Shown here one piece after another: positions 1 through 64,000 of a DNA stretch of 64,000 nt. A model generated the notes under the pieces. The model had not been told where the DNA came from, made no database searches, and worked only from the letters and a program-made list of their open reading frames with translations. This stretch comes from Pseudomonadota bacterium (GTDB lineage: Bacteria; Bdellovibrionota_G; JALEGL01; DATDPG01), in the NCBI GenBank assembly GCA_043809315.1, contig JAZDDX010000039.1, forward strand, positions 1-64,000, given 5' to 3'. Position 1 is the first letter of the stretch. The number at the start of each line of letters is the position of its first letter. Made by a program: the position numbers and the translations under genes.

Positions 1-621
1 GTGTCGACCTCTCAGATCACCCTTCAGTTCACCGACAACTCGATGAACGAGGACAGTTTCGTGGTGCAGCGGAAGATCGTCCCTCCCTCCCCCACCCCCG
101 AGCCGGCCTTTGGCGACCTCCAAACGTTGTCGGCCCATGCCGGGACCGGGAGTGTGACGTTCGCCGATACCTCCGTTGTGGCGGGAACAACCTACAAATA
201 CCGAGTCCTGGCTAAAAAAGGATCTCTCTCCTCGTTCTCCAATGAACTGTCGGTCACGGCTCCCGGGGGGCCTCCCAGCGCGCCTCAGAACGTACGCGAA
301 CATGATTTCGCGGAGGGGCTTCTCGGCGGGACCAAGTGGATCTGCACGTGGGATGTCGTGTGGGATCATCCGGCCAGTGATCCGACGGGAGCCGGAATCA
401 CGTATCGTTATTGCCTAGACCGATACCACCAGGGCGTACTGGAATTGGACAACTGGTGCACGATGATTCCGGCCGGGGCCCTAAGTCAGCCCGAGGGGAC
501 CTGGTACTTCTTCGGCCAAAAGCCCAGGGACTGGCGCGAGCTCATCTCCACCGTGACGGCGTTCCGAGACGGTATCGAAGGCGGCAGCGCCTCGGTTTCA
601 GTGACCTGCGGCTATGATTGA
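1..621 (+). CDS. Fibronectin type III domain surface protein with a Cys-containing C-terminal domain (5' truncated by window edge)
   Basis: FN3 pattern ITLQFTDNSMNEDSF...GTTYKYRV; closely resembles the third FN3 domain of 1171..3351. Confidence 0.8.
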   Translation: MSTSQITLQFTDNSMNEDSFVVQRKIVPPSPTPEPAFGDLQTLSAHAGTGSVTFADTSVVAGTTYKYRVLAKKGSLSSFSNELSVTAPGGPPSAPQNVREHDFAEGLLGGTKWICTWDVVWDHPASDPTGAGITYRYCLDRYHQGVLELDNWCTMIPAGALSQPEGTWYFFGQKPRDWRELISTVTAFRDGIEGGSASVSVTCGYD

Positions 622-699
622 CGAGGCTTCGGGTCATAGCTGATCGAGCTACCTTGGCGGCCTGGTCGGCAAGGTGGACGACGGCCCGTCGACCTGCTC

Positions 700-961
700 G
701 AGCGGAGGCGGGCGCAACCTATCGCTTCTGCCTTACCCGTTATCATCAGTCCGCTCTCGAAGTGAACAACTGGTGTACGTCCGACCCAAGCGAATTCGTT
801 CTCTTGCCGAACGGACACCTGAGTCATGGTGAGGGGACGACCTACTTCACGAACCGAGCCCGAGGGATTGGCACAAACTGATCTCCACCGTCACTATATT
901 CAGGAGCGGAGTCCCCGGTGAAAGCGGATCGACCACGAATTTCTGCGGTGAAGTGGACTAA
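700..961 (+). pseudogene. Frameshifted tandem copy of the C-terminal domain of CDS 1..621
   Basis: AGATYRFCLTRYHQSALEVNNWCT..LSHGEGTTYF then, after a 1-nt deletion near 858-861, RDWHKLISTVTIFRSG..CGEVD* (TAA 959-961); aligns with AGITYRYCLDRYHQGVLELDNWCT..LSQPEGTWYF..RDWRELISTVTAFRDG..CGYD*. Confidence 0.7.
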
Positions 962-1126
962 CAACATGGTCCGAACCGGCTCCTTTTGGACCTGCCGGTA
1001 AACCGCCACCCGACACTTCCGTTAGCGGCCTCAACCTCAAGCAAAAACGAGTGCGAGTCATTCTCGCTTAAGTAGATGGCGATATTTCAGCAAGCCTCAC
1101 CCGAGTTCGCCGACATACCCTTGTAT

Positions 1127-1158
1127 TATCAAGCCGTTCGATTGGCACAACCATTGCT
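1127..1158 (+). promoter_or_regulatory. sigma54 (-24/-12) promoter with an adjacent IHF-like site
   Basis: TGGCAC-AACCA-TTGCT at 1143-1158; TATCAA-GCCG-TTC at 1127-1139 (1 mismatch to WATCAR-N4-TTR); predicted TSS ~1169, next to ATG 1171. Confidence 0.75.
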
Positions 1159-1170
1159 GTAATACCTTGC

Positions 1171-3351
1171 ATGAAACAATTACCGGCCGTCTTTCGGCAC
1201 CTTCTCCTTTCCCTAACTCCGCTTCTTCTCTCCTCCTTGATCGGCTGCGGGTCGAACACTGTCAACCTGGTGAGTCCGGAGACGCTGGCTTCCGATCCGA
1301 GTGCAATCACTCAATGCGCTCCCCCAGCACTGGCTGCCCTCATGGGGCTGACGGCCTGCGGAGTCGGTAAACCTGCGGTCATTCTCAATCCGAACAAACC
1401 GGTGGGAACGGCGGCAGCTAACCGGGATATCGGCGGAACCCCATTCGAAAAGATGAAGATCACCTGGACTTATCCGGCCGCTGATCGAGTCGGCGTCAAT
1501 TTCGAGGTGAAACGGAAAAGAGATCAAGCCTCAGACTTCATTTCGTTGGCAACGAATACGGCCAATCCGATGCAGTTCATTGACCGGGGTCTCGCGCCCG
1601 GAACCACGTATACGTACAAAATCGTCGCCGTGGATGCGAACGGTCCCACGGAGTCGGACCTGTTTTTCGGAACCACGTTGGTCGCTGCCGGCTCTCCGAT
1701 TGCCCCTGCCTATCTGACGGGAGCCTTCGTGGCGAGCCCGTTGGCAATCGATCTGACCTGGGCGGATCAGAGCGGCAACGAAACGAACTTCCTGATCGAG
1801 CGCTCCGTGGACGGGTTAGATTTCGCCCTATTGACTCCGGCTCCGGGGCTGGCAGCCAACACCGTTACGTACCGAGACACTACGATTTCGTACGACCACA
1901 GCTATGCGTATCGAGTGTATGCGAAGAACGCAGCCGGCCGGTCCCCAAACTCGAACCAAGTCGATCTCGCCATCGGTTCCGAACCGGCCCCCGCCGCCCC
2001 CAGCGGGCTCCAAACGACCTTCGTTTCGACAACTCAGATCACCCTTCAGTTCGTGGACAACTCGATTAACGAGAACAGCTTCGAGCTGCAGCGGAAAGTG
2101 GGAACGGGTTCCTTCGACGCGATTCTGACGCTTTCAGTCCAGACTGGGACTGGGACGGTGACCGTGCAGGACATGTCGGTCTCCGCGGGAACGAGTTACA
2201 CCTACCGGATCAAAGTAATAAAAGGGACTCTCTTCGCGTTCTCCGATGAACTTCCCGTTAGTACGCCGGCTCCGCCCCAGAAGGCGCTGGCGATCGCCGC
2301 CGGAAGCCTTCACACATGTGCACTGCTTATGGACGGCACCGTCAGCTGCTGGGGATATGGCGGAGTGGGTCAACTCGGAAATGGGAGTTTCAGCGATAGC
2401 TCCGTGCCGGTCGCCGTGACTGGGCTCAATAACGTTATTTCATTAACCGCCGGCAACCATCACACGTGTGCACGCCTTTCCGACAATACGATGAAATGTT
2501 GGGGGTGGAACGATTTCGGCCAGCTAGGGAATGGAAACGCCCTAAGTCAATCGGTGCCCGTTTTCGTCAAAGTGAACGGGATCAACAATCTCACCAACGT
2601 TTCTGCGATTACGGCCGGCTACATGCATACCTGCGCTCGGCTAACGGACGGTACGATGAAGTGTTGGGGGTCTGCCGCCGATTCTCAGCTCGGAAACGGG
2701 CGCACGAGCGGCTATTCGACCGTACCGGTTGCCGTGAGCGGGATCACCACCGCGACGGATGCGATCACGGCACATCATGTGCACACATGTGCGCGACTGG
2801 CCGACAACAAAGTGAAATGTTGGGGATCCAACATGAAAGGAGAACTCGGAAACAATACGATCACTCGAAGTGCAACCCCGGTCTCGGTCAGCTCCATCAG
2901 CAACGCTTCCGCGGTCTCCGCCGGCGACTGGAACAGCTGCGCACTTCTTTCCACCGGTTCGATCCAATGCTGGGGTTGGAATCTCTACGGTGAACTTGGA
3001 GATTCGACCACCACGGATCGTTTGACGCCGGTCGGTGTGAACGGAATCACCTCGGCTTCCGTCCTCGCGACTGGATCCAATCATTCCTGCGCAATTCTTC
3101 AGGACGGCTCCCTCAAATGTTGGGGTCATAACCAATATGGCCAGGTGGGGGATTCAACCACCATGGATCGTTTGATCCCGGTCGCCGTGAATGGAATCAG
3201 CGCCGCCTCAGCAATTGCAATGGGTGCCGGCCATTCCTGCGCACTCCTTCAAGGAGGATCAGTTCAATGCTGGGGACTGAACAGCTATGGCCAGCTCGGA
3301 TCGAACGATCTCGTGAATCGTCTGACGCCGACTCTCGTCTCCGGTTTTTGA
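1171..3351 (+). CDS. Lipoprotein with 3 FN3 domains and a 7-bladed RCC1/BLIP-II-like beta-propeller
   Basis: Lipobox LIGC; three FN3 units; seven repeats of the form AxxAGxxH(T/S)CAxLxDGxxxCWG. Confidence 0.9.
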   Translation: MKQLPAVFRHLLLSLTPLLLSSLIGCGSNTVNLVSPETLASDPSAITQCAPPALAALMGLTACGVGKPAVILNPNKPVGTAAANRDIGGTPFEKMKITWTYPAADRVGVNFEVKRKRDQASDFISLATNTANPMQFIDRGLAPGTTYTYKIVAVDANGPTESDLFFGTTLVAAGSPIAPAYLTGAFVASPLAIDLTWADQSGNETNFLIERSVDGLDFALLTPAPGLAANTVTYRDTTISYDHSYAYRVYAKNAAGRSPNSNQVDLAIGSEPAPAAPSGLQTTFVSTTQITLQFVDNSINENSFELQRKVGTGSFDAILTLSVQTGTGTVTVQDMSVSAGTSYTYRIKVIKGTLFAFSDELPVSTPAPPQKALAIAAGSLHTCALLMDGTVSCWGYGGVGQLGNGSFSDSSVPVAVTGLNNVISLTAGNHHTCARLSDNTMKCWGWNDFGQLGNGNALSQSVPVFVKVNGINNLTNVSAITAGYMHTCARLTDGTMKCWGSAADSQLGNGRTSGYSTVPVAVSGITTATDAITAHHVHTCARLADNKVKCWGSNMKGELGNNTITRSATPVSVSSISNASAVSAGDWNSCALLSTGSIQCWGWNLYGELGDSTTTDRLTPVGVNGITSASVLATGSNHSCAILQDGSLKCWGHNQYGQVGDSTTMDRLIPVAVNGISAASAIAMGAGHSCALLQGGSVQCWGLNSYGQLGSNDLVNRLTPTLVSGF

Positions 3352-3405
3352 CCTCGTCAGTTAGGGAGACAAACGACTGAATCCGATCTTCGGAACCCGA
3401 GATCT

Positions 3406-4494
3406 TCATCCAACCGGGATCCGCTTCCGACCAAACGACCCCTTGAACGTCTTAAACCGGCCGGCGATCTTCGTTGCGCAAGAGGGGCAAGCTCCTTCCG
3501 GTGTGAGCTTGTAGCTTCCGATCTCGTACCAATCCCGCTCGACTAACGGCTCCTGGCACTTCGGGCAGAACGTCGTTCCCCCCGTCACATCGTGAACATT
3601 CCCTGTGTAGACGTAGCGTAACCCGGATTTTCGCGCGATCTCCCAGGCTCTCTTGAGCGTCATCCGGGACGTCGGCGCGATATCGGTCATCTTGTAATCC
3701 GGATGCGCAGCCGAGAAGTGAAGTGGAACGTCAGGGCCGAGTTCCTTCGCCACCCACTCCGAAAGCTCGGCCACTTCCCGGTCGGAGTCGTTGTGCCCCT
3801 CGATCAGGAGCGTTGTGATCTCCGTCCAGACCGTTGTCTCCTTCACCAAATATTGGAGCGTCTCCTTCACCGGCTCGAGATGCCCGCCGCAGATCTTGAA
3901 ATAGAACTCCTCCGTAAACGCCTTCAAATCCACGTTCGCCGCGTCCATCTTCGCGAAAAACTCCTGCCTCGGTTCGGGGGTGATATACCCCGCCGTCACC
4001 GCGACCGTCTTGATCCCCTTTTCATGACAAGCCTCTGCAACATCGATCGCGTACTCCGCGAAGACGACCGGGTCGTTATAGGTAAACGCCACGCTCTTCG
4101 AGCCGCTCGTCAGCGCCATCTCCGCGATCCGGGATGGAGATGCGGCATCCGCCAACGTCTCCACGTCCCGCGATTTGCTGATGTCCCAGTTCTGGCAGAA
4201 GCGGCAGGCGAGATTGCACCCGGCCGTACCGAACGAAAGGACTGAACTCCCCGGATAGAAGTGATTCAACGGTTTCTTCTCGATCGGATCGATGCAGAAC
4301 CCGGAGGAACGGCGGTAGGTCGTCAAGATCAGCTGATCGCCGATCCGCTCTCGGACGAAACAGTGGCCGCGCTGGCCGTCGCGAAGCTGGCAGAACCGCG
4401 GGCAGAGGTTACACTGGATCCTCCCGTCGGGGATGATCTTCCACCATCGCCCGACGTATCCCCCCTCTTTCACCTCTGACTCTTTTCCTCCCAT
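3406..4494 (-). CDS. amrS: AmmeMemoRadiSam system radical SAM enzyme
   Basis: CNLACRFC radical SAM motif, N-terminal CNLCPRFC, DPIEKKPLNHF; adjacent to amrA/amrB; alternative GTG start at 4473. Confidence 0.93.
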   Translation of the reverse strand: MGGKESEVKEGGYVGRWWKIIPDGRIQCNLCPRFCQLRDGQRGHCFVRERIGDQLILTTYRRSSGFCIDPIEKKPLNHFYPGSSVLSFGTAGCNLACRFCQNWDISKSRDVETLADAASPSRIAEMALTSGSKSVAFTYNDPVVFAEYAIDVAEACHEKGIKTVAVTAGYITPEPRQEFFAKMDAANVDLKAFTEEFYFKICGGHLEPVKETLQYLVKETTVWTEITTLLIEGHNDSDREVAELSEWVAKELGPDVPLHFSAAHPDYKMTDIAPTSRMTLKRAWEIARKSGLRYVYTGNVHDVTGGTTFCPKCQEPLVERDWYEIGSYKLTPEGACPSCATKIAGRFKTFKGSFGRKRIPVG

Positions 4495-5039
4495 TTGAGA
4501 AGCGTGTAGCGGAAGAGTTGCACGTCGTCCGACCAGTGGTCAACGGGGAGCCCTGCTTTGCGCTTGAGGTGCCCGAGGAATGCTTTCGGGTCGGGAAGCT
4601 TCTCCCAGACCTGCGGCAGGAAAGTGCTCTGGTTGTACCCCGACCGGAAGACGATCCCGTCGATGAACGGGCGGATCTTCGAAAGGGCATCTTTCTCATC
4701 ACGGAACTCGATCTCTTCCGTCGGCGAAAGAACCGACACCTCGACGCGGATCTTCGGATACTCCTCCAGCGTCAGTGGCGGAAACCGCGGATCGGAAAAA
4801 GCGGCTGCGCGGGCGTGGGACCCAAGATCTTCGAGAAGTGGCCGGCGCGCTTCGATCGTCCCGATGCAGCCGCGAAGTTCGTCATCGATCGTAAGCGTCA
4901 CGAACGTCGCTTCGTGGTTCGTCATCCACGGTTCGAGGGGAGGTTCATAGAGACGCTCCAAGCCGAACTCGTGCGCGATCGCCGACCGCGCCACGCGAAG
5001 GAGGATCCCTCCCCTCCTCTCTCGGTCGATTTCATCCAC
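4470..5039 (-). CDS. amrA: AmmeMemoRadiSam system protein A (AMMECR1 family)
   Basis: ATFVTL..LRGCIG, DPRFPPL, STFLPQVWE motifs. Confidence 0.93.
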   Translation of the reverse strand: MDEIDRERRGGILLRVARSAIAHEFGLERLYEPPLEPWMTNHEATFVTLTIDDELRGCIGTIEARRPLLEDLGSHARAAAFSDPRFPPLTLEEYPKIRVEVSVLSPTEEIEFRDEKDALSKIRPFIDGIVFRSGYNQSTFLPQVWEKLPDPKAFLGHLKRKAGLPVDHWSDDVQLFRYTLLKWEEKSQR

Positions 5040-5829
5040 CGTCGGCTTTCGAGAAAGCGAACGAAGCGTACCCGACCACCTGGCGGCGATCCCCCGCCGT
5101 GTCCCCGGAGTTCCGGAGATCGAGAAGCTCCCCTGTTAGATCGTGTTTTTTCGCCGCTACCAGGAACCCGTTGACCGGCGTCGCGCCGCACGCCTGTTCG
5201 TGCGTGATCGGAACCTCCCACGTGAGAATCTCCTTCGCCGTCCCCTGATCGGTCCGCTGGGCATCCGCGTACGGGAGGTAGTGCGATAGATCGGAGCTGA
5301 TGACGATCAACGTCTCCTCCCCGCCCCACAACCGCTCCAGCACTTCGGCCACTTCTTCCGGGGAAGCCCTCCCCACAACGAGAGGCACGATCTTGAACTC
5401 CCGCAGAACCTTCTGGAGGAACGGGAGCTGGACTTCCAGCGAATGTTCTTCCTCGTGGGCGTAGTAATTCGATCCGACTTGCGGAAGGTCCGCGATCTCC
5501 GGAACCTTGTCGACTTCGACCTTACCAAGAGGCGTCTCGAACCAGTCGACATCCGGGAGAGCAAGCCCCTCGACGGGCACGCGATGCGCTGGCCCTAAGA
5601 TTACAACACGGCGGATTCGATCGGCGATTGAGGAGAGTTGCGCGTACGCCGTCGCAGCGATCGGGCCGGAATAGATATACCCGGCGTGCGGGACGATCAG
5701 AGCCTTGGGTGGAACCGTCCTTGCGGATGAATCAGCTTCCGACAGGAATTCGCGGACCGTTTGTTCCAGTTCCCGGGTCGCGCCGGGGTAAAACGCCCCG
5801 GCAACAGCCGCTGGCCGTATCCGCGTCAT
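5032..5829 (-). CDS. amrB: AmmeMemoRadiSam system protein B (MEMO1 family)
   Basis: RPAAVAGAFYP, PHAGYIYSG, EHSLEVQLPFLQ, SSDLSHY. Confidence 0.95.
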   Translation of the reverse strand: MTRIRPAAVAGAFYPGATRELEQTVREFLSEADSSARTVPPKALIVPHAGYIYSGPIAATAYAQLSSIADRIRRVVILGPAHRVPVEGLALPDVDWFETPLGKVEVDKVPEIADLPQVGSNYYAHEEEHSLEVQLPFLQKVLREFKIVPLVVGRASPEEVAEVLERLWGGEETLIVISSDLSHYLPYADAQRTDQGTAKEILTWEVPITHEQACGATPVNGFLVAAKKHDLTGELLDLRNSGDTAGDRRQVVGYASFAFSKADGG

Positions 5830-5837
5830 CGACTCAC

Positions 5838-6893
5838 TTATGCGACGGTGATTTCCTTACAGAGATAGACGTCCTGGATCGCGTTTAGGATCGCGACCCC
5901 GTCTTTCATCGGGCGCTGGAACGCCTTCCGTCCCGAGATCAGCCCCATCCCGCCGGCCCTCTTATTGATGACCGCCGTGCGGACCGCTTCGGCCAAATCG
6001 CTCGCTCCGGAGGAGGCTCCTCCCGAGTTGATCAGGCCGACCCGCCCCATGTAGCAGTTCGCCAGCTGGTAGCGGGTGAGATCGATCGGATGATCGGTCG
6101 TCAGGGTGTCGTAGACCTTCGGATGGGTCTTCCCGAACTTGACCGCGTTGTACCCGCCGTTGTTCTCGGGAAGCTTCTGTTTGATGATGTCGGCCTCGAT
6201 CGTGACCCCGATGTGATTCGCCTGCCCCGAAAGATCGGCCGAGACGTGGTAATCCTTGTCCTTCTTGAACGCGGGGTTCCGCGTGTAGCACCAGAGGATC
6301 GTCGCCATCCCGAGCTCGTGGGCATGCTCGAACGCCTCGCTCACCTCGACGATCTGACGCCGCGACTCTTCCGACCCGAAGTAGATCGTGGCCCCCACCG
6401 CCGCCGCCCCCATGTCGAACGCCGACCTCACGCTCGCGAAGAGAGTCTGGTCGTAGGTGTTCGGGTAGGAGAGAAACTCGTTGTGGTTGATCTTGAGAAT
6501 GAACGGGATCTTGTGGGCGTACTTCCGCGCCACCATCCCCAAGCCGCCGAACGTCGAGGCGACGGCGTTGCACCCCCCCTCGATCGCCAGCTCGACGACC
6601 TTCTCCGGATCGAAGTAGATCGGGTTCGGAGCGAACGACGCGCCCGCGGAGTGCTCGATCCCCTGGTCGACCGGTAGAATCGACACGTACCCGGTGCCGG
6701 CCAGCCGCCCGTTGGTCGAGATCCAGCGGAGGTTTTTGAGGACGTTGACCGGACGATCGGAGGAGATCCAGGCACGTTCGATGAAGTCGGGTCCCGGAAG
6801 GATCAACTGGCTCTTGTCGAACCCTTTGGCCTTGTACTCCAGAAACGATCGGTCATTCCCCAGTAATTCAGCGATTTGCGAGAGCGTCGTCAT
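5838..6893 (-). CDS. fbaB: Class I fructose-bisphosphate aldolase
   Basis: [25 protein letters not shown] (Schiff-base Lys), [10 protein letters not shown]. Confidence 0.95.
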
Positions 6894-6934
6894 AGTGTGG
6901 CCAAATATAATGAAGCGCGCTAAAGATTCAACCG

Positions 6935-7246
6935 ATGGTTGTGGGAATCTTGCGCATGCGGCTCTACAACCGCGGGAGCCGTTCCCTGAAGGAGAAACGG
7001 CAAATCCTGCTCCGGATCAAGGACAAGATCGCGCATCATTACAACGTCGCGATCGCCGAGGTCGGCGACAACGACGACTGGAAGAGCGCCGTTTTGGGGA
7101 TCACCGCCGTCGGGAACGACCCGGCCTTCGTTCAGTCGGTCTTGGACAAAGTCGCTTCGACGATCGAAGGGTTCCATCTCGCCGAGACCCTCTCCCGCGA
7201 CACGATCGTCCGGACTTACTCCGAGGAAGAGTTTCTCAGGCGTTAA
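6935..7246 (+). CDS. DUF503 (YlxP-like) protein
   Basis: [23 protein letters not shown] signature. Confidence 0.88.
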
Positions 7247-8550
7247 GGACGGATCTTGGCACGTGCCTCCACGATCCATATAGCGACCCGATCCCGGATC
7301 GCCTCGATCCCTCTTCGTTGATATCTCTCTGACGGGGAAAGCTTCTTTCCATCCTCTCCTTCGGCCTCTCGGAGTTGTCCGAAACGGCCCACCGTTTTCG
7401 CCCCCGGCATCTCTCGAACCGTCGCCTCGAACGCGGCTTCGGCCGACGCCTTGAAGCCGTATTCCGGATCGAGAGCCTCTACCGGCAGCAGGTTCGCATT
7501 CAGATAATCGAGAAGATTCACCCCCTTCTCTCCCGACTGCGCGGACCAGACCCAAGTCGATATGGAATGATACGATTCCATTCGGAAGTAGTTTTTGACC
7601 GGAATGCCGTACTCAACTGCAAGTTCAAGAAAATCGAAAATTCGGGAAGGGGTTGCCTCCGGGATCCAGAGGGGATCCGTATGGCCGATATTTCCCTCGG
7701 CTATCACGATCTTCTGCGCTCGTTCCACTTCCACTCCTCGCCCATCATCCACTGCCAGTTTCCGTTTTCTGGCTTCTTCGAAGAACGCATCTGACCTGCT
7801 TTTGAAAGACCGGTCCTTCAAGCTTGCGACCTTTTCATGAAGCTCTTTTGCTCCGTCGATCAAGGGGATCACACGATCGATCGCAATCATTTTTGATTCG
7901 CTGTAGTCGCGTAAGAGAATCTCCCGCGCGTGCTCGGCGACCGATCCCCCGTCCACGAAACGCAACGACTCCTTCTCAATTCCTTTCGCGATCGCCTCGT
8001 AGGCGTCGGGGGTCTTGATCCGTGCCAGAAGGTCGTAGAGGCGACCGAGCATCTCCGCCTCGACGAAGGACAGTACTCTTTGCGTGTCGAGAATTCTTCT
8101 CGATTCTTCGGTCAGCGGCGGCCAGTCCGCCAATTGAATCAGGAGCTTTTCAACTTTCGAAATCGGGTTGTGGAGGATCGCGAATTGGAGTTCCGACGAA
8201 AAGACGTCCAGAACCCGAAGATGAACGAACGGGTTGGGCCCCTTGGGATACTTCCCCTCATACTTGGCATAGTCCGATCCGTAGAACTTTTCAAAGATCT
8301 TGCGGTATTCGAGATGCTTTCTCTTTAGCTCGTCGTTTCCTGGGCCTCCGGGATTCGCATCTACCTTCACTAAGCGTTCCCCTTCTTCCCGCGCCCGATT
8401 CTCAAACTCCGGAATTAAGCGAATTAACTCATCCATCCTCGCCGTGATCGTCTCGTGCGTCCAGACCGGGACCGGAGGTTCAACTTGCGCCCAGGCCGCC
8501 CCCGACGCGAAGAGAATCAACAACAGAATTTTCGCCCCATTCATTCTCAT
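7243..8550 (-). CDS. Secreted hypothetical alpha-helical protein, paralog of 8555..9952
   Basis: Start reassigned to ATG 8550 (MRMNGAKILLLILFASGAAWA, a signal peptide), 4 nt after the upstream stop. Confidence 0.75.
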   Translation of the reverse strand: MRMNGAKILLLILFASGAAWAQVEPPVPVWTHETITARMDELIRLIPEFENRAREEGERLVKVDANPGGPGNDELKRKHLEYRKIFEKFYGSDYAKYEGKYPKGPNPFVHLRVLDVFSSELQFAILHNPISKVEKLLIQLADWPPLTEESRRILDTQRVLSFVEAEMLGRLYDLLARIKTPDAYEAIAKGIEKESLRFVDGGSVAEHAREILLRDYSESKMIAIDRVIPLIDGAKELHEKVASLKDRSFKSRSDAFFEEARKRKLAVDDGRGVEVERAQKIVIAEGNIGHTDPLWIPEATPSRIFDFLELAVEYGIPVKNYFRMESYHSISTWVWSAQSGEKGVNLLDYLNANLLPVEALDPEYGFKASAEAAFEATVREMPGAKTVGRFGQLREAEGEDGKKLSPSERYQRRGIEAIRDRVAIWIVEARAKIRP

Positions 8551-8554
8551 CTCA

Positions 8555-9952
8555 CTACCTCCGTACCATCTTGATGATTTCGACAATCCGGAATTCGACG
8601 GCAAACCGAAGCGCCAGCTTCGACCGTTCCGCCATCGCCATCCCCTTGAGCCTCTCTTGGTTCCGGAGTTCCTCCTCCTCGATCCGGAGTTTTCCGACCT
8701 CCATCGGGAGATCCCTTTTCGCAACGGTTGCACCGAACAGATCCCCTTCGTTGGGAGGTCTCAGACGTTCGATTGGAACTCCGTTCATCCCGAGCCAGGT
8801 CCAGAGATCGGTTGTCTCTTTCCCGCTCTGGGCCATCCACCGGGCCATCATTTCGGTGTCGTTGAGGACCGAGTTCTCGACCCGGTACGAGCCGAGTGGG
8901 ATCCGGAACGCCTCCGCAAGCTTCACCACACGGGTCAGTTTTTCCGGCGTGACGTCCTCCAAGTAGAACGAGCGAACCAACCCGAACCGGTTTTCCGGAT
9001 CGGTCAGGGAAAAGAAATGGAGGCGCCCCTTTTCGGCTCCGACGTGGGAACGATGGATGATCAGTCTCTCATTCTCCGCTAAGTTGAAGAACCGAGTCAC
9101 GCGTTCCCGCCAAGAGAATGAGTTCAAATCCCGAAGGTCTCCGAGGATTCGATTCAGTCTTGCCAGGCTCTCCGATCTTCGGAGACCGGTCGGGTCTGCA
9201 CTCGTCTTTTCCGGCTCCTTGGCCAGAAGAGCCAGCGCTTCTTTGATTCCCGCTATTTTCTTGACGAGGTCCGGCTCCCCGATCAGCAACTCCTCCACCC
9301 GGGTCGAGATCGATACTTGATCGGGCAAGAACAGAAGCAGTTTCCCGAGCCCTTTTCCGATCGCCGCATATGCTTCGGGGGTCCCGATCGCGGCCAGGAG
9401 TTCGTAAACGGTGAGCTGCCGCGCGGCCTCGAACGGAACCCATTCCCCGAAATAGATGAGGAGTTTCTTTGCCTCTGGAGAAAGCTTCAACGTTTCCGAC
9501 AGTTCAATTAGGAGGGGGGTCCCCTGTTCCAGGGGAAGGAACCGAACTGCATACATCAACTGCATGTAGAACTCGTTCAGAGCTGCGAAGCGAAGCGCCT
9601 CATTCCCCCCGGGCGGTGGAGGCGCAACGAACCTGCCAAATCCTCCCTTTCGTTTTTCGATGATGCGATCCCTCAACTGCGTTTGAAGGAACTGTTCATA
9701 TCCGCTTCCGTATTTCGCCTCCCCTTCCAGCTCCACTTTCTTGAATCTGGTGAGCTGGCTTCCCCATAGGTTGATCGCGGCATTGAGGTAAGTCGCGTCG
9801 TACACCCCGGGCGCCAGTTTGGGCTCAAACGGAAGAACCGCTTGGTCAACGGCTTTTGTGATCCGCTCGGCACTCCAAGGCTCTCCTTCTTGGGCAGGGG
9901 CCGTGGAGACGAAAGAGAACAGTAAGATCACCACGAGCCAAAGGCGGGTCAT
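8555..9952 (-). CDS. Secreted hypothetical protein, paralog of 7243..8550
   Basis: Signal peptide MTRLWLVVILLFSFVSTAPA; ATGA overlap with the upstream gene; shared blocks YELLAAIGTPEAYAAIGKG / YDLLARIKTPDAYEAIAKG. Confidence 0.78.
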   Translation of the reverse strand: MTRLWLVVILLFSFVSTAPAQEGEPWSAERITKAVDQAVLPFEPKLAPGVYDATYLNAAINLWGSQLTRFKKVELEGEAKYGSGYEQFLQTQLRDRIIEKRKGGFGRFVAPPPPGGNEALRFAALNEFYMQLMYAVRFLPLEQGTPLLIELSETLKLSPEAKKLLIYFGEWVPFEAARQLTVYELLAAIGTPEAYAAIGKGLGKLLLFLPDQVSISTRVEELLIGEPDLVKKIAGIKEALALLAKEPEKTSADPTGLRRSESLARLNRILGDLRDLNSFSWRERVTRFFNLAENERLIIHRSHVGAEKGRLHFFSLTDPENRFGLVRSFYLEDVTPEKLTRVVKLAEAFRIPLGSYRVENSVLNDTEMMARWMAQSGKETTDLWTWLGMNGVPIERLRPPNEGDLFGATVAKRDLPMEVGKLRIEEEELRNQERLKGMAMAERSKLALRFAVEFRIVEIIKMVRR

Positions 9953-12183
9953 GGGCGCATCCTCTGTTCCAGCGTCTCGATCATCCTCGCCTTCAGCAGC
10001 GCCTCTTTCCAGCGTGTGACGACCTCACCTTCGTTGAACGCGCGGAAGTTGGACGTTTCCAGGCTCTGGATGCTCAAATCGTACCGCTTCTTCTTGTACG
10101 TCTCCGGATCGATCAGATACTCCGGATATTGTGAAAACTCCTCGTCCGATGGGTGAAACCCGAGGGACCAGGCGTGCATCCACTGCTCCATGATCTGGAT
10201 GTCAGCCAGTTCGGCTTCCAAGACCGGCTTGTTGACGTTTGGATTCCGGATCCCCTCTGTCCGATACAGAAACTTCTTTAAGATGCGCTCCTCGTTCGGA
10301 TAGAAATCGATCAGCTTCCCGTCGAGCCATTCGAGCGCCTTCTTGCACTGATCGATCATCAGATAGTTCTCGACGACCAGCGCCGCCAACCTCCCCTTCC
10401 CATGCAGCTGGGGGAAGAGCATCGGAAGGAGCCGTTGCGGCTCCAGCCTTTCCACGAATTCATCCCCGAGCAGCTGGTACCACTCCTTGATCTCCTGTTT
10501 GTCCCAGTTCTTGAGCGTCTCCTGGATGACGGCGTTCTCCTGCTCAGCGTTCAGAATCCGGACTTTCAGGAGGTAATACGCCTCCAAGTAGATCGTCAGA
10601 ATGTCGTTCCGCGTTTCGCGTCGACGGTCCAGTTGTTCCCGCAGAGGTCGTCGCTTCCGATCCGGGGAGTGTAGATCGGTATCGTGGTCCAGATCGTCTT
10701 CGTTGAACGAAAGGGCCGTTTCATCCCAGATCAACCGCGCCTTTTTGATCCCGAGCGTGACGAGGTCTTTCGCCTGCTGCGGGAGATTGATCGCCGCCAT
10801 CGCCCCCGCCATGCTGAACCCGATCCCGATGGCGGTCCCCCAACCCGGATAAATGTTGCTTCCAATCATCCCTCCCAGGTAACCGGCGGTCGTCATGGCG
10901 GCCACCATCGTCACGAACTCCCCGGTCGCCGTTTTGAGCCGCCAGGTGTTGTAGATCCACTGGTTTCTGCGCCCTTCGTCGTTCGAAAGAATGACGCCGA
11001 TGTTGCTCAAGATCTGGAGGAAGACCCTCCTCTTTCTCTGCACGTAAGGAGGGGGATGTTTGACGAATAAGCTTCCGGCCGTGGCGATCGCACCAGTCCA
11101 CATCCCCTCCGAGATTTTGTAATCCTCCAAGTCGGTCAGCATTCCCCGCGCCTCCTCCCAGAGCTCGATCCCGAGATCCCATCCGACGAAGATGATGATC
11201 GATTGAATTCCCGAGGCGAGGAGGTTTCGGAAGATTCCGCGTGCGGCCCCGTTCGACATCAAGACCCGGAGGTACTCGAGCGGCTTGCCGAAGAGTTTCC
11301 CGAACAGCGTGCCGCCGCCGATGCCGAACCAGGTGCTCCCCCCGTCCAAGACCTGCCCCGCAACCATCCAGCAGATCTCGGCGAGTTCGGAGGCGTCGAC
11401 CTTCTCGCCGCGGATCCGCTTGTAGTGGATCTCCTGTTGCGCCACCGCGGCACCGGAAATCACCATCAGAAAAACGAGGAGCTGGGCCGTTTTGCCGGTC
11501 TCTTGCTCCCGGATTTTTTTCAGCGCTTTTCCTGTCTCCTGGTCGACCTTTTCTTTCAGCTTTTCGTTCGAATGTTCGAATCGAACTCGTTTCCGGAGAA
11601 TCTCGTCGAGAGTCTGGAGCGTACTCAGCCACTTCCCCAGTTCCGTCGAATCTTCCGGGCCTTTGAATTTCACTGCAACCCGTTCGACGATCTTCTTCAC
11701 CTTTTTCGGTCCGAGCATCCGTCGCGCCACTGGATCGACTTCGAGGAGGGTCAGAATCCTTGCGATCGCGCTGACTCGAGCCTCGGGACTCGTTGCTGCA
11801 GGATCCTCGGGAATATGCGCCATCCACTCCCGGATCGTCTCAAACCCTTTGTCGGCCGATTCGTTCAGGAGAACCATCCGTTCCGCGGCGGTCATCCCGG
11901 AGCGATAACGCGAATCAAAATATCGAATGGCGGCGGGAAGAGCTTCGGCCAGATAGACAGGGTTGTTTCCAAATGCTCTCGTCAGGAACTCTGGGGCGAT
12001 GTCGGAGTGAGGCCTCGGTTCGGTCTCCCCCCAAGGCTTTCCCCAAGGATCCACCGAGGGTCTCGTCCATGGATCCCTCTGGGCACTCTGGGCCCACCCC
12101 ACCGATGGGAGAGCGAGCGACACGACGACACACGGCAGGGCGAGAGACAGGAAAAGTCTCTGGAGGATCTTTCCGACGGTCAT
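9949..12183 (-). CDS. Large exported hypothetical protein with Gly-rich hydrophobic segments and a C-terminal coiled region
   Basis: Signal peptide (..LPSVGWA); GGSTWFGIGGGTLFG and AGYLGGMIGSNIYPGWGTAIGIGFSMAGAMAA segments; ATG 12183 follows a sigma54 promoter. Confidence 0.75.
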   Translation of the reverse strand: MTVGKILQRLFLSLALPCVVVSLALPSVGWAQSAQRDPWTRPSVDPWGKPWGETEPRPHSDIAPEFLTRAFGNNPVYLAEALPAAIRYFDSRYRSGMTAAERMVLLNESADKGFETIREWMAHIPEDPAATSPEARVSAIARILTLLEVDPVARRMLGPKKVKKIVERVAVKFKGPEDSTELGKWLSTLQTLDEILRKRVRFEHSNEKLKEKVDQETGKALKKIREQETGKTAQLLVFLMVISGAAVAQQEIHYKRIRGEKVDASELAEICWMVAGQVLDGGSTWFGIGGGTLFGKLFGKPLEYLRVLMSNGAARGIFRNLLASGIQSIIIFVGWDLGIELWEEARGMLTDLEDYKISEGMWTGAIATAGSLFVKHPPPYVQRKRRVFLQILSNIGVILSNDEGRRNQWIYNTWRLKTATGEFVTMVAAMTTAGYLGGMIGSNIYPGWGTAIGIGFSMAGAMAAINLPQQAKDLVTLGIKKARLIWDETALSFNEDDLDHDTDLHSPDRKRRPLREQLDRRRETRNDILTIYLEAYYLLKVRILNAEQENAVIQETLKNWDKQEIKEWYQLLGDEFVERLEPQRLLPMLFPQLHGKGRLAALVVENYLMIDQCKKALEWLDGKLIDFYPNEERILKKFLYRTEGIRNPNVNKPVLEAELADIQIMEQWMHAWSLGFHPSDEEFSQYPEYLIDPETYKKKRYDLSIQSLETSNFRAFNEGEVVTRWKEALLKARMIETLEQRMRP

Positions 12184-12211
12184 GGCGACAGAACTCAACC
12201 CGCTCTAATAG

Positions 12212-12228
12212 ATCAAGGGACGTGCCAA
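12212..12228 (-). promoter_or_regulatory. Probable sigma54 promoter of the 3-gene secreted-protein operon
   Basis: Minus strand TTGGCAC-GTCCC-TTGAT (TTGA variant at -12); AT-rich IHF-like tract at 12250-12290; GCGACA direct repeat at 12298 and 12311. Confidence 0.6.
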
Positions 12229-12428
12229 AGACCGGTCGGACTATTCCTAGTAAATTCAATAGGTTTTGTTGTGATACTTGAATGATTTCAGAGACCTGCG
12301 ACACCTCAATGCGACATCCCGGCCCGCCCTGGCAATCTTAACATTTGGCCCATGGCGTCATGGTGGCGGGTTTGCCATTTTCAACCGGGGGGGACGTAAG
12401 GCCGTAAGTGCGCTAAAGACGCCCCAGA

Positions 12429-13736
12429 ATGGCCTCCCCCCCCCAAGAAGGGCAGATCTTGGAAGTCGAGATCTCCGCTCTCGCCTATGGCGGCGACGGA
12501 ATCGCTCGCCCCGACGGATTCACTCTTTTCATTCCCCGGACCGTTCCAGGGGACCGTGTTCGCGTGGAGGTCCAGACCGTCCGGAAACGCTACGCCCGAG
12601 CCGTTCCTCTCGAGATCCTCGAACGCTCCTCTCTGCGAATCGAACCGAACTGTCGGTACTTCGACGAGTGCGGCGGGTGCCACTATCAGAACCTCGACCC
12701 TGACTATGTCGCGGAACAGAAGGTGACGCAGATCCGCGAGACGCTCGCGCGGATCGGAAAAGTGGAGGCGAACGTTCTTCCGATCGTGAGACCTGACACC
12801 GTCTGGAACTACCGCAACCGCCTGACCTACCATCGCTCCCCCACCGGCGCTTCCGGCTACGTTTCGTGGCGCGATTATCGGATCGTCGATGTCGAAGAGT
12901 GTCCGATCGCCCAACCCGAGCTCAACACCCTCTGGAAAGAGGTACGAACGGCAACCCGTGATATTCCCGGCAACGTCCTTCCGTTCGTCGTCCTACGTAA
13001 ATTCTCCACGGGCCACCTGGGGGTTATCTACAGCGCGACCGGAACTCTTCCTTCAGCCCAATTGTTGGAGCCCAGGGTTGCTAGTGACGATTCTATCTGT
13101 GTTACTTCGATTAAAGTGGGAGCTCGTTCGGCGTTTGGAGACACGATCGAAGTCTTGCGGGGGCCGGAGCGACTCACGGAGAGGTTCGGCGGAATCGATT
13201 ACGTCGTCCGGCCGGACCTCTTTTTCCAGGTCCATCCGGAAGTGACGGAGCGCGTGGTGGAACGGGTGGGCGCCTGGGCGGAAGAGATCAAACCGGCGCG
13301 GGTGATCGATCTTTATTGTGGCGCAGGCCTCTTCACGCTGGCGTTTGCAAAGCGCGGCTTCCCGACCGTCGGAGTCGAGGTGACGCGCGAGTCGATCCTC
13401 TGCGCCGAGGAAAGCGCCCGCGTGAACGGTCTTGAGGGAACCGTGCGGTTTCGTGGAGGGAAAGCGGAACGGATCACCGAGCGTTTGATCCGCGAAGGGG
13501 AACGGTTCGACGCCGCGGTGGTCGATCCTCCTCGGAAAGGGTTACCCCCCGAGCTGATCGACAAGCTCCCGAGACTCGGTGTGACCCGCCTTCTTTATGT
13601 TTCCTGCTCCCCGCCGACGCTGGCGAGGGATGTCGCGGTCCTTTCAACCCTAGGGTATCGGCTCGTGTCGGTCCAACCGTTCGACATGTTCCCTCAGACG
13701 TACCACGTCGAAACGATCAGTACCTTTTCGCGCTAG
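12429..13736 (+). CDS. rlmD: 23S rRNA m5U1939 methyltransferase (TRAM domain + RlmD/TrmA family)
   Basis: TRAM N-terminus, C-x5-CGGC 4Fe-4S motif, FFQV, DLYCGAG, DPPRKG, YVSC, DMFPQTYHVE. Confidence 0.9.
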   Translation: MASPPQEGQILEVEISALAYGGDGIARPDGFTLFIPRTVPGDRVRVEVQTVRKRYARAVPLEILERSSLRIEPNCRYFDECGGCHYQNLDPDYVAEQKVTQIRETLARIGKVEANVLPIVRPDTVWNYRNRLTYHRSPTGASGYVSWRDYRIVDVEECPIAQPELNTLWKEVRTATRDIPGNVLPFVVLRKFSTGHLGVIYSATGTLPSAQLLEPRVASDDSICVTSIKVGARSAFGDTIEVLRGPERLTERFGGIDYVVRPDLFFQVHPEVTERVVERVGAWAEEIKPARVIDLYCGAGLFTLAFAKRGFPTVGVEVTRESILCAEESARVNGLEGTVRFRGGKAERITERLIREGERFDAAVVDPPRKGLPPELIDKLPRLGVTRLLYVSCSPPTLARDVAVLSTLGYRLVSVQPFDMFPQTYHVETISTFSR

Positions 13737-14668
13737 ATCGGTTCGTTCCGTCTTCGTTTCCGGATCGCGGAGGCGATGATCGCCGCCGTGAGGATCCCGA
13801 CGACGACGGTAAGCGAAAGGACGATCGGGATCTTGAAGAAGTCGGCGATCACCATCTTGATCCCGACGAAGATCAGCACCAAGCCGAGGCCGAGCTTCAG
13901 ATAGTGGATCTTCCCCATCGCCCCCGAAAGCAGGAAGTAGAGGGAGCGCAATCCCAGAATCGCGAAGATGTTCGAGGTGTAGACGATGAACGGGTCCCGC
14001 GTGATCGCCAGAACGGCCGGGACCGAATCGACCGCGAAGACGAGGTCGGTGAATTCGATCACGAGGAGAACGATAAAGAGCGGGGTCACGTACCGGCTCC
14101 CGTCGATCCGCACGAAGAACTTCGAACCGTGGAAGTCGGGGGTGGCCCGGAGGTATTTCGCCGCCAGCCGATATGCGGGGCTCCGGGCCGGATCGTGTTG
14201 ATCCAGCTTCCCCTGCAGGGTCTTGATCCCCGTCACGATCAGGAACCCGCCGAATAGATAGACCAGCCAGGCAAATCGGTGGAGGAGCGAGGTTCCGGCG
14301 AAAATGAATATTCCCCGCATCAGAAGAGCCCCCACGATCCCCCAGAAGATCACGCGGTGCTGGTACACCCCCGGCACTTTGAAGAACGAGAGGACGAGGA
14401 GAAAGACGAAGATGTTGTCGACGCTCAAGGCGTACTCGATGACGTATCCGGTGAAGAACTCCAACCCGGATCTCGACCCGATCTTCCAGAAGATCCACCC
14501 GTTGAAGAGAAGGGCGAGCCCCACCCAGACGATCACCCAGGTCAGAGCTTCGCGAAACGAAACCTCATGAGCTTTGCGGTGGAACACGCCGAGATCGAGG
14601 ACCATCATGATCGCCACGAGGATGCCGAAGACGGCCCAGAGGAGTGGGGATCCGACGCTTGCGTTCAT
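13733..14668 (-). CDS. TerC/Alx family membrane protein
   Basis: EYALSVDNIFVF, DLVFAVDSVPA, SNIFAILGLRSLY. Confidence 0.93.
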   Translation of the reverse strand: MNASVGSPLLWAVFGILVAIMMVLDLGVFHRKAHEVSFREALTWVIVWVGLALLFNGWIFWKIGSRSGLEFFTGYVIEYALSVDNIFVFLLVLSFFKVPGVYQHRVIFWGIVGALLMRGIFIFAGTSLLHRFAWLVYLFGGFLIVTGIKTLQGKLDQHDPARSPAYRLAAKYLRATPDFHGSKFFVRIDGSRYVTPLFIVLLVIEFTDLVFAVDSVPAVLAITRDPFIVYTSNIFAILGLRSLYFLLSGAMGKIHYLKLGLGLVLIFVGIKMVIADFFKIPIVLSLTVVVGILTAAIIASAIRKRRRNEPI

Positions 14669-14669
14669 G

Positions 14670-15320
14670 TCAGGTGAGCTTCGAAAACTCCGGCAGCAGG
14701 TCCTTGATTCCGTTGATCACGAACTGCGCGGCGATCGCCGCCAGAATCAATCCCATCAACCGGTTCATCACCCGGACGCCGGAGGGGCCGATCCATCGGA
14801 GGAAATAGAGCGACCCGGAAAGAATGAAAAACGTGAGGATGCTGACGAAGATGATTGCGGCGCAAACCACGCCGTCCTGAACCCACCCCTTGCTGTGACT
14901 CATCAGGATGATCACCGTCGTGATCGCCCCCGGCCCTGAGAGAAGAGGAACCGCGAGCGGGATGATCGAGATGTCGTGCTTTTCGGCCGCCTCTTTTTGT
15001 TCCTCCGGAAGCGTCCGACTCCGGATGTTCGCGCCGCGAATCATGTCGAGCGCAACGACGAAAACCAACGCGGCCCCGGCGATCCGGAGCGCCGGGATGC
15101 TGATCCCCATGAGCTGCAGCAACCCCTGCCCTGCCACGGCAAACGCGAGAAGAATGAGAGCACAAGTCGCACTGGCCCGTCGGGCCATCCGATGCCTCTC
15201 CTTTTTGGAAAGCCCCGTGACGTGAGAAGCGAAAAGCGGCGTAGCGCCGAGCGGGTTCACGATCGTGAAGATCGAAACCGTCGTCACCAGGATGAACTGG
15301 GAGGTGATGCCGGGGCTCAT
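14670..15320 (-). CDS. MarC family membrane protein
   Basis: IVNPLG, PLAVPLLSGPGAIT, RLMGLILAAIA. Confidence 0.92.
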   Translation of the reverse strand: MSPGITSQFILVTTVSIFTIVNPLGATPLFASHVTGLSKKERHRMARRASATCALILLAFAVAGQGLLQLMGISIPALRIAGAALVFVVALDMIRGANIRSRTLPEEQKEAAEKHDISIIPLAVPLLSGPGAITTVIILMSHSKGWVQDGVVCAAIIFVSILTFFILSGSLYFLRWIGPSGVRVMNRLMGLILAAIAAQFVINGIKDLLPEFSKLT

Positions 15321-15329
15321 TCCTGTTTT

Positions 15330-17063
15330 CTACCTGGGATCGCTCGAAGGAACAACTCTTCGCCGGATCGCGGCCCCCAACGCGCAGAGAAACAGGCCGG
15401 CTCCGATCAGGGTAAGGCCCGTGAGCGAGGATCCGTGACCGGCACCCACTGACACCGCCTGCCGAACGAGTTCGAAGAGACCGGCATCGTGCGGGATCGT
15501 GAAAAGGCCACCGGCGATCAGGAGAAAACCAAATCCGAGAAACATGCCCGAAACTGGAGTCTTCTTCGGTCCCGACCCGAGCGTGCTCCGGTAATGCCCG
15601 TAGGAGGAATAGATCGACATCCCCAGGAACAACCAACCGACGAAACGCCACCAAGAAGCCGGAGGGAGGTAGAGCATCAGGAAGAGGCAGGAGCCGACCC
15701 CCAACGCGGGGAAAAGCCACGGACCGAGAGGGACCCGGAACGGGCGGTGCCGATCCGGCTCCTTAAACCGGAGAACCGGGATCGCGATGCATACCAAGAT
15801 GAAGGCGAAGAGCGTCCCGATGTTGGTCAGATCGACCATCTCGTCGATCGTCGTCACCGCCGCCGTGAGCCCCACCAGGAATCCGATGATGACCGTGTTG
15901 ATGTGAGGCGTCCGGTATTTCGGATGGACCTTCGAGAAAACTTTCGGAAGAAGCCCGTCGCGGGACATCGAGAAGAAGATCCGCGCCTGTCCCAACTGGA
16001 AGACGAGAAGCACCGCCGTGTGCGCGATCACCGACCCGAGTGCGACGACCCCGGCCATCCAGACAGCGGCCGGCGCCCGGTACTGGATCGCCATCGTCAA
16101 CGGCTCCGCTTGCTCCGTGGCTAGCTTCGCTTTCAGCACCTCATACGGGATCATGCCGCTGAAGACCGCCGACACGAGGACATAAAAGACCGTGCAGATC
16201 ACCAGCGACGCGATGATCCCGAACGGAAGATCCTTCGCCGGGTTTTTTGTCTCCTCCGCGACGGTCGAGACGGCGTCGAACCCGATGAAGGCGAAGAAGA
16301 CCACCGCCGCCCCGGCGAACGTCCCTGCCCAGCCGTTCGGCTGGAACGGCTTCCAGTTGGCGACCATTTCGTGCGGCGAGACCAGATAGAAGGCGACCCC
16401 TACGAAGAAGAGGAGCGTCAGGATCTTGATCCCGACCATCACGGCGTTGAACCGGGCCGACTCCTTGATCCCCCAGACCAAGACCACGGTGATGATCCCG
16501 ACGATCAAGAAAGCCAGGAGGTTGAAGACGATCGGGACGCCGGCGATGTGCGGCGCCGCCTCGTACAGCCCGGGAATGTGCGCGGCGGTGCGGTAGTCGG
16601 TCGCCAGCCAGAGAGGGACATGAACCCCCATGCTCTCCAGGAGTGACCGGAAATAGTTCGACCAGCTGATCGCGACCGCGACGTTCCCGACGGCGTACTC
16701 GATGATCAGATCCCAGCCGATGATCCAGGCGATCAGCTCCCCGAGCGTCGCATACGAATATGTGTACGCCGAGCCGGAGATCGGGACCATCGACGCCATT
16801 TCGGCGTAACAGAGGGCCGTGAAGGCGCAGACCACCGCGGTGATCGCGAACGAGAGCATGAGCGACGCTCCCGCCCCCGGCCGGAACGCGTCCCCCGCCG
16901 CGGCGGTGCCGACCGTCGCGAAGATCCCCGCCCCGATGATCGCCCCGATCCCCAGGAGCGTGACGCTCCAGGGCCCCAGCGTCCGCTTGAGCTGGAACTC
17001 CGTCTGCGTGAGCGACGCCAGGATGTCGGTCAGCTTCTTGGTTCGAAAAAGTTCCCCCGCCAA
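15330..17063 (-). CDS. APC-family (cationic amino acid-type) permease
   Basis: GIGAIIGAGIF, CYAEMASMVPISGSAY, FAFIGFD, SRDGLLP; TTG start. Confidence 0.92.
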   Translation of the reverse strand: MAGELFRTKKLTDILASLTQTEFQLKRTLGPWSVTLLGIGAIIGAGIFATVGTAAAGDAFRPGAGASLMLSFAITAVVCAFTALCYAEMASMVPISGSAYTYSYATLGELIAWIIGWDLIIEYAVGNVAVAISWSNYFRSLLESMGVHVPLWLATDYRTAAHIPGLYEAAPHIAGVPIVFNLLAFLIVGIITVVLVWGIKESARFNAVMVGIKILTLLFFVGVAFYLVSPHEMVANWKPFQPNGWAGTFAGAAVVFFAFIGFDAVSTVAEETKNPAKDLPFGIIASLVICTVFYVLVSAVFSGMIPYEVLKAKLATEQAEPLTMAIQYRAPAAVWMAGVVALGSVIAHTAVLLVFQLGQARIFFSMSRDGLLPKVFSKVHPKYRTPHINTVIIGFLVGLTAAVTTIDEMVDLTNIGTLFAFILVCIAIPVLRFKEPDRHRPFRVPLGPWLFPALGVGSCLFLMLYLPPASWWRFVGWLFLGMSIYSSYGHYRSTLGSGPKKTPVSGMFLGFGFLLIAGGLFTIPHDAGLFELVRQAVSVGAGHGSSLTGLTLIGAGLFLCALGAAIRRRVVPSSDPR

Positions 17064-17092
17064 ATCGCCGCCACGTTGCCGGGTCCGGGAAA

Positions 17093-17758
17093 GTGAGTAA
17101 AGTAAATTCCCTTGTGATCGATTTTATCCTTCGCCTGCTGAATCCGAACGAACTCGAGATGATGCTCCGTTCCTGGGGGTGGCTCGGCTACCCGATCCTG
17201 TTCGGGATCGTCTTCGCCGAAACCGGCCTCCTGGTCGGGTTTTTCTTCCCCGGGGATTCCCTTCTGTTCATCGCGGGGTTCGTCGCGAGCACCGGAGTTC
17301 TCGACATCACCTGGCTGAACCTCCTTCTCTGCGCGGCCGCCATCCTCGGGGACGGGACCGGCTATTTTCTCGGTCTGCGGAGCGGGCCCAAGATCTTCCG
17401 CCGGGAGGACTCTCTTTTCTTCCGGAAGTCGCACCTCGTCCGGACGCAGGAGTTCTATGAAAAGCACGGGGGAAAGACGATCGTCCTGGCCCGGTTCATC
17501 CCGATCATCCGGACATTCGCCCCGTTCGTGGCAGGGTTGGGGAAGATGAGGTACCTCCGCTTCGCCGCGTTCAACGTCTTCGGCGGGATCGGCTGGGTCG
17601 TCCTGATGACCGGGGCCGGCTACTTCCTCGGGAACATCCCGATCATCCGACGGAACTTCGAAAGAACCGTGATCGTGATCGTCGTTCTATCGGTCCTGCC
17701 GCTCGTCTGGCACGGCCTTAAAGAAGTAATCCGGCGACCGCCGCCGACATGCAAGTAG
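17093..17758 (+). CDS. DedA/VTT domain membrane protein
   Basis: FAETGLLVGFFFPGDSLL, ARFIPIIRTF; start may be GTG 17114. Confidence 0.92.
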   Translation: MSKVNSLVIDFILRLLNPNELEMMLRSWGWLGYPILFGIVFAETGLLVGFFFPGDSLLFIAGFVASTGVLDITWLNLLLCAAAILGDGTGYFLGLRSGPKIFRREDSLFFRKSHLVRTQEFYEKHGGKTIVLARFIPIIRTFAPFVAGLGKMRYLRFAAFNVFGGIGWVVLMTGAGYFLGNIPIIRRNFERTVIVIVVLSVLPLVWHGLKEVIRRPPPTCK

Positions 17759-18944
17759 CCAACGTTCCGGCGATCATCGCGCGAAACGCAAGACGCGAGA
17801 GGTCGCTCCGCCGGTTCGGGGCAAGCGCGCTGTACCCCCCGATCTGGATGCCGATCGAGGAGAAGTTCGCGAAGCCGCAAAGGGCGTAGGCGGCGATCAG
17901 GCGCCCGCGCTCGGTTAGAAACGTCGGATCGGCCCGAAGCGCCTCTCCCATTTTCGAATAGGCGACAAACTCGTTCAGCACCATTTTCTGCCCCAGCAGA
18001 CCACCGACGTTCGTTACGTCGACCCAGGGGACTCCCATGAGCCAGGCGATCGGAGCGAATACGATCCCTAAGATCGCTTCCAGACTGGTGCCCAGTTTGT
18101 GCAACCCGAAGTTGACCATGGCGACCAACGCCAAGAACGAGATCAGCATCGCAGCGACGTTGAGTGCTAGATGAAGGCCGTCCGAGGTTCCCCGGGCCAC
18201 CGCATCGACCAGGTTTGCGTCCCCCGTCGAGATCTCGATCTTCGCGTTTCCGCCGGTCTCCGGTTTTCCGATCTCCGGGAGCATCAGTTTCGCGATCACG
18301 ATCGAGGCGGGGGCGCACATCACGCTGCAAGCGATCAAATGCCCCGCGACCCCGGGGACAAAGTCCCGGAGCATCCAAACGTAGGCGGCCAGAACCCCGA
18401 CCGCCGTCGTCGCCATCCCACACGTCATACAGGTCATCAGTTCCGAGTTGGTCACGGTCGGGAGGTACGGGCGGATGACGAGCGGCGCCTCGGTGTGCCC
18501 CACGAAGATGTCCGCAACAACCGAAAAGCTCTCGGCACCGCTGACTCGCAGCGTCTTCGAGAGGAATCTCCCCATCTTCGAGATGATGAACGGCATCACG
18601 CGTAGGTAATAGAGAACCGCCATGAGAGCCGCGAAAAAGATGATCGTCGGGAGAACCTGAAAGGCAAAGATGAACCCGAAGCTCTTCGTGTCCGCCACCA
18701 GGTTTCCGAAGACGAACCGGGCCCCCTCGCTCGAAAAGGCCAGGAGGCGCTCGACCCCGCTATTCGCGATCCGGAACAGTCCATTGACCGGCGTTCGAAG
18801 AACGAGAAACGCGAAAACGAAGAGAATCAGCATTCCTAAGGCCGTCGTGCGCCACTCGATCGCACGGCGAAGCTTCCGCGGACAGAGAACCCACGCGATC
18901 GCCAGAAAGACAACGATCCCGAAAAGACTGATCAGCCGTTCCAT
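17718..18944 (-). CDS. NupC/CNT family nucleoside transporter
   Basis: FAFQVLPTIIFF, NEFVAY, ALCGFANFSSIGIQIGG; start ATG 18944 (MERLISLFG). Confidence 0.92.
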   Translation of the reverse strand: MERLISLFGIVVFLAIAWVLCPRKLRRAIEWRTTALGMLILFVFAFLVLRTPVNGLFRIANSGVERLLAFSSEGARFVFGNLVADTKSFGFIFAFQVLPTIIFFAALMAVLYYLRVMPFIISKMGRFLSKTLRVSGAESFSVVADIFVGHTEAPLVIRPYLPTVTNSELMTCMTCGMATTAVGVLAAYVWMLRDFVPGVAGHLIACSVMCAPASIVIAKLMLPEIGKPETGGNAKIEISTGDANLVDAVARGTSDGLHLALNVAAMLISFLALVAMVNFGLHKLGTSLEAILGIVFAPIAWLMGVPWVDVTNVGGLLGQKMVLNEFVAYSKMGEALRADPTFLTERGRLIAAYALCGFANFSSIGIQIGGYSALAPNRRSDLSRLAFRAMIAGTLATCMSAAVAGLLL

Positions 18945-19104
18945 AAAAGAGCCCCCGTTTCGGCCCCTTTTCTGGCAGAAAACAGGGAATTCCGCCAAAC
19001 ATTCTGCGTTGTTAAATCGCTTGGAAGCCCCTCCCGATTGAAGGTATAAACGGTCGCTCCCGGATCGGGAGTTCGAAACAGGCAACGAATCATTTGGAGG
19101 AATT

Positions 19105-21267
19105 ATGGGATTTGGTTGGGTACTTCCCGTCGTCTTTACCGTGAGCGTCCTGTCGCTCGTCGTCGCTTTCCTGCTCGCGAAGTGGGTCTTGGCCAAGGAC
19201 ACCGGGAAGCCGGAGATGATCGCGATCTCGGACGCGATCAAGGAAGGGGCCGAGGCGTTCCTCCGGCGCCAGTACAAGACGATCGGCATTCTCTCGGTCG
19301 TCGCAGCAGGGGTGCTCTTCGCCTTCTACTTCAAGAACCGGAACGTCGCGAACATCTTGGAGATGGGGGAAGGGACCGCCTGGAAAGTCACCGTGTCGTT
19401 CTTAACCGGCGCGCTCTGCTCTGCCGTTGCAGGGTTCATCGGGATGTTCGTTTCGATCCGGGCCAACATTCGCGCCGCGACTGCGGCCTTGACCAGCCTC
19501 AACAAGGCACTCCAAATCGCCCTCCGCGGCGGCGCTGTCAGCGGCCTGGCGGTCGTCTCGATGAGCCTCCTCGGAGTCGGAGGGCTATTCTATTTCTTCG
19601 GCGGTCTCGACAACTACAGCCATGTCCCGCTTCAGATCGTCGGTTTCGGCTTCGGAGCCAGCTTCGTCGCCCTCTTTGCGCAACTGGGAGGCGGAATTTT
19701 CACGAAGGCGGCTGATGTCGGCGCCGACTTGGTCGGGAAGGTCGAGGCGGGGATCCCGGAGGATGATCCCCGGAATCCGGCCGTCATTGCGGACCTCGTC
19801 GGGGACAACGTCGGGGACTGCGCCGGCCGCGGCGCCGACCTCTTCGAGTCGACGGCGGCCGAGAACATCGGAGCCATGATCCTCGGGATCGCGCTCTATC
19901 CCGTCTTCGGCATCGGCGGGATTCTCTTCCCGCTCCTCGCCCGAGCCTTCGGTTTGATCGCGACGATCGTCGGTGTCCTCTCCGTCAGCTGCAAAGAGGA
20001 TGAGGACCCGATGCGCGCGCTGAACCGCGGTTACCTCGTGACGACGATCCTCGCCATGGCGGGGTTTGCGGTCGCGGTGTACACCCTTCTTCGTCCCGTG
20101 GCGGGAAGCAACGTCGAGGTGCACTTCGGGTACCTGCTCGGAGCAGGAATCATCGGGATCATGACGGCGTACGCTTTCGTCTGGATCACGCAGTATTACA
20201 CCGAGTACCGCTACCGGCCGGTTCAATCGATCGCGGAAGCTTCCAAAACCGGGCCGGCCACGAACATCATTTCGGGACTCGCGGTCGGATTCGAGTGCAC
20301 CGGCCTTCCGGTCCTGACGATCTCCGTCGCCCTGATGGCGTCATTCTGGTGCGGGCAGATGGCTCTCTCCGGCATGGCCGGGGCGGGACTGTACGGCACG
20401 GCCATCGCCACGATGGGGATGCTGGCCCCCTGCGCCTACATCCTTGCGATGGACACCTTCGGGCCGATCACCGACAACGCCGGCGGAATCATCGAAATGT
20501 CGAAACAACCGGAGGCGATCCGGGCGAAGACCGATCGTCTCGACGCCGTCGGGAACACCACGAAGGCGCTGACCAAGGGGTATGCGATCGGCTCCGCGGC
20601 CCTCGCCGCCTTCCTCCTCTTCCGTGCCTATATTGACGAAGTCCAGAAGATCACCGGGACGGCGATCTCGGTCGATTTGAACCGCATCCCGGTCTTCGTC
20701 GGCGGGCTGATCGGAGCGACGCTGATCTTTGTATTCAGCTCGATGGCGATTAAAGCGGTCGGGAAAGTCGCTCAGGTCGTCATCATGGAGGTCCGGCGGC
20801 AGTTCCGCGAAAACCCCGGGATCATGAAGGGGACGTCGAAGCCGGACTACGCCCGTTGCGTCGACCTAGTCACGGTCGGAGCCCTCCGGCAGATGGTGGC
20901 GCCGGGACTTCTGGCGGTCTTGACCCCCGTCGCGGTCGGCTTCGGGTTCAAATACCTCTCCCCGTACGGCCAGATCGGTGCCTCATCCGTTGCCGCCCTT
21001 CTGATGGTCGGGACGATCAGCGGGATCCTTCTCGCCACCGTCATGAACAACGGCGGCGGAGCCTGGGACAACGCCAAGAAGTATATTGAGTCGGGGCTGT
21101 TCAAAATCGACGGCGTGGTGGTCGGGAAGAAATCCGACGCACATAAGGCCGCCGTCGTCGGGGACACGGTCGGGGATCCGTTCAAGGATACCGCCGGACC
21201 GTCACTCCACGTCCTGATCAAGCTGCTTTCGACGATCACGCTGGTCCTGGCGCCGCTCTTTATCTAG
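19105..21267 (+). CDS. hppA: Membrane-bound pyrophosphatase, probably K+-independent H+-translocating
   Basis: DVGADLVGKVE, DNVGDCAG, GDTVGDPFKD; GNTTKA with Lys at the K+-dependence position. Confidence 0.95.
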   Translation: MGFGWVLPVVFTVSVLSLVVAFLLAKWVLAKDTGKPEMIAISDAIKEGAEAFLRRQYKTIGILSVVAAGVLFAFYFKNRNVANILEMGEGTAWKVTVSFLTGALCSAVAGFIGMFVSIRANIRAATAALTSLNKALQIALRGGAVSGLAVVSMSLLGVGGLFYFFGGLDNYSHVPLQIVGFGFGASFVALFAQLGGGIFTKAADVGADLVGKVEAGIPEDDPRNPAVIADLVGDNVGDCAGRGADLFESTAAENIGAMILGIALYPVFGIGGILFPLLARAFGLIATIVGVLSVSCKEDEDPMRALNRGYLVTTILAMAGFAVAVYTLLRPVAGSNVEVHFGYLLGAGIIGIMTAYAFVWITQYYTEYRYRPVQSIAEASKTGPATNIISGLAVGFECTGLPVLTISVALMASFWCGQMALSGMAGAGLYGTAIATMGMLAPCAYILAMDTFGPITDNAGGIIEMSKQPEAIRAKTDRLDAVGNTTKALTKGYAIGSAALAAFLLFRAYIDEVQKITGTAISVDLNRIPVFVGGLIGATLIFVFSSMAIKAVGKVAQVVIMEVRRQFRENPGIMKGTSKPDYARCVDLVTVGALRQMVAPGLLAVLTPVAVGFGFKYLSPYGQIGASSVAALLMVGTISGILLATVMNNGGGAWDNAKKYIESGLFKIDGVVVGKKSDAHKAAVVGDTVGDPFKDTAGPSLHVLIKLLSTITLVLAPLFI

Positions 21268-21276
21268 GAGACGATC

Positions 21277-22320
21277 GTGAAGCGGGAAAAGGTTGCTCGA
21301 GTTTTCGCCGTAAGCCTTCTCCTTCTGACCCTCTATCTGCTCGCGCAGGTCCTGCGGCCGTTCTTCTCGGCGATCGTCTGGGCGCTTTTCTTCGTGACGG
21401 TCTTCCATCCGGTTTACGACCGCCTGAACCGCTGGCTCGGGAAACGGGACTGGGTCTCCTCGATCCTGCTCACGACGCTGATCACGACGTTGATCGTGCT
21501 TCCCGGGGTCTTTCTGGTCTCCAGCCTTTCGGACGCCGTCCCTCCCCTCGTCCGGTCGATCAACCTGAAGTTCTCGACCGGCTCCCCGACCGGCCTGCCG
21601 GCGACGCTCGAGGCTTGGGTTGGACGGTACGTGAAGCTGCCCCAGGGACAGCTCCACGCGATGATCTTGACGACGTTGAGCCGTCTCGGCGACGCCCTGA
21701 CGACGCAGATTCAGCCGCTCGTTCAGAACGCGCTGGCCACTCTGGTCGACTTCCTCGTGATGATTCTCACGATGTCGGTCCTCTTCGTCCAGGGGCGGCA
21801 ACTGATCCGCGGCGCACACCGGTTTCTCCCGTTGCAGGAGAAGGATCGCGACGCCGCATTCAAGCGCTTCGAGGAGCTGACCCGTGCGATCTTTTACGGC
21901 GTGATCCTGACCGCGGCCCTCCAAGGAATCGCCGGCGGGATCGGATGGATGATCGTCGGCCTCTCGAACCCGCTTCTGGCCGGCCTGGCGATGTTCTTCT
22001 CCGCTCTGATCCCGTTCGTTGGGACCGCTCTCATCTGGGTCCCCGGTGCGATGTATCTGTATTCGGATGGGTCCCCCGGCATGGCCCTCCTCCTGCTCCT
22101 CTGGGGAGTTCTCATCGTCAGCATGATCGACACCTTCCTGCGCCCGATCTTCATCAGCGGCAAAGCGCGAATCCACACGCTTCTCGTTTTCTTCGGGATC
22201 TTCGGCGGGATGACGGCGTTCGGGCTCAAAGGTCTGTTCGTCGGCCCCCTCGTGATCGCTCTTACGATGTTCCTCGTGGAGGTGGTCCGCCGCGACCTCC
22301 TCCCCGATTCGGACGACTAA
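21277..22320 (+). CDS. AI-2E family transporter
   Basis: LIPFVGTALIWVP, D.FLRP, GG..FGL.GLFVGP. Confidence 0.9.
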   Translation: MKREKVARVFAVSLLLLTLYLLAQVLRPFFSAIVWALFFVTVFHPVYDRLNRWLGKRDWVSSILLTTLITTLIVLPGVFLVSSLSDAVPPLVRSINLKFSTGSPTGLPATLEAWVGRYVKLPQGQLHAMILTTLSRLGDALTTQIQPLVQNALATLVDFLVMILTMSVLFVQGRQLIRGAHRFLPLQEKDRDAAFKRFEELTRAIFYGVILTAALQGIAGGIGWMIVGLSNPLLAGLAMFFSALIPFVGTALIWVPGAMYLYSDGSPGMALLLLLWGVLIVSMIDTFLRPIFISGKARIHTLLVFFGIFGGMTAFGLKGLFVGPLVIALTMFLVEVVRRDLLPDSDD

Positions 22321-22360
22321 AGAAAACGGGCGCCGAAGGTCAACCCCCCGACGCCCGTCG
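22320..22360. terminator. Probable intrinsic terminator between convergent genes
   Basis: ACGGGCG...CGCCCGT stem flanked by AAAGAAAA (U-tract on the minus strand). Confidence 0.5.
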
Positions 22361-22377
22361 TTGTTGAATCGATCTAC

Positions 22378-22905
22378 TTAGATCTTGAAGTAGATATTGA
22401 ACCCAAGCGGGAACTGGATGTCGTGAATCGTCCCATCCCCCGCCGCCAGGTCGTACCGGAACATGATGCCGATCGCGACTGTGTCGCTCACCATGTAATC
22501 AATTCCGGGGCCCAGAGCGAAATCGAACAGATCGCTCGCCGGGGTATGAAGGTAACCCAACCCGACCAGCGCGTACGGCATGAACCGTTTGTGGGTCGGC
22601 CAGTACGCCTTCAGATTCGGCTGAAACCGGATGTAGTTCCCGGCATCCGGATGCAGGATCCAGACCTCGGCGCCCGGCGCAAGGATGTCGGTCACGAAGT
22701 AGTTCGCGCCCAACCGCAGTTGAATGATCGTCGCTTTCGCGTCCCCCTTGAGAATGTGGGAGTCAAGCCCGAACTGGGTCTGCAGATCCCCTTTCCCTAC
22801 GGAGAACTCGTTATGGCTGAACAACGGGGTGGGCGAAGAGGCAAAGCTCGCCCCGGTGATCAGGAGAACTCCAAGCACTAATGTCAATCCAGTAAGTTTC
22901 CTCAT
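22378..22905 (-). CDS. Small outer-membrane beta-barrel protein
   Basis: Signal peptide, alternating beta-strands, C-terminal GFNIYFKI. Confidence 0.75.
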   Translation of the reverse strand: MRKLTGLTLVLGVLLITGASFASSPTPLFSHNEFSVGKGDLQTQFGLDSHILKGDAKATIIQLRLGANYFVTDILAPGAEVWILHPDAGNYIRFQPNLKAYWPTHKRFMPYALVGLGYLHTPASDLFDFALGPGIDYMVSDTVAIGIMFRYDLAAGDGTIHDIQFPLGFNIYFKI

Positions 22906-22985
22906 CGTCTCTCCTTTAATTGTTTGAACAAGAACTGATTGGTTGTTGGGGGGAGACTAGTGCGATTTCACCCTGAGATCAACAA

Positions 22986-23810
22986 CTACAACTCCTCTTC
23001 CGGGGGGGGAGCCTCTCCCGGCTCCGATTCCGGCGTGATCCGCTCGATCGTCTGTTCGAACGGGAGCGGGAAATGCGCCGCGACATCCGCCTCCTCCGTT
23101 GTCAGATACCCGGCCTGAACCATCTTATCGAGGATCGATGCGACCGTCTTCTCGGCGTGCGGCGTGAGTTTTCCGTGGTAGTACGAAAGACTGTACCGGC
23201 GAGGGCTCGGGAGAAGCATCGCCAAGAACGCCCCCTCTTTCGGACTCAACGCCGAAACCCCCTTCTGGAAATAATGCCACGACGCCGGGCCGATCCCGTA
23301 CAGCCCCCGATCCCATTCGGCGATGTTCAGATACAGCTCGAGGATCTTTTTCTTCTTCAGGCGTCGCTCCATCGAGAGGGTCAGGATCAGCTCCTTGAGC
23401 TTCCTCCAGAGCGTCTTGTCCTTGTCGAGAAAGAGGTTCCGCGCCGTCTGCTGCGTGATCGTGCTCGCCCCGCGGACGAACCGTTTCGCTTTCCAGTCGG
23501 CTACGACCGCCTCCTTGATCTGTTTGAGATCGAAACCGTTGTGCCGGTAGAACGCCCAATCCTCGCTGACAACAATCGCCCCAACCACCGTTGGGGGAAT
23601 CTCCGAGAGGGAGACCCAACTCGCGGGACGGCTCTTGATCCACTCGATCGCCGGCGGAATGCCGGCGCCGAGGAAGTGAACCACCGGGTAGCGGTTGTTC
23701 ACGATCATGACGCTCGGGATGTCCCTCAGGGAGAAATAGAGCGTGACAGCGACAATCGCCGTCGCCAGAGCCACCGCCACCATCAGCAACTTGAGCCTGC
23801 GCCGAATCAA
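22986..23810 (-). CDS. mtgA: Monofunctional peptidoglycan transglycosylase (GT51)
   Basis: SEDWAFYRHNGFD, RGASTITQQTARN, RKLKE, LELYLN; start TTG ~23810 inferred. Confidence 0.88.
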   Translation of the reverse strand: MIRRRLKLLMVAVALATAIVAVTLYFSLRDIPSVMIVNNRYPVVHFLGAGIPPAIEWIKSRPASWVSLSEIPPTVVGAIVVSEDWAFYRHNGFDLKQIKEAVVADWKAKRFVRGASTITQQTARNLFLDKDKTLWRKLKELILTLSMERRLKKKKILELYLNIAEWDRGLYGIGPASWHYFQKGVSALSPKEGAFLAMLLPSPRRYSLSYYHGKLTPHAEKTVASILDKMVQAGYLTTEEADVAAHFPLPFEQTIERITPESEPGEAPPPEEEL

Positions 23811-23856
23811 CGCCCCAAGCTTGTCTTGGCGGAGGCAAACGGTCAATATCGAGCCG

Positions 23857-24297
23857 ATGGTGAACCGCGAATTTTCGATCGAATCGGACACCGACCTCTC
23901 CCGGATCATCCGGGAGATGCAAACCGTCGCTGTGGTCGGGATGAAGAACGAGAAACAGGCTGATGCGCCGGCGTATCGGATCCCCCAGATGGTTCAGGAG
24001 CACGGAATCCGGGTGATCCCGGTCAATCCGACAATCCGTTTCTCCCTCGGGGAGCCGGCCTATCCGAATCTGGCGGCCGTCCCCGACCGGTTCGACACGG
24101 TGAATATCTTTTGCCGGAGCGAGTTCATTGAGCCGATCGCCGACGAGATCCTCGCGTTGCCCATCGATCGCCACCCCCGCGTGGTCTGGATGCAGACGGG
24201 GATCCGGAACGTCGCCGCCGCCCGGAAATTATCCGATGCTGGGATCGAAGTTGTGCTGGATCGTTGTCTCGGAATCTATGTCGCGCGGTATCGCTAA
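23857..24297 (+). CDS. CoA-binding protein (YccU-like)
   Basis: TVAVVG, IPVNP, VWMQTGI, DRC. Confidence 0.88.
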   Translation: MVNREFSIESDTDLSRIIREMQTVAVVGMKNEKQADAPAYRIPQMVQEHGIRVIPVNPTIRFSLGEPAYPNLAAVPDRFDTVNIFCRSEFIEPIADEILALPIDRHPRVVWMQTGIRNVAAARKLSDAGIEVVLDRCLGIYVARYR

Positions 24298-25513
24298 TAA
24301 GAACCTCCTCTGCTATCTCGGCAGTCGTTTTTTCGCAACGGTCGCCATGCAGATGCAGTTCGTGGCGATCGGTTGGCAGGTCTATGAGATCACGCGGCGC
24401 CCCCTCGACTTGGGATTGATCGGGCTGGTTCAGTTCCTCCCGATGGCGCTTCTCTCCATCCCCGGCGGGCAGTTGGCCGACCATGCGGAGCGGCGGAAGA
24501 TCATCCTCGTCTGTCAATCGGTTCTCATTCTCTGTTTCGGGGTTCTATTCGGGTTCTCCCGAACCGGTTCTCTCACGACGCCGATCATCTACTCCCTCCT
24601 CGTCATCGTCGGCATGATGAGGGCGTTCTGGGCGCCGGCGATTCAATCGTTCCTCCCGCACCTCGTTCCGAAAGAACAACTCCCCCGGGCGGTCGCCTGG
24701 AACAGTTCGACGTGGCAGATCGCCGTCATCGCCGGCCCGTCGTTCGGAGGGTTGCTGTATGCCTGGAGCGGAAAACCGTCGACGGTTTATTTTGCCTGCA
24801 TTCTCTTTATGGCCGTAGCGGTCGTCTTAACCTCCCTGATCGGAGTCCGGACGAAACGGACGGCGGCGGCACCCATCAGTCGGAAAACTCTCCTCGCCGG
24901 GATCCGGTATGTCCGAAGCCAGCGGGTCCTACTTGGAGCGATCTCCCTCGATCTCTTCGCCGTCCTACTGGGCGGGGCCGTCGCTCTCCTGCCCGCCTAC
25001 GCGCGAGACATCCTGATGGTGGGTCCGGCCGGTTTGGGGCTTCTCCGTTCGGCCCCATCAATCGGAGCAACCTGCATGGGGATCTACCTCGGCTTCCGCC
25101 CCTTACGGTCGAGAATCGGCCCCCGCCTTTTCTCCTGCGTCTTTGCGTTCGGAATCTTGACGATCGTGTTCGGCCTCTCGACGAATTTCGTCCTCTCCCT
25201 GTTCTGTCTGATCCTCCTCGGCGCATTTGATCTCGTAGGGATCGTCGTCCGGCATTCGTTGATTCAGCTCCGGACACCGGACGAAATGCGCGGACGCGTG
25301 AGCGCGGTCGCCCTCGTCTTCGTCGGAGCTTCCAACGAGTTGGGAGAGTTCGAATCGGGAATCACCGCCGCCTGGTTCGGCCTCGTCCCCGCGGTCGTTC
25401 TCGGCGGGGTCGGGACCTGTCTCATTGTCGCGCTTGGAGCCTGGTTCTTTCCGGAACTCCGGAACCTTCAGCAGTTCATCGAACCGGAACCGGCCCGAAA
25501 ACCCGCGCCATAA
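24278..25513 (+). CDS. MFS transporter (MFS_3-like)
   Basis: GQLADHAERRK, LDLFAVLLGG, MRGRVSA, SNELGEFESG. Confidence 0.9.
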   Translation: MSRGIANKNLLCYLGSRFFATVAMQMQFVAIGWQVYEITRRPLDLGLIGLVQFLPMALLSIPGGQLADHAERRKIILVCQSVLILCFGVLFGFSRTGSLTTPIIYSLLVIVGMMRAFWAPAIQSFLPHLVPKEQLPRAVAWNSSTWQIAVIAGPSFGGLLYAWSGKPSTVYFACILFMAVAVVLTSLIGVRTKRTAAAPISRKTLLAGIRYVRSQRVLLGAISLDLFAVLLGGAVALLPAYARDILMVGPAGLGLLRSAPSIGATCMGIYLGFRPLRSRIGPRLFSCVFAFGILTIVFGLSTNFVLSLFCLILLGAFDLVGIVVRHSLIQLRTPDEMRGRVSAVALVFVGASNELGEFESGITAAWFGLVPAVVLGGVGTCLIVALGAWFFPELRNLQQFIEPEPARKPAP

Positions 25514-26654
25514 CGCACTTCAGATAGCGGCTCTCGGGACAGTGGATCGAGAACGGATGATCCCGCGAAGCCCCCCTTACTTCCACGACCTGAAGCAGCC
25601 GTCCGGAGCGGCGTGCGGCCGAGTGGAGCAGAGAAAGCCATTCCTCCGCACCGAGCGCTCCCGAGCAGCTGCAGGTGACGAGGATCCCCCCCGGCGCGAC
25701 CGCCGAGAGCGCATCCCGGTTCAGGCGATGGTACATCCGAAGTCCCCGCTCCTTCGCACTCCGCGTCGGAATCAATTTGGGGGGATCAACGATCACGAGA
25801 TCGAAAGCGCCGGGTACGGAACCTTTCAGAAACTCGAAAACATCCTGTTCGACGAACCGGACGTTCGTAAGGGAGTTGATCTCGGTATGCCGATTCGCCC
25901 GCTGGATCGCTTCTTTGGAGCTGTCGACGCCTACGGCCTCCTTGGCTCCTGCCTGGGCACAGGCGAGAGCGAACCCTCCCGTGTAACAGTGAAGGTCGAG
26001 AACCTTCCGTCCCGCCACCAGTCCCGCCACAACGGAGCGATTCTCCCGTTGGTCGAGATAGAACCCGGTCTTCTGCCCTGAGCCGATCTCGAGTTCGAAC
26101 GTGAGCCGGTTCTCGGTAAAACGGACCGGAGCTTTCGATATCTCCCCCCAAAGAAGACGATCCTCCGTCGGGTTCTTGAGGAAGATCCCCTTGACCGGAA
26201 GGGCTGCCCGCAACGCCGAACCGATCTCCTCCCAGCGAGAGAGGAGCGGTGGGCTCGAGATCTGGACCACCAGGTATTCGCCGAACCGATCGACGATCAG
26301 GCCGGAGAGTTGATCCCCCTCGCTGAAAATGAGGCGGCAGGCACCTTCCCGATCGAGGAAACCGCCGAGATTCCGCCGTAGTGCGATCGCCTCTTTCACG
26401 CGTGCTGTGAAGAATCCCGGGACGATCGGGCGATCCCGTTCCCAGGAATAGAGACGGACGGCGATCTCCCCTTCCGGTTGGAGAATCCCGTGTGCGACGA
26501 ACCGGTCGTCATCCCCGCCGAAGACTGGAACGGCATCCCCCGGAACCGGGTCGCCGTCGATCTTCCCGATCATCGTCCGGAAGAGCCAGGGGTGCCCACC
26601 GATGGCGGCCCCCGCTTTCCGCGGCGCCAGGCGTATTCGCGCTTCCTTTTTCAC
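25476..26654 (-). CDS. rlmI: RlmI-like PUA-domain rRNA m5C methyltransferase
   Basis: GHPWLF, SEGDQLSGLIVD, GQKTGFYLDQRENR, DPPK, TCSCS, YLK. Confidence 0.88.
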   Translation of the reverse strand: MKKEARIRLAPRKAGAAIGGHPWLFRTMIGKIDGDPVPGDAVPVFGGDDDRFVAHGILQPEGEIAVRLYSWERDRPIVPGFFTARVKEAIALRRNLGGFLDREGACRLIFSEGDQLSGLIVDRFGEYLVVQISSPPLLSRWEEIGSALRAALPVKGIFLKNPTEDRLLWGEISKAPVRFTENRLTFELEIGSGQKTGFYLDQRENRSVVAGLVAGRKVLDLHCYTGGFALACAQAGAKEAVGVDSSKEAIQRANRHTEINSLTNVRFVEQDVFEFLKGSVPGAFDLVIVDPPKLIPTRSAKERGLRMYHRLNRDALSAVAPGGILVTCSCSGALGAEEWLSLLHSAARRSGRLLQVVEVRGASRDHPFSIHCPESRYLKCVMARVFGPVPVR

Positions 26655-26740
26655 CGGGGCGGGATCATCCCATGCCCCCGCTTCCGCTCAAATGAATTCC
26701 GGTGTATACGACGCCTCCAACAGAACCTAACGGAGGTCCC

Positions 26741-27349
26741 ATGACCGAATTCACGTATCAGCTTCCCCCTCTCCCGTATCCGGACCATGCGCTGGCGCCG
26801 GTGATCTCGGCGAACACGCTACAATTCCATTACGGCAAGCATCACCAGGGGTATTGCGACAAGTACAACACGCTCATCAAAGGGACCCCGATGGTCGACT
26901 ATCCGTTGGAACGTGTGATCCAGGAGACGGCGAAGGCGGCGGACAAAACCGCGCTTTTCAACAACGCCGCGCAGATCTGGAACCATACCTTCTACTGGAA
27001 GAGCCTGACCGCCAAAGGCGGTGGAAAGCCGTCCGGGATCTTAAAGGAGAGGATCGAAACCTCGTTCGGAACGTTCGAGAAATTACGTGAGGAGTGGATA
27101 GATAAATCATTGAATTTATTTGGAAGTGGTTGGTGTTGGCTTGTCTGCGACGAGGGGAAGGTGAAGATCGTCCAAACGAGGAACGCCGAGACCCCGATCG
27201 TCACCGGGCAGCGTCCGCTGCTCACGATCGACGTCTGGGAGCACGCCTATTACCTCGACTTCCAGAACCGACGGAAAGATTACGCCCAGGCGGTCATCGA
27301 CAAGCTGATCAATTGGGAGTTCGCCGCGGAAAACCTGGTCAAACGCTAG
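26741..27349 (+). CDS. sodB: Superoxide dismutase [Fe]
   Basis: HYGKHH, FNNAAQIWNH (Fe-type signature), DVWEHAYY; RBS GGAGG. Confidence 0.92.
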   Translation: MTEFTYQLPPLPYPDHALAPVISANTLQFHYGKHHQGYCDKYNTLIKGTPMVDYPLERVIQETAKAADKTALFNNAAQIWNHTFYWKSLTAKGGGKPSGILKERIETSFGTFEKLREEWIDKSLNLFGSGWCWLVCDEGKVKIVQTRNAETPIVTGQRPLLTIDVWEHAYYLDFQNRRKDYAQAVIDKLINWEFAAENLVKR

Positions 27350-27353
27350 AGAC

Positions 27354-28139
27354 GTGCGACGCGCGGCCCTCGTTCTGCTCGTCGCGCTTGCTCCTGCCTT
27401 TGCTCGCGGAGAGGGGACGCCGACCCCAGGACCGTTGGAAGACCCGAAACTCACTCCGAAACACCTGATCGGGGATGTCACGGAAGGGGTGTACAACTCG
27501 ACCGCTCACCGCTGGAACTGGCCGGCCATCGGAATCGCCGGCGGTACGGGCCTGGGCGTCTTTCTCCTGAACCGTTGGGTCGACCCGAAGATCGATCAGA
27601 CGAACACTCCTCCCCGCCTCGGCTCGCTCAGCAAAGAGCTATCCCGGGTCGGGCAATTCGGGCCCTACGTCGTCCCCGCGATGTTCCTGGGATCCGGGTT
27701 CCTGTTTCCGAAAGGGAGTCCGGAGCGAGCCGAGGTTTTTCAGACGACGGAGCAGTTGGTTGAAACGTTCCTTTGGACGGCTGGAGCGACCTACGCCCTC
27801 AAGATGGCGGTCGGGAGGATCCGTCCCGATCGGAGCAACGACGGTTCTCTTCCATCGGGGCACGCGGCGTTGACCTTCGGAACCGCCGGCGTGATCGCCT
27901 GGCGTTATCCGTGGTATGTCGGCGTGCCGGCGCTCGCCACCGCGTCGGCGGTTTCATTCTCCCGCGTCGACCTGAACCGCCACTTCGCCTCCGATGTCGC
28001 TCTGGGAGCCGGCCTCGGGCTCTTCTTCTCGTCGGTAGTTCATTTCTACCACGAGCGATTCGAACCGAGCTCCACGACCGCTCTTCTTCCGGTCGTCTCG
28101 AAGGGGAACTACGGCCTTGCCTGGACGACCGATTTTTAG
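27354..28139 (+). CDS. PAP2 family phosphatase
   Basis: K-x6-RP (KMAVGRIRP), PSGH, SRVDLNRHFASD. Confidence 0.88.
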   Translation: MRRAALVLLVALAPAFARGEGTPTPGPLEDPKLTPKHLIGDVTEGVYNSTAHRWNWPAIGIAGGTGLGVFLLNRWVDPKIDQTNTPPRLGSLSKELSRVGQFGPYVVPAMFLGSGFLFPKGSPERAEVFQTTEQLVETFLWTAGATYALKMAVGRIRPDRSNDGSLPSGHAALTFGTAGVIAWRYPWYVGVPALATASAVSFSRVDLNRHFASDVALGAGLGLFFSSVVHFYHERFEPSSTTALLPVVSKGNYGLAWTTDF

Positions 28140-28176
28140 CTCGTCTTGGCCCCATCCCTGTGGAAAACTTCGGGGC

Positions 28177-28626
28177 ATGAAAAGACCATTGATATCGGCC
28201 ATGGCTGTTCTCTGTTTGTCGCTCGGAACGGCGTTGGCGGCATCCACAACCAAAGCGACAACCACTGCAAAGAAAGAGGCGGCAAAGCCGATGACGAAGG
28301 AAGTAACGGAGCTCCAGATCAAGGATCTTAACGTCGGCAAGGGAGCCGCGGCGACCGCCGGGAAGCGGGTTTCGGTCCATTACACCGGGACGCTGACGAA
28401 CGGTACGAAGTTCGACTCTTCCCTCGACCGCGGAACCCCGTTCGAGTTCACGCTCGGCGCGGGAGAAGTGATTCAGGGCTGGGATAAAGGGGTCGCCGGG
28501 ATGAAGGTCGGTGGGAAACGCCACCTCGTCATCCCCCCCTCCCTCGGCTACGGAGCCAACGCCGTCGGGACGATTCCGGCCAATTCGACGCTTGTCTTCG
28601 ACGTAGAACTTCTGGGCGTAAAGTAG
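28177..28626 (+). CDS. Exported FKBP-type peptidyl-prolyl isomerase
   Basis: VHYTGTL.NG.KFDSS, VIQGWD, IPANSTLVFDVELL; signal peptide. Confidence 0.95.
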   Translation: MKRPLISAMAVLCLSLGTALAASTTKATTTAKKEAAKPMTKEVTELQIKDLNVGKGAAATAGKRVSVHYTGTLTNGTKFDSSLDRGTPFEFTLGAGEVIQGWDKGVAGMKVGGKRHLVIPPSLGYGANAVGTIPANSTLVFDVELLGVK

Positions 28627-28634
28627 ATCGACAG

Positions 28635-28682
28635 AAAAAAAAGAAGAGCCCTCGGTCCGGCCGGATCGAGGGCTCTTTTCTA
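28635..28682. terminator. Bidirectional intrinsic terminator
   Basis: AAGAGCCCTCG...CGAGGGCTCTT stem with an A-tract before and a T-tract after, between convergent genes. Confidence 0.85.
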
Positions 28683-28695
28683 TTCTCGGAACGAA

Positions 28696-28845
28696 TTACT
28701 TCGCCGCAGGGATCGCGTCGACCGCCTTCGTGGCTGCGTCGTCCGCCTTCTTCAGCGCATCCGCCGCAGTGGTCTCCTGCGCCAATAACGCCGGCGCAAA
28801 GCCTAAGCTTAGGATCGCCGCCGTACCCACAAACACGTTCTTCAT
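28696..28845 (-). CDS. Small secreted Ala/Lys/Asp-rich peptide (49 aa)
   Basis: RBS AAGGGAG; MKNVFVGTAAILSLGFAPALLA signal peptide. Confidence 0.65.
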   Translation of the reverse strand: MKNVFVGTAAILSLGFAPALLAQETTAADALKKADDAATKAVDAIPAAK

Positions 28846-28876
28846 ATCGATCTCTCCCTTTCTTCTTTCTTGATGG

Positions 28877-29887
28877 TTATGGACCGCGCACGGTGAGCTC
28901 GACCCGCCGGTTCGCCCTTCGTCCTGGAAGAGTCGCATTGTCGTTCGCCGGTTTCGTTGGGCCGAACCCCATCGGAACCAGCCGTTCTTCCGCGATTCCG
29001 TGTCGGACCAGGTATTTCCGCACCGTTTGGACCCGCCGCTCCGACAGCTGCTGGTTATACCCGGATTCCCCCGTCGTGTCGGCGTGCCCCCCCACCTCCA
29101 CTTTCGATCCGGGAGATCCTTTGAGCGAAGAAACCAGTTCGTCTAGGGTCGCCCGAGCCTCATTCGTCAACTTGGTCCGATTGAGCTGGAAGTAGATGAT
29201 CTTCGGAGACGGTGTCACCGCTGGCTCGACGGCCGGCGCAACGGTCGGGACCGTGGTCACGGTCGGAACCGGCGTCGATGTTTCAACCGGAGCTACAACG
29301 GGAGCGGCCGTCGAAACCGGTTTCGTTGCGGGCGCCGGGGCCTCTTTGGGGGGCTTTTGGGTCGTCGACCCGCCGAAGTTGAAGAACGCCCCAAAGGTGA
29401 ATTCAAGATTGTGCTGCCACTGGTCAATGATTCCGTTCACGTGGTTCGGAACATACCGACCGTCGACGCGGAACCCTCCGCCGTCGATCACGAACCATTT
29501 TAGGCCCGCACCCACGTTCGGCGCGATGCTCTGCTCGTCGATCGCGGTTCCGAATTGGGTCCACTCGACTCCGAAACCGGCTGTCAAAAACGGACGGAGG
29601 TAGTCGGATGGATTCCGAAAATCATAGAGGAGGTTCCCCCGGAATGAATCGATCGTTCCGTTCGCCCCTGCCGCTGTTTGACTGAATGCCCGCTGGTACG
29701 ACGGTTCGAAGATCCAGTGATCCGTGAGCGAATACGCCAGCCGTCCTCCGAACAACATTCCGCGGTCGGGAGTAGCTGGCGAATACTCATCCAGGAACGA
29801 AAACCCTCCGAAGAAGCCGATCCCGAGATCTCCCTTCCGGTCACCTCCCGCGGATGCGGGACCGGACAGAAGGAGTACGCCCGCCAC
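28877..29887 (-). CDS. OmpA-family protein (beta-barrel, Pro/Thr linker, peptidoglycan-binding domain); natural start probably ATG 29908 with a TGA at codon 2
   Basis: GHADTTG..YNQQLSERR, NRRVE; upstream in-frame ATG TGA TGG GTT CCG CTG GCG GTG. Confidence 0.85.
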   Translation of the reverse strand: MAGVLLLSGPASAGGDRKGDLGIGFFGGFSFLDEYSPATPDRGMLFGGRLAYSLTDHWIFEPSYQRAFSQTAAGANGTIDSFRGNLLYDFRNPSDYLRPFLTAGFGVEWTQFGTAIDEQSIAPNVGAGLKWFVIDGGGFRVDGRYVPNHVNGIIDQWQHNLEFTFGAFFNFGGSTTQKPPKEAPAPATKPVSTAAPVVAPVETSTPVPTVTTVPTVAPAVEPAVTPSPKIIYFQLNRTKLTNEARATLDELVSSLKGSPGSKVEVGGHADTTGESGYNQQLSERRVQTVRKYLVRHGIAEERLVPMGFGPTKPANDNATLPGRRANRRVELTVRGP

Positions 29888-29932
29888 CGCCAGCGGAACC
29901 CATCACATGATCCGGCACCTTTCTCGAGACTG

Positions 29933-30124
29933 CTATGCGAAATCCCGGTCCATGACCGTCTTACGGCCTTCGGACTGGGCTTTCGCGATCGCTTGATCGC
30001 ACAGCATCCGGAGTCGGTCGGACAAAGCTTCGATAACCGCACCCGAGGTGTTCATCTGGGATTTATTCTTGATGTAACCCTTCAGCTTGGACGCAACGAC
30101 GAGGACCTCTTTCTTCTCTTCCAC
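29933..30124 (-). CDS. Bacterial histone-fold protein (Bd0055/HBb-like)
   Basis: EVLVVASKLK.YIK...MNTS..VIEALS......C..A...A..EGRKTVMDRD; histone RKTV..RD motif; RBS GGAG + GTG. Confidence 0.9.
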   Translation of the reverse strand: MEEKKEVLVVASKLKGYIKNKSQMNTSGAVIEALSDRLRMLCDQAIAKAQSEGRKTVMDRDFA

Positions 30125-30184
30125 AAACCACTCCTTTCAAAAAGTGACGTATTTTCCCACAACTCCCGGTTTGGACAAGTTTCC

Positions 30185-30991
30185 TCAGAGGAGGTTCATG
30201 ACGAGCCCGAATTGGGTCGTCGTATCGGTCTTCTTGAACCCGGGAACCGGGACGTTGTCGAAGCGAATTGCGTACCCTGCTTGGAACGCAAGGACATCCG
30301 TCATCTTGAAGGTCAGAGCCGTCAGCGTGTTGATTCGGACGTTCTTCCCTTCCTGCAAATCGAACAGCGTTTCGACGTCCTGGCCGATCACCGAGAGCTT
30401 GTTGATGTTGTACTTATACTGCAGGAACGTCCGCGCCGAATAGATGTCCTGATTCGGCGGTGCCACCCTCCTCTCGTGGGTGTAGTCGAAGCCGAGCTCG
30501 TACTTGAAGAAGTGCGGGTCGGATTTCACGAGTTCATGTGCGAGGCCCAGCGAGGAGCCATAGCGAAGGTCGAATCCGGCCGGCGGATCCGAACCCAAGT
30601 GTCCCAGGGCAAAGAGCGACAACGGGTCGGTGAGGAACCGATCGTAGCGGAGGCTCGTCTTCCCGTTCTTCGTGTTGGTGGTCGAGACCCCTTTCACCTC
30701 GGCCCTTCCGTACGCCCCGTTCGCGGCGAACTCGACCTTGTTCCGTTCCCATTTGTAGGAGGTAAGACCGTTCCCGCCGAGCGTCTTGTTCGAGGAGTTC
30801 CCCGAGTTGATGATCGCGCTTAAACCCGCGTTGGCCTTCCATTCACCCTTTCTCGATTCCGGAACCGGTGCCGGCGCCACTGCCGGTGGCGAAGCCGGTG
30901 CCACCGCCGGAGTCGGAGGCTCTTCGGCCCGGACGGTCGCCCAGGGTGTGAGAAGGAATGCGAGCAGACAAAGGAGCGTCGCCCTTCTCAT
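30185..30991 (-). CDS. DUF481 family outer-membrane beta-barrel protein
   Basis: Signal peptide; SGNS.NKTL, FDNVPVPGFKKTDT. Confidence 0.82.
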   Translation of the reverse strand: MRRATLLCLLAFLLTPWATVRAEEPPTPAVAPASPPAVAPAPVPESRKGEWKANAGLSAIINSGNSSNKTLGGNGLTSYKWERNKVEFAANGAYGRAEVKGVSTTNTKNGKTSLRYDRFLTDPLSLFALGHLGSDPPAGFDLRYGSSLGLAHELVKSDPHFFKYELGFDYTHERRVAPPNQDIYSARTFLQYKYNINKLSVIGQDVETLFDLQEGKNVRINTLTALTFKMTDVLAFQAGYAIRFDNVPVPGFKKTDTTTQFGLVMNLL

Positions 30992-31407
30992 GAGTGCACG
31001 TCGCTCGCGCAGAATTTGCACTTCGTCGCCTCGGCCAGAACGCTCTCCTTGCAGGCGGGGCAGATCTTCATGGCGGGTCCGGGAGCGGCCGGTTTCTCCT
31101 TGATCAGCATTTTGATGATCATGAAAACCACAAACGCCACGATCGCGAAGTCGATCACGTTCCCTAGAAAGTCCCCGACGCCGAACTGGAGCCGGCCGAC
31201 GCCGACCTTCATCGCTCGCCAGTCGCCGCTCGGGGTCAAAACCCCGACGACCGGCATGATAAAATCGTCGACCAGCGCTTTGACCAGTTTACCCACCGCA
31301 GCGCCGATCACGACGCCGACGGCCAGGCCGATCACACCGTGCTTCAAAAGGAACGAATGAAACTCCTCGACCAACTTGAGCTTCGGAGGGGTCACTTTTG
31401 GAATCAT
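30988..31407 (-). CDS. mscL: Large-conductance mechanosensitive channel with a C-terminal zinc-ribbon-like motif
   Basis: EF..FL..GVIGLAVGVVIGAA, LVDDFIMP, GDFL..VIDF; CPAC-x10-CKFC. Confidence 0.9.
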   Translation of the reverse strand: MIPKVTPPKLKLVEEFHSFLLKHGVIGLAVGVVIGAAVGKLVKALVDDFIMPVVGVLTPSGDWRAMKVGVGRLQFGVGDFLGNVIDFAIVAFVVFMIIKMLIKEKPAAPGPAMKICPACKESVLAEATKCKFCASDVHS

Positions 31408-31459
31408 AGGACCGGGTTCTTACCCAACTCCCCCCGGACTGCAAGTCTCTTGTTGGTTC

Positions 31460-32176
31460 CTACAGCAGCGAGAGGATGTTGAACACTCGCGCATGGCGTC
31501 GAAGGGTGAGCGCCTTGTCCGGACGGATCCCCGACATGCTGACAAGCTCAGCCACAGAAGACTTTCGGAGCATCGTGATCGACGCCACGCCGATCGCAAA
31601 GAGGCGCCGTCGGTCGTCCTGTGTGACGCTCTTGTTTTTGCGGATCGCCCGGTAGAAGCCGAGCAGGTTCACGACCGCGCCCGAGTGACCCCGGAACTCA
31701 AGATCGAACGTGGTTCGAACCCCCTCGAAACTCCGTGCCAGTTCGGTGCGCTGGTCGGCCGGAATCTTCCGCGAGCTTCCCTTCACCGCCTTTTTGAGGC
31801 TCCGCTCAAACCGGATCAGCGCGGCCGCGTGGTCGCTTAAGCCCACCTTGCGGGTCTTCCCGATGATCGGGGCGACGACGTACTGGACGATCTCGCAGAG
31901 ATCTTTCGACGCGACGCCGAGTTGCACCGCTTTGAGGTAGCGGAGAACGGGGCGGAGGTGGACCTGGGCGAGCTCCACGAACGTCTCTTTCATCTGATCT
32001 AGGTTTTTCTCTTTCGCTCTCCCCTTCCGTTTCGACTTCGTCCGACTTTTCGTCTTCGGAGCCATCTGGATCTCCTCGAACGCCTTGTCGAGATCGGAGA
32101 AGAAGTCGTCGTTCAACTCCGCTCCGAGGAACGGGGGAACGGTCGGGGGGGTCTCAATACGCAATGTCGGTCTCAT
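31460..32176 (-). CDS. Basic hypothetical protein with a C-terminal helix-hairpin-helix-like region
   Basis: RBS AGGAGG before ATG 32176; KTKSRTKSKRKGRAK; LFAIGVASITMLRKSSVAELVSMSGI. Confidence 0.65.
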   Translation of the reverse strand: MRPTLRIETPPTVPPFLGAELNDDFFSDLDKAFEEIQMAPKTKSRTKSKRKGRAKEKNLDQMKETFVELAQVHLRPVLRYLKAVQLGVASKDLCEIVQYVVAPIIGKTRKVGLSDHAAALIRFERSLKKAVKGSSRKIPADQRTELARSFEGVRTTFDLEFRGHSGAVVNLLGFYRAIRKNKSVTQDDRRRLFAIGVASITMLRKSSVAELVSMSGIRPDKALTLRRHARVFNILSLL

Positions 32177-32313
32177 GTCAGCCTCCTTGGCAGCTTGCAT
32201 TCGTTCAACAGTTTCAACAGCAATTTCAGCGGGAGAAAATGTAATGTAGTGCAATGCGGTGTCAACAGATTCTTTGCAGAGGGGGGCGCTGCATCCATAA
32301 TAGTGCGATCGAA

Positions 32314-32886
32314 ATGCCTCCCTTTCGGCTCCTGATTCTTCTTCTTCTTTGGATCCCGCTCCCCTCTTCCGCTGGGACCGACGACATCGTCCGTCTGGAA
32401 CCGGTGGAAGGGAGTCGCGTGAAACTCGGAACCACGCAGGGGGTGATCGACGCCGATCCCGAGACCATCTTTCGCGTGCTCACGGACTACGAGCACTACG
32501 CGGAGTTCATGCCGAGGACGGAGAAAGCCGAGGTCCGAGAACGAATGACGGACCGGGTCGTTTTTTTCAGCCATCTCGGGATGCCGATTCTCATCGAGGA
32601 TGTCGAGTACCTCTGCGAGGCGAAGTTCGCCTCCGATCACCGGTCGGTGGAGTTCCGGATGGTCCCCGGCAGCGGGAAAGGGGTTCGTCAGTTCCACGGC
32701 TCCTGGAAACTGGAACCGTTCGGGACGGAACCGGGAAAGACCCTCGTCACCTACCGCGTCTTCTTCGATCCGATGCGGGGGTACGCTCCGTGGCTCTTCG
32801 ACCTCGGGACGAAACATTCCCTGGCGAAGGTAATCGGAGCGGTCCGAAAACGGGTCGGATCCGCTGCCGCCGGGGATCAGAAGTAG
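32314..32886 (+). CDS. Exported SRPBCC/START (polyketide cyclase-like) protein
   Basis: IDADPE.IFRVLTDYE.YAEFMP, GSWKLEP; signal peptide. Confidence 0.82.
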   Translation: MPPFRLLILLLLWIPLPSSAGTDDIVRLEPVEGSRVKLGTTQGVIDADPETIFRVLTDYEHYAEFMPRTEKAEVRERMTDRVVFFSHLGMPILIEDVEYLCEAKFASDHRSVEFRMVPGSGKGVRQFHGSWKLEPFGTEPGKTLVTYRVFFDPMRGYAPWLFDLGTKHSLAKVIGAVRKRVGSAAAGDQK

Positions 32887-32895
32887 ATCCGACTT

Positions 32896-32923
32896 GGAAA
32901 ACCTGATCTGAATCAGCTTTTCC
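32896..32923 (+). promoter_or_regulatory. FNR/CRP-family-like operator (could alternatively be a terminator hairpin)
   Basis: CTGAT-CTGA-ATCAG at 32903-32916 inside GGAAAA...TTTTCC; centre 41.5 nt upstream of 32951. Confidence 0.5.
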
Positions 32924-32950
32924 CCCCCAAAGATCTGAGATTGTTCCCCG

Positions 32951-35758
32951 ATGCGTTTTCGCATGCGCACCTTGGCTTGGTTCTTGAGCGCCCTGGCGAT
33001 TGCCTCGGCATCGCCATTCCTGGCTCGCTCCGCCGAACCGAAGCCCCCCCCAGGCTCCGACGATTGTCTCGCCTGCCACGAAATCGGTGAGGGAACCAAA
33101 AAACGGGAAGCGGGGGTTGCCCCCGTCTTCTCCGCTTCAGCGATCCTCGACTCCCCCCATTCCGCAATCCCTTGCGTCGGCTGTCACAAAGATCTCGAAA
33201 AGGCCGACTTCCCCCACAATGAAAAACTTCTCCCCGTCGATTGCGGCAAGTGCCACCCGGATCAGGAAAAGCAGTACACTGAGAGTTTGCATGGAGTGGC
33301 AGGGAAGCGGGGGGACCGGCTGGCACCGACCTGCAAGAGCTGCCACGGGGGTCACGCGATCCGCCGGAATTCGGACTTGGGCTCTCCCACCAACACCGTG
33401 AACGTCCCGGCTCTCTGCGGTCAGTGCCATCACGAAGGCTCCCCGGTTCAGCTCACGCACAAGATCCACCAGGACAAGATCCTCGAAAATTATACGGAGA
33501 GCATTCACGGGGAGGGGTTGTTTACGAAGGGGCTTCTCGTAACTGCAGTCTGCACAAGCTGCCACACGGCCCACCATGTCCTCCCCCACACCGACCCACG
33601 CTCCTCGATCGCGCAGAAACAGATCGCCAAAACCTGCATGAAGTGCCACGGGCAGATCGAGCGGGTCCATCGGAAGGTGATTCGGGGAGCCCTTTGGGAG
33701 AAGCAGCCGCACCTGATCCCCGCCTGCGTCGACTGTCATTCGCCTCATAAGATCCGGAAGGTCTTCTACGCGCAGGGGATGTCCGATCGGGACTGCCTGA
33801 TCTGTCACTCTCGGAACGATCTTCGGTCCGACCAAGGGATCGACAGCAAACGGCTATACGTGGACGCTCCGGAGCTAGCCGGTTCCCGCCATTCGCGCGT
33901 GGCCTGCGTGCAGTGCCACAGCGGGGCTTCCCCGACTCTCATCCGACCCTGCTCTGCCATCACCGCCAAAGTGGATTGCTCCGCCTGCCATGCCGAACAA
34001 GTTGAAACCTTCAACGACAGCGTTCATGGGAAACTCGCCAAAACGGGAAGCCCGGATGCACCGATCTGCCGCGACTGCCATGGAACTCACGGCACCCTCG
34101 GACGCACGAACTCCGAAGCCCCCACTTTCTCGCGAAATGTGCCGGCTCTTTGCGGCCGGTGTCATCGCAAGGGAGAAAAGGCGGCGGTCCGGTACACCGG
34201 CAGCGAAGTCGGGATGGTCGAACATTACCGGGAGTCGATCCACGGCAAAGGGTTGTTGGAGAGCGGGCTGACCGTCACGGCGACCTGCGTGAACTGCCAT
34301 ACCGCCCACTCCGAAAAGCCGGCCAAAGACCCGACTTCGAGCGTAAACCCGGAGAACATCGCCAAAACCTGCGCCCAGTGCCATCGCGGAATCTACGAGT
34401 TGTTCGCCGCCAGCATCCATTCACCGTCGGTCTCGAAGACGGACCAGAAGCTTCCGACCTGCACCGGTTGTCACACCGCCCATACCATCGGCCGGACCGA
34501 CGTCACCGACTTCCGCCTGCACATCATGGACCAGTGCGGAAACTGCCATGACGAGATCGCCAAGAGCTACTTCGACACGTACCACGGGAAGGTCTCCAAG
34601 CTGGGATACCTCAAGACCGCCAAATGCTACGACTGTCACGGCGCTCACGACACCCTTCCCACTTGGAACCCCAAGTCCCACTTGAGCCGGGCGAACATCG
34701 TGGCGACCTGCGCCCAGTGTCATCCGGGATCGAACCGTCGTTTCGCCGGGTATCTGACCCACGCCACCCATCACGACCCCGCGCGATACCCGTTCCTCTT
34801 CTACACCTTCTGGGGGATGACGATCCTTCTCCTGGGAACGCTGGCCGTCGGTTTCCTGCATACCGCTCTCTGGATTCCGCGATCCATCCAGTTCCGGCGG
34901 GAGCTCCAAAGGATCGAAGAGAAGACGGAGGAAACCCAGTACATCTGGCGGATCCGCCCGTTCTACTCGAAACTCCACCTGCTCGTCATCGTGAGCTTCT
35001 TCGCCCTCGCCCTGACCGGGATGACGCTCAAGTTCTCCTATACCGGCTGGGCCCGTGTCCTTGCGCATCTGTTCGGTGGATTCGAGTCGGCCGGGGTGAT
35101 CCACCGGATCGGGGCGGTCATCACCTTCTTCTATTTCGGCGCCCACCTGTACGATCTCTGTAAGCGCGCCCGGAAAGAGCCGGGAGGATTCCGCGCTCTC
35201 CTTCTGGGTCCGGACAGCATGATCCCGAACCGAAACGATCTCCGAGAACTGATCGGATCGATGAAATGGTTCCTCGGGCGTGGTCCAAGACCTCAATACG
35301 GACGCTGGACCTACTGGGAGAAATTCGACTATTTCGCAGTCTTCTGGGGGGTCGCCATCATCGGCTCGAGCGGCCTTCTCCTCTGGTTCCCGGAGTTCTT
35401 CACGCTGTTCCTTCCGGGTTGGGCGATCAACATCGCCACGATCATTCACAGCGACGAGGCGCTGCTCGCAGTCGGGTTCATCTTCACGGTCCACTTCTTC
35501 AACACCCACTTCCGGCCGGAGAAGTTCCCGATCGACACCGTCATCTTCACCGGGAGGACGCCGCTCGAGGAATACAAGGTGGACCGACCCCGCGAGTACG
35601 AGGAGTTGGTGGCATCCGGGAAACTGGCCGGGAGGCTCGGAGACGCGCCCTCCCCGCACGTCCACCATTTCTGGCGGACGTTCGGGTTCACGGCACTTGC
35701 GATCGGTTTGACTCTGATCGGACTGATCGTGTACGCGACGATCTTCGCGTACCGGTAG
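32951..35758 (+). CDS. 19-heme cytochrome c fused to a C-terminal di-heme cytochrome b (CbcL-like quinol oxidoreductase)
   Basis: 19 CxxCH counted; signal peptide; TM His residues (LHLL, IHRIG, AHLY, IHSDE, VHFF); YWEKFDYFAVFWG. Confidence 0.9.
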   Translation: MRFRMRTLAWFLSALAIASASPFLARSAEPKPPPGSDDCLACHEIGEGTKKREAGVAPVFSASAILDSPHSAIPCVGCHKDLEKADFPHNEKLLPVDCGKCHPDQEKQYTESLHGVAGKRGDRLAPTCKSCHGGHAIRRNSDLGSPTNTVNVPALCGQCHHEGSPVQLTHKIHQDKILENYTESIHGEGLFTKGLLVTAVCTSCHTAHHVLPHTDPRSSIAQKQIAKTCMKCHGQIERVHRKVIRGALWEKQPHLIPACVDCHSPHKIRKVFYAQGMSDRDCLICHSRNDLRSDQGIDSKRLYVDAPELAGSRHSRVACVQCHSGASPTLIRPCSAITAKVDCSACHAEQVETFNDSVHGKLAKTGSPDAPICRDCHGTHGTLGRTNSEAPTFSRNVPALCGRCHRKGEKAAVRYTGSEVGMVEHYRESIHGKGLLESGLTVTATCVNCHTAHSEKPAKDPTSSVNPENIAKTCAQCHRGIYELFAASIHSPSVSKTDQKLPTCTGCHTAHTIGRTDVTDFRLHIMDQCGNCHDEIAKSYFDTYHGKVSKLGYLKTAKCYDCHGAHDTLPTWNPKSHLSRANIVATCAQCHPGSNRRFAGYLTHATHHDPARYPFLFYTFWGMTILLLGTLAVGFLHTALWIPRSIQFRRELQRIEEKTEETQYIWRIRPFYSKLHLLVIVSFFALALTGMTLKFSYTGWARVLAHLFGGFESAGVIHRIGAVITFFYFGAHLYDLCKRARKEPGGFRALLLGPDSMIPNRNDLRELIGSMKWFLGRGPRPQYGRWTYWEKFDYFAVFWGVAIIGSSGLLLWFPEFFTLFLPGWAINIATIIHSDEALLAVGFIFTVHFFNTHFRPEKFPIDTVIFTGRTPLEEYKVDRPREYEELVASGKLAGRLGDAPSPHVHHFWRTFGFTALAIGLTLIGLIVYATIFAYR

Positions 35759-35764
35759 GTCGAA

Positions 35765-36091
35765 CTACTTCTGCTGCGACTTCACGTACTTCGTGATCTC
35801 GTCGGCTTCCGCGGGGGACACTTTCATCGCTTTCATCTTCCGGCTGCCTACTTCGATCGACTTCTTGATGGCTGCGTCGTCCAGCCCCTTCACCGCGGCA
35901 CCCGTCAGGTCCATCGTTTCCGGCTTCTCCGGCTTCATCATCTTCGTGATCTTCTCGTTCCCTTTCAGGTTGTCGCCGTGGCACTTCTTGCAGTGCTGGT
36001 CGTACAGCGCCTTCCCGTCCGCAAACGCGCTCGGAACCGAACCGAATGCCGCCAATGCCAAAATCGCCACCATGCTTCCCATGACTTTCAT
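35765..36091 (-). CDS. Periplasmic monoheme class I cytochrome c
   Basis: Signal peptide, CKKCH, distal Met (KMKAM). Confidence 0.9.
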   Translation of the reverse strand: MKVMGSMVAILALAAFGSVPSAFADGKALYDQHCKKCHGDNLKGNEKITKMMKPEKPETMDLTGAAVKGLDDAAIKKSIEVGSRKMKAMKVSPAEADEITKYVKSQQK

Positions 36092-36284
36092 TTCCTGAGT
36101 TCTCCTTTTTCGTTGGAATCCAACTGAGTTTTGAAACGGCCGGGCAATGTAGCGTGGTTTTCCTCAGAGGCAACAAAGAAACGAAGTTTCAACCTCCCCT
36201 TCGAAATTCTTCCCTTTTCTCTCCGCTCCTCTTACAAAGATCTGGAAACCAACCCTTTTTTGACCTACAGCCGAAAGACTCGCC

Positions 36285-37709
36285 ATGTTGAAATCGCTTG
36301 AAATTTTCTATCGGATCGTCACGAACAACGTGGCCGGGCTGATCGGCTCGATCTTCGCAACCTCCAGCACCCTCCTCTTCATCGGCTACTTCCTGGCGAT
36401 GCTGTCCGGGTTCGAAGGTGGGCCGTACTTCGGGATTCTCGTCTTCCTGATCAACCCCCTCTTCTTCGTCGGCGGCCTTCTGATGATCCCGTTCGGCCTC
36501 TGGCGGGAGAAGCAGAAACGGCTCCGCTCGGGGCAGGCGACCATCTCGTGGCGGGAACTGATCCAACTCCCCTCGTCTCCGGGCCGCCGGAAGCGCCTCT
36601 TCGTGATCTTCTCCGGCGTGACGGCTCTCAACGTGAGCATCTTGGTGGTCGCGGCCTACCAGGGGGTCCATGTGATGGAAACGACGGAGTTCTGCGGCAC
36701 CGCCTGCCACGCAGTGATGCAACCGGAGTACACCGCCTACCTCCGCTCGGCGCACGCTCGCGTCGGCTGCATCGGGTGCCACATCGGCTCCGGAGCCAGC
36801 TGGTTCGTCAAATCGAAGCTCTCCGGTTCCTGGCAGCTCGTGGCGGTTACTTTCAACCTATATCCGCGCCCGATCGAATCCCCGATCAAGAACCTCCGTC
36901 CCGCTCGTGAAACATGTGAGCAGTGCCACTGGCCGACCAAGTTCGTCGGCGACCGGCTCAAGATCAAGAGTCGTTTCAAGGAGGACGAGGGGAACACCGA
37001 GACGAAAACAGCCCTCCTGATGCGCGTCGGCGGGACGCAAGGGAGCCGGGCCCACGGGATCCACTGGCATGTGAACCCCGACAACAAGGTGGAATACCTC
37101 TCCGATGCCAAGCGGGAAACGATCTACAAGGTCAAGCTGACGGGGAAGAGCGGCCTCGTGACGGAATTCGAGGGCCCGGACGCGACCCCCCAGGCAAAGA
37201 ACGCCGAGTGGCGTGTGATGGACTGCATCGACTGCCACAACCGGCCGACGCACATCTTCCGGACGCCACAGGACGAGATCGATCTCGGGCTGGAAGAAGG
37301 GAGAATCGATCGCACCCTCCCGTTCGTCCGGCGGGAGGGGTTGGCGCTGCTCAAAGGCTCCTTTATGACGACGGGGGAAGCCTTACAGGCTGAGATGACG
37401 GGGAAGCTTCTGGCGTTCTACCGGGCGAATTATCCGCAGATCGCCGCCGACCGGAAGCCGTTGATCGACGATACCGCCGCCGTGCTCGCGGACCTTTATT
37501 CGAAGAACGTCTTCCCCCACATGCACGTGACCTGGGGGACCTACCCGAATCATTTGGGGCACGAGAACTCCCCGGGCTGCCAACGATGCCACGACGGGAG
37601 TCACAAGTCGAAAGACGGAAGGACGATCCCGGACGATTGCGACACCTGCCACAAACTGCTCGCCAACGAAGAGGTCAATCCGGAGATTTTGAAGCAGCTT
37701 CAGCCCTGA
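36285..37709 (+). CDS. NapC/NirT-domain inner-membrane multiheme cytochrome (ImcH-like)
   Basis: 3 N-terminal TM helices; FCGTACHAVM (Cx3CH) + 5 CxxCH; LRPARETCEQCHWP, GIHWH, CIDCHNRP.H, NVFP.M.VTWGTYP. Confidence 0.88.
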   Translation: MLKSLEIFYRIVTNNVAGLIGSIFATSSTLLFIGYFLAMLSGFEGGPYFGILVFLINPLFFVGGLLMIPFGLWREKQKRLRSGQATISWRELIQLPSSPGRRKRLFVIFSGVTALNVSILVVAAYQGVHVMETTEFCGTACHAVMQPEYTAYLRSAHARVGCIGCHIGSGASWFVKSKLSGSWQLVAVTFNLYPRPIESPIKNLRPARETCEQCHWPTKFVGDRLKIKSRFKEDEGNTETKTALLMRVGGTQGSRAHGIHWHVNPDNKVEYLSDAKRETIYKVKLTGKSGLVTEFEGPDATPQAKNAEWRVMDCIDCHNRPTHIFRTPQDEIDLGLEEGRIDRTLPFVRREGLALLKGSFMTTGEALQAEMTGKLLAFYRANYPQIAADRKPLIDDTAAVLADLYSKNVFPHMHVTWGTYPNHLGHENSPGCQRCHDGSHKSKDGRTIPDDCDTCHKLLANEEVNPEILKQLQP

Positions 37710-39633
37710 TCTCTTGAAGCTCCCGCGGGTGCTGGTGTTCCATCTCTTCCTCGGTCACTTTGCCGGTCAAAAAGATCAGGCTGACCGGGTATTCGTCCGG
37801 GTGAAAGATGACGAAGAAGAAGTGCCAGACGGCGATCGAGAGCCCCGCCAGCCAGGCCTCGTAATAGTGGATCACGTCGGCCAACGGAATCCCCCAAGAG
37901 GGGAACCCAAATAACTGGCTGATCTCTACCGGGAACCAGAGGGCGAATCCTGTCGCTCCCATGATGATCGTCCCCCAGATGACCGCCCAGTATTCCGCTT
38001 TGTGGACGTACGAATACCGCCCCAGGTGTGGGCGTCGTGCGCCCCGGCGGCCGGTCAGCTGCATCCAGTAGTATTTGAGCGAATCCCGGACCTCGAGAAG
38101 GTCGCGGAACCGGGGGAGCAGCTCCTTGATTTCGTGGCGCCCTTTCGGCGTCCAAATCGAATGAACGACGTGCAGAACCCCGGCCAGGAGCATGACGATC
38201 GCCGCCCCCCGGTGGATCAAGCGACGCGCCTCCTCCCCGACGTGAACCCAGTTCAAGAGGATCGTCCAGGGGGCGTCGAAGAATCGCAGGGCAAAGCCGG
38301 TCACGACTAACGTGATGAAGCTGGTCAGAAGCATCCCGTGCGTCACCAGCTGGAAGTTCGTGAAGCGCCGGTACCCTTTCTCCTTCCTTTGTTTCCGGAA
38401 CTTCTGCACGACGGCGGAGAAAAAGATCAAGGCGTTGTGCGCCAGCATCCCGCCGATCGTCCCGAAGATCAGCCAAAGATAAAGCTGACGAACGTAGAAT
38501 AATATCGGGGCCGAGGCTGGTGAGGTCTGGAGATGGACGGGGGTCCGTGCGAACGTCTCCCTAGCCCCCGGGTGACAGTTCCCGCAGGTCTTGGCCAAGT
38601 TCGAAACATGGATCGACGAATTCGGGTCGGAGGACGGGAGAATCTTGTGTCCCCCGTGACAGCTGGCGCAACCCGCCACGGTGACCGATCCCCGGCGTAC
38701 GGCGAGGCCGTGGTAACTGTCCTCGTAACTTGCGGTTCTGCCGGTCGAGAGACCATATCGTTTGGTGAGCATCAGATCGTCGTGACATTTTCCGCAGGTT
38801 TTGGCTGCGAGATGTGCCGGCGAGACCGGCGAGTTGGCGTCGTGCGTCCGTAAGATGCCGTGCTCGCCGTGGCAGTCGGCGCAGGAGGGGGCGTCCTCGA
38901 TCCCCTTCGCCAACGCCTGACCGTGGATCGAAGCGGTGTAATCCTCCACCATCTTCGCATGGCAGCGGCCGCAAGCGGCCGGGATCGCCTTCTTGGCGGT
39001 CTTGGAGGTCATCTCCCGCCCCGGCTGAACGGTGTGGGCGCCGTGGCAGTCGCTGCAGACGGCGGCCTTGAGGTTCCCCGCGGCGACCGCTTTTCCATGA
39101 ACCGAATCTTTGTACGCCGCGAACGGGTCGGCGACCGGGATGTCGTATTTCCGGATGAGGCTCACTTGGGCGTGGCAGCGGGCGCACATGCCGGGAATAT
39201 TGGCCCTGGCCTGTTTCGAGGCGGGGTTGTCGGACGGGAGGATCTCGTGGAGGTTCCCGTGGCAGTCGGCGCAAGCCGGGGCATCGGTGATTCCCTTCGC
39301 GCGCGCCAGCCCGTGAAAGCTTGCGTTGTACTGTTTGACCGCATCCTCGTGGCAGGAGGAACAGTCGACCTTCGGCGGCGCCTCTTCATGCGCTTGGAAC
39401 GGTCCTTTCGCGTGGCAATCGACGCAGTCGAGCCCCCCGTGCACGGAGGCCTCGAAGGCCTTCACGTTCAGGCCGTCATGACACTCCAGACAGGTTTGGG
39501 GCCGGATCTTCTTCGCCCCGGCCGCGACCGCCGAGGAAACCCAGACGGCCGCAACCAGGAACGAAAGAAAACAGAGACTACTTCGCTTGCTTCTGCAAGT
39601 CGCGCGAGTAAGCGGTGATCGCTTTCGCTTCAT
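37675..39633 (-). CDS. 11-heme cytochrome c fused to cytochrome b (second CbcL-like protein)
   Basis: 11 CxxCH counted; TM His residues; YVHKAEYWAVIWG; start overlaps the upstream cytochrome gene by 56 nt. Confidence 0.9.
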   Translation of the reverse strand: MKRKRSPLTRATCRSKRSSLCFLSFLVAAVWVSSAVAAGAKKIRPQTCLECHDGLNVKAFEASVHGGLDCVDCHAKGPFQAHEEAPPKVDCSSCHEDAVKQYNASFHGLARAKGITDAPACADCHGNLHEILPSDNPASKQARANIPGMCARCHAQVSLIRKYDIPVADPFAAYKDSVHGKAVAAGNLKAAVCSDCHGAHTVQPGREMTSKTAKKAIPAACGRCHAKMVEDYTASIHGQALAKGIEDAPSCADCHGEHGILRTHDANSPVSPAHLAAKTCGKCHDDLMLTKRYGLSTGRTASYEDSYHGLAVRRGSVTVAGCASCHGGHKILPSSDPNSSIHVSNLAKTCGNCHPGARETFARTPVHLQTSPASAPILFYVRQLYLWLIFGTIGGMLAHNALIFFSAVVQKFRKQRKEKGYRRFTNFQLVTHGMLLTSFITLVVTGFALRFFDAPWTILLNWVHVGEEARRLIHRGAAIVMLLAGVLHVVHSIWTPKGRHEIKELLPRFRDLLEVRDSLKYYWMQLTGRRGARRPHLGRYSYVHKAEYWAVIWGTIIMGATGFALWFPVEISQLFGFPSWGIPLADVIHYYEAWLAGLSIAVWHFFFVIFHPDEYPVSLIFLTGKVTEEEMEHQHPRELQEIRAEAASKSPD

Positions 39634-39946
39634 CCGCGGTCACTTTATCCTTCATCGGTTTCATCTTGCCAGTTCCTTCGAGAATCGCCTTCTCGAACTC
39701 GGCATCCGACAGTTTCTTCGCGTCGGCGGAGACGATGGAGAGCTTCGCCATCTGCTTCTCGTCGAGCTTCATCGTCTTGGCGATCGGCAGCCATTTCCCG
39801 TCCTTCATGCCGCTGCCGTCCGGGGCGTGACAGGTCTTGCATTTCCCTTCATAGACCGCCTTACCATCGGCCGCAGCCTGCGAAAGATTCCACGCGGCAA
39901 CCGCAATCGCCGCCACCGTAACTCCCAACAACGTCTTCTTGAACAT
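39578..39946 (-). CDS. Periplasmic monoheme cytochrome c, paralog of 35765..36091
   Basis: ADGKAVY..KCKTCH, GKMKPM. Confidence 0.9.
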   Translation of the reverse strand: MFKKTLLGVTVAAIAVAAWNLSQAAADGKAVYEGKCKTCHAPDGSGMKDGKWLPIAKTMKLDEKQMAKLSIVSADAKKLSDAEFEKAILEGTGKMKPMKDKVTADEAKAITAYSRDLQKQAK

Positions 39947-39973
39947 ACTCTCTCCTCGTTTAGTTAATAGTTA

Positions 39974-42900
39974 CTACCTCAATGTCGCATTCGGGAAGTC
40001 GGTAGCAAATGAATTCCCCCCGAGCGCCGTGTACGTCCCCTGCAGAAGTTGGACATAGAACGCGGTGTTGTGAATCCCGAAGCTCGCCTCGCGCACCAGC
40101 AGGTTGTGGTTCCAGACGGCTCTTCGGAGACGGTTCCCCAAGGTCGTGTCCTTGCCGGCACTCGCCACTTTGTCGAGCTTCATACAGTCCGCATTTACTG
40201 CACAGACTGTCGCCGGATCGTTGTCACACTTCAAGGCCGTGGTCGTGCCGCACAACCCGTCTCCGCCAGCCCGGTTGAAGCCGTAGCCGCTACCCTGGGC
40301 CGGATAGATGCTCTTTGTCGCGGAGCCCCAGCTGAAGCGGATCGCGGTGGGTCCGCAGTCGGTATCGGCTGTGCAGGACTTCTCCGAGGTTCCGATCTTG
40401 TTCGTGCATTTCCCTGTGCCGGTGTTGCACGTCCCCCAGTCGAAAGAACCGTACGTGGTCGAAGTTTGGCCCAGGCGTTTGAACGTACAGTCGGCATCGG
40501 CCTGACACAAATCGGCATTGTCGAGCGAGCATCGCTGCACTACTTTCGTGCCCGACGGGTCGCCAGTGCCGTCACAATCGCTCGCGGCGCTGCACTTCCA
40601 CCCACTTGTGTAGTCGGTCCCTCCGATCGTCCAGATACAGTACTTCTGCGTTCCACCCGATGACGGGATCGCGCAGGCTCCGGTGGAGCCTACCCCGAAA
40701 ACGGCAGGGTCAAAAACCGTTGCGCTACACGTTCCACCCGTCGCGGAGCCGTCCAGCGTCCGGATCTTGGCCGCCACAGCGACCAACAGCCCCTTCATCT
40801 CGTCCTCGACCCCTTCGATCGTGCCGTCGCCGTCATAGTCGGCTCGCGCCGGGCGGTTGAAGTCGGTCAGGCCGATGTGGCACAACTGACAAGGCTTGAG
40901 GTTTTGGAGGTCGGTCGTTTCATACGACGGTTCGGTCTCCTCCCCTTCCAGGTGACCGATCCCGTGGCTCCGCCGCTGCTTGAAGGCGTGGCCGCCGACA
41001 TGCAAGTACCCCTCTTCGGTCGCGCTCGGGCCCGGGTACATGTGGCAGGTGACACACTTGTTGTTCTCGTTCGGGAGCGACGTGTCCCCGGTTACCGCCG
41101 CGAGATTGAACCCCGGCTGGGAGTGGAACGAGTTCTCCGTCAATGTGAAATCGGCCGTGCCGTCCTTGTCCAGGTCGGTCATCGCCGCCTTCCCTTCGAG
41201 AACCGCCGCCTGGCCGTTGTAGTGAACCTGGCGCAGGTAGAAGTCGGCGCTCTGTTCCGGCGTCATGCACATCCCATTCGTGAGGCCGTCAGGCACACTG
41301 TCGTCGGTGCCGTCGACCACGCCGTCGCGGTTGAAGTCACAGTCCGCCTCATCCCAGTTGTAGAGAGCGTCGTGGCATTTATAACAGACGGCCGCCTTCC
41401 CGGCGTTCACCGTCTGCCCCGTCGCGACCATTGTTACGTTCCCGAACGCTCGCAACTGGTTCGGATTCGTCGCGTCGTGCGGATCGTGACAGCCAGCGCA
41501 ACCCACGTTCACGAACGAGCCGTAGGTTTTGTCGACCGCGGTCAACTCCTCCCCGGCCGCATATTGCGCAAACCCCTCGGAGGTGTGACAACGAACGCAT
41601 CCCACTTCCGTAGGCCACTCGGCCTGGTCGGCCGTTTCGTTGTGCTTCGAGTTGACCCACTGGGCCTCTTCGAGATGGCACTGGCCGCAAACGCCGGTCT
41701 GGGCAAACGAGAAGGAGATCGCGGTCGGGTTGCCGTTGTGGAGACTCCCGGGGCCGTGACAGTTCTCACACTGAATGTTGGCAAGCGCGGCCACCTTCGG
41801 GTTTGCTGTCACAAAATCGGCGAAGGTCGCCGGCGCATCTGTGATCGAGAACCCTTCGGAGGTGACGAGATCGTCGAATCCGCCGTTCGCCGCGTCGGTG
41901 CAGTAACCGACCGTCTCGAATGCCCAAAGGTACGGTTCCGGGGCCAACGCCGACATCGAGGTATATGAATTCTCGAAAACGGAGGCGTGTTTCGTCTCTT
42001 TCCACTCCGTCACCATATCGGGCTCAACGACACCGTTGTGGCAGGTTCCGCATTCCGGAGCCCTCGGGCTGGTGCTCGCGATCGTACCGACGCCGACGAA
42101 CTCTGCGGCGTTGATTCGGATCTTGCCGGTTATCGCACCGCTCGTTGAACTGTACGCCACGGTGTAGAGACCCGCGACGTCCGGCGTGAATTTCGGGAAC
42201 TGAAGCGCCGAAGCGGAGGTTCCCGTATCGGCAAATGTGGCGGACGAACCGGACGGGCGCGTCAGAGTCCAGCTCCAGTCAGTGATTGCCGCGTAAGCCG
42301 GGGTCTGATTCGGGCCCCCCATATAAACGACCGTCCCAATCCCGACGTTGTTGAGACCGCTCGTCGGCCAGATGATCTTATCGTTGTCCTGGAGATAAAC
42401 CGGGAAAGTCGTTTCGTCCGAATTTCCATCGGCATCCGTGACCACCAGCTTGAAAAGAACCTGCAGATTGCTCGCCGAGATCGGAAGCGGCTGCCACTTG
42501 TACTGGTTGGCCGACGTTCTTGTCGTATTCGTATCGTCATCTTTCCCCACCTGCTCGATCCCGACGAGCCCGGGGGCTGTGAACGACAGGGTCGACTCGG
42601 TCAACGCTCCCGCCGGAATCGCGCTCGGCCCGGCCACCTGCGACCATTTGTAGGAAGCGATGGTTCCTGAAGCCCGGCTGGTCGCTCCGGACAAGATCCC
42701 GCCGGTTTGGTCGAGGTTCATTATATTCTCAGTCGCCCCGAACCGGGTTCGCGTCGTGACGGCCGATCCGTCCCCGTTCGTGATCGTCGCCAGGATCGTT
42801 TTCGCCGTGACGGTGAGCGTGTCGGTTGCTTTGCCGCTGTTGATGCTCAAGTGAAGGACGTAATCCCCCGCCTTGTCGGCCGTGAAGGTCGGTGCAAGCG

Positions 42901-43135
42901 ACGTACCGCCCGCCAGCGTCGCCGCCGATCCCGACGGACTCGACGTCAGCGTCCACTGCGCCGTCGTGACGTTGGTCGAGGAGGCGCCGTTCAGCGTGAC
43001 CTTGTCCCCCACCAGAACCTTCTGGTCCGCCCCGGCATTCGCCGTCGGCGTTCCGGCCGGCCCACTACTGGAACAACCAGCCACTGATAGCGCCAGTCCG
43101 ATGAGAACGGTCACAAACAGGTTCTTACGCTTCAT
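39974..43135 (-). CDS. Large 8-heme cytochrome c lipoprotein with PKD/Ig-like domains (putative extracellular conduit subunit)
   Basis: RBS GGAGGAG; ATG 43135; lipobox VAGC; PTANAGADQ PKD start; 8 CxxCH; C-terminal GIHN. Confidence 0.88.
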   Translation of the reverse strand: MKRKNLFVTVLIGLALSVAGCSSSGPAGTPTANAGADQKVLVGDKVTLNGASSTNVTTAQWTLTSSPSGSAATLAGGTSLAPTFTADKAGDYVLHLSINSGKATDTLTVTAKTILATITNGDGSAVTTRTRFGATENIMNLDQTGGILSGATSRASGTIASYKWSQVAGPSAIPAGALTESTLSFTAPGLVGIEQVGKDDDTNTTRTSANQYKWQPLPISASNLQVLFKLVVTDADGNSDETTFPVYLQDNDKIIWPTSGLNNVGIGTVVYMGGPNQTPAYAAITDWSWTLTRPSGSSATFADTGTSASALQFPKFTPDVAGLYTVAYSSTSGAITGKIRINAAEFVGVGTIASTSPRAPECGTCHNGVVEPDMVTEWKETKHASVFENSYTSMSALAPEPYLWAFETVGYCTDAANGGFDDLVTSEGFSITDAPATFADFVTANPKVAALANIQCENCHGPGSLHNGNPTAISFSFAQTGVCGQCHLEEAQWVNSKHNETADQAEWPTEVGCVRCHTSEGFAQYAAGEELTAVDKTYGSFVNVGCAGCHDPHDATNPNQLRAFGNVTMVATGQTVNAGKAAVCYKCHDALYNWDEADCDFNRDGVVDGTDDSVPDGLTNGMCMTPEQSADFYLRQVHYNGQAAVLEGKAAMTDLDKDGTADFTLTENSFHSQPGFNLAAVTGDTSLPNENNKCVTCHMYPGPSATEEGYLHVGGHAFKQRRSHGIGHLEGEETEPSYETTDLQNLKPCQLCHIGLTDFNRPARADYDGDGTIEGVEDEMKGLLVAVAAKIRTLDGSATGGTCSATVFDPAVFGVGSTGACAIPSSGGTQKYCIWTIGGTDYTSGWKCSAASDCDGTGDPSGTKVVQRCSLDNADLCQADADCTFKRLGQTSTTYGSFDWGTCNTGTGKCTNKIGTSEKSCTADTDCGPTAIRFSWGSATKSIYPAQGSGYGFNRAGGDGLCGTTTALKCDNDPATVCAVNADCMKLDKVASAGKDTTLGNRLRRAVWNHNLLVREASFGIHNTAFYVQLLQGTYTALGGNSFATDFPNATLR

Positions 43136-43163
43136 GGATTTCTCCTCCCTAACTTTTTGTTGG

Positions 43164-43838
43164 CTAAGACCGAGCATGACAAACCTCACAAGCGGTTCCG
43201 TTATCCGTGTGCCGCAGCGGCGTGTGGCAGGTCCGACAGTCGACCCCCACCCCATGCTTGGCGTTCGCGGGAAGTCTCGGCGTCAAGGCGTGCGACGTCG
43301 AACCGCGGTGACAGGTGGCACAACCCTGCCCCCCCACCGACTCGAGCGGGTAGTGACAGCTCACGCAGTGCCGGTTGAGCGGCGACCCCCACCCCGCCGT
43401 GTGCGTCATCGGACGGGTGCTCGAATGGCATCGCTCGCAGAAATCGGTGTGATGGCAGGTCTCGCACCGGGTTCGGTTGAATCCGACCTGGAGACCGTGT
43501 CCTTTGATCCGGAAGAACTGATTGTGATCCTGCGGCGTCGTCTGTTGATGGCAATCGTTGCAGAAGTAGGCCGAGGAGTGGCAGATCACACAGTAGTTCG
43601 TGTTCACCAGGCCGAAGCGGCGGATCAGCCGGCCGTGCTCCCGCATCCAGAGCACGTCGTGCCCCGGCGGCTTCGTCTTCGTCGACATCCCCTCCGTATG
43701 GCACTCGGTGCAATCCGTTTTCGTAGCGACCGCGGGGTGGTCGAACTTCGTCCCTTCGCACCCCTTGTTCCCCATCGCAAACGGGAGAAGCGCCGCCACC
43801 AGGACCGTGGGAACGACCGAGCGTCTCAAAACTTCCAT
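43164..43838 (-). CDS. 9-heme cytochrome c (OmaB-like conduit subunit)
   Basis: 9 CxxCH in 224 aa; repeated P..H...(W/F)...HG...CxxCH..FCxxCH units. Confidence 0.88.
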   Translation of the reverse strand: MEVLRRSVVPTVLVAALLPFAMGNKGCEGTKFDHPAVATKTDCTECHTEGMSTKTKPPGHDVLWMREHGRLIRRFGLVNTNYCVICHSSAYFCNDCHQQTTPQDHNQFFRIKGHGLQVGFNRTRCETCHHTDFCERCHSSTRPMTHTAGWGSPLNRHCVSCHYPLESVGGQGCATCHRGSTSHALTPRLPANAKHGVGVDCRTCHTPLRHTDNGTACEVCHARS

Positions 43839-45178
43839 ACGACCCTCGTGTCGACGGTGTGAAAATTCGCGAGCGAATCCTGCTCGAACTCGTATCCGAC
43901 CCGCCCATCGAGACTCTCCAGAATCTTCATCGAAACCCGGGCGAAATAGGTCCGGACATCCTCTGACTCGTTTCCCGTGAAGAGGTTATAGCGATAGAGG
44001 TAGAACGCCGTTCCCCCCGACAGCCGCATCCGCCGTTGCCAGACCTCCTGGTCCGCCGCGAACGATGCGCTGAACAGGTTGTTCTTGAACGTGCTGTCGG
44101 TCCCGTGAAAGTAATCGCCGGTAGCCGAAAGACTCATCCCTTCCAGCGGAAACCCGGCCGTCGAGACCGTTACGAAACCGCGCTGGTATCCGTGGTTGAA
44201 TGCGCTCCCGATCTGCGTGTCCCGCAGGAAGCGTCCCATATACCCGAGGTCGACGAAGAAGTGTTCTCCGAACCCTTTCGTGACCGTCGTCATCACCTCA
44301 AAAAACGGCTCGTACGAGCCGATGAATCCGTAAGCGTCGAAATCGATCGCCCGGATCCCTTGCGGCTTGAGGAGTGTGTAGAAGCGGTTCTCGATCGTCA
44401 GCTTCTGATCCGGAACAAGCATCCGGACCTCCGTACGGAGATCCCGAACCTGGTCCGAAAATGCCGTGAATCTCGTGCTGACCATTACGTTCGGGTCGAG
44501 ATCGAACCAGAGGCTGGTGCCGAAGAGCGTGTCTTCCTGATCGCCGAAGTTCGCGCGAAACCCGGATCCCTTATCCCGCAGATGAACCATGTCGAAACGG
44601 AACCGCGCCCAAGGTGCCGGATCGAACTGCAGCGCTCCGCCCGCCATCCAATCCCCGGTCTGATGACCGAGGCGGTTTTCAAACAGGTGGACCGGGATCC
44701 CGCCGAACGCGGTCACTGAAAGCCCCGCCGCGCTTCCCGTCTGGAGGGTCGCCCCGTCGTAATGAAGCGATTCGAATTCGTACCGGTACTGTCGGCCGGC
44801 CCGGAACTTCTCGAACGGGCCCGCTTCCTTCACGTCGACGTACGCGTGGTAGATCCGTTCGACCGCCGCCGAGTTGAACCCGCCGTAGACGTCGGCGAAC
44901 GGCCCGGTGTTCTTCCGGCCGTCCACGTTGAAGACCCCCCCCACCTGAACCGATCCGGTCACCCGATCCGAAAAAGCGTCCCCGAACTCGGCCGAACCGA
45001 CCGTTTCAATATCCTGGTCGCTGACCCCCTCCGCCGTCCGGAAGCGGTACCGCGTCGACAGGGATCCGTGGGTCGTATAGGCGAAAACCGGGGTAGCGGC
45101 GCATGCCAGAGCGAGGAAAAACCCAAATAGTTTCGGAAGAAATCCCACGAAGAAGAGAAAAGGATAAGAACGGCCCAT
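43826..45178 (-). CDS. Large outer-membrane beta-barrel porin (porin-cytochrome conduit)
   Basis: Signal peptide, amphipathic aromatic-rich strands, terminal VVWKF; overlaps the multiheme gene; alternative GTG start 45148. Confidence 0.82.
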   Translation of the reverse strand: MGRSYPFLFFVGFLPKLFGFFLALACAATPVFAYTTHGSLSTRYRFRTAEGVSDQDIETVGSAEFGDAFSDRVTGSVQVGGVFNVDGRKNTGPFADVYGGFNSAAVERIYHAYVDVKEAGPFEKFRAGRQYRYEFESLHYDGATLQTGSAAGLSVTAFGGIPVHLFENRLGHQTGDWMAGGALQFDPAPWARFRFDMVHLRDKGSGFRANFGDQEDTLFGTSLWFDLDPNVMVSTRFTAFSDQVRDLRTEVRMLVPDQKLTIENRFYTLLKPQGIRAIDFDAYGFIGSYEPFFEVMTTVTKGFGEHFFVDLGYMGRFLRDTQIGSAFNHGYQRGFVTVSTAGFPLEGMSLSATGDYFHGTDSTFKNNLFSASFAADQEVWQRRMRLSGGTAFYLYRYNLFTGNESEDVRTYFARVSMKILESLDGRVGYEFEQDSLANFHTVDTRVVWKF

Positions 45179-45201
45179 CTATGTCATATGATTTAGATCA
45201 C
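45161..45201 (-). promoter_or_regulatory. FNR/CRP-like box and -10 element of the porin-cytochrome operon
   Basis: GTGAT-CTAA-ATCAT (45201-45188) and TATCCT (45166-45161), with class II activator spacing. Confidence 0.55.
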
Positions 45202-47285
45202 CTTCCTGAGACCAGGTCGATTTCTTTCGCACCGTATCCGGACCACTTCAGTTGCTGCCGCAAGAAGCTCTCGGAATCGACGAGCCGGACATCGACCGGG
45301 CGTCCCCCCTGCTCGATCAACTGCAGCTCAGGATAGACGTAGGCGCAGTAGCTCGGAAGCCCGAGCTTCTTTTTCCGATCCCGGATCTCGGTCGCCAGTT
45401 TCGAATCGTACGTTGCCGCCCCGTACCCCTGCGCCAGTTTCCGGATCGCCGGGAGATCCCCTTCGGACTTGATCCGTTGAAGTTCGCGGAGCAGTTCATC
45501 CACGGCCTGTCGCATCCTCGGAATGTTCTCGTCCCGCACGACCCAGAATGTTTTCATATGTCCGCCCACTTCGCGCCGGACCTCCTCGACGACCCCCCAT
45601 TTCTTCCGGAAAAAGTTGACCGCGAAGAGACCGCCGACTTGATGCGGCTCCTCCAGATTCGTCGAACCGAGGGGGATCTCCGCCAGGCCAATCAGCTCGG
45701 ACACGGGATACTGTTTATACATTGCTCTCGCGGCCTCGTCCGACCAATCCTTCCGGATCCGGAACGTCTCGGGGTCCCAGGCATGGTGAAGCGCCAGGAG
45801 ATCGGCCCGTTCCTCCTCCAGCCAGCTGTAGTAGCCGGGGAGGTAGTGGCTCGGATCCTCCGTCAATTTCGGATTCGCCTGTCCCGAGGCGTGCCCCAGC
45901 GTTTCATGGAACCCCACCAGGATCTCGATCGCCGCCTGCCGGTGTTTCAGCAGAATCTCCTGATCCTCGGGGATCACGAACTCGCGCACCGCCTTCTCCC
46001 CGATGATCTCGTCCCGTGCTCTCTTGGTGTTCCACAGGAGAACGTTCTTGCTCCCGTATTGCACGCGGAGAGCTTGATCGTTCGGAAGGTTGACCCCGCT
46101 GAAGCTGATCGGTCCGGCCTCCCCCGCCTCGACCAACACCTCGACCATGTTCGCAATCGGCTTCACCCCGCTTCGTTTGTATGCGTCCGAAATCGGGGCG
46201 TGCGATTCGTAGTAATCGGCCTTGGAAGCGACCTCCCGGAGCCAGCCGGAGCTCTCCTCGTCCACGAAGTAGGTCATCCCTTCCCAAGCCCCCTTCTTTT
46301 CCCGGGGATCGAGGTACTCCTCGATGAATCCGTTGATGATGTCGACCGTCGGCTTGGAATAGGCGAGCCAGGCGATGTTGTATTTCGTGAACAGCTTCGG
46401 ATCCCCCGTCCGGTAGTACTCCGCAAGAAGCCTGAGCGACTTCGCGTTCTCGGGGGTGGCGTACTCCACCGCTTCGTCGAGATGCCCGGCCACCTTCGCA
46501 AGATACGGAGCGTAGATTCCGGGCGGGATCTTTTTCGACGGGTCACCGGCCCGCGCAACTTGCTCGACGATCTTTTTCCCCTCCCGGGCGAGTCGCGAGT
46601 TCAACGGATGAAGATCCGTGAACCTTTGAAGGTCGGATAAGTGGATCCCACGGTCATAATAGTTGTTGGCGCTCGCGGTGAGAAGATCCTCCCCCGGTTT
46701 CGGCGACCGGGAGGTCACGAAAGGTTCGAACGCAGGATCGAAGATCGTCCGGCGCAACGAATCGGCATATTCCCGAACCTCCCGCTTCCCCTGCGACTGG
46801 AAGACGGCTCCGTTCCGCTTCGCGCGTTCCATCGCATCTTCGAACTTCCCATAGGTGATCCTTTTCGGCGGCAGAAGCTTGGCGTAGGTGAACTTCCCGT
46901 AGATCCCGGTATTGAGATACTGCAGCTTGAGATACGTCGCGATTTCCCCGAGCAGTTTCTTGTCGATCCCATCGGAGTGGAGAAGGATCTCCTCGCAGAC
47001 CTGCCGGATCTCGAGATTGCGCCGGTGAAGCTGATCGAAGTGGATATCCCGCCCCGCAACGGCCGCCTGGTACAAATGATAGGCGAGCAGTTTGTCGTTG
47101 AGCGACAGACGGTCGAACCCCTTAACCGGGAGCCTCAAGATCGCGTACTCCTCCACCGTTTCGAGGGGCGCGGCAGATCCCCCTTTGGCGGGATGGGGCC
47201 GAGGCCGGGAGCAGGAAGCCAGAACGAACGCCATCAAAACGATCCCTGCGAGGGAACAGCCGACCGGTGTGGCATGAATCCTCAT
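45198..47285 (-). CDS. Dipeptidyl-peptidase III (M49) lipoprotein
   Basis: HETLGH (HExxGH), EEERAD, GVNLPND...GSKNV; lipobox LASC. Confidence 0.9.
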   Translation of the reverse strand: MRIHATPVGCSLAGIVLMAFVLASCSRPRPHPAKGGSAAPLETVEEYAILRLPVKGFDRLSLNDKLLAYHLYQAAVAGRDIHFDQLHRRNLEIRQVCEEILLHSDGIDKKLLGEIATYLKLQYLNTGIYGKFTYAKLLPPKRITYGKFEDAMERAKRNGAVFQSQGKREVREYADSLRRTIFDPAFEPFVTSRSPKPGEDLLTASANNYYDRGIHLSDLQRFTDLHPLNSRLAREGKKIVEQVARAGDPSKKIPPGIYAPYLAKVAGHLDEAVEYATPENAKSLRLLAEYYRTGDPKLFTKYNIAWLAYSKPTVDIINGFIEEYLDPREKKGAWEGMTYFVDEESSGWLREVASKADYYESHAPISDAYKRSGVKPIANMVEVLVEAGEAGPISFSGVNLPNDQALRVQYGSKNVLLWNTKRARDEIIGEKAVREFVIPEDQEILLKHRQAAIEILVGFHETLGHASGQANPKLTEDPSHYLPGYYSWLEEERADLLALHHAWDPETFRIRKDWSDEAARAMYKQYPVSELIGLAEIPLGSTNLEEPHQVGGLFAVNFFRKKWGVVEEVRREVGGHMKTFWVVRDENIPRMRQAVDELLRELQRIKSEGDLPAIRKLAQGYGAATYDSKLATEIRDRKKKLGLPSYCAYVYPELQLIEQGGRPVDVRLVDSESFLRQQLKWSGYGAKEIDLVSGR

Positions 47286-47297
47286 GGTCCCGTCTTC

Positions 47298-48233
47298 CTA
47301 TTCCTTCACCGCCACGCCGAACCGCACGAGCTTCGCCGAGGAGCCGGCCTCGACCGGGAGAAGGAACGTGGCCGCTCCAAGATCCATGGAAAACGCGGTG
47401 ACCGGACCCTTCCAGTCGGCCGGAACGGCCGGTATCGCGACCTCCCCTCCCTTGACTGTGACGGCGAAAACGCGCCCGGTCGCCCGGTCTGCGGTCATCA
47501 GATGAGAGCGGTACGGTTCGATCCCGGTCAGGTCGGTCCCCGGAAACGCTTTCAGTAATTCCGTCTGACGGCTTTTGAGGTTCACGATCGCGATCGCGCT
47601 CCCCCCCTCGGTATTCCCGGCTTGTGTCGCCACGAGGTAAAGACGGCGCCCGTCGGACGAAGCGCGCAGATACCGCGGTTCCCCCAATCCGGTTTTCTCG
47701 AGCGCTTCGGCGCCGAGGATCACCTCGACGGTTTTTTTCTTCGGGTCGAGCGACCAGATCTGTTTCGCCGACGGGGAACAGAAATAAGCACGGGCGTTCA
47801 GAATCGAATAGTCGATCGACGTGATCTCCCCGGCCCCGGAGATCGGGATCTCGATCGGAGGGGTGTCCGACTTCTTCGATTTTACGAGACCGAGAAACCC
47901 TCCGACTTTCGCGATCTTCAGGAGATCCTTCTCCGCCCAGAAAAGGCGTCCATGCCGTGCATCGTATGCGATGGCGGTCGGACTACTCGACGCGGGAGAG
48001 AGATCCTCCAGCTTCCCCCCGTGAACACTTGCCAGCATCCAACTTCCACCCTCCACCGGCCGTGCCACCAGATAGGTTCCCGGTGCATCGATCGCCAACC
48101 CCGCTGCGGGAGAAAGGCCGTCTCGAAGAACCTCCACGGCCGGTTCGGTCCGACGAGCCGGCTCCCCCCGCTTTCCCGCGCAACTCGCGGCGAGTCCAAT
48201 CAATAGATAGACGAGTGTCTTGTTTTGTCCCAT
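47298..48233 (-). CDS. Lipoprotein, probable beta-propeller
   Basis: Lipobox AASC; PAAGLAID, PTAIAYD, PRYLRASSDG blade-like repeats. Confidence 0.65.
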   Translation of the reverse strand: MGQNKTLVYLLIGLAASCAGKRGEPARRTEPAVEVLRDGLSPAAGLAIDAPGTYLVARPVEGGSWMLASVHGGKLEDLSPASSSPTAIAYDARHGRLFWAEKDLLKIAKVGGFLGLVKSKKSDTPPIEIPISGAGEITSIDYSILNARAYFCSPSAKQIWSLDPKKKTVEVILGAEALEKTGLGEPRYLRASSDGRRLYLVATQAGNTEGGSAIAIVNLKSRQTELLKAFPGTDLTGIEPYRSHLMTADRATGRVFAVTVKGGEVAIPAVPADWKGPVTAFSMDLGAATFLLPVEAGSSAKLVRFGVAVKE

Positions 48234-48324
48234 GGCGGCGGCAGCTTACCCTTTTTGAACATCCTTGACGAACGGCGAGGTTTCGGAGATTTTCCCTCCG
48301 ATCAATCACTCGGACGGAGGCTTC

Positions 48325-49695
48325 ATGTTTAAGAAAATTGCGTTTCTGATCGCCGCTCTTTCCTTCCTCTCCTCGCCGGCCTTCGCGTCCGGATTCAAGG
48401 AGGGGACGGTCGAGATCGGCCCGTACGTCGGGTATGCGTTTCCCGACAGCTACGGCGGGATCGAGCCGAAGAACAATCTCTTGTACGGGGCCCGCGTCGG
48501 AATCTGGTTCACGCCGGAGATGAGCTTCGAATCGTCGTTCCAGATGTTGTTCACGAAAGCAAATCCGGGAGACGTCAGTTTCCGGATCTACTCCACCCGC
48601 TTCAACCTCCTCTTTAACTTCCTTCCGGAAGGCCCGTGGGTTCCGTTCCTGACAGGCGGCGTTGGATTGGAGCGCTCCCGGTACACGTCGATTTCGACCT
48701 CGAACGATCTCGGGATCAACGCGGGAGCGGGCCTCCGTTACCTTGCGTCCGAACGGATCGCGATCCGCCTCGACGGTCGCGTCATCTATTCCGACGTCGG
48801 AAGCGGCGTTGCGCTACGCCAGTACAATTACGAAGGGGCGCTTGGCGTCTCGTATCTCTTTGGAGTCGCACCTGCGAAGGATGGCGACGGCGACGGCGTT
48901 CCGGACAAACTCGATCAATGCGCCAACACCCTCAAGGGGGCCACGGTGGATGCCAAGGGTTGCCCGAGTGATGCGGACGGCGACGGCATCTTCGACGGAA
49001 TCGACAAATGTGCCGACACCGCGAAGGGGGCCAAAGTCGATGAGACCGGATGCCCGGTCGATGCGGACGGCGACGGCGTCGCCGACGGGATCGATCAGTG
49101 CCCCGACACGGCGAAGGGGGTCGCGGTCGATGAAAAAGGCTGCCCGATGGACAAGGACGGCGACGGCGTCGCCGACGCCCTCGACAAATGTCCGGAAACT
49201 CCCAAGGGGGTTGCGGTCGATGCGACCGGCTGTCCGGTCGACACGGACGGCGATGGCGTTGCCGATCATCTGGACAAATGTCCCGGCACTCCGGCGGGGC
49301 TGACCGTTGACGCCACCGGGTGTCCTGCCAAAGCCGGCAAGGCCCGCGGAATCCTGAAAGGGGTTACGTTCATGTTCAACAAAGCCGACCTGAAGCCGGC
49401 GTCGTTCAAAGTGCTCGACGAGACGGCAGCCGCGTTGAAGGAGGTTCCGGAGGTCCGGGTGGAGGTTCAGGGACACACCGACAACACCGGCCCGTCGGCT
49501 GCGAACTTAAGCCTCTCGGAGGCCCGGGCGAAAACGGTCATGAACTACCTCGTCTCGAAAGGGATCGACCCGAAACGCCTGCAGGCCAAGGGATACGGCG
49601 GAACGAAGCCGATCGCCGATAACGCGACGAAGGCCGACCGTGCCAAGAACCGGCGCGTGGAGCTGAACTGGCTCGACACGCCGAAGGCGCAGTAG
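48325..49695 (+). CDS. OmpA/OprF-like protein with TSP type-3 repeats
   Basis: Barrel + 5 DxDGDGVxDxxDxC repeats + GHTDNTG..LSEARA..NRRVE. Confidence 0.93.
   Translation: MFKKIAFLIAALSFLSSPAFASGFKEGTVEIGPYVGYAFPDSYGGIEPKNNLLYGARVGIWFTPEMSFESSFQMLFTKANPGDVSFRIYSTRFNLLFNFLPEGPWVPFLTGGVGLERSRYTSISTSNDLGINAGAGLRYLASERIAIRLDGRVIYSDVGSGVALRQYNYEGALGVSYLFGVAPAKDGDGDGVPDKLDQCANTLKGATVDAKGCPSDADGDGIFDGIDKCADTAKGAKVDETGCPVDADGDGVADGIDQCPDTAKGVAVDEKGCPMDKDGDGVADALDKCPETPKGVAVDATGCPVDTDGDGVADHLDKCPGTPAGLTVDATGCPAKAGKARGILKGVTFMFNKADLKPASFKVLDETAAALKEVPEVRVEVQGHTDNTGPSAANLSLSEARAKTVMNYLVSKGIDPKRLQAKGYGGTKPIADNATKADRAKNRRVELNWLDTPKAQ
48880..49329 (+). repeat. Five 90-bp coding tandem repeats (TSP3 Ca-binding units)
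   Basis: GACGGCGACGGC-type unit recurring every 90 nt. Confidence 0.85.
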
Positions 49696-49701
49696 CCGCG
49701 G

Positions 49702-50391
49702 TTATTTCTTCTTGAACAGGCCTTTGAGGCCGGCCCCGACTTTGCCGGCCTCGTGGGAGACCGCTTTCCCGGCGCCGGCGATTCCGGCCGTGACTCCCCC
49801 CATCAAGCTGTCCAGGACGGCGCCAACCGCCTTGTCCGGGGCGACCCCTCCCTGCGCCCGACCGATGTTCGTCAAGTGAATGTCGGAAAGAGAAACGGTC
49901 TTCATCCCCCCCAGGATCTCGACGTTCGCTTTGGCATCCTTGATCCAGAGATCGTCGATGATCAGTTTTTTCGGTTTCGACGCTTTCTTCGACTCCGCGT
50001 CGGCAGGAACGAAGCTTTGAACGTTCTTCTGGATGACGTTCAGGTTGTTCCCCTCTTTCGTGATCTCCGCCCCCTCGATCGAGACGCTTCGAATCTGGAT
50101 CACATCGCTCGCAAGCGAGGTCGGGGAAACCCGGACACGAAAGTCCTTAAGCTTCACCGCCAGAGGCGCCTTGAAACCGGCCGGGTTCCCGATCTCGAAC
50201 CCCCGGATCCGGCATCGGCCGGTGATCGGGGAGAGGGTGACGGAGCTGACCGTCATCGTGGTCTTCGTAAGCATCGGGCCGACGTTCCGGATCCCCGCCG
50301 CGACGATCGACCCGAGGAACAGGTACGAAGAAAGCAAGAGGAGAAGAAGAACTCCGCCGATCGAGAATAAAGCGATTTTGATCCAACGCAT
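49702..50391 (-). CDS. AsmA-like membrane-anchored protein
   Basis: N-terminal TM helix; GFEIGNPAGF, IHLTNIG. Confidence 0.7.
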   Translation of the reverse strand: MRWIKIALFSIGGVLLLLLLSSYLFLGSIVAAGIRNVGPMLTKTTMTVSSVTLSPITGRCRIRGFEIGNPAGFKAPLAVKLKDFRVRVSPTSLASDVIQIRSVSIEGAEITKEGNNLNVIQKNVQSFVPADAESKKASKPKKLIIDDLWIKDAKANVEILGGMKTVSLSDIHLTNIGRAQGGVAPDKAVGAVLDSLMGGVTAGIAGAGKAVSHEAGKVGAGLKGLFKKK

Positions 50392-50439
50392 ATACCCTCC
50401 GGGCTTGACGATTGATGACAGCGGTTTTATACGATCCGC

Positions 50440-50775
50440 ATGGCTTACGTTGTTGCTGATCCTTGTGTGAAATGCAAATACACCGATTGCGTCGAGGTCT
50501 GCCCCGTCAACTGCTTCTACGAGGGGATGAACACCCTCGTGATCCACCCCGACGAGTGCATCGACTGCGGAGCCTGCGAGCCGGTCTGCCCGACCCAGGC
50601 GATCTTCACCGCCGACGAGTGCCCGGACAAGTGGAAGGAGTACATCGCCCTCAACGCCGAGTACGCCAAGAAATGGCCGGTGATCTCGCTCAAGAAAGAG
50701 GCGATGGCGGACGCGGAAAAATGGAAGACGGTCGAGAACAAGCGGAAAGATTTCGACCCGAATCCGTTCAAGTAG
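50440..50775 (+). CDS. fdxA: Dicluster (7Fe-type) ferredoxin
   Basis: [15 protein letters not shown] and [12 protein letters not shown]. Confidence 0.92.
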
Positions 50776-50779
50776 ACCC

Positions 50780-51109
50780 GTGACCGGCGCTCCGGTCCGC
50801 CTCTCGATCAGAGTCGTCCCCCGCGCCTCGAAAAACGAGATCGTCGGGGTTCAGGATGGGGTCTGGAAAATCCGCCTCACGGCCCCCCCGGTCGATAATG
50901 CCGCGAACGAAGTCTTGGTAAAATTCCTGGCTCAGATTCTCGATCTCCCGAAACGGTCGGTCTCGATCGTCTCCGGAGACCGCGGCAGGAGCAAGGTTAT
51001 CGAAATATCAGGACGTTCCGAACTGGAGATTACGGAGAAATTCTCTTCGAGCTACCACGGACCTGGGCGATCCAAACGAACCGTCCTCGATCGCTCAAGA
51101 ACGCCGTGA
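50780..51109 (+). CDS. DUF167 (YggU) protein
   Basis: RVVPRASKN, APPVDNAAN, G.RGRSK. Confidence 0.88.
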   Translation: MTGAPVRLSIRVVPRASKNEIVGVQDGVWKIRLTAPPVDNAANEVLVKFLAQILDLPKRSVSIVSGDRGRSKVIEISGRSELEITEKFSSSYHGPGRSKRTVLDRSRTP

Positions 51110-51425
51110 GCAACCAGCTCACGATGCTCACCAGAATCGACCCCCAGAGCGCGGCCCAGAATCCGTGAATGGCAAACCCTTGGACGAGATAGGAGGTCAG
51201 CAGCAGGCAGAACGCGTTGAGAGCGAACAAGAACAAGCCCAACGTGAGCATGGTGAGAGGAAAAGTCAAGAAGAGGAGGATCGGCCGCACGACCGCGTTG
51301 ACCAGGCCGAGAACCAATCCGGCCCCCAGCGCGGCGAAGACTCCGCTGATCTCGATGCCGGGTACGATCTTGCTGACAAAGAGAATCGCCGCGCCGTTCA
51401 GAAGGATGCGAACCACGAACCCCAT
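51030..51425 (-). CDS. 4TM phage-holin-family (YvlD-like) membrane protein
   Basis: LGLVNAVVRPIL..LTFPLT.LTLGLF..N. Confidence 0.88.
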   Translation of the reverse strand: MGFVVRILLNGAAILFVSKIVPGIEISGVFAALGAGLVLGLVNAVVRPILLFLTFPLTMLTLGLFLFALNAFCLLLTSYLVQGFAIHGFWAALWGSILVSIVSWLLTAFLSDRGRFVWIAQVRGSSKRISP

Positions 51426-51427
51426 AC

Positions 51428-51772
51428 CTAGCCGCGCCCCTCGAAGTGAAACCGGTGCAGAAGCCGGTGAACAAACGGCGCGACGAGAAGTGCGGCCGTC
51501 GTTAGAAAAACCACGCCGCTGAAGAGCGCATAGAACGAGGCGAAAAGCTTCGCGGTGACTCCTACCATCGGGGAGATCGGACCCATGCCGGTCAAGATCA
51601 TCGACGCATTCTCCAGGGAATCGATCCAGGGAAGGTCTCCCAGCCAGTGGTATCCGGCCATCCCGATCCCGAGCGATGCTGCGATCACGCCCGCGGCCAT
51701 TCCACCGTGGTGGAGGAGGCGCAGCGCAAACTTCCCCCGGTCGAGGACCGGGGCACGTCGGTGTTCGTACAT
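51428..51772 (-). CDS. Small 2TM ion-channel-like membrane protein
   Basis: GMAGYHWL, WIDSL.NASMILTGMGP, KLFASFYALFSG. Confidence 0.75.
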   Translation of the reverse strand: MYEHRRAPVLDRGKFALRLLHHGGMAAGVIAASLGIGMAGYHWLGDLPWIDSLENASMILTGMGPISPMVGVTAKLFASFYALFSGVVFLTTAALLVAPFVHRLLHRFHFEGRG

Positions 51773-52127
51773 CAGCCGCGCTTCCCGCGAGTGGCCTTAC
51801 GCGCGGAACGCTCAGTGAGCCAGCTCTGGCATGAATCGCTGACTTTCTTCCCCGCTGCGTTTTCGAGATGGGTCTTCAGGCAGTCAATCTTGCGCCCGTG
51901 CCCCGCGACAACGTCGTTACAGAGGGTTTTCACGTCGGACTTGCAGGCGGCCCAGAACGATTCGGCCACCTGTTTCGCCTTCCGCCCTTCCGAAATACAC
52001 TCCTGCGACAGGTTGGCGCGGTTTTTCTTCAGATCCGAGCAGGGGCCCGGATCCCTTAAAGGTCGAGCGGAAGCCACGGGAAGCGCCCCGAGAAGCGAAA
52101 AACCGTTGCGGCAATCATCAATCTCAT
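51772..52127 (-). pseudogene. Secreted cysteine-rich repeat protein with a 1-nt frameshift in the signal peptide (real or sequencing error)
   Basis: RBS AAGGAG + ATG 52127; adding one T to the T5 run (52098-52102) gives MRLMIAATVFSLLGALPVASA joined to AACKSDVKTLC..GHGRKIDCL..VSDSC. Confidence 0.65.
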
Positions 52128-52146
52128 CGTTTCTCCTTTTCTCCGA

Positions 52147-54342
52147 CTATCGGAAGAAAAGCATCTCGCGGTATTTCGGAAGCGTCCAAAGCTCGTCCGC
52201 CACGCACCCCTCCACCTCGTCGGAGATCTTTCGTACTTCCTGCATAGCCGAAACCACCGTTTCGCTCAACGCTTTGGCCCTTCTCCCCTCCCCGTCGATC
52301 TTCTCCGCCGCATGAAGACTCTTCTCGAGCGTCTCGCACCCGCTCTTCAGGCTCTCGTAGAGCCGAACGATCCCGGTCAGCCGGTTCTTGGCGACCCCCG
52401 CCTCCGGCACGTTCCGGACCACCCTACCGATCCTCTCCATCTCCCCTTCTGCTGCGGGAAAGACATGCGTCCGGACGAGGTCGAGCATCGTCGCCGCCTC
52501 CATCTCGATCTGTTTGATGTAGCGCTCGAGCATGATGACGTGCCGGGCGCCGATCTCCTCGGCGGAGAGAATCCCCAGCTTGGATACGAACTCCCACCGT
52601 TTGGCGTCCCCGAGGACCGCGAGTGCTGCCGGCGCCGACTGAAGGTTCGAAAGCCCTCTTCGCTCCGCCTCCTCCTTCCAATCGGACGAATAGTTGTTCC
52701 CCTCGAACCGGATCCGTTTCGTCTCGGTGATCACTTCCCGGATCAAGAAGAGAACCGCCTCGTCCCGGACCTTGGTTTGGGCCAGCTTCCTTTCCAGACG
52801 GTCGGCCAACTGGGAGAAGGAGTCCCCGGCCGCCGCGTTCAGGAACGAGATCGGTACGGCGATGTTGGCCGAGGCACCGACCGCCCGGAATTCGAACTTG
52901 TTCCCGGTGAAGGCGAACGGAGAGGTCCGGTTCCGGTCGGTGTTGTCCCGGGAGATCACCGGAAGCTTTGAAACCCCGAGGCTCAAGATCGCCTCCTCGG
53001 TGGGGTGCTCGACGACATCCCCGGTTTCAATCTTGTCGAGAATCCGGCTCAAGTTCTCCCCCAAGAAGACGCTGATGATCGCCGGTGGGGCCTCGTTCGC
53101 CCCGAGACGGTGGTCGTTTCCGGGGGTCGCGATCGACGCCCGAAGCAGATCCGCATGATCATGTACTGCTTTAAGAACACCCGTCAAAATAGCTAGAAAT
53201 CTTAGGTTTTGATGCGGAGTTTTTCCGGGCTCCAGAAGGTTCTCCCCACGCTGGGTCGCGAGACTCCAGTTGTTGTGTTTCCCGCTCCCGTTGATCCCGG
53301 CAAACGGCTTTTCGTGAAGCAGGCAAACCAGGTCGTGCCGCAGAGCGATCCGACACATCAGATCCATGGTAAGGGAATTGTGATCGGCGCTGACGTTCGA
53401 ATCCTCGAAGATCGGGGCCAGCTCGAACTGCGCCGGAGCGACCTCGTTATGCCGGGTTTTGACCGGTACGCCGAGCTTGTACAGCTCCTGTTCCAGCTCC
53501 TGCATGAAGGCGAGAACCCTCGACTGGATCGTGCCAAGATAATGATCCTCGAACTGCTGGCCGCGTGTCGGGGATCGCCCCAGAAGGGTCCGCCCGGTCA
53601 TCAGGAGATCGGGACGGGCGGCGAAGAACCCCCGGTCGATCAGGAAATACTCCTGCTCCGCTCCCAAGGTCGTGTGAACCGTCGTGATGTCGACGTCGCC
53701 CAGGAGCTTCACGAACCTCACCACCTGTTTCGAGAGCGCTTCGTTCGCTCGCAAAAGAGGGGTCTTCGTGTCGAGCGCCGCTCCGTGATAGCTCAAGAAG
53801 GCCGAAGGAATGCAGAGGGTGTTCCCGTTGACGGTCTCGATGATGAAGACCGGACTGGTCGGGTCCCAAGCTGTGTACCCGCGCGCCTCGAACGTCGAAC
53901 GCATTCCTCCGCTCGGGAAGGAGCTGGCGTCCGGCTCGGACTGGATCAGCGCCGCACCGTTGAACCGTTCGATCGCCGACGTCTGGCCGCTCTCCGAGGT
54001 CCGGGTCGTGATGAAGGCATCGTGTTTCTCGGCGGTGAGTCCCGTCATCGGCTGGAACCAGTGCGTAAAGTGGGTCGCCCCGTGGGCCATTGCCCACTCC
54101 TTGATCGCGTTCGCCACCTCGTCCCCGACATTCCGGGGGAGTCTCTCCCCTTTGTGGACCAGGTTCATGAGCGCCTCGTACGAGTCTTTCGAGAGCTTCT
54201 CCTTAATCTGGTCGAGACCGAAGGTGTTGCTTCCGAAGAATTCGCTCACGGGAAGGATCTTCCCGAGCGCATCGGTCGGGCGGTGGATTTCACGGGTGCG
54301 TCGGGTGATGGAGGCTTTGATCGCCTCCTGGCGAAGGAACAT
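52147..54342 (-). CDS. glnA: Glutamine synthetase type III
   Basis: THWFQPMTG.TAEKHD, EPDASSFPSGG, HNEVAP.QFE, NGSGKHNNWS, DRNRTSPFAFTGNKFEFR. Confidence 0.95.
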   Translation of the reverse strand: MFLRQEAIKASITRRTREIHRPTDALGKILPVSEFFGSNTFGLDQIKEKLSKDSYEALMNLVHKGERLPRNVGDEVANAIKEWAMAHGATHFTHWFQPMTGLTAEKHDAFITTRTSESGQTSAIERFNGAALIQSEPDASSFPSGGMRSTFEARGYTAWDPTSPVFIIETVNGNTLCIPSAFLSYHGAALDTKTPLLRANEALSKQVVRFVKLLGDVDITTVHTTLGAEQEYFLIDRGFFAARPDLLMTGRTLLGRSPTRGQQFEDHYLGTIQSRVLAFMQELEQELYKLGVPVKTRHNEVAPAQFELAPIFEDSNVSADHNSLTMDLMCRIALRHDLVCLLHEKPFAGINGSGKHNNWSLATQRGENLLEPGKTPHQNLRFLAILTGVLKAVHDHADLLRASIATPGNDHRLGANEAPPAIISVFLGENLSRILDKIETGDVVEHPTEEAILSLGVSKLPVISRDNTDRNRTSPFAFTGNKFEFRAVGASANIAVPISFLNAAAGDSFSQLADRLERKLAQTKVRDEAVLFLIREVITETKRIRFEGNNYSSDWKEEAERRGLSNLQSAPAALAVLGDAKRWEFVSKLGILSAEEIGARHVIMLERYIKQIEMEAATMLDLVRTHVFPAAEGEMERIGRVVRNVPEAGVAKNRLTGIVRLYESLKSGCETLEKSLHAAEKIDGEGRRAKALSETVVSAMQEVRKISDEVEGCVADELWTLPKYREMLFFR

Positions 54343-54472
54343 GTCGTTCTCCTTTCGGCTTCAGGAAGTCGTTCGACCCACTGAAACCTGGATTCGGGTT
54401 TCGACTCGGAGAAGCGCACGCCTCTCCGAATCCAAAGAATTTGTAACCCGTATTTCGGAAGGTGGAAAGGGG

Positions 54473-55132
54473 TTACAGCTGATTTCCCGGAAGTCCAAGC
54501 TCCTCGGGGGTTCGCTTTGTCAGGAGCAGCTCGAAGTATCTCTCGATCACCATGGCCGGAAGATAGTAGACCCTGTACCCGTACGGATCGTGCGGAACAG
54601 GTTCGTCGCGAGGAGGATACCGGTCGGCGAAATCCCGGAACCAGCGCTCGAAACGGCCCAGTTCCCGCCGAACGATGGTCGGTTCGACCGTCAGATACCT
54701 TTTCTTCTGATCCGCCGTAGAACTCTCCCCCCAGTCCACCTTCTCCCCACTCGGACCGAAGGTGTCATCCACCCGAATTACCCCTGGGATTGTGACAGGG
54801 ATTGAATCCAGGCCCGCCCCATTTCCGGGAAGACGAAACCCTGCGATGACGCGTCCAAGTTCCGCCCTTTCGATTTCTTTCAGGCGGTCGATCGCCACCT
54901 GAATCTGTCTCCCCTGGATTCTCTTCCAGGAGAGAAACGCAGCGGACTTATTGCTCGGGTTGACGAAATAGACCAGGGGCTGATGATCTTCCTCCAACGT
55001 GAGATCGGCACGGAAGGCGTTTTCGGGGTTCGTTGCACCACTCCAAACCAATTCGATCGCCCCGCGCTCACTTCCGGCCCTTGCGACCGAGAAGCCAAGG
55101 AGGAGAAGAATCGTTGCGAGGATCCGTTTCAT
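54473..55132 (-). CDS. Secreted hypothetical protein
   Basis: Signal peptide MKRILATILLLLGFSVARA. Confidence 0.65.
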   Translation of the reverse strand: MKRILATILLLLGFSVARAGSERGAIELVWSGATNPENAFRADLTLEEDHQPLVYFVNPSNKSAAFLSWKRIQGRQIQVAIDRLKEIERAELGRVIAGFRLPGNGAGLDSIPVTIPGVIRVDDTFGPSGEKVDWGESSTADQKKRYLTVEPTIVRRELGRFERWFRDFADRYPPRDEPVPHDPYGYRVYYLPAMVIERYFELLLTKRTPEELGLPGNQL

Positions 55133-55274
55133 CGGGTCACAAGAAAACACCTAGTCGATTTCGAAGGAGGAAAAAAGAGAATCCCTGATCCCGGAGAGGT
55201 TCGCCGAAATTCTGCTCAGCTGGAGCGTTGCGCGTGTCGCATGGAGCGTCTTAGGCGACAGAAACAAGTAACAA

Positions 55275-55318
55275 AATCAGGAGATTGGGAATCGACCCGT
55301 GGTGGCATGCCCTTTGCG
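55275..55318 (+). promoter_or_regulatory. sigma54 promoter with IHF site
   Basis: TGGCAT-GCCCT-TTGCG at 55303-55318; AATCAG-GAGA-TTG at 55275-55287 matches WATCAR-N4-TTR; TGTCGC-N14-GCGACA at 55235-55260. Confidence 0.7.
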
Positions 55319-55342
55319 GTAGCCTGTTGGGTCAAAGGAGGA

Positions 55343-56158
55343 ATGAAAGTGACGCGACCCGAAATCCGATTTCTCAAACAGAGTCTCCCCCTGGTTTGTC
55401 TTCTTCTTTTCTTCTTTCCCGTTCGTTCGTACGCGCAGGAGGACCCGATGTTCTCAATGCCCGGGATGAAAGAGAAGGACCAGACCTCTCCGGCGATGAA
55501 CGGGGAGGAATCCCGGTCACGCGCCAAAGAAGTTCGGAAGACGAGATCGAATGACGATGAATCCGATCGGGAGACCTCCACGCCGACTACGAAACGAGGA
55601 GTTGTCTTTCGGACTCCGGACGGCTCCCCCGTGTTTCTCACCGCGGATTCGACGAGAAAATCGCGATTGGTCGCGACCATAAAACAGAAGAAACAGACCG
55701 TGTACTTCCTTGTGATCATGGCGGGTGACATCGAGGAAGAGAACGTGAGTTCAAATTCGGACGATGTGGACGACGTCAAGAAAAACATCGCCGTCGACTC
55801 CCGCTCCAAAGACCACTCGAATATCGATTACGGACATCTAACCCAGGAGGAGATCCTCGGTCACTGGTGGGTCGCCCCTTTGAGCAAGAATCACACGAGT
55901 TGCGGCCGGGAGTTCAGGGTCCTGAAGGATGGTTCCACCGAACTTCGAGAACCTGATGGGAAGGAATCGATGAAAGGAACCGATTCCAAATGCCCCTGGT
56001 ACGAGGGGGGGTATGGGTGGACGAATCGGACCGAGATCAACCCGGGTTCACCGAGCGAGGTGCACGCTTTGATGATCGACGGGGAGAAGGTGGAACTTCC
56101 GCCCATGGCGCTTCTTGAAGTACCGTACCCCGCTACCAAAGATATCGCCGAACGGTAA
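55343..56158 (+). CDS. Secreted hypothetical protein
   Basis: RBS AAGGAGG; signal peptide ..LVCLLLFFFPVRSYA. Confidence 0.7.
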   Translation: MKVTRPEIRFLKQSLPLVCLLLFFFPVRSYAQEDPMFSMPGMKEKDQTSPAMNGEESRSRAKEVRKTRSNDDESDRETSTPTTKRGVVFRTPDGSPVFLTADSTRKSRLVATIKQKKQTVYFLVIMAGDIEEENVSSNSDDVDDVKKNIAVDSRSKDHSNIDYGHLTQEEILGHWWVAPLSKNHTSCGREFRVLKDGSTELREPDGKESMKGTDSKCPWYEGGYGWTNRTEINPGSPSEVHALMIDGEKVELPPMALLEVPYPATKDIAER

Positions 56159-56177
56159 CAATCGCCGAAGCAACTCT

Positions 56178-56495
56178 CTACTTCTGCGTCGGGGAGGTGG
56201 GAAACACCAGGAGCTTCGACTTGTCGCTCCGAAACTTGAGCCCCTTGTGCTGCTTCCCGACCTCCTGCACCGAGATGACCGTGTAGATCGAAAGATGGAG
56301 CGTCTTGACGTCGGCGAGCCGTTTCTCGAGCGCTTCCTGCTCCGGTGAGATGACGAGCGCGTCTTTGTCGAACAAGAAATCGGAGATCGCGATGAATCCC
56401 AAACCGAGACTCGAGTCGTGGATCCTCGCTGCCTTGAGCGAGAAGATCTTCCCCTCGGTCGGGTCGCGGTAGGTCAGGATGAAGTAGCTGCTCAC
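56178..56495 (-). CDS. DUF1820 family protein
   Basis: GFIAISDFLF..LVISP..E.L..R..DVK..HL....VISV.EV pattern. Confidence 0.75.
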   Translation of the reverse strand: MSSYFILTYRDPTEGKIFSLKAARIHDSSLGLGFIAISDFLFDKDALVISPEQEALEKRLADVKTLHLSIYTVISVQEVGKQHKGLKFRSDKSKLLVFPTSPTQK

Positions 56496-58600
56496 TCCTC
56501 TTCTTCCTTAGCCGCCTGTTTCAGGAACGGGGAGGCCGCCTTGATCTTTTCAATCAGATGTCCCGGCACCTCGCGGTACGAATCGAACTCCATCGTGAAG
56601 CTCCCCTGCCCCGCCGTCATCGACTGCAGGTCGGCGACGTAACTCTGAACCTCGGAGAGAGGACAGAAGGCGTTGACCACCGTCATGTTCCCCCGGTTTG
56701 TCATCCCGGCCACCTGTCCGCGACGAGTCGAGACATCCCCCATGATCGCGCCGGAACTCTCCTGCGGCACCACGATCTCCATCTTGTAGTACGGCTCCAG
56801 GAGCTTCGTCCCGACCTTCTCCATCGCCGCCCTTAAGCCCTTGTACCCGGCCTGTTGGAACGCGATGTCTTTGGAATCGACCGGGTGGTACTTCCCGTCC
56901 CGGAGCGTCACGCGGAAGTCGATTAATGGATACCCGGCCATCATGCCGTGCTTCGCCCGCTCGATGACCCCCTTCTCGACGGAGGGAATGAACTGCCGCG
57001 GGATCGCGCCTCCCGAGATGTCGTTCACGAACTCGAACCCCTTCGTGCGCGGAAGCGGCTCCGCATCGATGTAACAGACACCGAACTGTCCCGCGCCGCC
57101 GGTTTGTTTTTTGTGTTTCCCCTCGATCATCTGGACTCTTCCGCCCAGCGTCTCGCGGTACGGGATCGGCGGGAGCTCCTTGGTGACGGTCACCTTGAAC
57201 TTCCGATTCAGCCGCTCGATCGCGATGTCGAGATGGCTGTGACCGAGGCCGCTCAAGACTATGCGGTGGGAGAGATCGTCGACCGAGATTGAAAGCGTGG
57301 GATCTTCCTCGAGGAGGCGGTCAATCGCCTCTTTCATCTTGTCCTCGTCCTTCTTGGCGGCCGGGATCAGGATGCAGCCGATCATCGGTTTCGGATAACT
57401 CGGATTCGGCATCACCCGGACCTGTTTTAGTTCACAGAAGGTGTTGTTGGTGTGCGTCCGGGTCAGCTTGATCGCCGCCGCGATGTCGCCGCAGACGAAC
57501 GAATCGACCCGGGAGAAATCCTTTCCGCGCACGAGGTACGGCGTTCCGAGACGCATCTTTTCTCCGGTCGCGACGTTCAGAACCTCCCCGTCCTTCGTCG
57601 GTGTCCCCGAAAAAATCCGGAAGACGGTGACATGACCGACGTTCAAGTCGATCGCCGTGTGAATCACTTGCCCGAGGAACGGCCCGTTCGGATCGGGGGT
57701 GACGGTCGTCTCCTCCCCCTCCTTGGTCTGGCAGACGACCGGGGGACGGGTGAGCGGGCTCGGTACCCCGCGGGCGATCAGGTCGAGAATCGGCTGCACA
57801 CCGATGTTCTTCGAAGCGCAGGTGAAGAGAACCGGGGTCAGATTCCCTTGCGCGACCGCCTTGAAAAACACCTCCCGGACCACTTCGGGGTCGGCCTGGT
57901 TTGTTTCCAGATACTTTTCCAAGAGGGCGTCGTCGGTCGAAACGATCCCCTCGGTCAGTTCGGCGGAATTAACCTCGACTTCATCCTTGAGATCGGCGGG
58001 AACCGGACCTTCCGTCACTTTTCCGGTCAGATCTGCGGCCCATCGGTACCCTTTCTGTCCGATCAGGTCGACCACCCCAGAAAACGACTCCCCGGCTCCG
58101 ATCGGGAGCTGGATCGGGAGCAGCTGAGCCTCGAGCGCCTCCCCCACTTCCCGGACGATATCGCTCCATTTCTTCGCGGCGCGATCCATCTGGTTGATGA
58201 CCAGGACGCACGGGAGGTTCCTCTCCTTTGCCTGCGCCCACGCTTTTCGGGTCTGGAGGCGGACGCCGTCGACCGCGCTCACGACGATCACGGCCGCATC
58301 GGCCCCTTGCATCGCGGTCATCCCGTCCCAAAAGAAGTTCTGATCCCCCGGGGTGTCGAGAAAGTTGATCTTTTTCCCGGCGTACTCGACCCACCCGAAG
58401 TGCGTGACGATCGAACCCCCTCTTTTATGCTCTTCCGGCTCCGTATCGAAAACCGACGTCGGGTCCCCCGGCTTCCCCAGACGGGTCGTCCCCCCCAGGG
58501 TGAACATGATCGCTTCGGACAGGGCGGTCTTCCCGGAATGCGAGTGCCCCACGATCGCTACGTTTCGGATCTCCTCAGGTTTGACCATGCCGTTTCCCAT
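56492..58600 (-). CDS. Elongation factor G paralog (EF-G2-like)
   Basis: GHSHSGKT, DTPG, PYRET, HKKQTGGAGQF, DGKYHPVDS, LLEP; divergent G2 (RGGSI) and G4 (NQMD). Confidence 0.9.
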   Translation of the reverse strand: MGNGMVKPEEIRNVAIVGHSHSGKTALSEAIMFTLGGTTRLGKPGDPTSVFDTEPEEHKRGGSIVTHFGWVEYAGKKINFLDTPGDQNFFWDGMTAMQGADAAVIVVSAVDGVRLQTRKAWAQAKERNLPCVLVINQMDRAAKKWSDIVREVGEALEAQLLPIQLPIGAGESFSGVVDLIGQKGYRWAADLTGKVTEGPVPADLKDEVEVNSAELTEGIVSTDDALLEKYLETNQADPEVVREVFFKAVAQGNLTPVLFTCASKNIGVQPILDLIARGVPSPLTRPPVVCQTKEGEETTVTPDPNGPFLGQVIHTAIDLNVGHVTVFRIFSGTPTKDGEVLNVATGEKMRLGTPYLVRGKDFSRVDSFVCGDIAAAIKLTRTHTNNTFCELKQVRVMPNPSYPKPMIGCILIPAAKKDEDKMKEAIDRLLEEDPTLSISVDDLSHRIVLSGLGHSHLDIAIERLNRKFKVTVTKELPPIPYRETLGGRVQMIEGKHKKQTGGAGQFGVCYIDAEPLPRTKGFEFVNDISGGAIPRQFIPSVEKGVIERAKHGMMAGYPLIDFRVTLRDGKYHPVDSKDIAFQQAGYKGLRAAMEKVGTKLLEPYYKMEIVVPQESSGAIMGDVSTRRGQVAGMTNRGNMTVVNAFCPLSEVQSYVADLQSMTAGQGSFTMEFDSYREVPGHLIEKIKAASPFLKQAAKEEEE

Positions 58601-58720
58601 GAACTCCTCCGCGTAAGAAACCCCTGCCCCCGGCCTTTCGCCGGTGAACGTGCTGATTTAGAACACTCTTGTTAATTGTGCAAGATTGCAGGAGAGGTTT
58701 ATCCTGGTTAACGTTAACAC

Positions 58721-60430
58721 GTGGAAGATATCCCTCTGATCCTGACGTTGCTCGACAAGAGCATCCGGCAATTCACGCTCTACGGCCGGGAACATCCCCA
58801 GACCCAACTTGCCCTTCGGGATCTCATGGCCCGCCTGGACGAGTACCTGACCAACGTCGGGCGGCTGGAGCTCACGGTCAAGCGAACCGAGTTGGAGTGG
58901 AAAGGCGAGGCCGTATTTCGGATGGAGAAGCGGGAGAACAATTACCTCCAACAGATGTATCTCGACGGAATCCGCCGACTGGGGTTCGCGCGCGAAATCA
59001 CGCCGGAAGAACTCAAGGACTTCGTGCAGGTCCTCTCCCGGGACCCCGGAGTCTACGAATCGCAAGAGGACGACACGGTCACCCTTTTCTGGAAGAAAGC
59101 GTTCCGGCACCTCTTCTATCAGACGGTCGATGTCTACGGCGGCGACCTGGTCGCCATGTTCCAGAACAACCTGTCCGAAGAAGACATGACCAAGGAGGAA
59201 ATGGACGAACGGAATTATGCACGGCATTTCGTGGAGAAACTCGTCGCGGCGGAACCTTCCCCGGGCGCGGAGTCCGTTCCCGCCCGAGCCCCTGCCAAGC
59301 CGCTCCCGGAGGTTCCTTTATTCCATTTCGAGGTTACCAGCGAGAACGGCGACCGGATCCGGAAGGAGGCGCAGGAGACCGGCATCCGCGACTTTCACCC
59401 TGAGCTGCGGACGGTCTTCTGCGAAGTCCTCGAAACCGAGGGGGAATCCGAGGATCTTCCGCCGCTGGTCGCCGCATACCTCGCGATCGTCGCGGGGTTC
59501 GTCGAGGAAGGAAAACCTACGCTCGCTGCGGAGTGGATGACGGAGCTTCGAATCGTTGAAACGTTCCTGGCCGGATCCCCGACGGCCTCGGCGATCTTCG
59601 ACCGGGAGATCGACCGCGCGTTTCCGAGCGAGATGTTTACGGCGTTGGGGAAACAGTTCGCGCACGCCTTTCCGGGAACCCCGGAAGAGTGGATCGCTTT
59701 CTTTCGGCCGCTTAAGAGCACCGCCGCTCCCATCGTCATCGAGCTTCTTACCCACCTCCCGCAAGAGACGCTTCATGCCACATTTACCGACTTCCTCCTC
59801 TCGGACATCCCGGGGGAAACCGAACTCTATCGGTCCCAACTCACGAGCCCGAACTGGATGATGATTCGGGACATGGTGCGGATCCTAGGGAAGCTCCTGT
59901 CGGGGAAGGATCTCGTGGACGCTCTCAACCGCGTGGCCGCACACCCGCACCCGGAAATACGACTGGAGGTTCTTCGTGTGGCTGGCCCGATCCCCGGGGA
60001 GTCGACGCACGAGCTGCTTCGCAGGGGGCTTATGGATTCCAACGCAGACGTCCGGAATGCGGCGCTCCGATTCGTCGGTCAGCACCGCGACCCCTATTTC
60101 GCCAAACCGCTCGCGAAGCTCGCCAACGCCGATTCGTTCCTGGAACGCGACCCGGTCGAGAAGAAGCGGTGGATGATCACGTTGGGGCGTTGCGCGGGAA
60201 CGGCCGCCCTCCCCTTTCTCGAGCAGGTTCTCGACCGGGTCGGATCGACCGATCCGGAGATCGAGGTTCGCGTGGCGGCGTTGCACGGCCTGGCCGAGAT
60301 TCCCGACCCCCGCGCACACAAGGCATTGCAGAATGCAGCGTCCCCGCTCTTCGGAAGCCGGGAGGTCAAGAAGACCGCGCGTCACCTTCTGGAGCGAAAG
60401 ACCCCGCCGAAAGAGAAGGACCCCAAGTGA
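58721..60430 (+). CDS. HEAT-repeat protein
   Basis: HPHPEIRLEVL, DSNADVRNAAL, EVRVAALHGL repeats. Confidence 0.82.
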   Translation: MEDIPLILTLLDKSIRQFTLYGREHPQTQLALRDLMARLDEYLTNVGRLELTVKRTELEWKGEAVFRMEKRENNYLQQMYLDGIRRLGFAREITPEELKDFVQVLSRDPGVYESQEDDTVTLFWKKAFRHLFYQTVDVYGGDLVAMFQNNLSEEDMTKEEMDERNYARHFVEKLVAAEPSPGAESVPARAPAKPLPEVPLFHFEVTSENGDRIRKEAQETGIRDFHPELRTVFCEVLETEGESEDLPPLVAAYLAIVAGFVEEGKPTLAAEWMTELRIVETFLAGSPTASAIFDREIDRAFPSEMFTALGKQFAHAFPGTPEEWIAFFRPLKSTAAPIVIELLTHLPQETLHATFTDFLLSDIPGETELYRSQLTSPNWMMIRDMVRILGKLLSGKDLVDALNRVAAHPHPEIRLEVLRVAGPIPGESTHELLRRGLMDSNADVRNAALRFVGQHRDPYFAKPLAKLANADSFLERDPVEKKRWMITLGRCAGTAALPFLEQVLDRVGSTDPEIEVRVAALHGLAEIPDPRAHKALQNAASPLFGSREVKKTARHLLERKTPPKEKDPK

Positions 60431-61935
60431 GTCCGGAAGCCAAACAAGGAACAACGCGGTCGAAAGAACAGATCGTGCAACTGAATCGGGTCGGAAGACA
60501 GTGGCTGCAGGCGTTCGCGACGATCCTCCGCACCTCCCACTTCCACGATCCGCAGAATCAGATCTTCAACAAGCCGATCGCCGCCCTCCTCCAAGCGAAC
60601 CAGGAAGTCTTGAGCGGCGAAGGGAAGATCGAGTTCCGCATCCTGGACGATCAGTTCTTTCTGAACGGACTCTGGATCAAGTCGACCCTGGCCGAGAAAG
60701 ACGCGCTCTACGCTCTGGCCGATGCGTTCAAGAAGATGGGACTCGGCGGGATCGACGTCCGTTCCGAATCGAAGGAGGAGCATTGGCGAACGCTGGCCGG
60801 AATCTTCAAGACCCTTCACGGCCCGACCGGGGAACGTGCGGAAACGATCAATGTCGAACTCGCCCGTGCCGGCATCGCCGGAATCCAGATGCACCGCGTG
60901 TTCCATCTCAAGGGCGACTCGGAACAAGGGCAACCCCTCCCGGCCCCCTCTTTCTTCGCCGTTTCGTGGTACGCCAAGTCGTTGGCGGCGCTTCGCGACT
61001 TCACCCAATCCCCCCGGGGGGAGGAGCAGGTCGCCGTGCTCCGAAAAGTCCAGCGGATCGTGTGCGAGATGATCGACCTGTGTGAAAAAAACCCGGCCCT
61101 TTTCGCCACGCTCGCCCTGATCCGAAGCTACGAATCGTACTTTTTCCACCACGGGGTCAACGTGATGATCCTCTCCATCTTGACCGGCCGGGAGATCGGC
61201 ATGGAACGGAAGGAGACGGCCGATCTTGGGATGGCGGCCCTTCTTCACGATATCGGGAAGCTTTCGATCCCGGACGAGATCCTCTCCAAGCCTGGAAAGC
61301 TCACGCCGGAGGAATGGGCCCGGATCTCCCGTCACCCGATCGAGTCAGCAAAGACGTTCCTTCTTCTCGGGTACATGAACGAATCGGTCGCGGAGCGCGT
61401 CCTGGTCTCCTACGAACACCATCTCGCTTCGCGCACGCCGAAGGCCTACCCGACTCCGCGACGGAGCGTGAACCCGACGTTGATGGCGGAGATCATCTCC
61501 GTGGCGATCGCGTACGATTCGATGACCAATGCGAAACCGTATCGGCCCGCGCTCTACCCCTGGGAGGCGATCCGGATCCTGGCGGCTCGCAGCGACCAGG
61601 GGTTCTACCGGAAGGAGATCGTCGACGCCCTTCTGCGCGTCCTGGGCCCGGTGCCGTTCGGAAGCTGGGTTTTCGTGGAGGGGGGGTTCGAGGGGATCGT
61701 GGCCGCTGCCGGGACGCTCGCTCCGACTCCGATGGTTCCGCTGGTTCTGGTCCCCGGGGAAAACGGGGATTTCCGCTGGATCGACACCGCCGAACCAAAT
61801 CCCCAGACCGGACAACGCCCCGGTGTCGTCCCCCGCGCGACGAACCTGAACCGATACCAGGATGCCGTCAAACTCCTGTTCCACTGCGTCGCTGCGGACG
61901 GACGCCTGGGCACGACCGTAGCCGCCTCTTCTTGA
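60427..61935 (+). CDS. HD-GYP domain protein (degenerate)
   Basis: GTGA overlap start; HGVNV, LLHDIGK, KPGKLT.EEW..I..HP, KPYR. Confidence 0.85.
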   Translation: MSPEAKQGTTRSKEQIVQLNRVGRQWLQAFATILRTSHFHDPQNQIFNKPIAALLQANQEVLSGEGKIEFRILDDQFFLNGLWIKSTLAEKDALYALADAFKKMGLGGIDVRSESKEEHWRTLAGIFKTLHGPTGERAETINVELARAGIAGIQMHRVFHLKGDSEQGQPLPAPSFFAVSWYAKSLAALRDFTQSPRGEEQVAVLRKVQRIVCEMIDLCEKNPALFATLALIRSYESYFFHHGVNVMILSILTGREIGMERKETADLGMAALLHDIGKLSIPDEILSKPGKLTPEEWARISRHPIESAKTFLLLGYMNESVAERVLVSYEHHLASRTPKAYPTPRRSVNPTLMAEIISVAIAYDSMTNAKPYRPALYPWEAIRILAARSDQGFYRKEIVDALLRVLGPVPFGSWVFVEGGFEGIVAAAGTLAPTPMVPLVLVPGENGDFRWIDTAEPNPQTGQRPGVVPRATNLNRYQDAVKLLFHCVAADGRLGTTVAASS

Positions 61936-61971
61936 GTAAATCTTGGGATCCGGGTTACAACGAAAGCTGCC

Positions 61972-62964
61972 ATGAGCCTCCGAACGCTTCTCATCGGCCT
62001 CGCTCTCGTTCTGATCACCGGCACGGTCGGTTTTCATTTTCTCGAGCATCAAACGTACTTGGACGCTTTCTACATGACGGCGGTAACGGTCACGACGGTC
62101 GGGTTCACAAACGCAACGGAGCTCACCCCCTACGGGAAGATCTTCCAGGTTCTGATTCTTTTTGCGGGGTTCGGCGTCGCCTTCGCCGCCCTCTCGCAGC
62201 TCGCAGCCTCCCTCTTTCGGGGAGAGCTCCAACAGGTGTTAGGGAGAAGACGTATGGAACAAGAGATCCGGAACATGAAGGACCATTACATCCTCTGCGG
62301 CCTCGGTCGCGTGGGGCACGTCATCGCCGAGGAGTTTTTCAACCGGGAGATCCCGTTCGTGATCGTCGACAAGGATCCGGAAACGGTGCGGGGGATGACG
62401 AAGCTGGGGCAGTTCGCCTACGTCAAAGGGAATGCCGAGGAAGAAGAGGTTCTGAAATCGGCCGGGATCGCGAACGCGAGAGGGATTGTCGCGGCGGTCG
62501 GCTCCGACGCCGACAACGCCTTTATCTGCATGACAGCCCGGTCCCTGAACCCGAAGCTCCGGGTCGTCACCCGGGCGACCGACCCGAAAAACATCACCAA
62601 GCTCAAATACGCCGGTGCGGACAAAGTGGTCTCCCCCTATTCGATCGCCGGAACCCGGATGGCGCAGACGATCCTGAACCCGAGCCTCGTCGACTTCATG
62701 GAGATCGCCGCGGATCAGAGCCGCTCCGATGTCGACATGGCCGACGTCGAGATCCCTCGGGATTCGGCGTACGACGGAATCCGTCTCGATCACGCGGAGA
62801 TGAAAGACCTCGACGTGATCATCATCGGAATCCACCGGGGCGACCAGGCGATGGATTTCCATCCCGCCGCCTCATCGGTGCTTCATAGCGGCGATCGTCT
62901 GGTTGCTGTCGGACGCCCCGACCACATCCAGCGGATGATCCAGCGCGCCTCGCAACGTCGTTGA
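61972..62964 (+). CDS. 2TM potassium channel with RCK (TrkA-N/C) domains
   Basis: DAFYMT..T.TTVGF pore; CGLGRVG Rossmann motif; AGADKVVSP. Confidence 0.9.
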   Translation: MSLRTLLIGLALVLITGTVGFHFLEHQTYLDAFYMTAVTVTTVGFTNATELTPYGKIFQVLILFAGFGVAFAALSQLAASLFRGELQQVLGRRRMEQEIRNMKDHYILCGLGRVGHVIAEEFFNREIPFVIVDKDPETVRGMTKLGQFAYVKGNAEEEEVLKSAGIANARGIVAAVGSDADNAFICMTARSLNPKLRVVTRATDPKNITKLKYAGADKVVSPYSIAGTRMAQTILNPSLVDFMEIAADQSRSDVDMADVEIPRDSAYDGIRLDHAEMKDLDVIIIGIHRGDQAMDFHPAASSVLHSGDRLVAVGRPDHIQRMIQRASQRR

Positions 62965-63021
62965 CGCGGCTGATCCATGTCATATCCTGCCGCGGCCGAA
63001 CCAATTAACCAGAGGCGCGTC

Positions 63022-64000
63022 ATGAGAAAAGCTGCGATTTTGTTGGGAGATGAAGCGATCGCCCTTGGGGCGATCCACGCCGGAATCTCGGGAGTTTACG
63101 GGTATCCGGGAACCCCTTCGACCGAGATCTTCGAAGCGATCGAATCGTTCGACCGGGATAAAAAAATCCACGCCCGCTGGTCGACGAATGAGAAGGTGGC
63201 GTACGAGCAGGCGCTCGGCATGAGCTTTGCCGGGAAACGGGCCCTGGTCACGATGAAGCATGTCGGCTTGAACGTCGCAGCCGACCCGTTCATGAACTCC
63301 GCGGTCACTGGGGTTCAAGGTGGGTTGGTCCTCGCGGTCGCCGACGATCCCGGGATGCACTCGAGCCAGAACGAACAGGACTCCCGCTTCTACGCCCAGT
63401 TCGCCATGATCCCCTGCCTGGAACCGGGGGACCAGCAGCAGGCGTACGACATGATGCTTGGGGCGTTCGATCTCTCGGAAAAACACAATGTGCCGGTCAT
63501 GCTGAGGCTCGTCACCCGCCTAGCGCATTCGCGAGCGAACATCCGGGTTCTCGAGCGCGGCCGAGAGATGCATTCCGTCCCCCTCGCCGAGGACTGGAAG
63601 AAGTGGACGCTCCTTCCCGTCAACGCCCGGCGGAACTTCGACAAGTTGATCGCCGCGCAGAAGAGTCTTCTGAAAGAGAGCGAGGAGAGCTCCGACAACC
63701 GGCTCCGGTTTGCGAACAACTTTCGCCGAGGGATCCTGATGAGCGGAATCGCCGCGAACTACGTCTACGAGAACCTCGGAAGCGATCTCGCCGGCTACTC
63801 GACCCTCCATGTCTGCCAGTACCCTGCACCGACCGCTCTCGTCCGGAAGTTGGTCGACTCCATTGACGAGCTCCTGATCGTCGAGGAAGGGTACCCTCTC
63901 CTCGAACAACAGTTGACCGGTCTTCTCGGCCTCAAGGACGTCAAAGTCCGCGGAAAACTCAACGGGGCGCTTCCGCGAACCGGGGAACTCAACCCCGACT
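63022..64000 (+). CDS. iorA: Indolepyruvate:ferredoxin oxidoreductase alpha subunit (3' truncated; absent from the ORF track)
   Basis: Translated by hand: LLGDEAIA.GA, GYPGTPSTEI, NEKVA.E, MKHVGLNVAADP, DDPGMHSSQNEQDSR. Confidence 0.92.
   Translation, partial: MRKAAILLGDEAIALGAIHAGISGVYGYPGTPSTEIFEAIESFDRDKKIHARWSTNEKVAYEQALGMSFAGKRALVTMKHVGLNVAADPFMNSAVTGVQGGLVLAVADDPGMHSSQNEQDSRFYAQFAMIPCLEPGDQQQAYDMMLGAFDLSEKHNVPVMLRLVTRLAHSRANIRVLERGREMHSVPLAEDWKKWTLLPVNARRNFDKLIAAQKSLLKESEESSDNRLRFANNFRRGILMSGIAANYVYENLGSDLAGYSTLHVCQYPAPTALVRKLVDSIDELLIVEEGYPLLEQQLTGLLGLKDVKVRGKLNGALPRTGELNPD

Follow-up and report, generated by a model that had tools for sequence, protein, structure and literature searches.

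The window analysed here, a single stretch of 64,000 nucleotides, carries on its minus strand a short coding sequence at 29933..30124, which comprises 63 codons followed by TAG and begins with a GTG at 30122-30124. A Shine-Dalgarno motif, AAGGAG, lies on the same strand at 30131..30136 and is separated from the GTG by a 6-nt spacer (TGGTTT). An earlier note on this DNA had described a 63-aa ORF with its own RBS, and both are indeed present, although the note did not state that the gene lies on the minus strand. The translation carries the strings EVLVVASKLKGYIKNKSQMNTS ... GRKTVMDRD, and the protein, whose pI is computed as 9.25, contains 12 Lys and Arg residues against 9 Asp and Glu and no proline at all. 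Upstream of the GTG the frame stays open for just four codons (67 aa), and the nearest relative has an ATG at the matching position (MDEKKEVLVV), which supports the GTG as the start. An SD-like motif also precedes the chosen start in 36 of 45 related loci among the matches listed.

The gene belongs to a run of genes on the minus strand, identified by Pfam: those for MscL (30988..31407) and a DUF481 protein (30185..31021), then our gene, and then that for an OmpA-family protein (28877..29887). A gap of 60 nt (30125..30184) separates the DUF481 stop from the start of our gene, and one of 45 nt (29888..29932) separates its stop from the OmpA-family start. Scanning both strands of 29500..30600 returned no sigma-70-like promoter site, and no terminator-like site was found in the 45-nt gap 3' of the gene; the three terminator-like rows in the scanned interval represent one site, at 29626-29640, inside the OmpA gene. 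By eye, TTGTCC and GAAAAT can be picked out 16 nt apart in the 60-nt gap, matching at 8 of 12 positions, and we do not claim this as a promoter. An FKBP gene lies on the opposite strand, 1.3 kb from our gene (28117..28626, plus strand). Several other ORFs nearby were recorded in passing. Upstream of mscL, the same strand carries an ORF of 264 aa (31460..32254, minus) that matched no Pfam family at E ≤ 0.001, and a small ORF just 3' of the OmpA gene (28696..28938, minus), likewise Pfam-negative, has a signal-peptide-like start (MKNVFVGTAAILSLGFAPALLAQE...) if read from an internal Met. Further away, in a protein of 935 aa encoded at 32951..35758 (plus), a multihaem cytochrome c (Cytochrom_c3_2, Cytochrome_C7, paired CXXCH) is joined to a membrane part resembling cytochrome b561.

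Searched with phmmer against PDB sequences, the protein matched best to HBb, also called Bd0055, the histone of Bdellovibrio bacteriovorus (8CMP, E 6.1e-13; 8FVX, E 7.8e-13). The next matches were 9QT0 (E 2.4e-09), which is HLp of Leptospira perolatii (PMC12701072), and 9F2C (E 2e-05), given in the Foldseek PDB entry as HTkC of Thermococcus kodakarensis. HBb scored 51 bits against 40 for HLp, and 30 of 57 aligned positions, about 52%, are identical to 8FVX. The curated profiles respond only below their thresholds: PF00808 (CBFD_NFYB_HMF) gave 14.2 bits against a Pfam gathering cut-off of 21.4, and the NCBIfam model archaea_histone (NF043032) gave 16.4 bits against a cut-off of 50, while PF00808 was touched at E ≤ 1 by all 21 aligned relatives. 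Close relatives are named 'hypothetical protein' in NCBI-derived records and, in many JGI records, 'histone H3/H4', because curated profiles miss the class at their cut-offs. An archaeal or eukaryotic nucleosomal histone was rejected on these sub-threshold PF00808 and NF043032 scores and on the Ser (S51) at the position of the tetramerisation histidine. A DUF1931 pseudodimeric histone was rejected as well: the protein is a singlet of 63 aa, and the Pfam search returned no PF09123 match for it at E ≤ 10, whereas 5 of the 21 relatives gave weak PF09123 rows (best E 0.01).

We then compared the residues by which HBb is known to work, mapping positions from the printed HMMER alignments, so that HBb numbering plus three gives the numbering of this protein. 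The DNA contacts reported for HBb are N22, R57, S9, T53, T8, S24, K10, K12, K52 and K16 (Hu 2024, PMC11317129), and nine of the ten are identical here (N25, R60, S12, T56, S27, K13, K15, K55 and K19), with T8 replaced by A11 as the sole difference. The S-K motif, described as a mark of bacterial singlet histones (Hocher 2023, PMC10627809), is present as S12-K13, corresponding to HBb S9-K10. The profile of the 'bacterial dimer' class, a class of α3-truncated histones defined via sequence clustering, includes the α1 lysines K11/K13/K17 (Schwab 2024, PMC11390915); K13, K15 and K19 here correspond to HBb K10, K12 and K16 and keep the same spacing of 2 and 4. The RKT loop and RD clamp (RxTxxxxD) read R54-K55-T56 ... 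D61 and show no variation among the 21 aligned relatives; the clamp pair R51-D58 of HBb is R54-D61 here, and HBb D49 is E52. In total, 19 columns are invariant across the 21 relatives, including S12, K13, K15, T26, S27, R54, K55, T56, R60 and D61.

An AlphaFold2 model of the monomer, built on a 21-row alignment, had a mean pLDDT of 76.5 and helices at residues 11-22 and 28-51. Helix calls end at residue 51, pLDDT falls below 50 for residues 60-63, and α3 is unseen in the model. Since α3 of HBb is itself a single turn (Hu 2024, PMC11317129), its absence from the model is not decisive, and a long α3 would be impossible because just nine residues remain after R54. In a Foldseek search against the PDB, the top five rows were all HBb (TMq 0.74-0.77, prob 1.00, E 1.2e-3 to 7.2e-3), so that no match reached E ≤ 0.001 and the best stood at 1.2e-3. 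VIA-align placed the model on four HBb entries with Z 6.3-6.6 and rmsd 1.0-1.4 Å over 50-53 residues, on HTkC with Z 5.8, and on the best eukaryotic histone-fold chains with Z ≤ 4.5, all within the range below Z 8 that can come from common helical arrangements. For the structural comparison with Bd0055 that the earlier note had proposed, the relevant entry is 8FVX, on which the model superposes with Z 6.6 and an rmsd of 1.0 Å over 52 residues.

The same note had called for a dimer prediction, and here the homodimer scored an ipSAE of 0.66 (0.66, 0.65 and 0.68 in separate runs) against 0.00 for the best of three controls, clearing a threshold that admits 20 of 30 solved homo-pairs and 1 of 23 single chains. 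The runs agreed on 100% of contacts, with partner pLDDT at or above 84. This pass may rest on likeness to the known HBb dimers; because those dimers are already solved, the predicted homodimer should be read as a likeness and not as binding. The phmmer matches, the superposition of the fold, the diagnostic residues and the predicted homodimer all bear out the call of a Bd0055-type histone, and on its sequence the gene encodes an HBb/Bd0055-type bacterial histone, an orthologue of a known family.

The likeness to HBb of B. bacteriovorus HD100 (8CMP, 8FVX, 8FW7, 9EZZ, 9F0E) extends over 57-58 residues at about 52% identity. Both proteins fall in the same length class, without an extra domain, a tail or tetramerisation residues, and they share the S-K motif, the three α1 lysines, the RKT loop and the RD clamp, including an acidic residue at position −2 relative to the clamp Arg. 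They differ in the Thr-to-Ala change noted above, in the N-terminus, charged here and extended by three residues (MEEKKE), in gene context, and at the C-terminus, where our chain ends about one residue past the position of HBb I59-60 and leaves HBb I61 without a counterpart. Compared with the archaeal histones HMfB and HTkA (PF00808), the histone fold, RKT loop and RD clamp are held in common, but our protein has a shorter α2 and a probably truncated α3 and lacks both the sprocket arginine and the tetramerisation histidine.

Relatives of this protein are numerous. A word-indexed search of 5.8 billion proteins yielded 758 candidates, of which 757 were at E ≤ 0.001, and at least 557 relatives occur among 600 pattern matches listed from contigs of a set with one genome per species. 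By NCBI names, the best 80 of these at least 557 loci comprise 46 from Bdellovibrionota, 13 from Myxococcota, 7 from Pseudomonadota and 3 from Planctomycetota, together with one each from three other phyla and 8 that are unplaced. The histone had also been put forward as a hint to the host lineage, a claim that holds in part: the 46 Bdellovibrionota loci among the best 80 favour it, while the 13 from Myxococcota, 7 from Pseudomonadota and 3 from Planctomycetota weaken it. A Bd0055 homologue has been reported as detectable in 67% of Bdellovibrionota genomes (Hocher 2023, PMC10627809). Within our genome set, in which the phylum-level group numbers 17 genomes, all 4 genomes from the family of this one gave a match at E ≤ 0.001. 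So did 7 of 10 from its order, both of the two others from its phylum and 2 of 24 more distant genomes. A search of sequencing runs listed no RNA run, and one DNA run with a 0.14 share of the words.

Very probably, then, this protein is a dimeric nucleoid protein of the α3-truncated 'bacterial dimer' class, an HBb orthologue that bends or coats DNA without sequence specificity. Two chains would pair via their antiparallel α2 helices (approximately residues 28-51) into an obligate homodimer, each end of which would offer an L1-L2 surface made of N25 and S27 together with R54-K55-T56, held in place by the R54-D61 clamp with E52. The start of α1 (S12, K13, K15, K19) would add phosphate contacts that span the minor groove and do not discriminate between bases. 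Such a dimer may bend DNA locally in the manner of HU, or coat DNA at high occupancy; wrapping would not be expected. That the protein binds and bends DNA, is abundant and sits on the nucleoid we infer by homology to HBb, and the abundance of which the earlier note spoke is a property taken from B. bacteriovorus. For HBb itself two in-vitro modes have been described: HU-like bending, seen by TPM, in circularisation assays and in MD, where it amounts to 84 degrees over 36 bp (Hu 2024, PMC11317129), and, at saturating protein, an end-on sheath around straight DNA, on the evidence of a crystal structure with 35-bp DNA (Hocher 2023, PMC10627809). The two modes stand unreconciled, and our data fit either.

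The alternative that survives best belongs to the same family: the protein may instead form an end-on nucleohistone filament that sheathes straight DNA with about one dimer per 2.5 bp. The L1-L2 contact residues of the sheath structure are kept here, and for HBb the 35-bp DNA crystal is accompanied by analytical ultracentrifugation (AUC), which counted over 60 dimers on 147 bp, and by zero FRET between DNA ends (Hocher 2023, PMC10627809). The TPM, circularisation and MD results of Hu 2024 (PMC11317129) speak for bending instead. Moreover, the filament exchanges N-terminal tails between dimers, and it is at the N-terminus that our protein departs from HBb, with MEEKKE and three extra residues in place of MAE; among the relatives, N-termini differ by 0-18 codons. 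We consider the filament unlikely as the main mode, though it deserves to be kept in mind.

The setting of the gene raises a different possibility, that its product acts locally, as a specialised DNA-binding factor transcribed together with the surrounding envelope genes, and is not a global nucleoid protein. The same-strand run with gaps of just 60 and 45 nt would suit such a factor, as would the lack of any promoter or terminator prediction adjoining the gene within 29500..30600. The earlier note had stressed this position among envelope genes on one strand; the description is accurate for this locus, where Pfam confirms the families, but does not hold as a conserved setting. Across 91 related loci, at least two of which duplicate others (identical upstream sequence), MscL was found near the histone in none, DUF481 in none and OmpA in one, and a conserved neighbourhood with these three families was therefore rejected. 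Being unconserved, the envelope-gene setting is uninformative on histone function. The DNA-contact residues, too, are of the kind found in a protein that binds the backbone unspecifically (Hu 2024, PMC11317129), and we regard a local factor as very improbable. A different gene recurs beside the relatives: in 24 of the 91 loci (L016, L018-L020, L023-L025 and 17 more), the gene immediately upstream of the histone, and on its strand, encodes an FKBP-type peptidyl-prolyl isomerase. A lipoprotein-like signal ending in Cys was recognised by eye in at least 17 of these FKBP genes, which makes a functional link to a nucleoid protein unlikely.

A tetrameric, DNA-wrapping face-to-face (FtF) histone like HLp or HTkC was also considered, given the phmmer matches to 9QT0 and 9F2C, the VIA-align Z of 5.8 for HTkC and the placement of both types within one α3-truncated family (Schwab 2024, PMC11390915). 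HLp is a stable tetramer that wraps about 60 bp, and tetrameric FtF histones conserve its residues R49, N53 and R55 (PMC12701072); in profile numbering, R48/N52, the equivalents of HLp R49/N53, are the dimer-dimer residues (Schwab 2024, PMC11390915). HLp (9QT0-9QT2) shares with our protein the histone fold of the α3-truncated family, the A-S-K start of α1 and the RD clamp, but the three FtF positions read K48, E52 and R54 here, so that the R49/N53 interface is missing and the universal clamp Arg alone is kept; the alignment further has a one-residue gap in L1. HTkC (9F2C) gives a fold match with an rmsd of 2.2 Å over 52 residues and is an archaeal protein of the tetrameric FtF class with which ours shares 36% identity. 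A mutant of Bd0055 that wraps DNA required S45F and A48H (Hocher 2023, PMC10627809), and these positions hold K48 and S51 here. Lacking both the archaeal four-helix-bundle residues and the FtF R/N pair, the protein should stay a dimer. Together with the higher score for HBb than for HLp (51 against 40 bits) and the presence of the R, N, R signature on the genome's other histone instead, this makes a wrapping tetramer extremely improbable. Every sequence feature of the HBb-type 'bacterial dimer' class that we checked is present, and the FtF signature is absent. Finally, a chance ORF or dead gene, which might be suspected from the very short length, the GTG start and the scores below Pfam and NCBIfam cut-offs, is already refuted by the conservation data (757 of 758 candidates at E ≤ 0.001, at least 557 relative-encoding stretches in the species genomes and 19 invariant columns, besides a strong SD) and retains a negligible probability.

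The other histone of this genome is encoded on a different contig, at G000:C5:58372-58566 on the plus strand (also recorded as L002:1480-1677). It is 65 aa long and 41% identical to the first; HLp leads its PDB matches (9QT0, E 6.5e-10), and it carries the FtF signature as R51/N55/R57. The genome further contains five PF00216 (HU/IHF) genes above cut-off, which suggests that the histone is an addition to the classical nucleoid proteins and no substitute for them. In the cell, the HBb-type histone would thus act beside five HU/IHF-family genes and an HLp-type second histone. By eye, PilZ-like ORFs flank the second histone gene.

In the 17-genome group, the HBb type was found in 13 genomes and an HLp-like histone in 10; 8 genomes carry the two together, and 15 have one type or both. 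For 9 of the 10 HLp-like genes, those of this genome and eight relatives, the FtF signature was confirmed, and the tenth, in G009, was assigned by E-value alone. G007 and G009 show the HLp-like histone alone, and two genomes, G012 (92% complete) and G014 (58% complete), gave neither type. The two genes are close neighbours in G001, at L004:1495-1689 (minus) and L004:2352-2558 (plus), where about 660 nt with a panD-like ORF separate them. In G004, G008 and G013 (L101:286-528 (minus), L102 and L103), the fold of the HLp-like histone is preceded by a Lys-rich N-terminal tail. Counted from the nearest upstream Met, this tail would be about 20 residues long in G004 and about 30 in the other two; N-terminal tails of bacterial FtF histones have already been described.

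The assignment will be no surprise to a specialist, because the structure, DNA binding and distribution of the family are already published: its structures are solved, a catalogue exists (Schwab 2024, PMC11390915), and a member is expected in this lineage. What the locus adds is one more HBb-type histone, from a small uncultured group related to the Bdellovibrio-like bacteria, and a further case of a class that curated profile libraries still overlook at their cut-offs. The lead worth following is that dimer-type and tetramer-type histones regularly co-occur in the 17-genome group, a co-occurrence of which we found no discussion in the accessible parts of the main bacterial-histone literature. 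We raise tentatively, as a possibility that is somewhat doubtful at present, that the lineage runs a two-histone chromatin in which an HBb-type dimeric bender and an HLp-type tetrameric wrapper would operate atop five HU/IHF genes. Provided that both histones are expressed, the proportion of one to the other could determine how much DNA is bent and how much is wrapped, which would be a bacterial counterpart to the use of histone variants.

Follow-up and report, generated by a model that had tools for sequence, protein, structure and literature searches.

A locus of eight genes in an uncultured, Bdellovibrionota-like bacterium probably encodes, in full, a porin-cytochrome (Pcc) pathway of extracellular electron transfer (EET), running outwards from quinol to the cell surface. 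It lies at positions 32951-45178 of the window (the whole 64,000-nt stretch of DNA that was analysed), where all eight contiguous genes described in a previous sequence-only reading are present at the positions and on the strands it gave. The 55 heme c motifs which that reading counted resolve into 54 CXXCH and one CX3CH.

Gene content and proposed pathway

The genes, numbered along the forward strand, are as follows:

g1, 32951-35758, plus strand: 935 aa; 19-heme domain (19 CXXCH) fused to a cytochrome b membrane domain
g2, 35765-36091, minus strand: 108 aa; class-I monoheme cytochrome c (1 CXXCH); paralogue of g5 (41% identity)
g3, 36285-37709, plus strand: 474 aa; ImcH-type inner-membrane cytochrome with a NapC/NirT-like region; 5 CXXCH and 1 CX3CH (CGTACH, residue 137)
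g4, 37675-39633, minus strand: 652 aa; 11-heme periplasmic domain (11 CXXCH) fused to an FdnI/HydC-type cytochrome b membrane domain
g5, 39578-39946, minus strand: 122 aa; class-I monoheme cytochrome c (1 CXXCH) with signal peptide; presumed periplasmic carrier
g6, 39974-43255, minus strand: ORF of 1093 aa with 8 CXXCH; from the likelier start (39974-43135), a 1053-aa lipoprotein, presumably at the surface, with lipobox and 8-heme domain
g7, 43164-43838, minus strand: 224 aa; nonaheme cytochrome c (9 CXXCH), predicted to thread the g8 barrel
g8, 43826-45178, minus strand: 450 aa; predicted outer-membrane 22-strand beta-barrel ('porin') with signal peptide and C-terminal Phe; no heme motifs

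Genes g8, g7, g6, g5 and g4 share one direction and are closely packed, the start of g7 overlapping the stop of g8 by 13 nt and the gaps measuring 28 and 27 nt; g4 is the final gene of this minus-strand operon, and g2 forms a separate transcription unit divergent from g3. Across the genome, 12 ORFs have at least three CXXCH motifs each, 125 in all; 52 of these fall in the five multiheme ORFs of the locus. The locus had been called an island; the sense of a mobile element is unsupported, because GC content is flat and the flanks consist of housekeeping genes.

In the proposed pathway, three inner-membrane quinol:cytochrome c oxidoreductases (g4, g1 and g3) would take electrons from the quinol pool, and the periplasm would be crossed via their long heme arms and the class-I monohemes g5 and g2. 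Nonaheme g7, inside the 22-strand barrel g8, would carry electrons across the outer membrane, where g6 (Ig/PKD domains and eight hemes) would hand them at the surface to an extracellular acceptor, candidate acceptors being minerals of Fe(III) or Mn(IV), humics, electrodes and partner cells. We infer both the localisation of the proteins and the order of the carriers; by analogy with Geobacter, the three quinol oxidases may serve acceptors of different potential.

Inner-membrane and periplasmic cytochromes

The genes identified beforehand as c/cytochrome b fusions and a NapC-domain protein fit known families, the features published for the CbcL/MtrH/MtoC family being present in g1 and g4, and those of ImcH in g3, namely three TM helices (residues 16-34, 50-68 and 105-123), a CX3CH and five CX2CH motifs (PMC6295460). 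PF01292 matches g4 at 45.1 bits (cut-off 30.1) and g1 at 23.2 bits, under the cut-off; the two proteins are 35% identical across g4 residues 61-645 and have the invariant membrane histidines in common. In an alignment of 15 sequences, 10 of the 11 heme motifs of g4 are invariant at every position (the list of invariant positions lacks the first, and in the third C91 falls just short), as are membrane-domain histidines 399, 432, 474, 589 and 604 in 15/15. Overlapping segments of g1 (11-368 and 268-885) both align to one g4 orthologue, and the heme part of g1 looks internally duplicated. PF03264 (NapC/NirT) matches g3 at 39.5 bits against a cut-off of 24.1. Among the matches listed, g3 homologues are 52-58% identical and bear labels including Acidobacteriota, Thermoanaerobaculia, Gammaproteobacteria and Pseudomonadota, and those of g4 mostly show 37-45% identity, closest relatives aside. 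Each search returned more than 7000 of 8000 scored candidates at E<=1e-3; by these sequence matches, both families are very widespread.

Compared by features, g3 resembles Geobacter ImcH in its three TM helices, its CX3CH and CX2CH motifs and its NapC/NirT-like region, with five CX2CH motifs against six in the Geobacter ImcH group; g4 and g1 likewise resemble Geobacter CbcL in combining a multiheme domain with an FdnI/HydC-type cytochrome b and conserved histidines. The present genome and Geobacter are alike in encoding both types. CbcL of Geobacter has nine hemes, whereas the two CbcL-type paralogues here have 11 and 19 and lie beside the conduit. A study of Desulfuromonas acetexigens gives ImcH and CbcL homologues with consecutive accession numbers (PMC12133095).

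Both g2 and g5 receive class-I cytochrome c domain calls (PF13442 and PF00034 for g5), and the nearest solved relatives of g5 are Kuenenia c-552 proteins (E 1e-5). A Met occupies the likely distal-ligand position (KMK) in g2, g5 and two close homologues. His/Met class-I cytochromes usually have high potentials, and such a ligand would be less in keeping with ferrihydrite reduction than with Fe(II) oxidisers or acceptors of high potential. Monohemes may plausibly stand in for PpcA-type shuttles, as suggested, although the genome also encodes small cytochromes with 3 and 4 hemes at other sites.

Direction of electron flow

The genome is a 96% complete draft in 44 contigs, and single Pfam searches of it found no cytochrome c oxidase, no bc1 cytochrome b (PF00033), no nitrate-reductase-type molybdoenzyme and no RuBisCO. 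Its sole heme-copper enzyme is a qNOR-type NorB with a NorB cytochrome-c-like domain, and molybdoenzymes are limited to an NAD-formate-dehydrogenase-like fusion plus, on contig C27, a weaker match within an 873-aa frame. Cytochrome bd, two NiFe hydrogenases and the Ccm maturation genes are encoded. Electrons on periplasmic c-type cytochromes are therefore without an evident internal sink. Outward flow to extracellular acceptors is thus the likeliest direction, though unproven.

In the opposite direction, which we regard as unlikely, the conduit would take in electrons as part of an Mto-like pathway of oxidation or uptake, the donor being a cathode, a partner cell, minerals or Fe(II); these electrons would pass through the monohemes to the CbcL/MtoC-type proteins and quinone, and cytochrome bd or qNOR would oxidise the quinol. 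The grouping of a conduit with a class-I monoheme and a CbcL-family protein does parallel mtoA-mtoB-mtoD-mtoC of Fe(II) oxidisers, in which CbcL-family proteins are also found (PMC6295460); the Met of g2 and g5 suggests a fairly high potential, cytochrome bd is available as a quinol sink, and the sequence-only reading had held that direction could not be read from sequence. However, reduction of menaquinone by Fe(II) is uphill, the searches turned up neither cytochrome c oxidase nor bc1, which form the downhill branch customary in Fe(II) oxidisers, and RuBisCO was likewise not found. Compared with solved structures, neither g2 nor g5 matched MtoD at E<=1, and ImcH homologues are known so far from reducers only (PMC6295460).

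Putative surface lipoprotein and substrate range

Translation of g6 most likely begins at an internal Met (43135); the product would then have 1053 aa, with a signal peptide and the lipobox ...LSVAGC, followed by about three Ig/PKD-like domains (K319L-like PKD, 45.6 bits), the 8-heme domain, a Cys-rich insertion and conserved C-terminal helices. AF2 models residues 30-345 as beta-sandwich domains (pLDDT >90) and the heme region at ~70-90, with residues 798-995 below 40; the heme region has 275 homologues.

These features bear on an alternative that seems to us decidedly improbable, namely a conduit dedicated to a particular soluble or non-metal extracellular substrate (examples being elemental sulfur or polysulfide, selenite or tellurite, and humic quinones) in place of general mineral or electrode respiration. 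Pcc clusters do occur in S0-, selenate- and nitrate-respirers lacking Fe(III) oxide reduction (PMC4245776), and the three Ig/PKD-like domains and Cys-rich insertion of g6 could bind a particular substrate. Both g1 and a 135-aa triheme cytochrome on contig C7 weakly resemble cytochrome models of Ext (a selenite/tellurite operon), but every such match is sub-threshold and far under its cut-off. No molybdoenzyme or rhodanese catalytic subunit lies within or adjoining the locus, and three different quinol oxidases suggest acceptors over a range of potentials.

The predicted outer-membrane conduit

The AF2 model of g8 is a barrel of 22 strands (pLDDT 89.3). Neither g8 nor g7 matches a Pfam or NCBIfam model, MtrB_PioB included in the case of g8, and Foldseek places g8 among generic large outer-membrane barrels only (best TM by query 0.54, PapC usher pore). 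Its sequence relatives number 518 representatives at E<=1e-3, with CXXCH in none of the 150 listed. In g7, all nine CXXCH motifs and 10 further histidines are invariant in 6/6 homologues.

Whether the barrel could hold the nonaheme protein had been named as decisive, and the modelled complex predicts that it encloses g7. Three runs gave ipSAE values of 0.80, 0.62 and 0.08, a median of 0.62, where the best of three controls reached 0.00; among solved complexes 116 of 157 attain that mark, and among mismatched pairs 2 of 215, counts that are only approximate here because we supplied the alignments ourselves. Confident contacts lie on every other residue of the strands around the whole barrel and involve g7 residues 63-144, and the middle part of g7 is therefore predicted to sit in the lumen. 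Modelled without hemes, g7 has a pLDDT of 46-54 in the complex and its own fold is uncertain; the score may in part reflect likeness to solved MtrAB-type complexes.

Of the porin homologues whose downstream sequence extends to 600 nt or more, 9/9 are followed by the nonaheme homologue (G000, L005, L006, L015, L016 with two porins, L017, L018 and L019; GC 41%-60%), a cytochrome linkage that concerns only the closer g8 subfamily, the broad porin family being at ~30% identity. That g8 is instead an ordinary diffusion or export barrel, with the cytochromes periplasmic and serving, for example, detoxification or electron storage, is very improbable: its fold resembles generic barrels (AlgE, Occ porins, ushers), PEP-CTERM-associated and alginate-export barrels are among its neighbours by structure in the Atlas, and one complex run scored low, but the adjacency spans unrelated contigs, the median exceeds every control with contacts in the lumen, and g6 combines a lipobox with surface-type Ig domains.

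Recurrence in relatives

Synteny of the monoheme, porin, nonaheme and lipoprotein cytochrome genes is conserved. The order g8-g7-g6-g5-g4 is repeated in a different genus (G003) at 45-61% identity, the g6 orthologue being 45% identical over its full length and that of g4, in the equivalent operon position, 61%. A monoheme gene adjoins the conduit in 4/4 long loci (G000, L005, L015 and L016), and monoheme genes homologous to g5 do so in G003, L015 and L016. The neighbouring inner-membrane partner is CbcL-type in G000 and G003, ImcH-type in L016 and NrfD/FeS/tetraheme in L015; these partners are thus interchangeable across contigs. In G003 the ImcH gene lies ~70 kb from the conduit operon, and in G005 a different contig carries a separate unit made up of ImcH, the 19-heme fusion (76% identical to g1 and adjoining ImcH) and a monoheme. 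The compact arrangement of all eight genes is peculiar to the present genome. The view that all tiers are gathered in one compact locus therefore stands as far as what is plausibly encoded here, but the layout is not kept in G003 or G005, and such co-location is known elsewhere.

Relation to known systems

The order of porin-like protein, small periplasmic multiheme cytochrome and lipoprotein cytochrome is that of the Pcc class and of OmbB-OmaB-OmcB from Geobacter sulfurreducens, and g8 and g7 lie within the class ranges of 18-22 strands and 5-14 hemes (PMC4245776). The likeness to OmbB-OmaB-OmcB is one of architecture, with differences: g7 has nine hemes against eight in the inner cytochrome, g6 is an 8-heme PKD/Ig lipoprotein against the 12-heme OmcB, no OrfR-type regulator is present, and the operon also encodes a class-I monoheme together with a CbcL-type protein. 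Further cytochrome genes, for inner-membrane and periplasmic proteins, often sit next to pcc clusters (Shi et al. 2014, PMC4245776), and in mtoA-mtoB-mtoD-mtoC and mtrH clusters, as in some pcc clusters, an inner-membrane oxidoreductase and a periplasmic cytochrome lie beside the conduit (PMC6295460, PMC4245776). Mto clusters and the mtrH clusters of Rhodoferax likewise join a conduit, a monoheme and a CbcL/MtrH/MtoC-family fusion (PMC6295460). They differ in an MtrB-type porin with 28 predicted trans-membrane motifs, against 22 strands in g8, and in the decaheme MtrA, against nine hemes in the 224 aa of g7 (PMC4245776); Mto clusters also lack an outer cytochrome, whereas the present locus has g6. 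The PCC3 and PCC4 clusters of Fe(II) oxidisers were likewise proposed from genomes alone, as porin and multiheme cytochrome genes that have an inner-membrane partner of their own (He et al. 2017, PMC5566968), but the PCC3 cytochromes (median 21 hemes periplasmic and 34 extracellular, with low-complexity repeats) and inner-membrane protein (~300 aa, five TM helices, two WX3HX13H motifs) have no counterpart here (PMC5566968).

The locus thus appears to be an undescribed combination of known kinds of parts, a Pcc-class system in an undescribed lineage. We found no description of this cluster in the literature on EET clusters and Bdellovibrionota, in keeping with the suggestion of an undescribed EET system; its novelty is nevertheless below that first claimed, because Mto/Mtr clusters already pair conduits with CbcL-family and monoheme genes. 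EET potential under the Bdellovibrionota label is also not wholly new, to judge from a 2026 study that proposes an MtrAB-like operon for iron reduction in magnetotactic members (PMC13200544).

Two kinds of flanking gene that had been singled out are present in the window. PF00808 has no match anywhere in the genome, but a 63-aa ORF at 29933-30124 (minus strand) matches the solved histone-fold proteins 8cmp_A and 8fvx_A (64-66 aa) over almost its full length (E 6e-13). At 1171-3351 lies an RCC1/FN3 protein whose N-terminus resembles a lipoprotein signal.

An eight-gene cytochrome locus

We class the cytochrome locus at 32951-45178 as a probable Pcc-type conduit, partnered by proteins that fit the CbcL and ImcH families. 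Its eight open reading frames (g1 to g8) have the positions and strands claimed for them by the sequence-only reading, and the 55 heme c motifs that it had counted resolve into 54 CXXCH and one CX3CH.

Genes of the cytochrome locus, with heme c motifs from a motif scan
g1, 32951-35758, plus strand: 19-heme c/b fusion of 935 aa, 19 CXXCH
g2, minus strand: monoheme cytochrome, 1 heme motif
g3, plus strand: ImcH-type cytochrome, 5 CXXCH and 1 CX3CH (CGTACH at residue 137)
g4, minus strand: 11-heme c/b fusion of 652 aa, 11 CXXCH
g5, minus strand: monoheme cytochrome, 1 heme motif
g6, 39974-43135, minus strand: lipoprotein cytochrome, 8 CXXCH
g7, 43164-43838, minus strand: nonaheme cytochrome, 9 CXXCH
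g8, minus strand: predicted porin, 0 CXXCH

The draft genome (G000; 2.42 Mb in 44 contigs, 96% complete, no 16S rRNA found in the assembly) has only 12 ORFs with at least three CXXCH motifs, and 52 of their 125 motifs fall within this locus. Genes g8-g7-g6-g5-g4 all lie on the minus strand. The first two overlap by 13 nt, and gaps of 28 and 27 nt come next if translation of g6 begins at its internal Met (43135), from which the protein would have a textbook lipoprotein signal; the g4 ORF and the end of g5 share 56 nt. Genes g3 (+) and g2 (-) diverge around a 193-nt spacer, and g1 (+) and g2 converge. Since a promoter and terminator scan returned sites no commoner than in shuffled sequence, these transcription units are drawn solely from gene spacing.

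The locus had also been called an island, which in the mobile-element sense we could not uphold: because GC content is flat over the whole window and the flanks hold ordinary housekeeping genes (MscL, DUF481, an SRPBCC protein, an M49-like peptidase and OmpA-family proteins), g1-g8 is better described as a gene cluster than as a recognisable mobile island. The histone and the RCC1/FN3 flank that had been remarked on are both present. A 63-aa ORF at 29933-30124 (-) matches the histone folds 8cmp_A and 8fvx_A (E 6e-13, approximately full length), which we take to be Bdellovibrio Bd0055, and an RCC1/FN3 protein lies at 1171-3351. The histone-fold ORF, which also matches a DUF1931 protein (9qt0, 2e-9), was not matched in a PF00808 search of the genome and was found later by the PDB search. 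Elsewhere in the window are genes for an Fe/Mn superoxide dismutase and a portion of a pyruvate:ferredoxin oxidoreductase. The porin gene is directly preceded on its own strand by two lipoprotein genes (45198-48233, -), one M49-peptidase-like (695 aa) and the other coding for 311 aa without family, at gaps of 19 and 12 nt. Both may be co-transcribed with the porin operon; their neighbourhood is not conserved in the relative G003 or on the metagenome contigs L015 and L016.

The predicted outer-membrane module

The Pcc class, as defined by Shi et al. 2014 (PMC4245776), comprises a barrel of 18-22 strands and a periplasmic cytochrome of 5-14 hemes encoded by an adjoining gene, with an outer-membrane lipoprotein multiheme cytochrome in most clusters, and spans identities down to 8-13%. 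Similarly, g8 is modelled with 22 strands, g7 carries nine hemes and overlaps g8 by those 13 nt, and g6 is a lipoprotein cytochrome, so that g1-g8 would be a Pcc cluster by this architectural definition, as judged from sequence and structural models.

Neither g8 nor g7 was matched by any Pfam or NCBIfam model. The AF2 model of g8, built on a 72-sequence alignment, is a 22-strand barrel (pLDDT 89.3, pTM 0.83), and the protein has a signal peptide and a near-invariant C-terminal Phe; a Foldseek search with the model returned generic large barrels and no specific family. Its sequence family numbers 518 representatives. When g8 and g7 were modelled as a complex, the three runs gave ipSAE values of 0.80, 0.62 and 0.08 (median 0.62 vs 0.00 for the best of three controls), the g7 partner being modelled without hemes and at a pLDDT of 46-54. 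The pair thus passed a mark that 116 of 157 solved complexes attain, as do 2 of 215 mismatched pairs; these reference counts apply only roughly to a pair whose alignments were self-made. On the g8 side, the confident contacts are made by alternate strand residues all round the barrel, and on the g7 side by residues 63-144, the stretch bearing hemes 2-5; in the models, this geometry is that expected of a cytochrome threading the lumen. All nine motifs of g7 and ten further His are invariant in 6/6 homologues, and a sequence search against solved structures found nothing for g7. Residue 27 of g7, just past the signal peptide, is a Cys (G-N-K-G-C), also invariant in 6/6 homologues, with no canonical lipobox around it.

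The lipoprotein g6 combines a lipobox (LSVAGC), Ig/PKD domains and eight CXXCH motifs. Its model shows three confident Ig/PKD-like domains (residues 30-345), followed by the 8-heme region, a Cys-rich insertion of ~200 residues (mature residues about 798-995, pLDDT <40) and conserved C-terminal helices. The heme region has 275 homologues, the best of which are mostly proteins of ~780-1000 aa from MAGs that combine PKD and multiheme parts; among the best 120 of the 275, just two cover the insertion, namely the orthologue in G003 and a metagenome protein. Foldseek matches to the g6 model were mostly surface proteins with tandem Ig domains and were uninformative on the heme domain. Residues 484-528 have a weak sequence match to the solved structure 6i5b, presumably Thermincola OcwA.

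Predicted inner-membrane partners and monoheme cytochromes

Members of the CbcL/MtrH/MtoC family are described in PMC6295460 as proteins of 416-1034 aa with 3-23 N-terminal periplasmic CX2CH motifs, a C-terminal membrane domain akin to formate-dehydrogenase cytochrome b in which the b-heme His are conserved, and, for most members, six predicted TM segments including an N-terminal one; identity to the characterised CbcL, MtrH and MtoC is put at about 28% or more. Both c/b fusions fall within these length and motif ranges (11 motifs in 652 aa for g4, 19 in 935 aa for g1), and five membrane-domain His are invariant in 15/15 sequences, g1 among them. The cytochrome b model PF01292 exceeded its cut-off in g4 (45.1 bits) and fell short of it in g1 (23.2 bits), and a crude hydropathy scan at its threshold gave four C-terminal TM segments in each. 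Over 15 sequences from diverse lineages, 10 of the 11 g4 motifs are invariant at every position; motif 1 is not in the invariant list, and C91 of motif 3 is nearly invariant. Against solved structures, g4 gave weak sequence matches, and the only names borne by its hits were 'cytochrome b/b6 domain-containing' and 'cytochrome c3 family'. A single G003 orthologue of g4 aligns with two overlapping parts of g1, residues 11-368 and residues 268-885, and the 19-heme domain of g1 appears to be an internal duplication of a g4-type heme block.

The ImcH family, according to the same paper, has three N-terminal TM helices, an adjoining atypical CX3CH, 5-9 CX2CH motifs and a NapC/NirT-like region, with identities of 31-49% to the Geobacter protein (PMC6295460). 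Correspondingly, g3 has TM segments at 16-34, 50-68 and 105-123 followed by the CGTACH at 137, five CXXCH motifs and a PF03264 score of 39.5 bits (cut-off 24.1); its match among solved structures is a weak one to NrfH (2j7a). By their architecture, g4 and g1 would thus fit CbcL/MtrH/MtoC and g3 would fit ImcH, within two very large families in which each query reached E<=1e-3 for >7000 of 8000 scored candidates.

The monohemes g5 and g2 are class-I cytochromes, 41% identical to one another, and among solved structures they come closest to small Kuenenia c-552 carriers; at E<=1, neither had MtoD among its matches there. An alignment of the monohemes of g5, g2 and loci L005 (of G003), L012, L015 and L016 has, at the likely distal-ligand position, K-M-K in four lineage sequences and K-H-K in two from low-GC contigs, pointing to a possible switch between His/Met and His/His ligation within a conduit-associated monoheme family.

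Conservation and synteny

The genome, placed by a lineage table and by the NCBI label on proteins of relatives, belongs to a phylum-level group of 17 species genomes, and the porin was found in 3/17. A scan of the genome collection with g8 returned one locus only (L001), weak and without cytochromes; the metagenome scan was seeded with a five-sequence alignment. In G003, a member of another genus whose contig proteins carry the NCBI label 'Bdellovibrionota bacterium', the five-gene operon is intact and in the same order at 45-61% identity, and in G005 the porin, nonaheme and lipoprotein are kept up to the contig end. On L015 (41.5% GC), a co-directional monoheme, porin, nonaheme and 7-heme lipoprotein adjoin a divergent NrfD/FeS/tetraheme unit. 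L016 (44.5% GC) carries, in order, two lipoprotein multihemes, porin, nonaheme, an ImcH homologue and a monoheme, and then a second set of porin, nonaheme and g6-like lipoprotein; its two porin-nonaheme pairs stand in tandem at 4985-7071 and 11252-13365, with the ImcH homologue and monoheme between them. The short contigs L017, L018 and L019 each have a porin and then a nonaheme. Overall, the nonaheme directly follows the porin in 9/9 porin genes with enough downstream sequence (L014 and L020, whose contigs end too early, were left out of the count), and a monoheme gene adjoins the conduit in 4/4 long loci. From this synteny, we take the core to be monoheme, porin, nonaheme and lipoprotein cytochrome, with an inner-membrane partner that varies. 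The automatic Atlas labels of the nearest clusters are Nitrospirota, Zixibacteria and Myxococcota.

G005 has an ImcH homologue, a 19-heme fusion (76% identical) and a monoheme in a co-directional unit of their own, and in G003 ImcH lies ~70 kb away from the operon; having everything in one place is thus a peculiarity of G000 and its closest relatives. For g3 (75%) and g4 (68%), homologues were each recovered on a 3788-bp contig from the same source, and these records probably represent one contig. In G003 (L005:2700-7878; contig C19), Rieske, cytochrome b and 9-heme cytochrome genes come after the conserved operon, as does a four-heme-motif class-I-type (PF00034) cytochrome c; PF00033 was unmatched anywhere in G000.

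Direction of electron flow

Respiratory genes were scored by single Pfam searches of the 96%-complete draft. The heme-copper oxidase search returned one protein, a NorB with a NorB cytochrome-c-like domain (qNOR type), and the bc1 cytochrome b model (PF00033) had no match. Cytochrome bd and two NiFe hydrogenases are present, no RuBisCO was found, and the molybdoenzyme matches were a fusion resembling NAD-formate dehydrogenase and, weakly, an 873-aa frame on contig C27. CcmF/CcmC-type genes, which the sequence-only reading had proposed to look for as maturation factors, are encoded in the genome. Electrons on periplasmic c-type cytochromes would thus have no evident internal sink, to judge from gene content. 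Because of this, and because ImcH is so far known only from reducers (PMC6295460), we favour outward flow, which we think probable. Inward flow, from the conduit through quinone to cytochrome bd, finds a parallel in the Mto clusters and support in the Met-ligated monohemes (the ligand being read from the alignment); we judge it unlikely.

Relationship to known conduits

Several described conduit types were set aside. MtrAB/MtoAB/PioAB have a decaheme MtrA and an MtrB-type porin for which 28 trans-membrane motifs are predicted, vs 22 modelled strands in g8, which has no MtrB_PioB match, and nine hemes in g7. A fused cytochrome-porin of the Cyc2 type would carry heme motifs, and g8 and all 150 listed representatives of its family contain no CXXCH. 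PCC3 and PCC4 are described in PMC5566968 with very heme-rich repetitive cytochromes and a conserved 5-TM inner-membrane protein bearing two WX3HX13H motifs; no such gene occurs in the window between 30 and 48 kb, and heme counts in the locus are 8-19.

The sequence-only reading had proposed a quinol-to-surface pathway of a new kind. In outline that reading appears right; its claim of a new kind of system was not upheld. Inner-membrane and periplasmic cytochrome genes had been pointed out as neighbours of pcc clusters in PMC4245776, among them genes for heme c proteins similar to formate-dehydrogenase cytochrome b, and in PMC6295460 mtoC/mtrH adjoin mtoAB/mtrAB and mtoD, so the design principle was already known. 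In the literature searched, what appears undescribed is the sequence family of porin and nonaheme, for which there is no curated model, its constant monoheme companion, and the presence of this conduit in the G000 lineage.

If functional, the locus would add a small phylum-level lineage to those with cytochrome-based extracellular respiration, and one relative in it bears the NCBI label Bdellovibrionota, a name usually tied to predators. A compact 12-kb cassette with every tier of the pathway would be convenient for heterologous reconstitution and permits testing of alternative quinol oxidases feeding one conduit, and the conserved module with swappable inner-membrane partners is perhaps more useful than the locus itself. 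A bolder reading, tentative and as a whole rather doubtful, would hold jointly that (i) monoheme, 22-strand barrel, nonaheme and Ig-lipoprotein form a conduit family of their own, so far unnamed, a 'fifth PCC type' across uncultured lineages; (ii) the class-I monoheme is a dedicated adaptor whose His/Met or His/His switch lets the one conduit be joined to interchangeable quinol dehydrogenases of CbcL, ImcH or NrfCD type; and (iii) the conduit is the main respiratory outlet of a small-genome, histone-bearing, Bdellovibrionota-like lineage. If true, it would imply a non-predatory, mineral- or partner-respiring lifestyle, and the 12-kb locus would be a naturally portable full EET cassette.

The only EET-type report that we found for Bdellovibrionota is of an MtrAB-like operon in magnetotactic members (PMC13200544); FeGenie at default settings found no iron genes in their MAGs, according to the same report. 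Contig C24 of G000 has a resembling arrangement (G000:C24:77096-81860; L007:7096-11860), in which a 294-aa decaheme, aligned end to end with DmsE/MtrA at 159 bits (below the cut-off of 192), precedes a 640-aa secreted protein without family, the pair being flanked by 13-heme and 4-heme cytochromes. This pair is a possible second, MtrAB-like conduit of the genome. On contig C26 (G000:C26:65111-67132; L008:5111-7132), a 673-aa ORF with 27 CXXCH motifs in c7/c3-type repeats adjoins a cNMP-binding 4Fe-4S protein.
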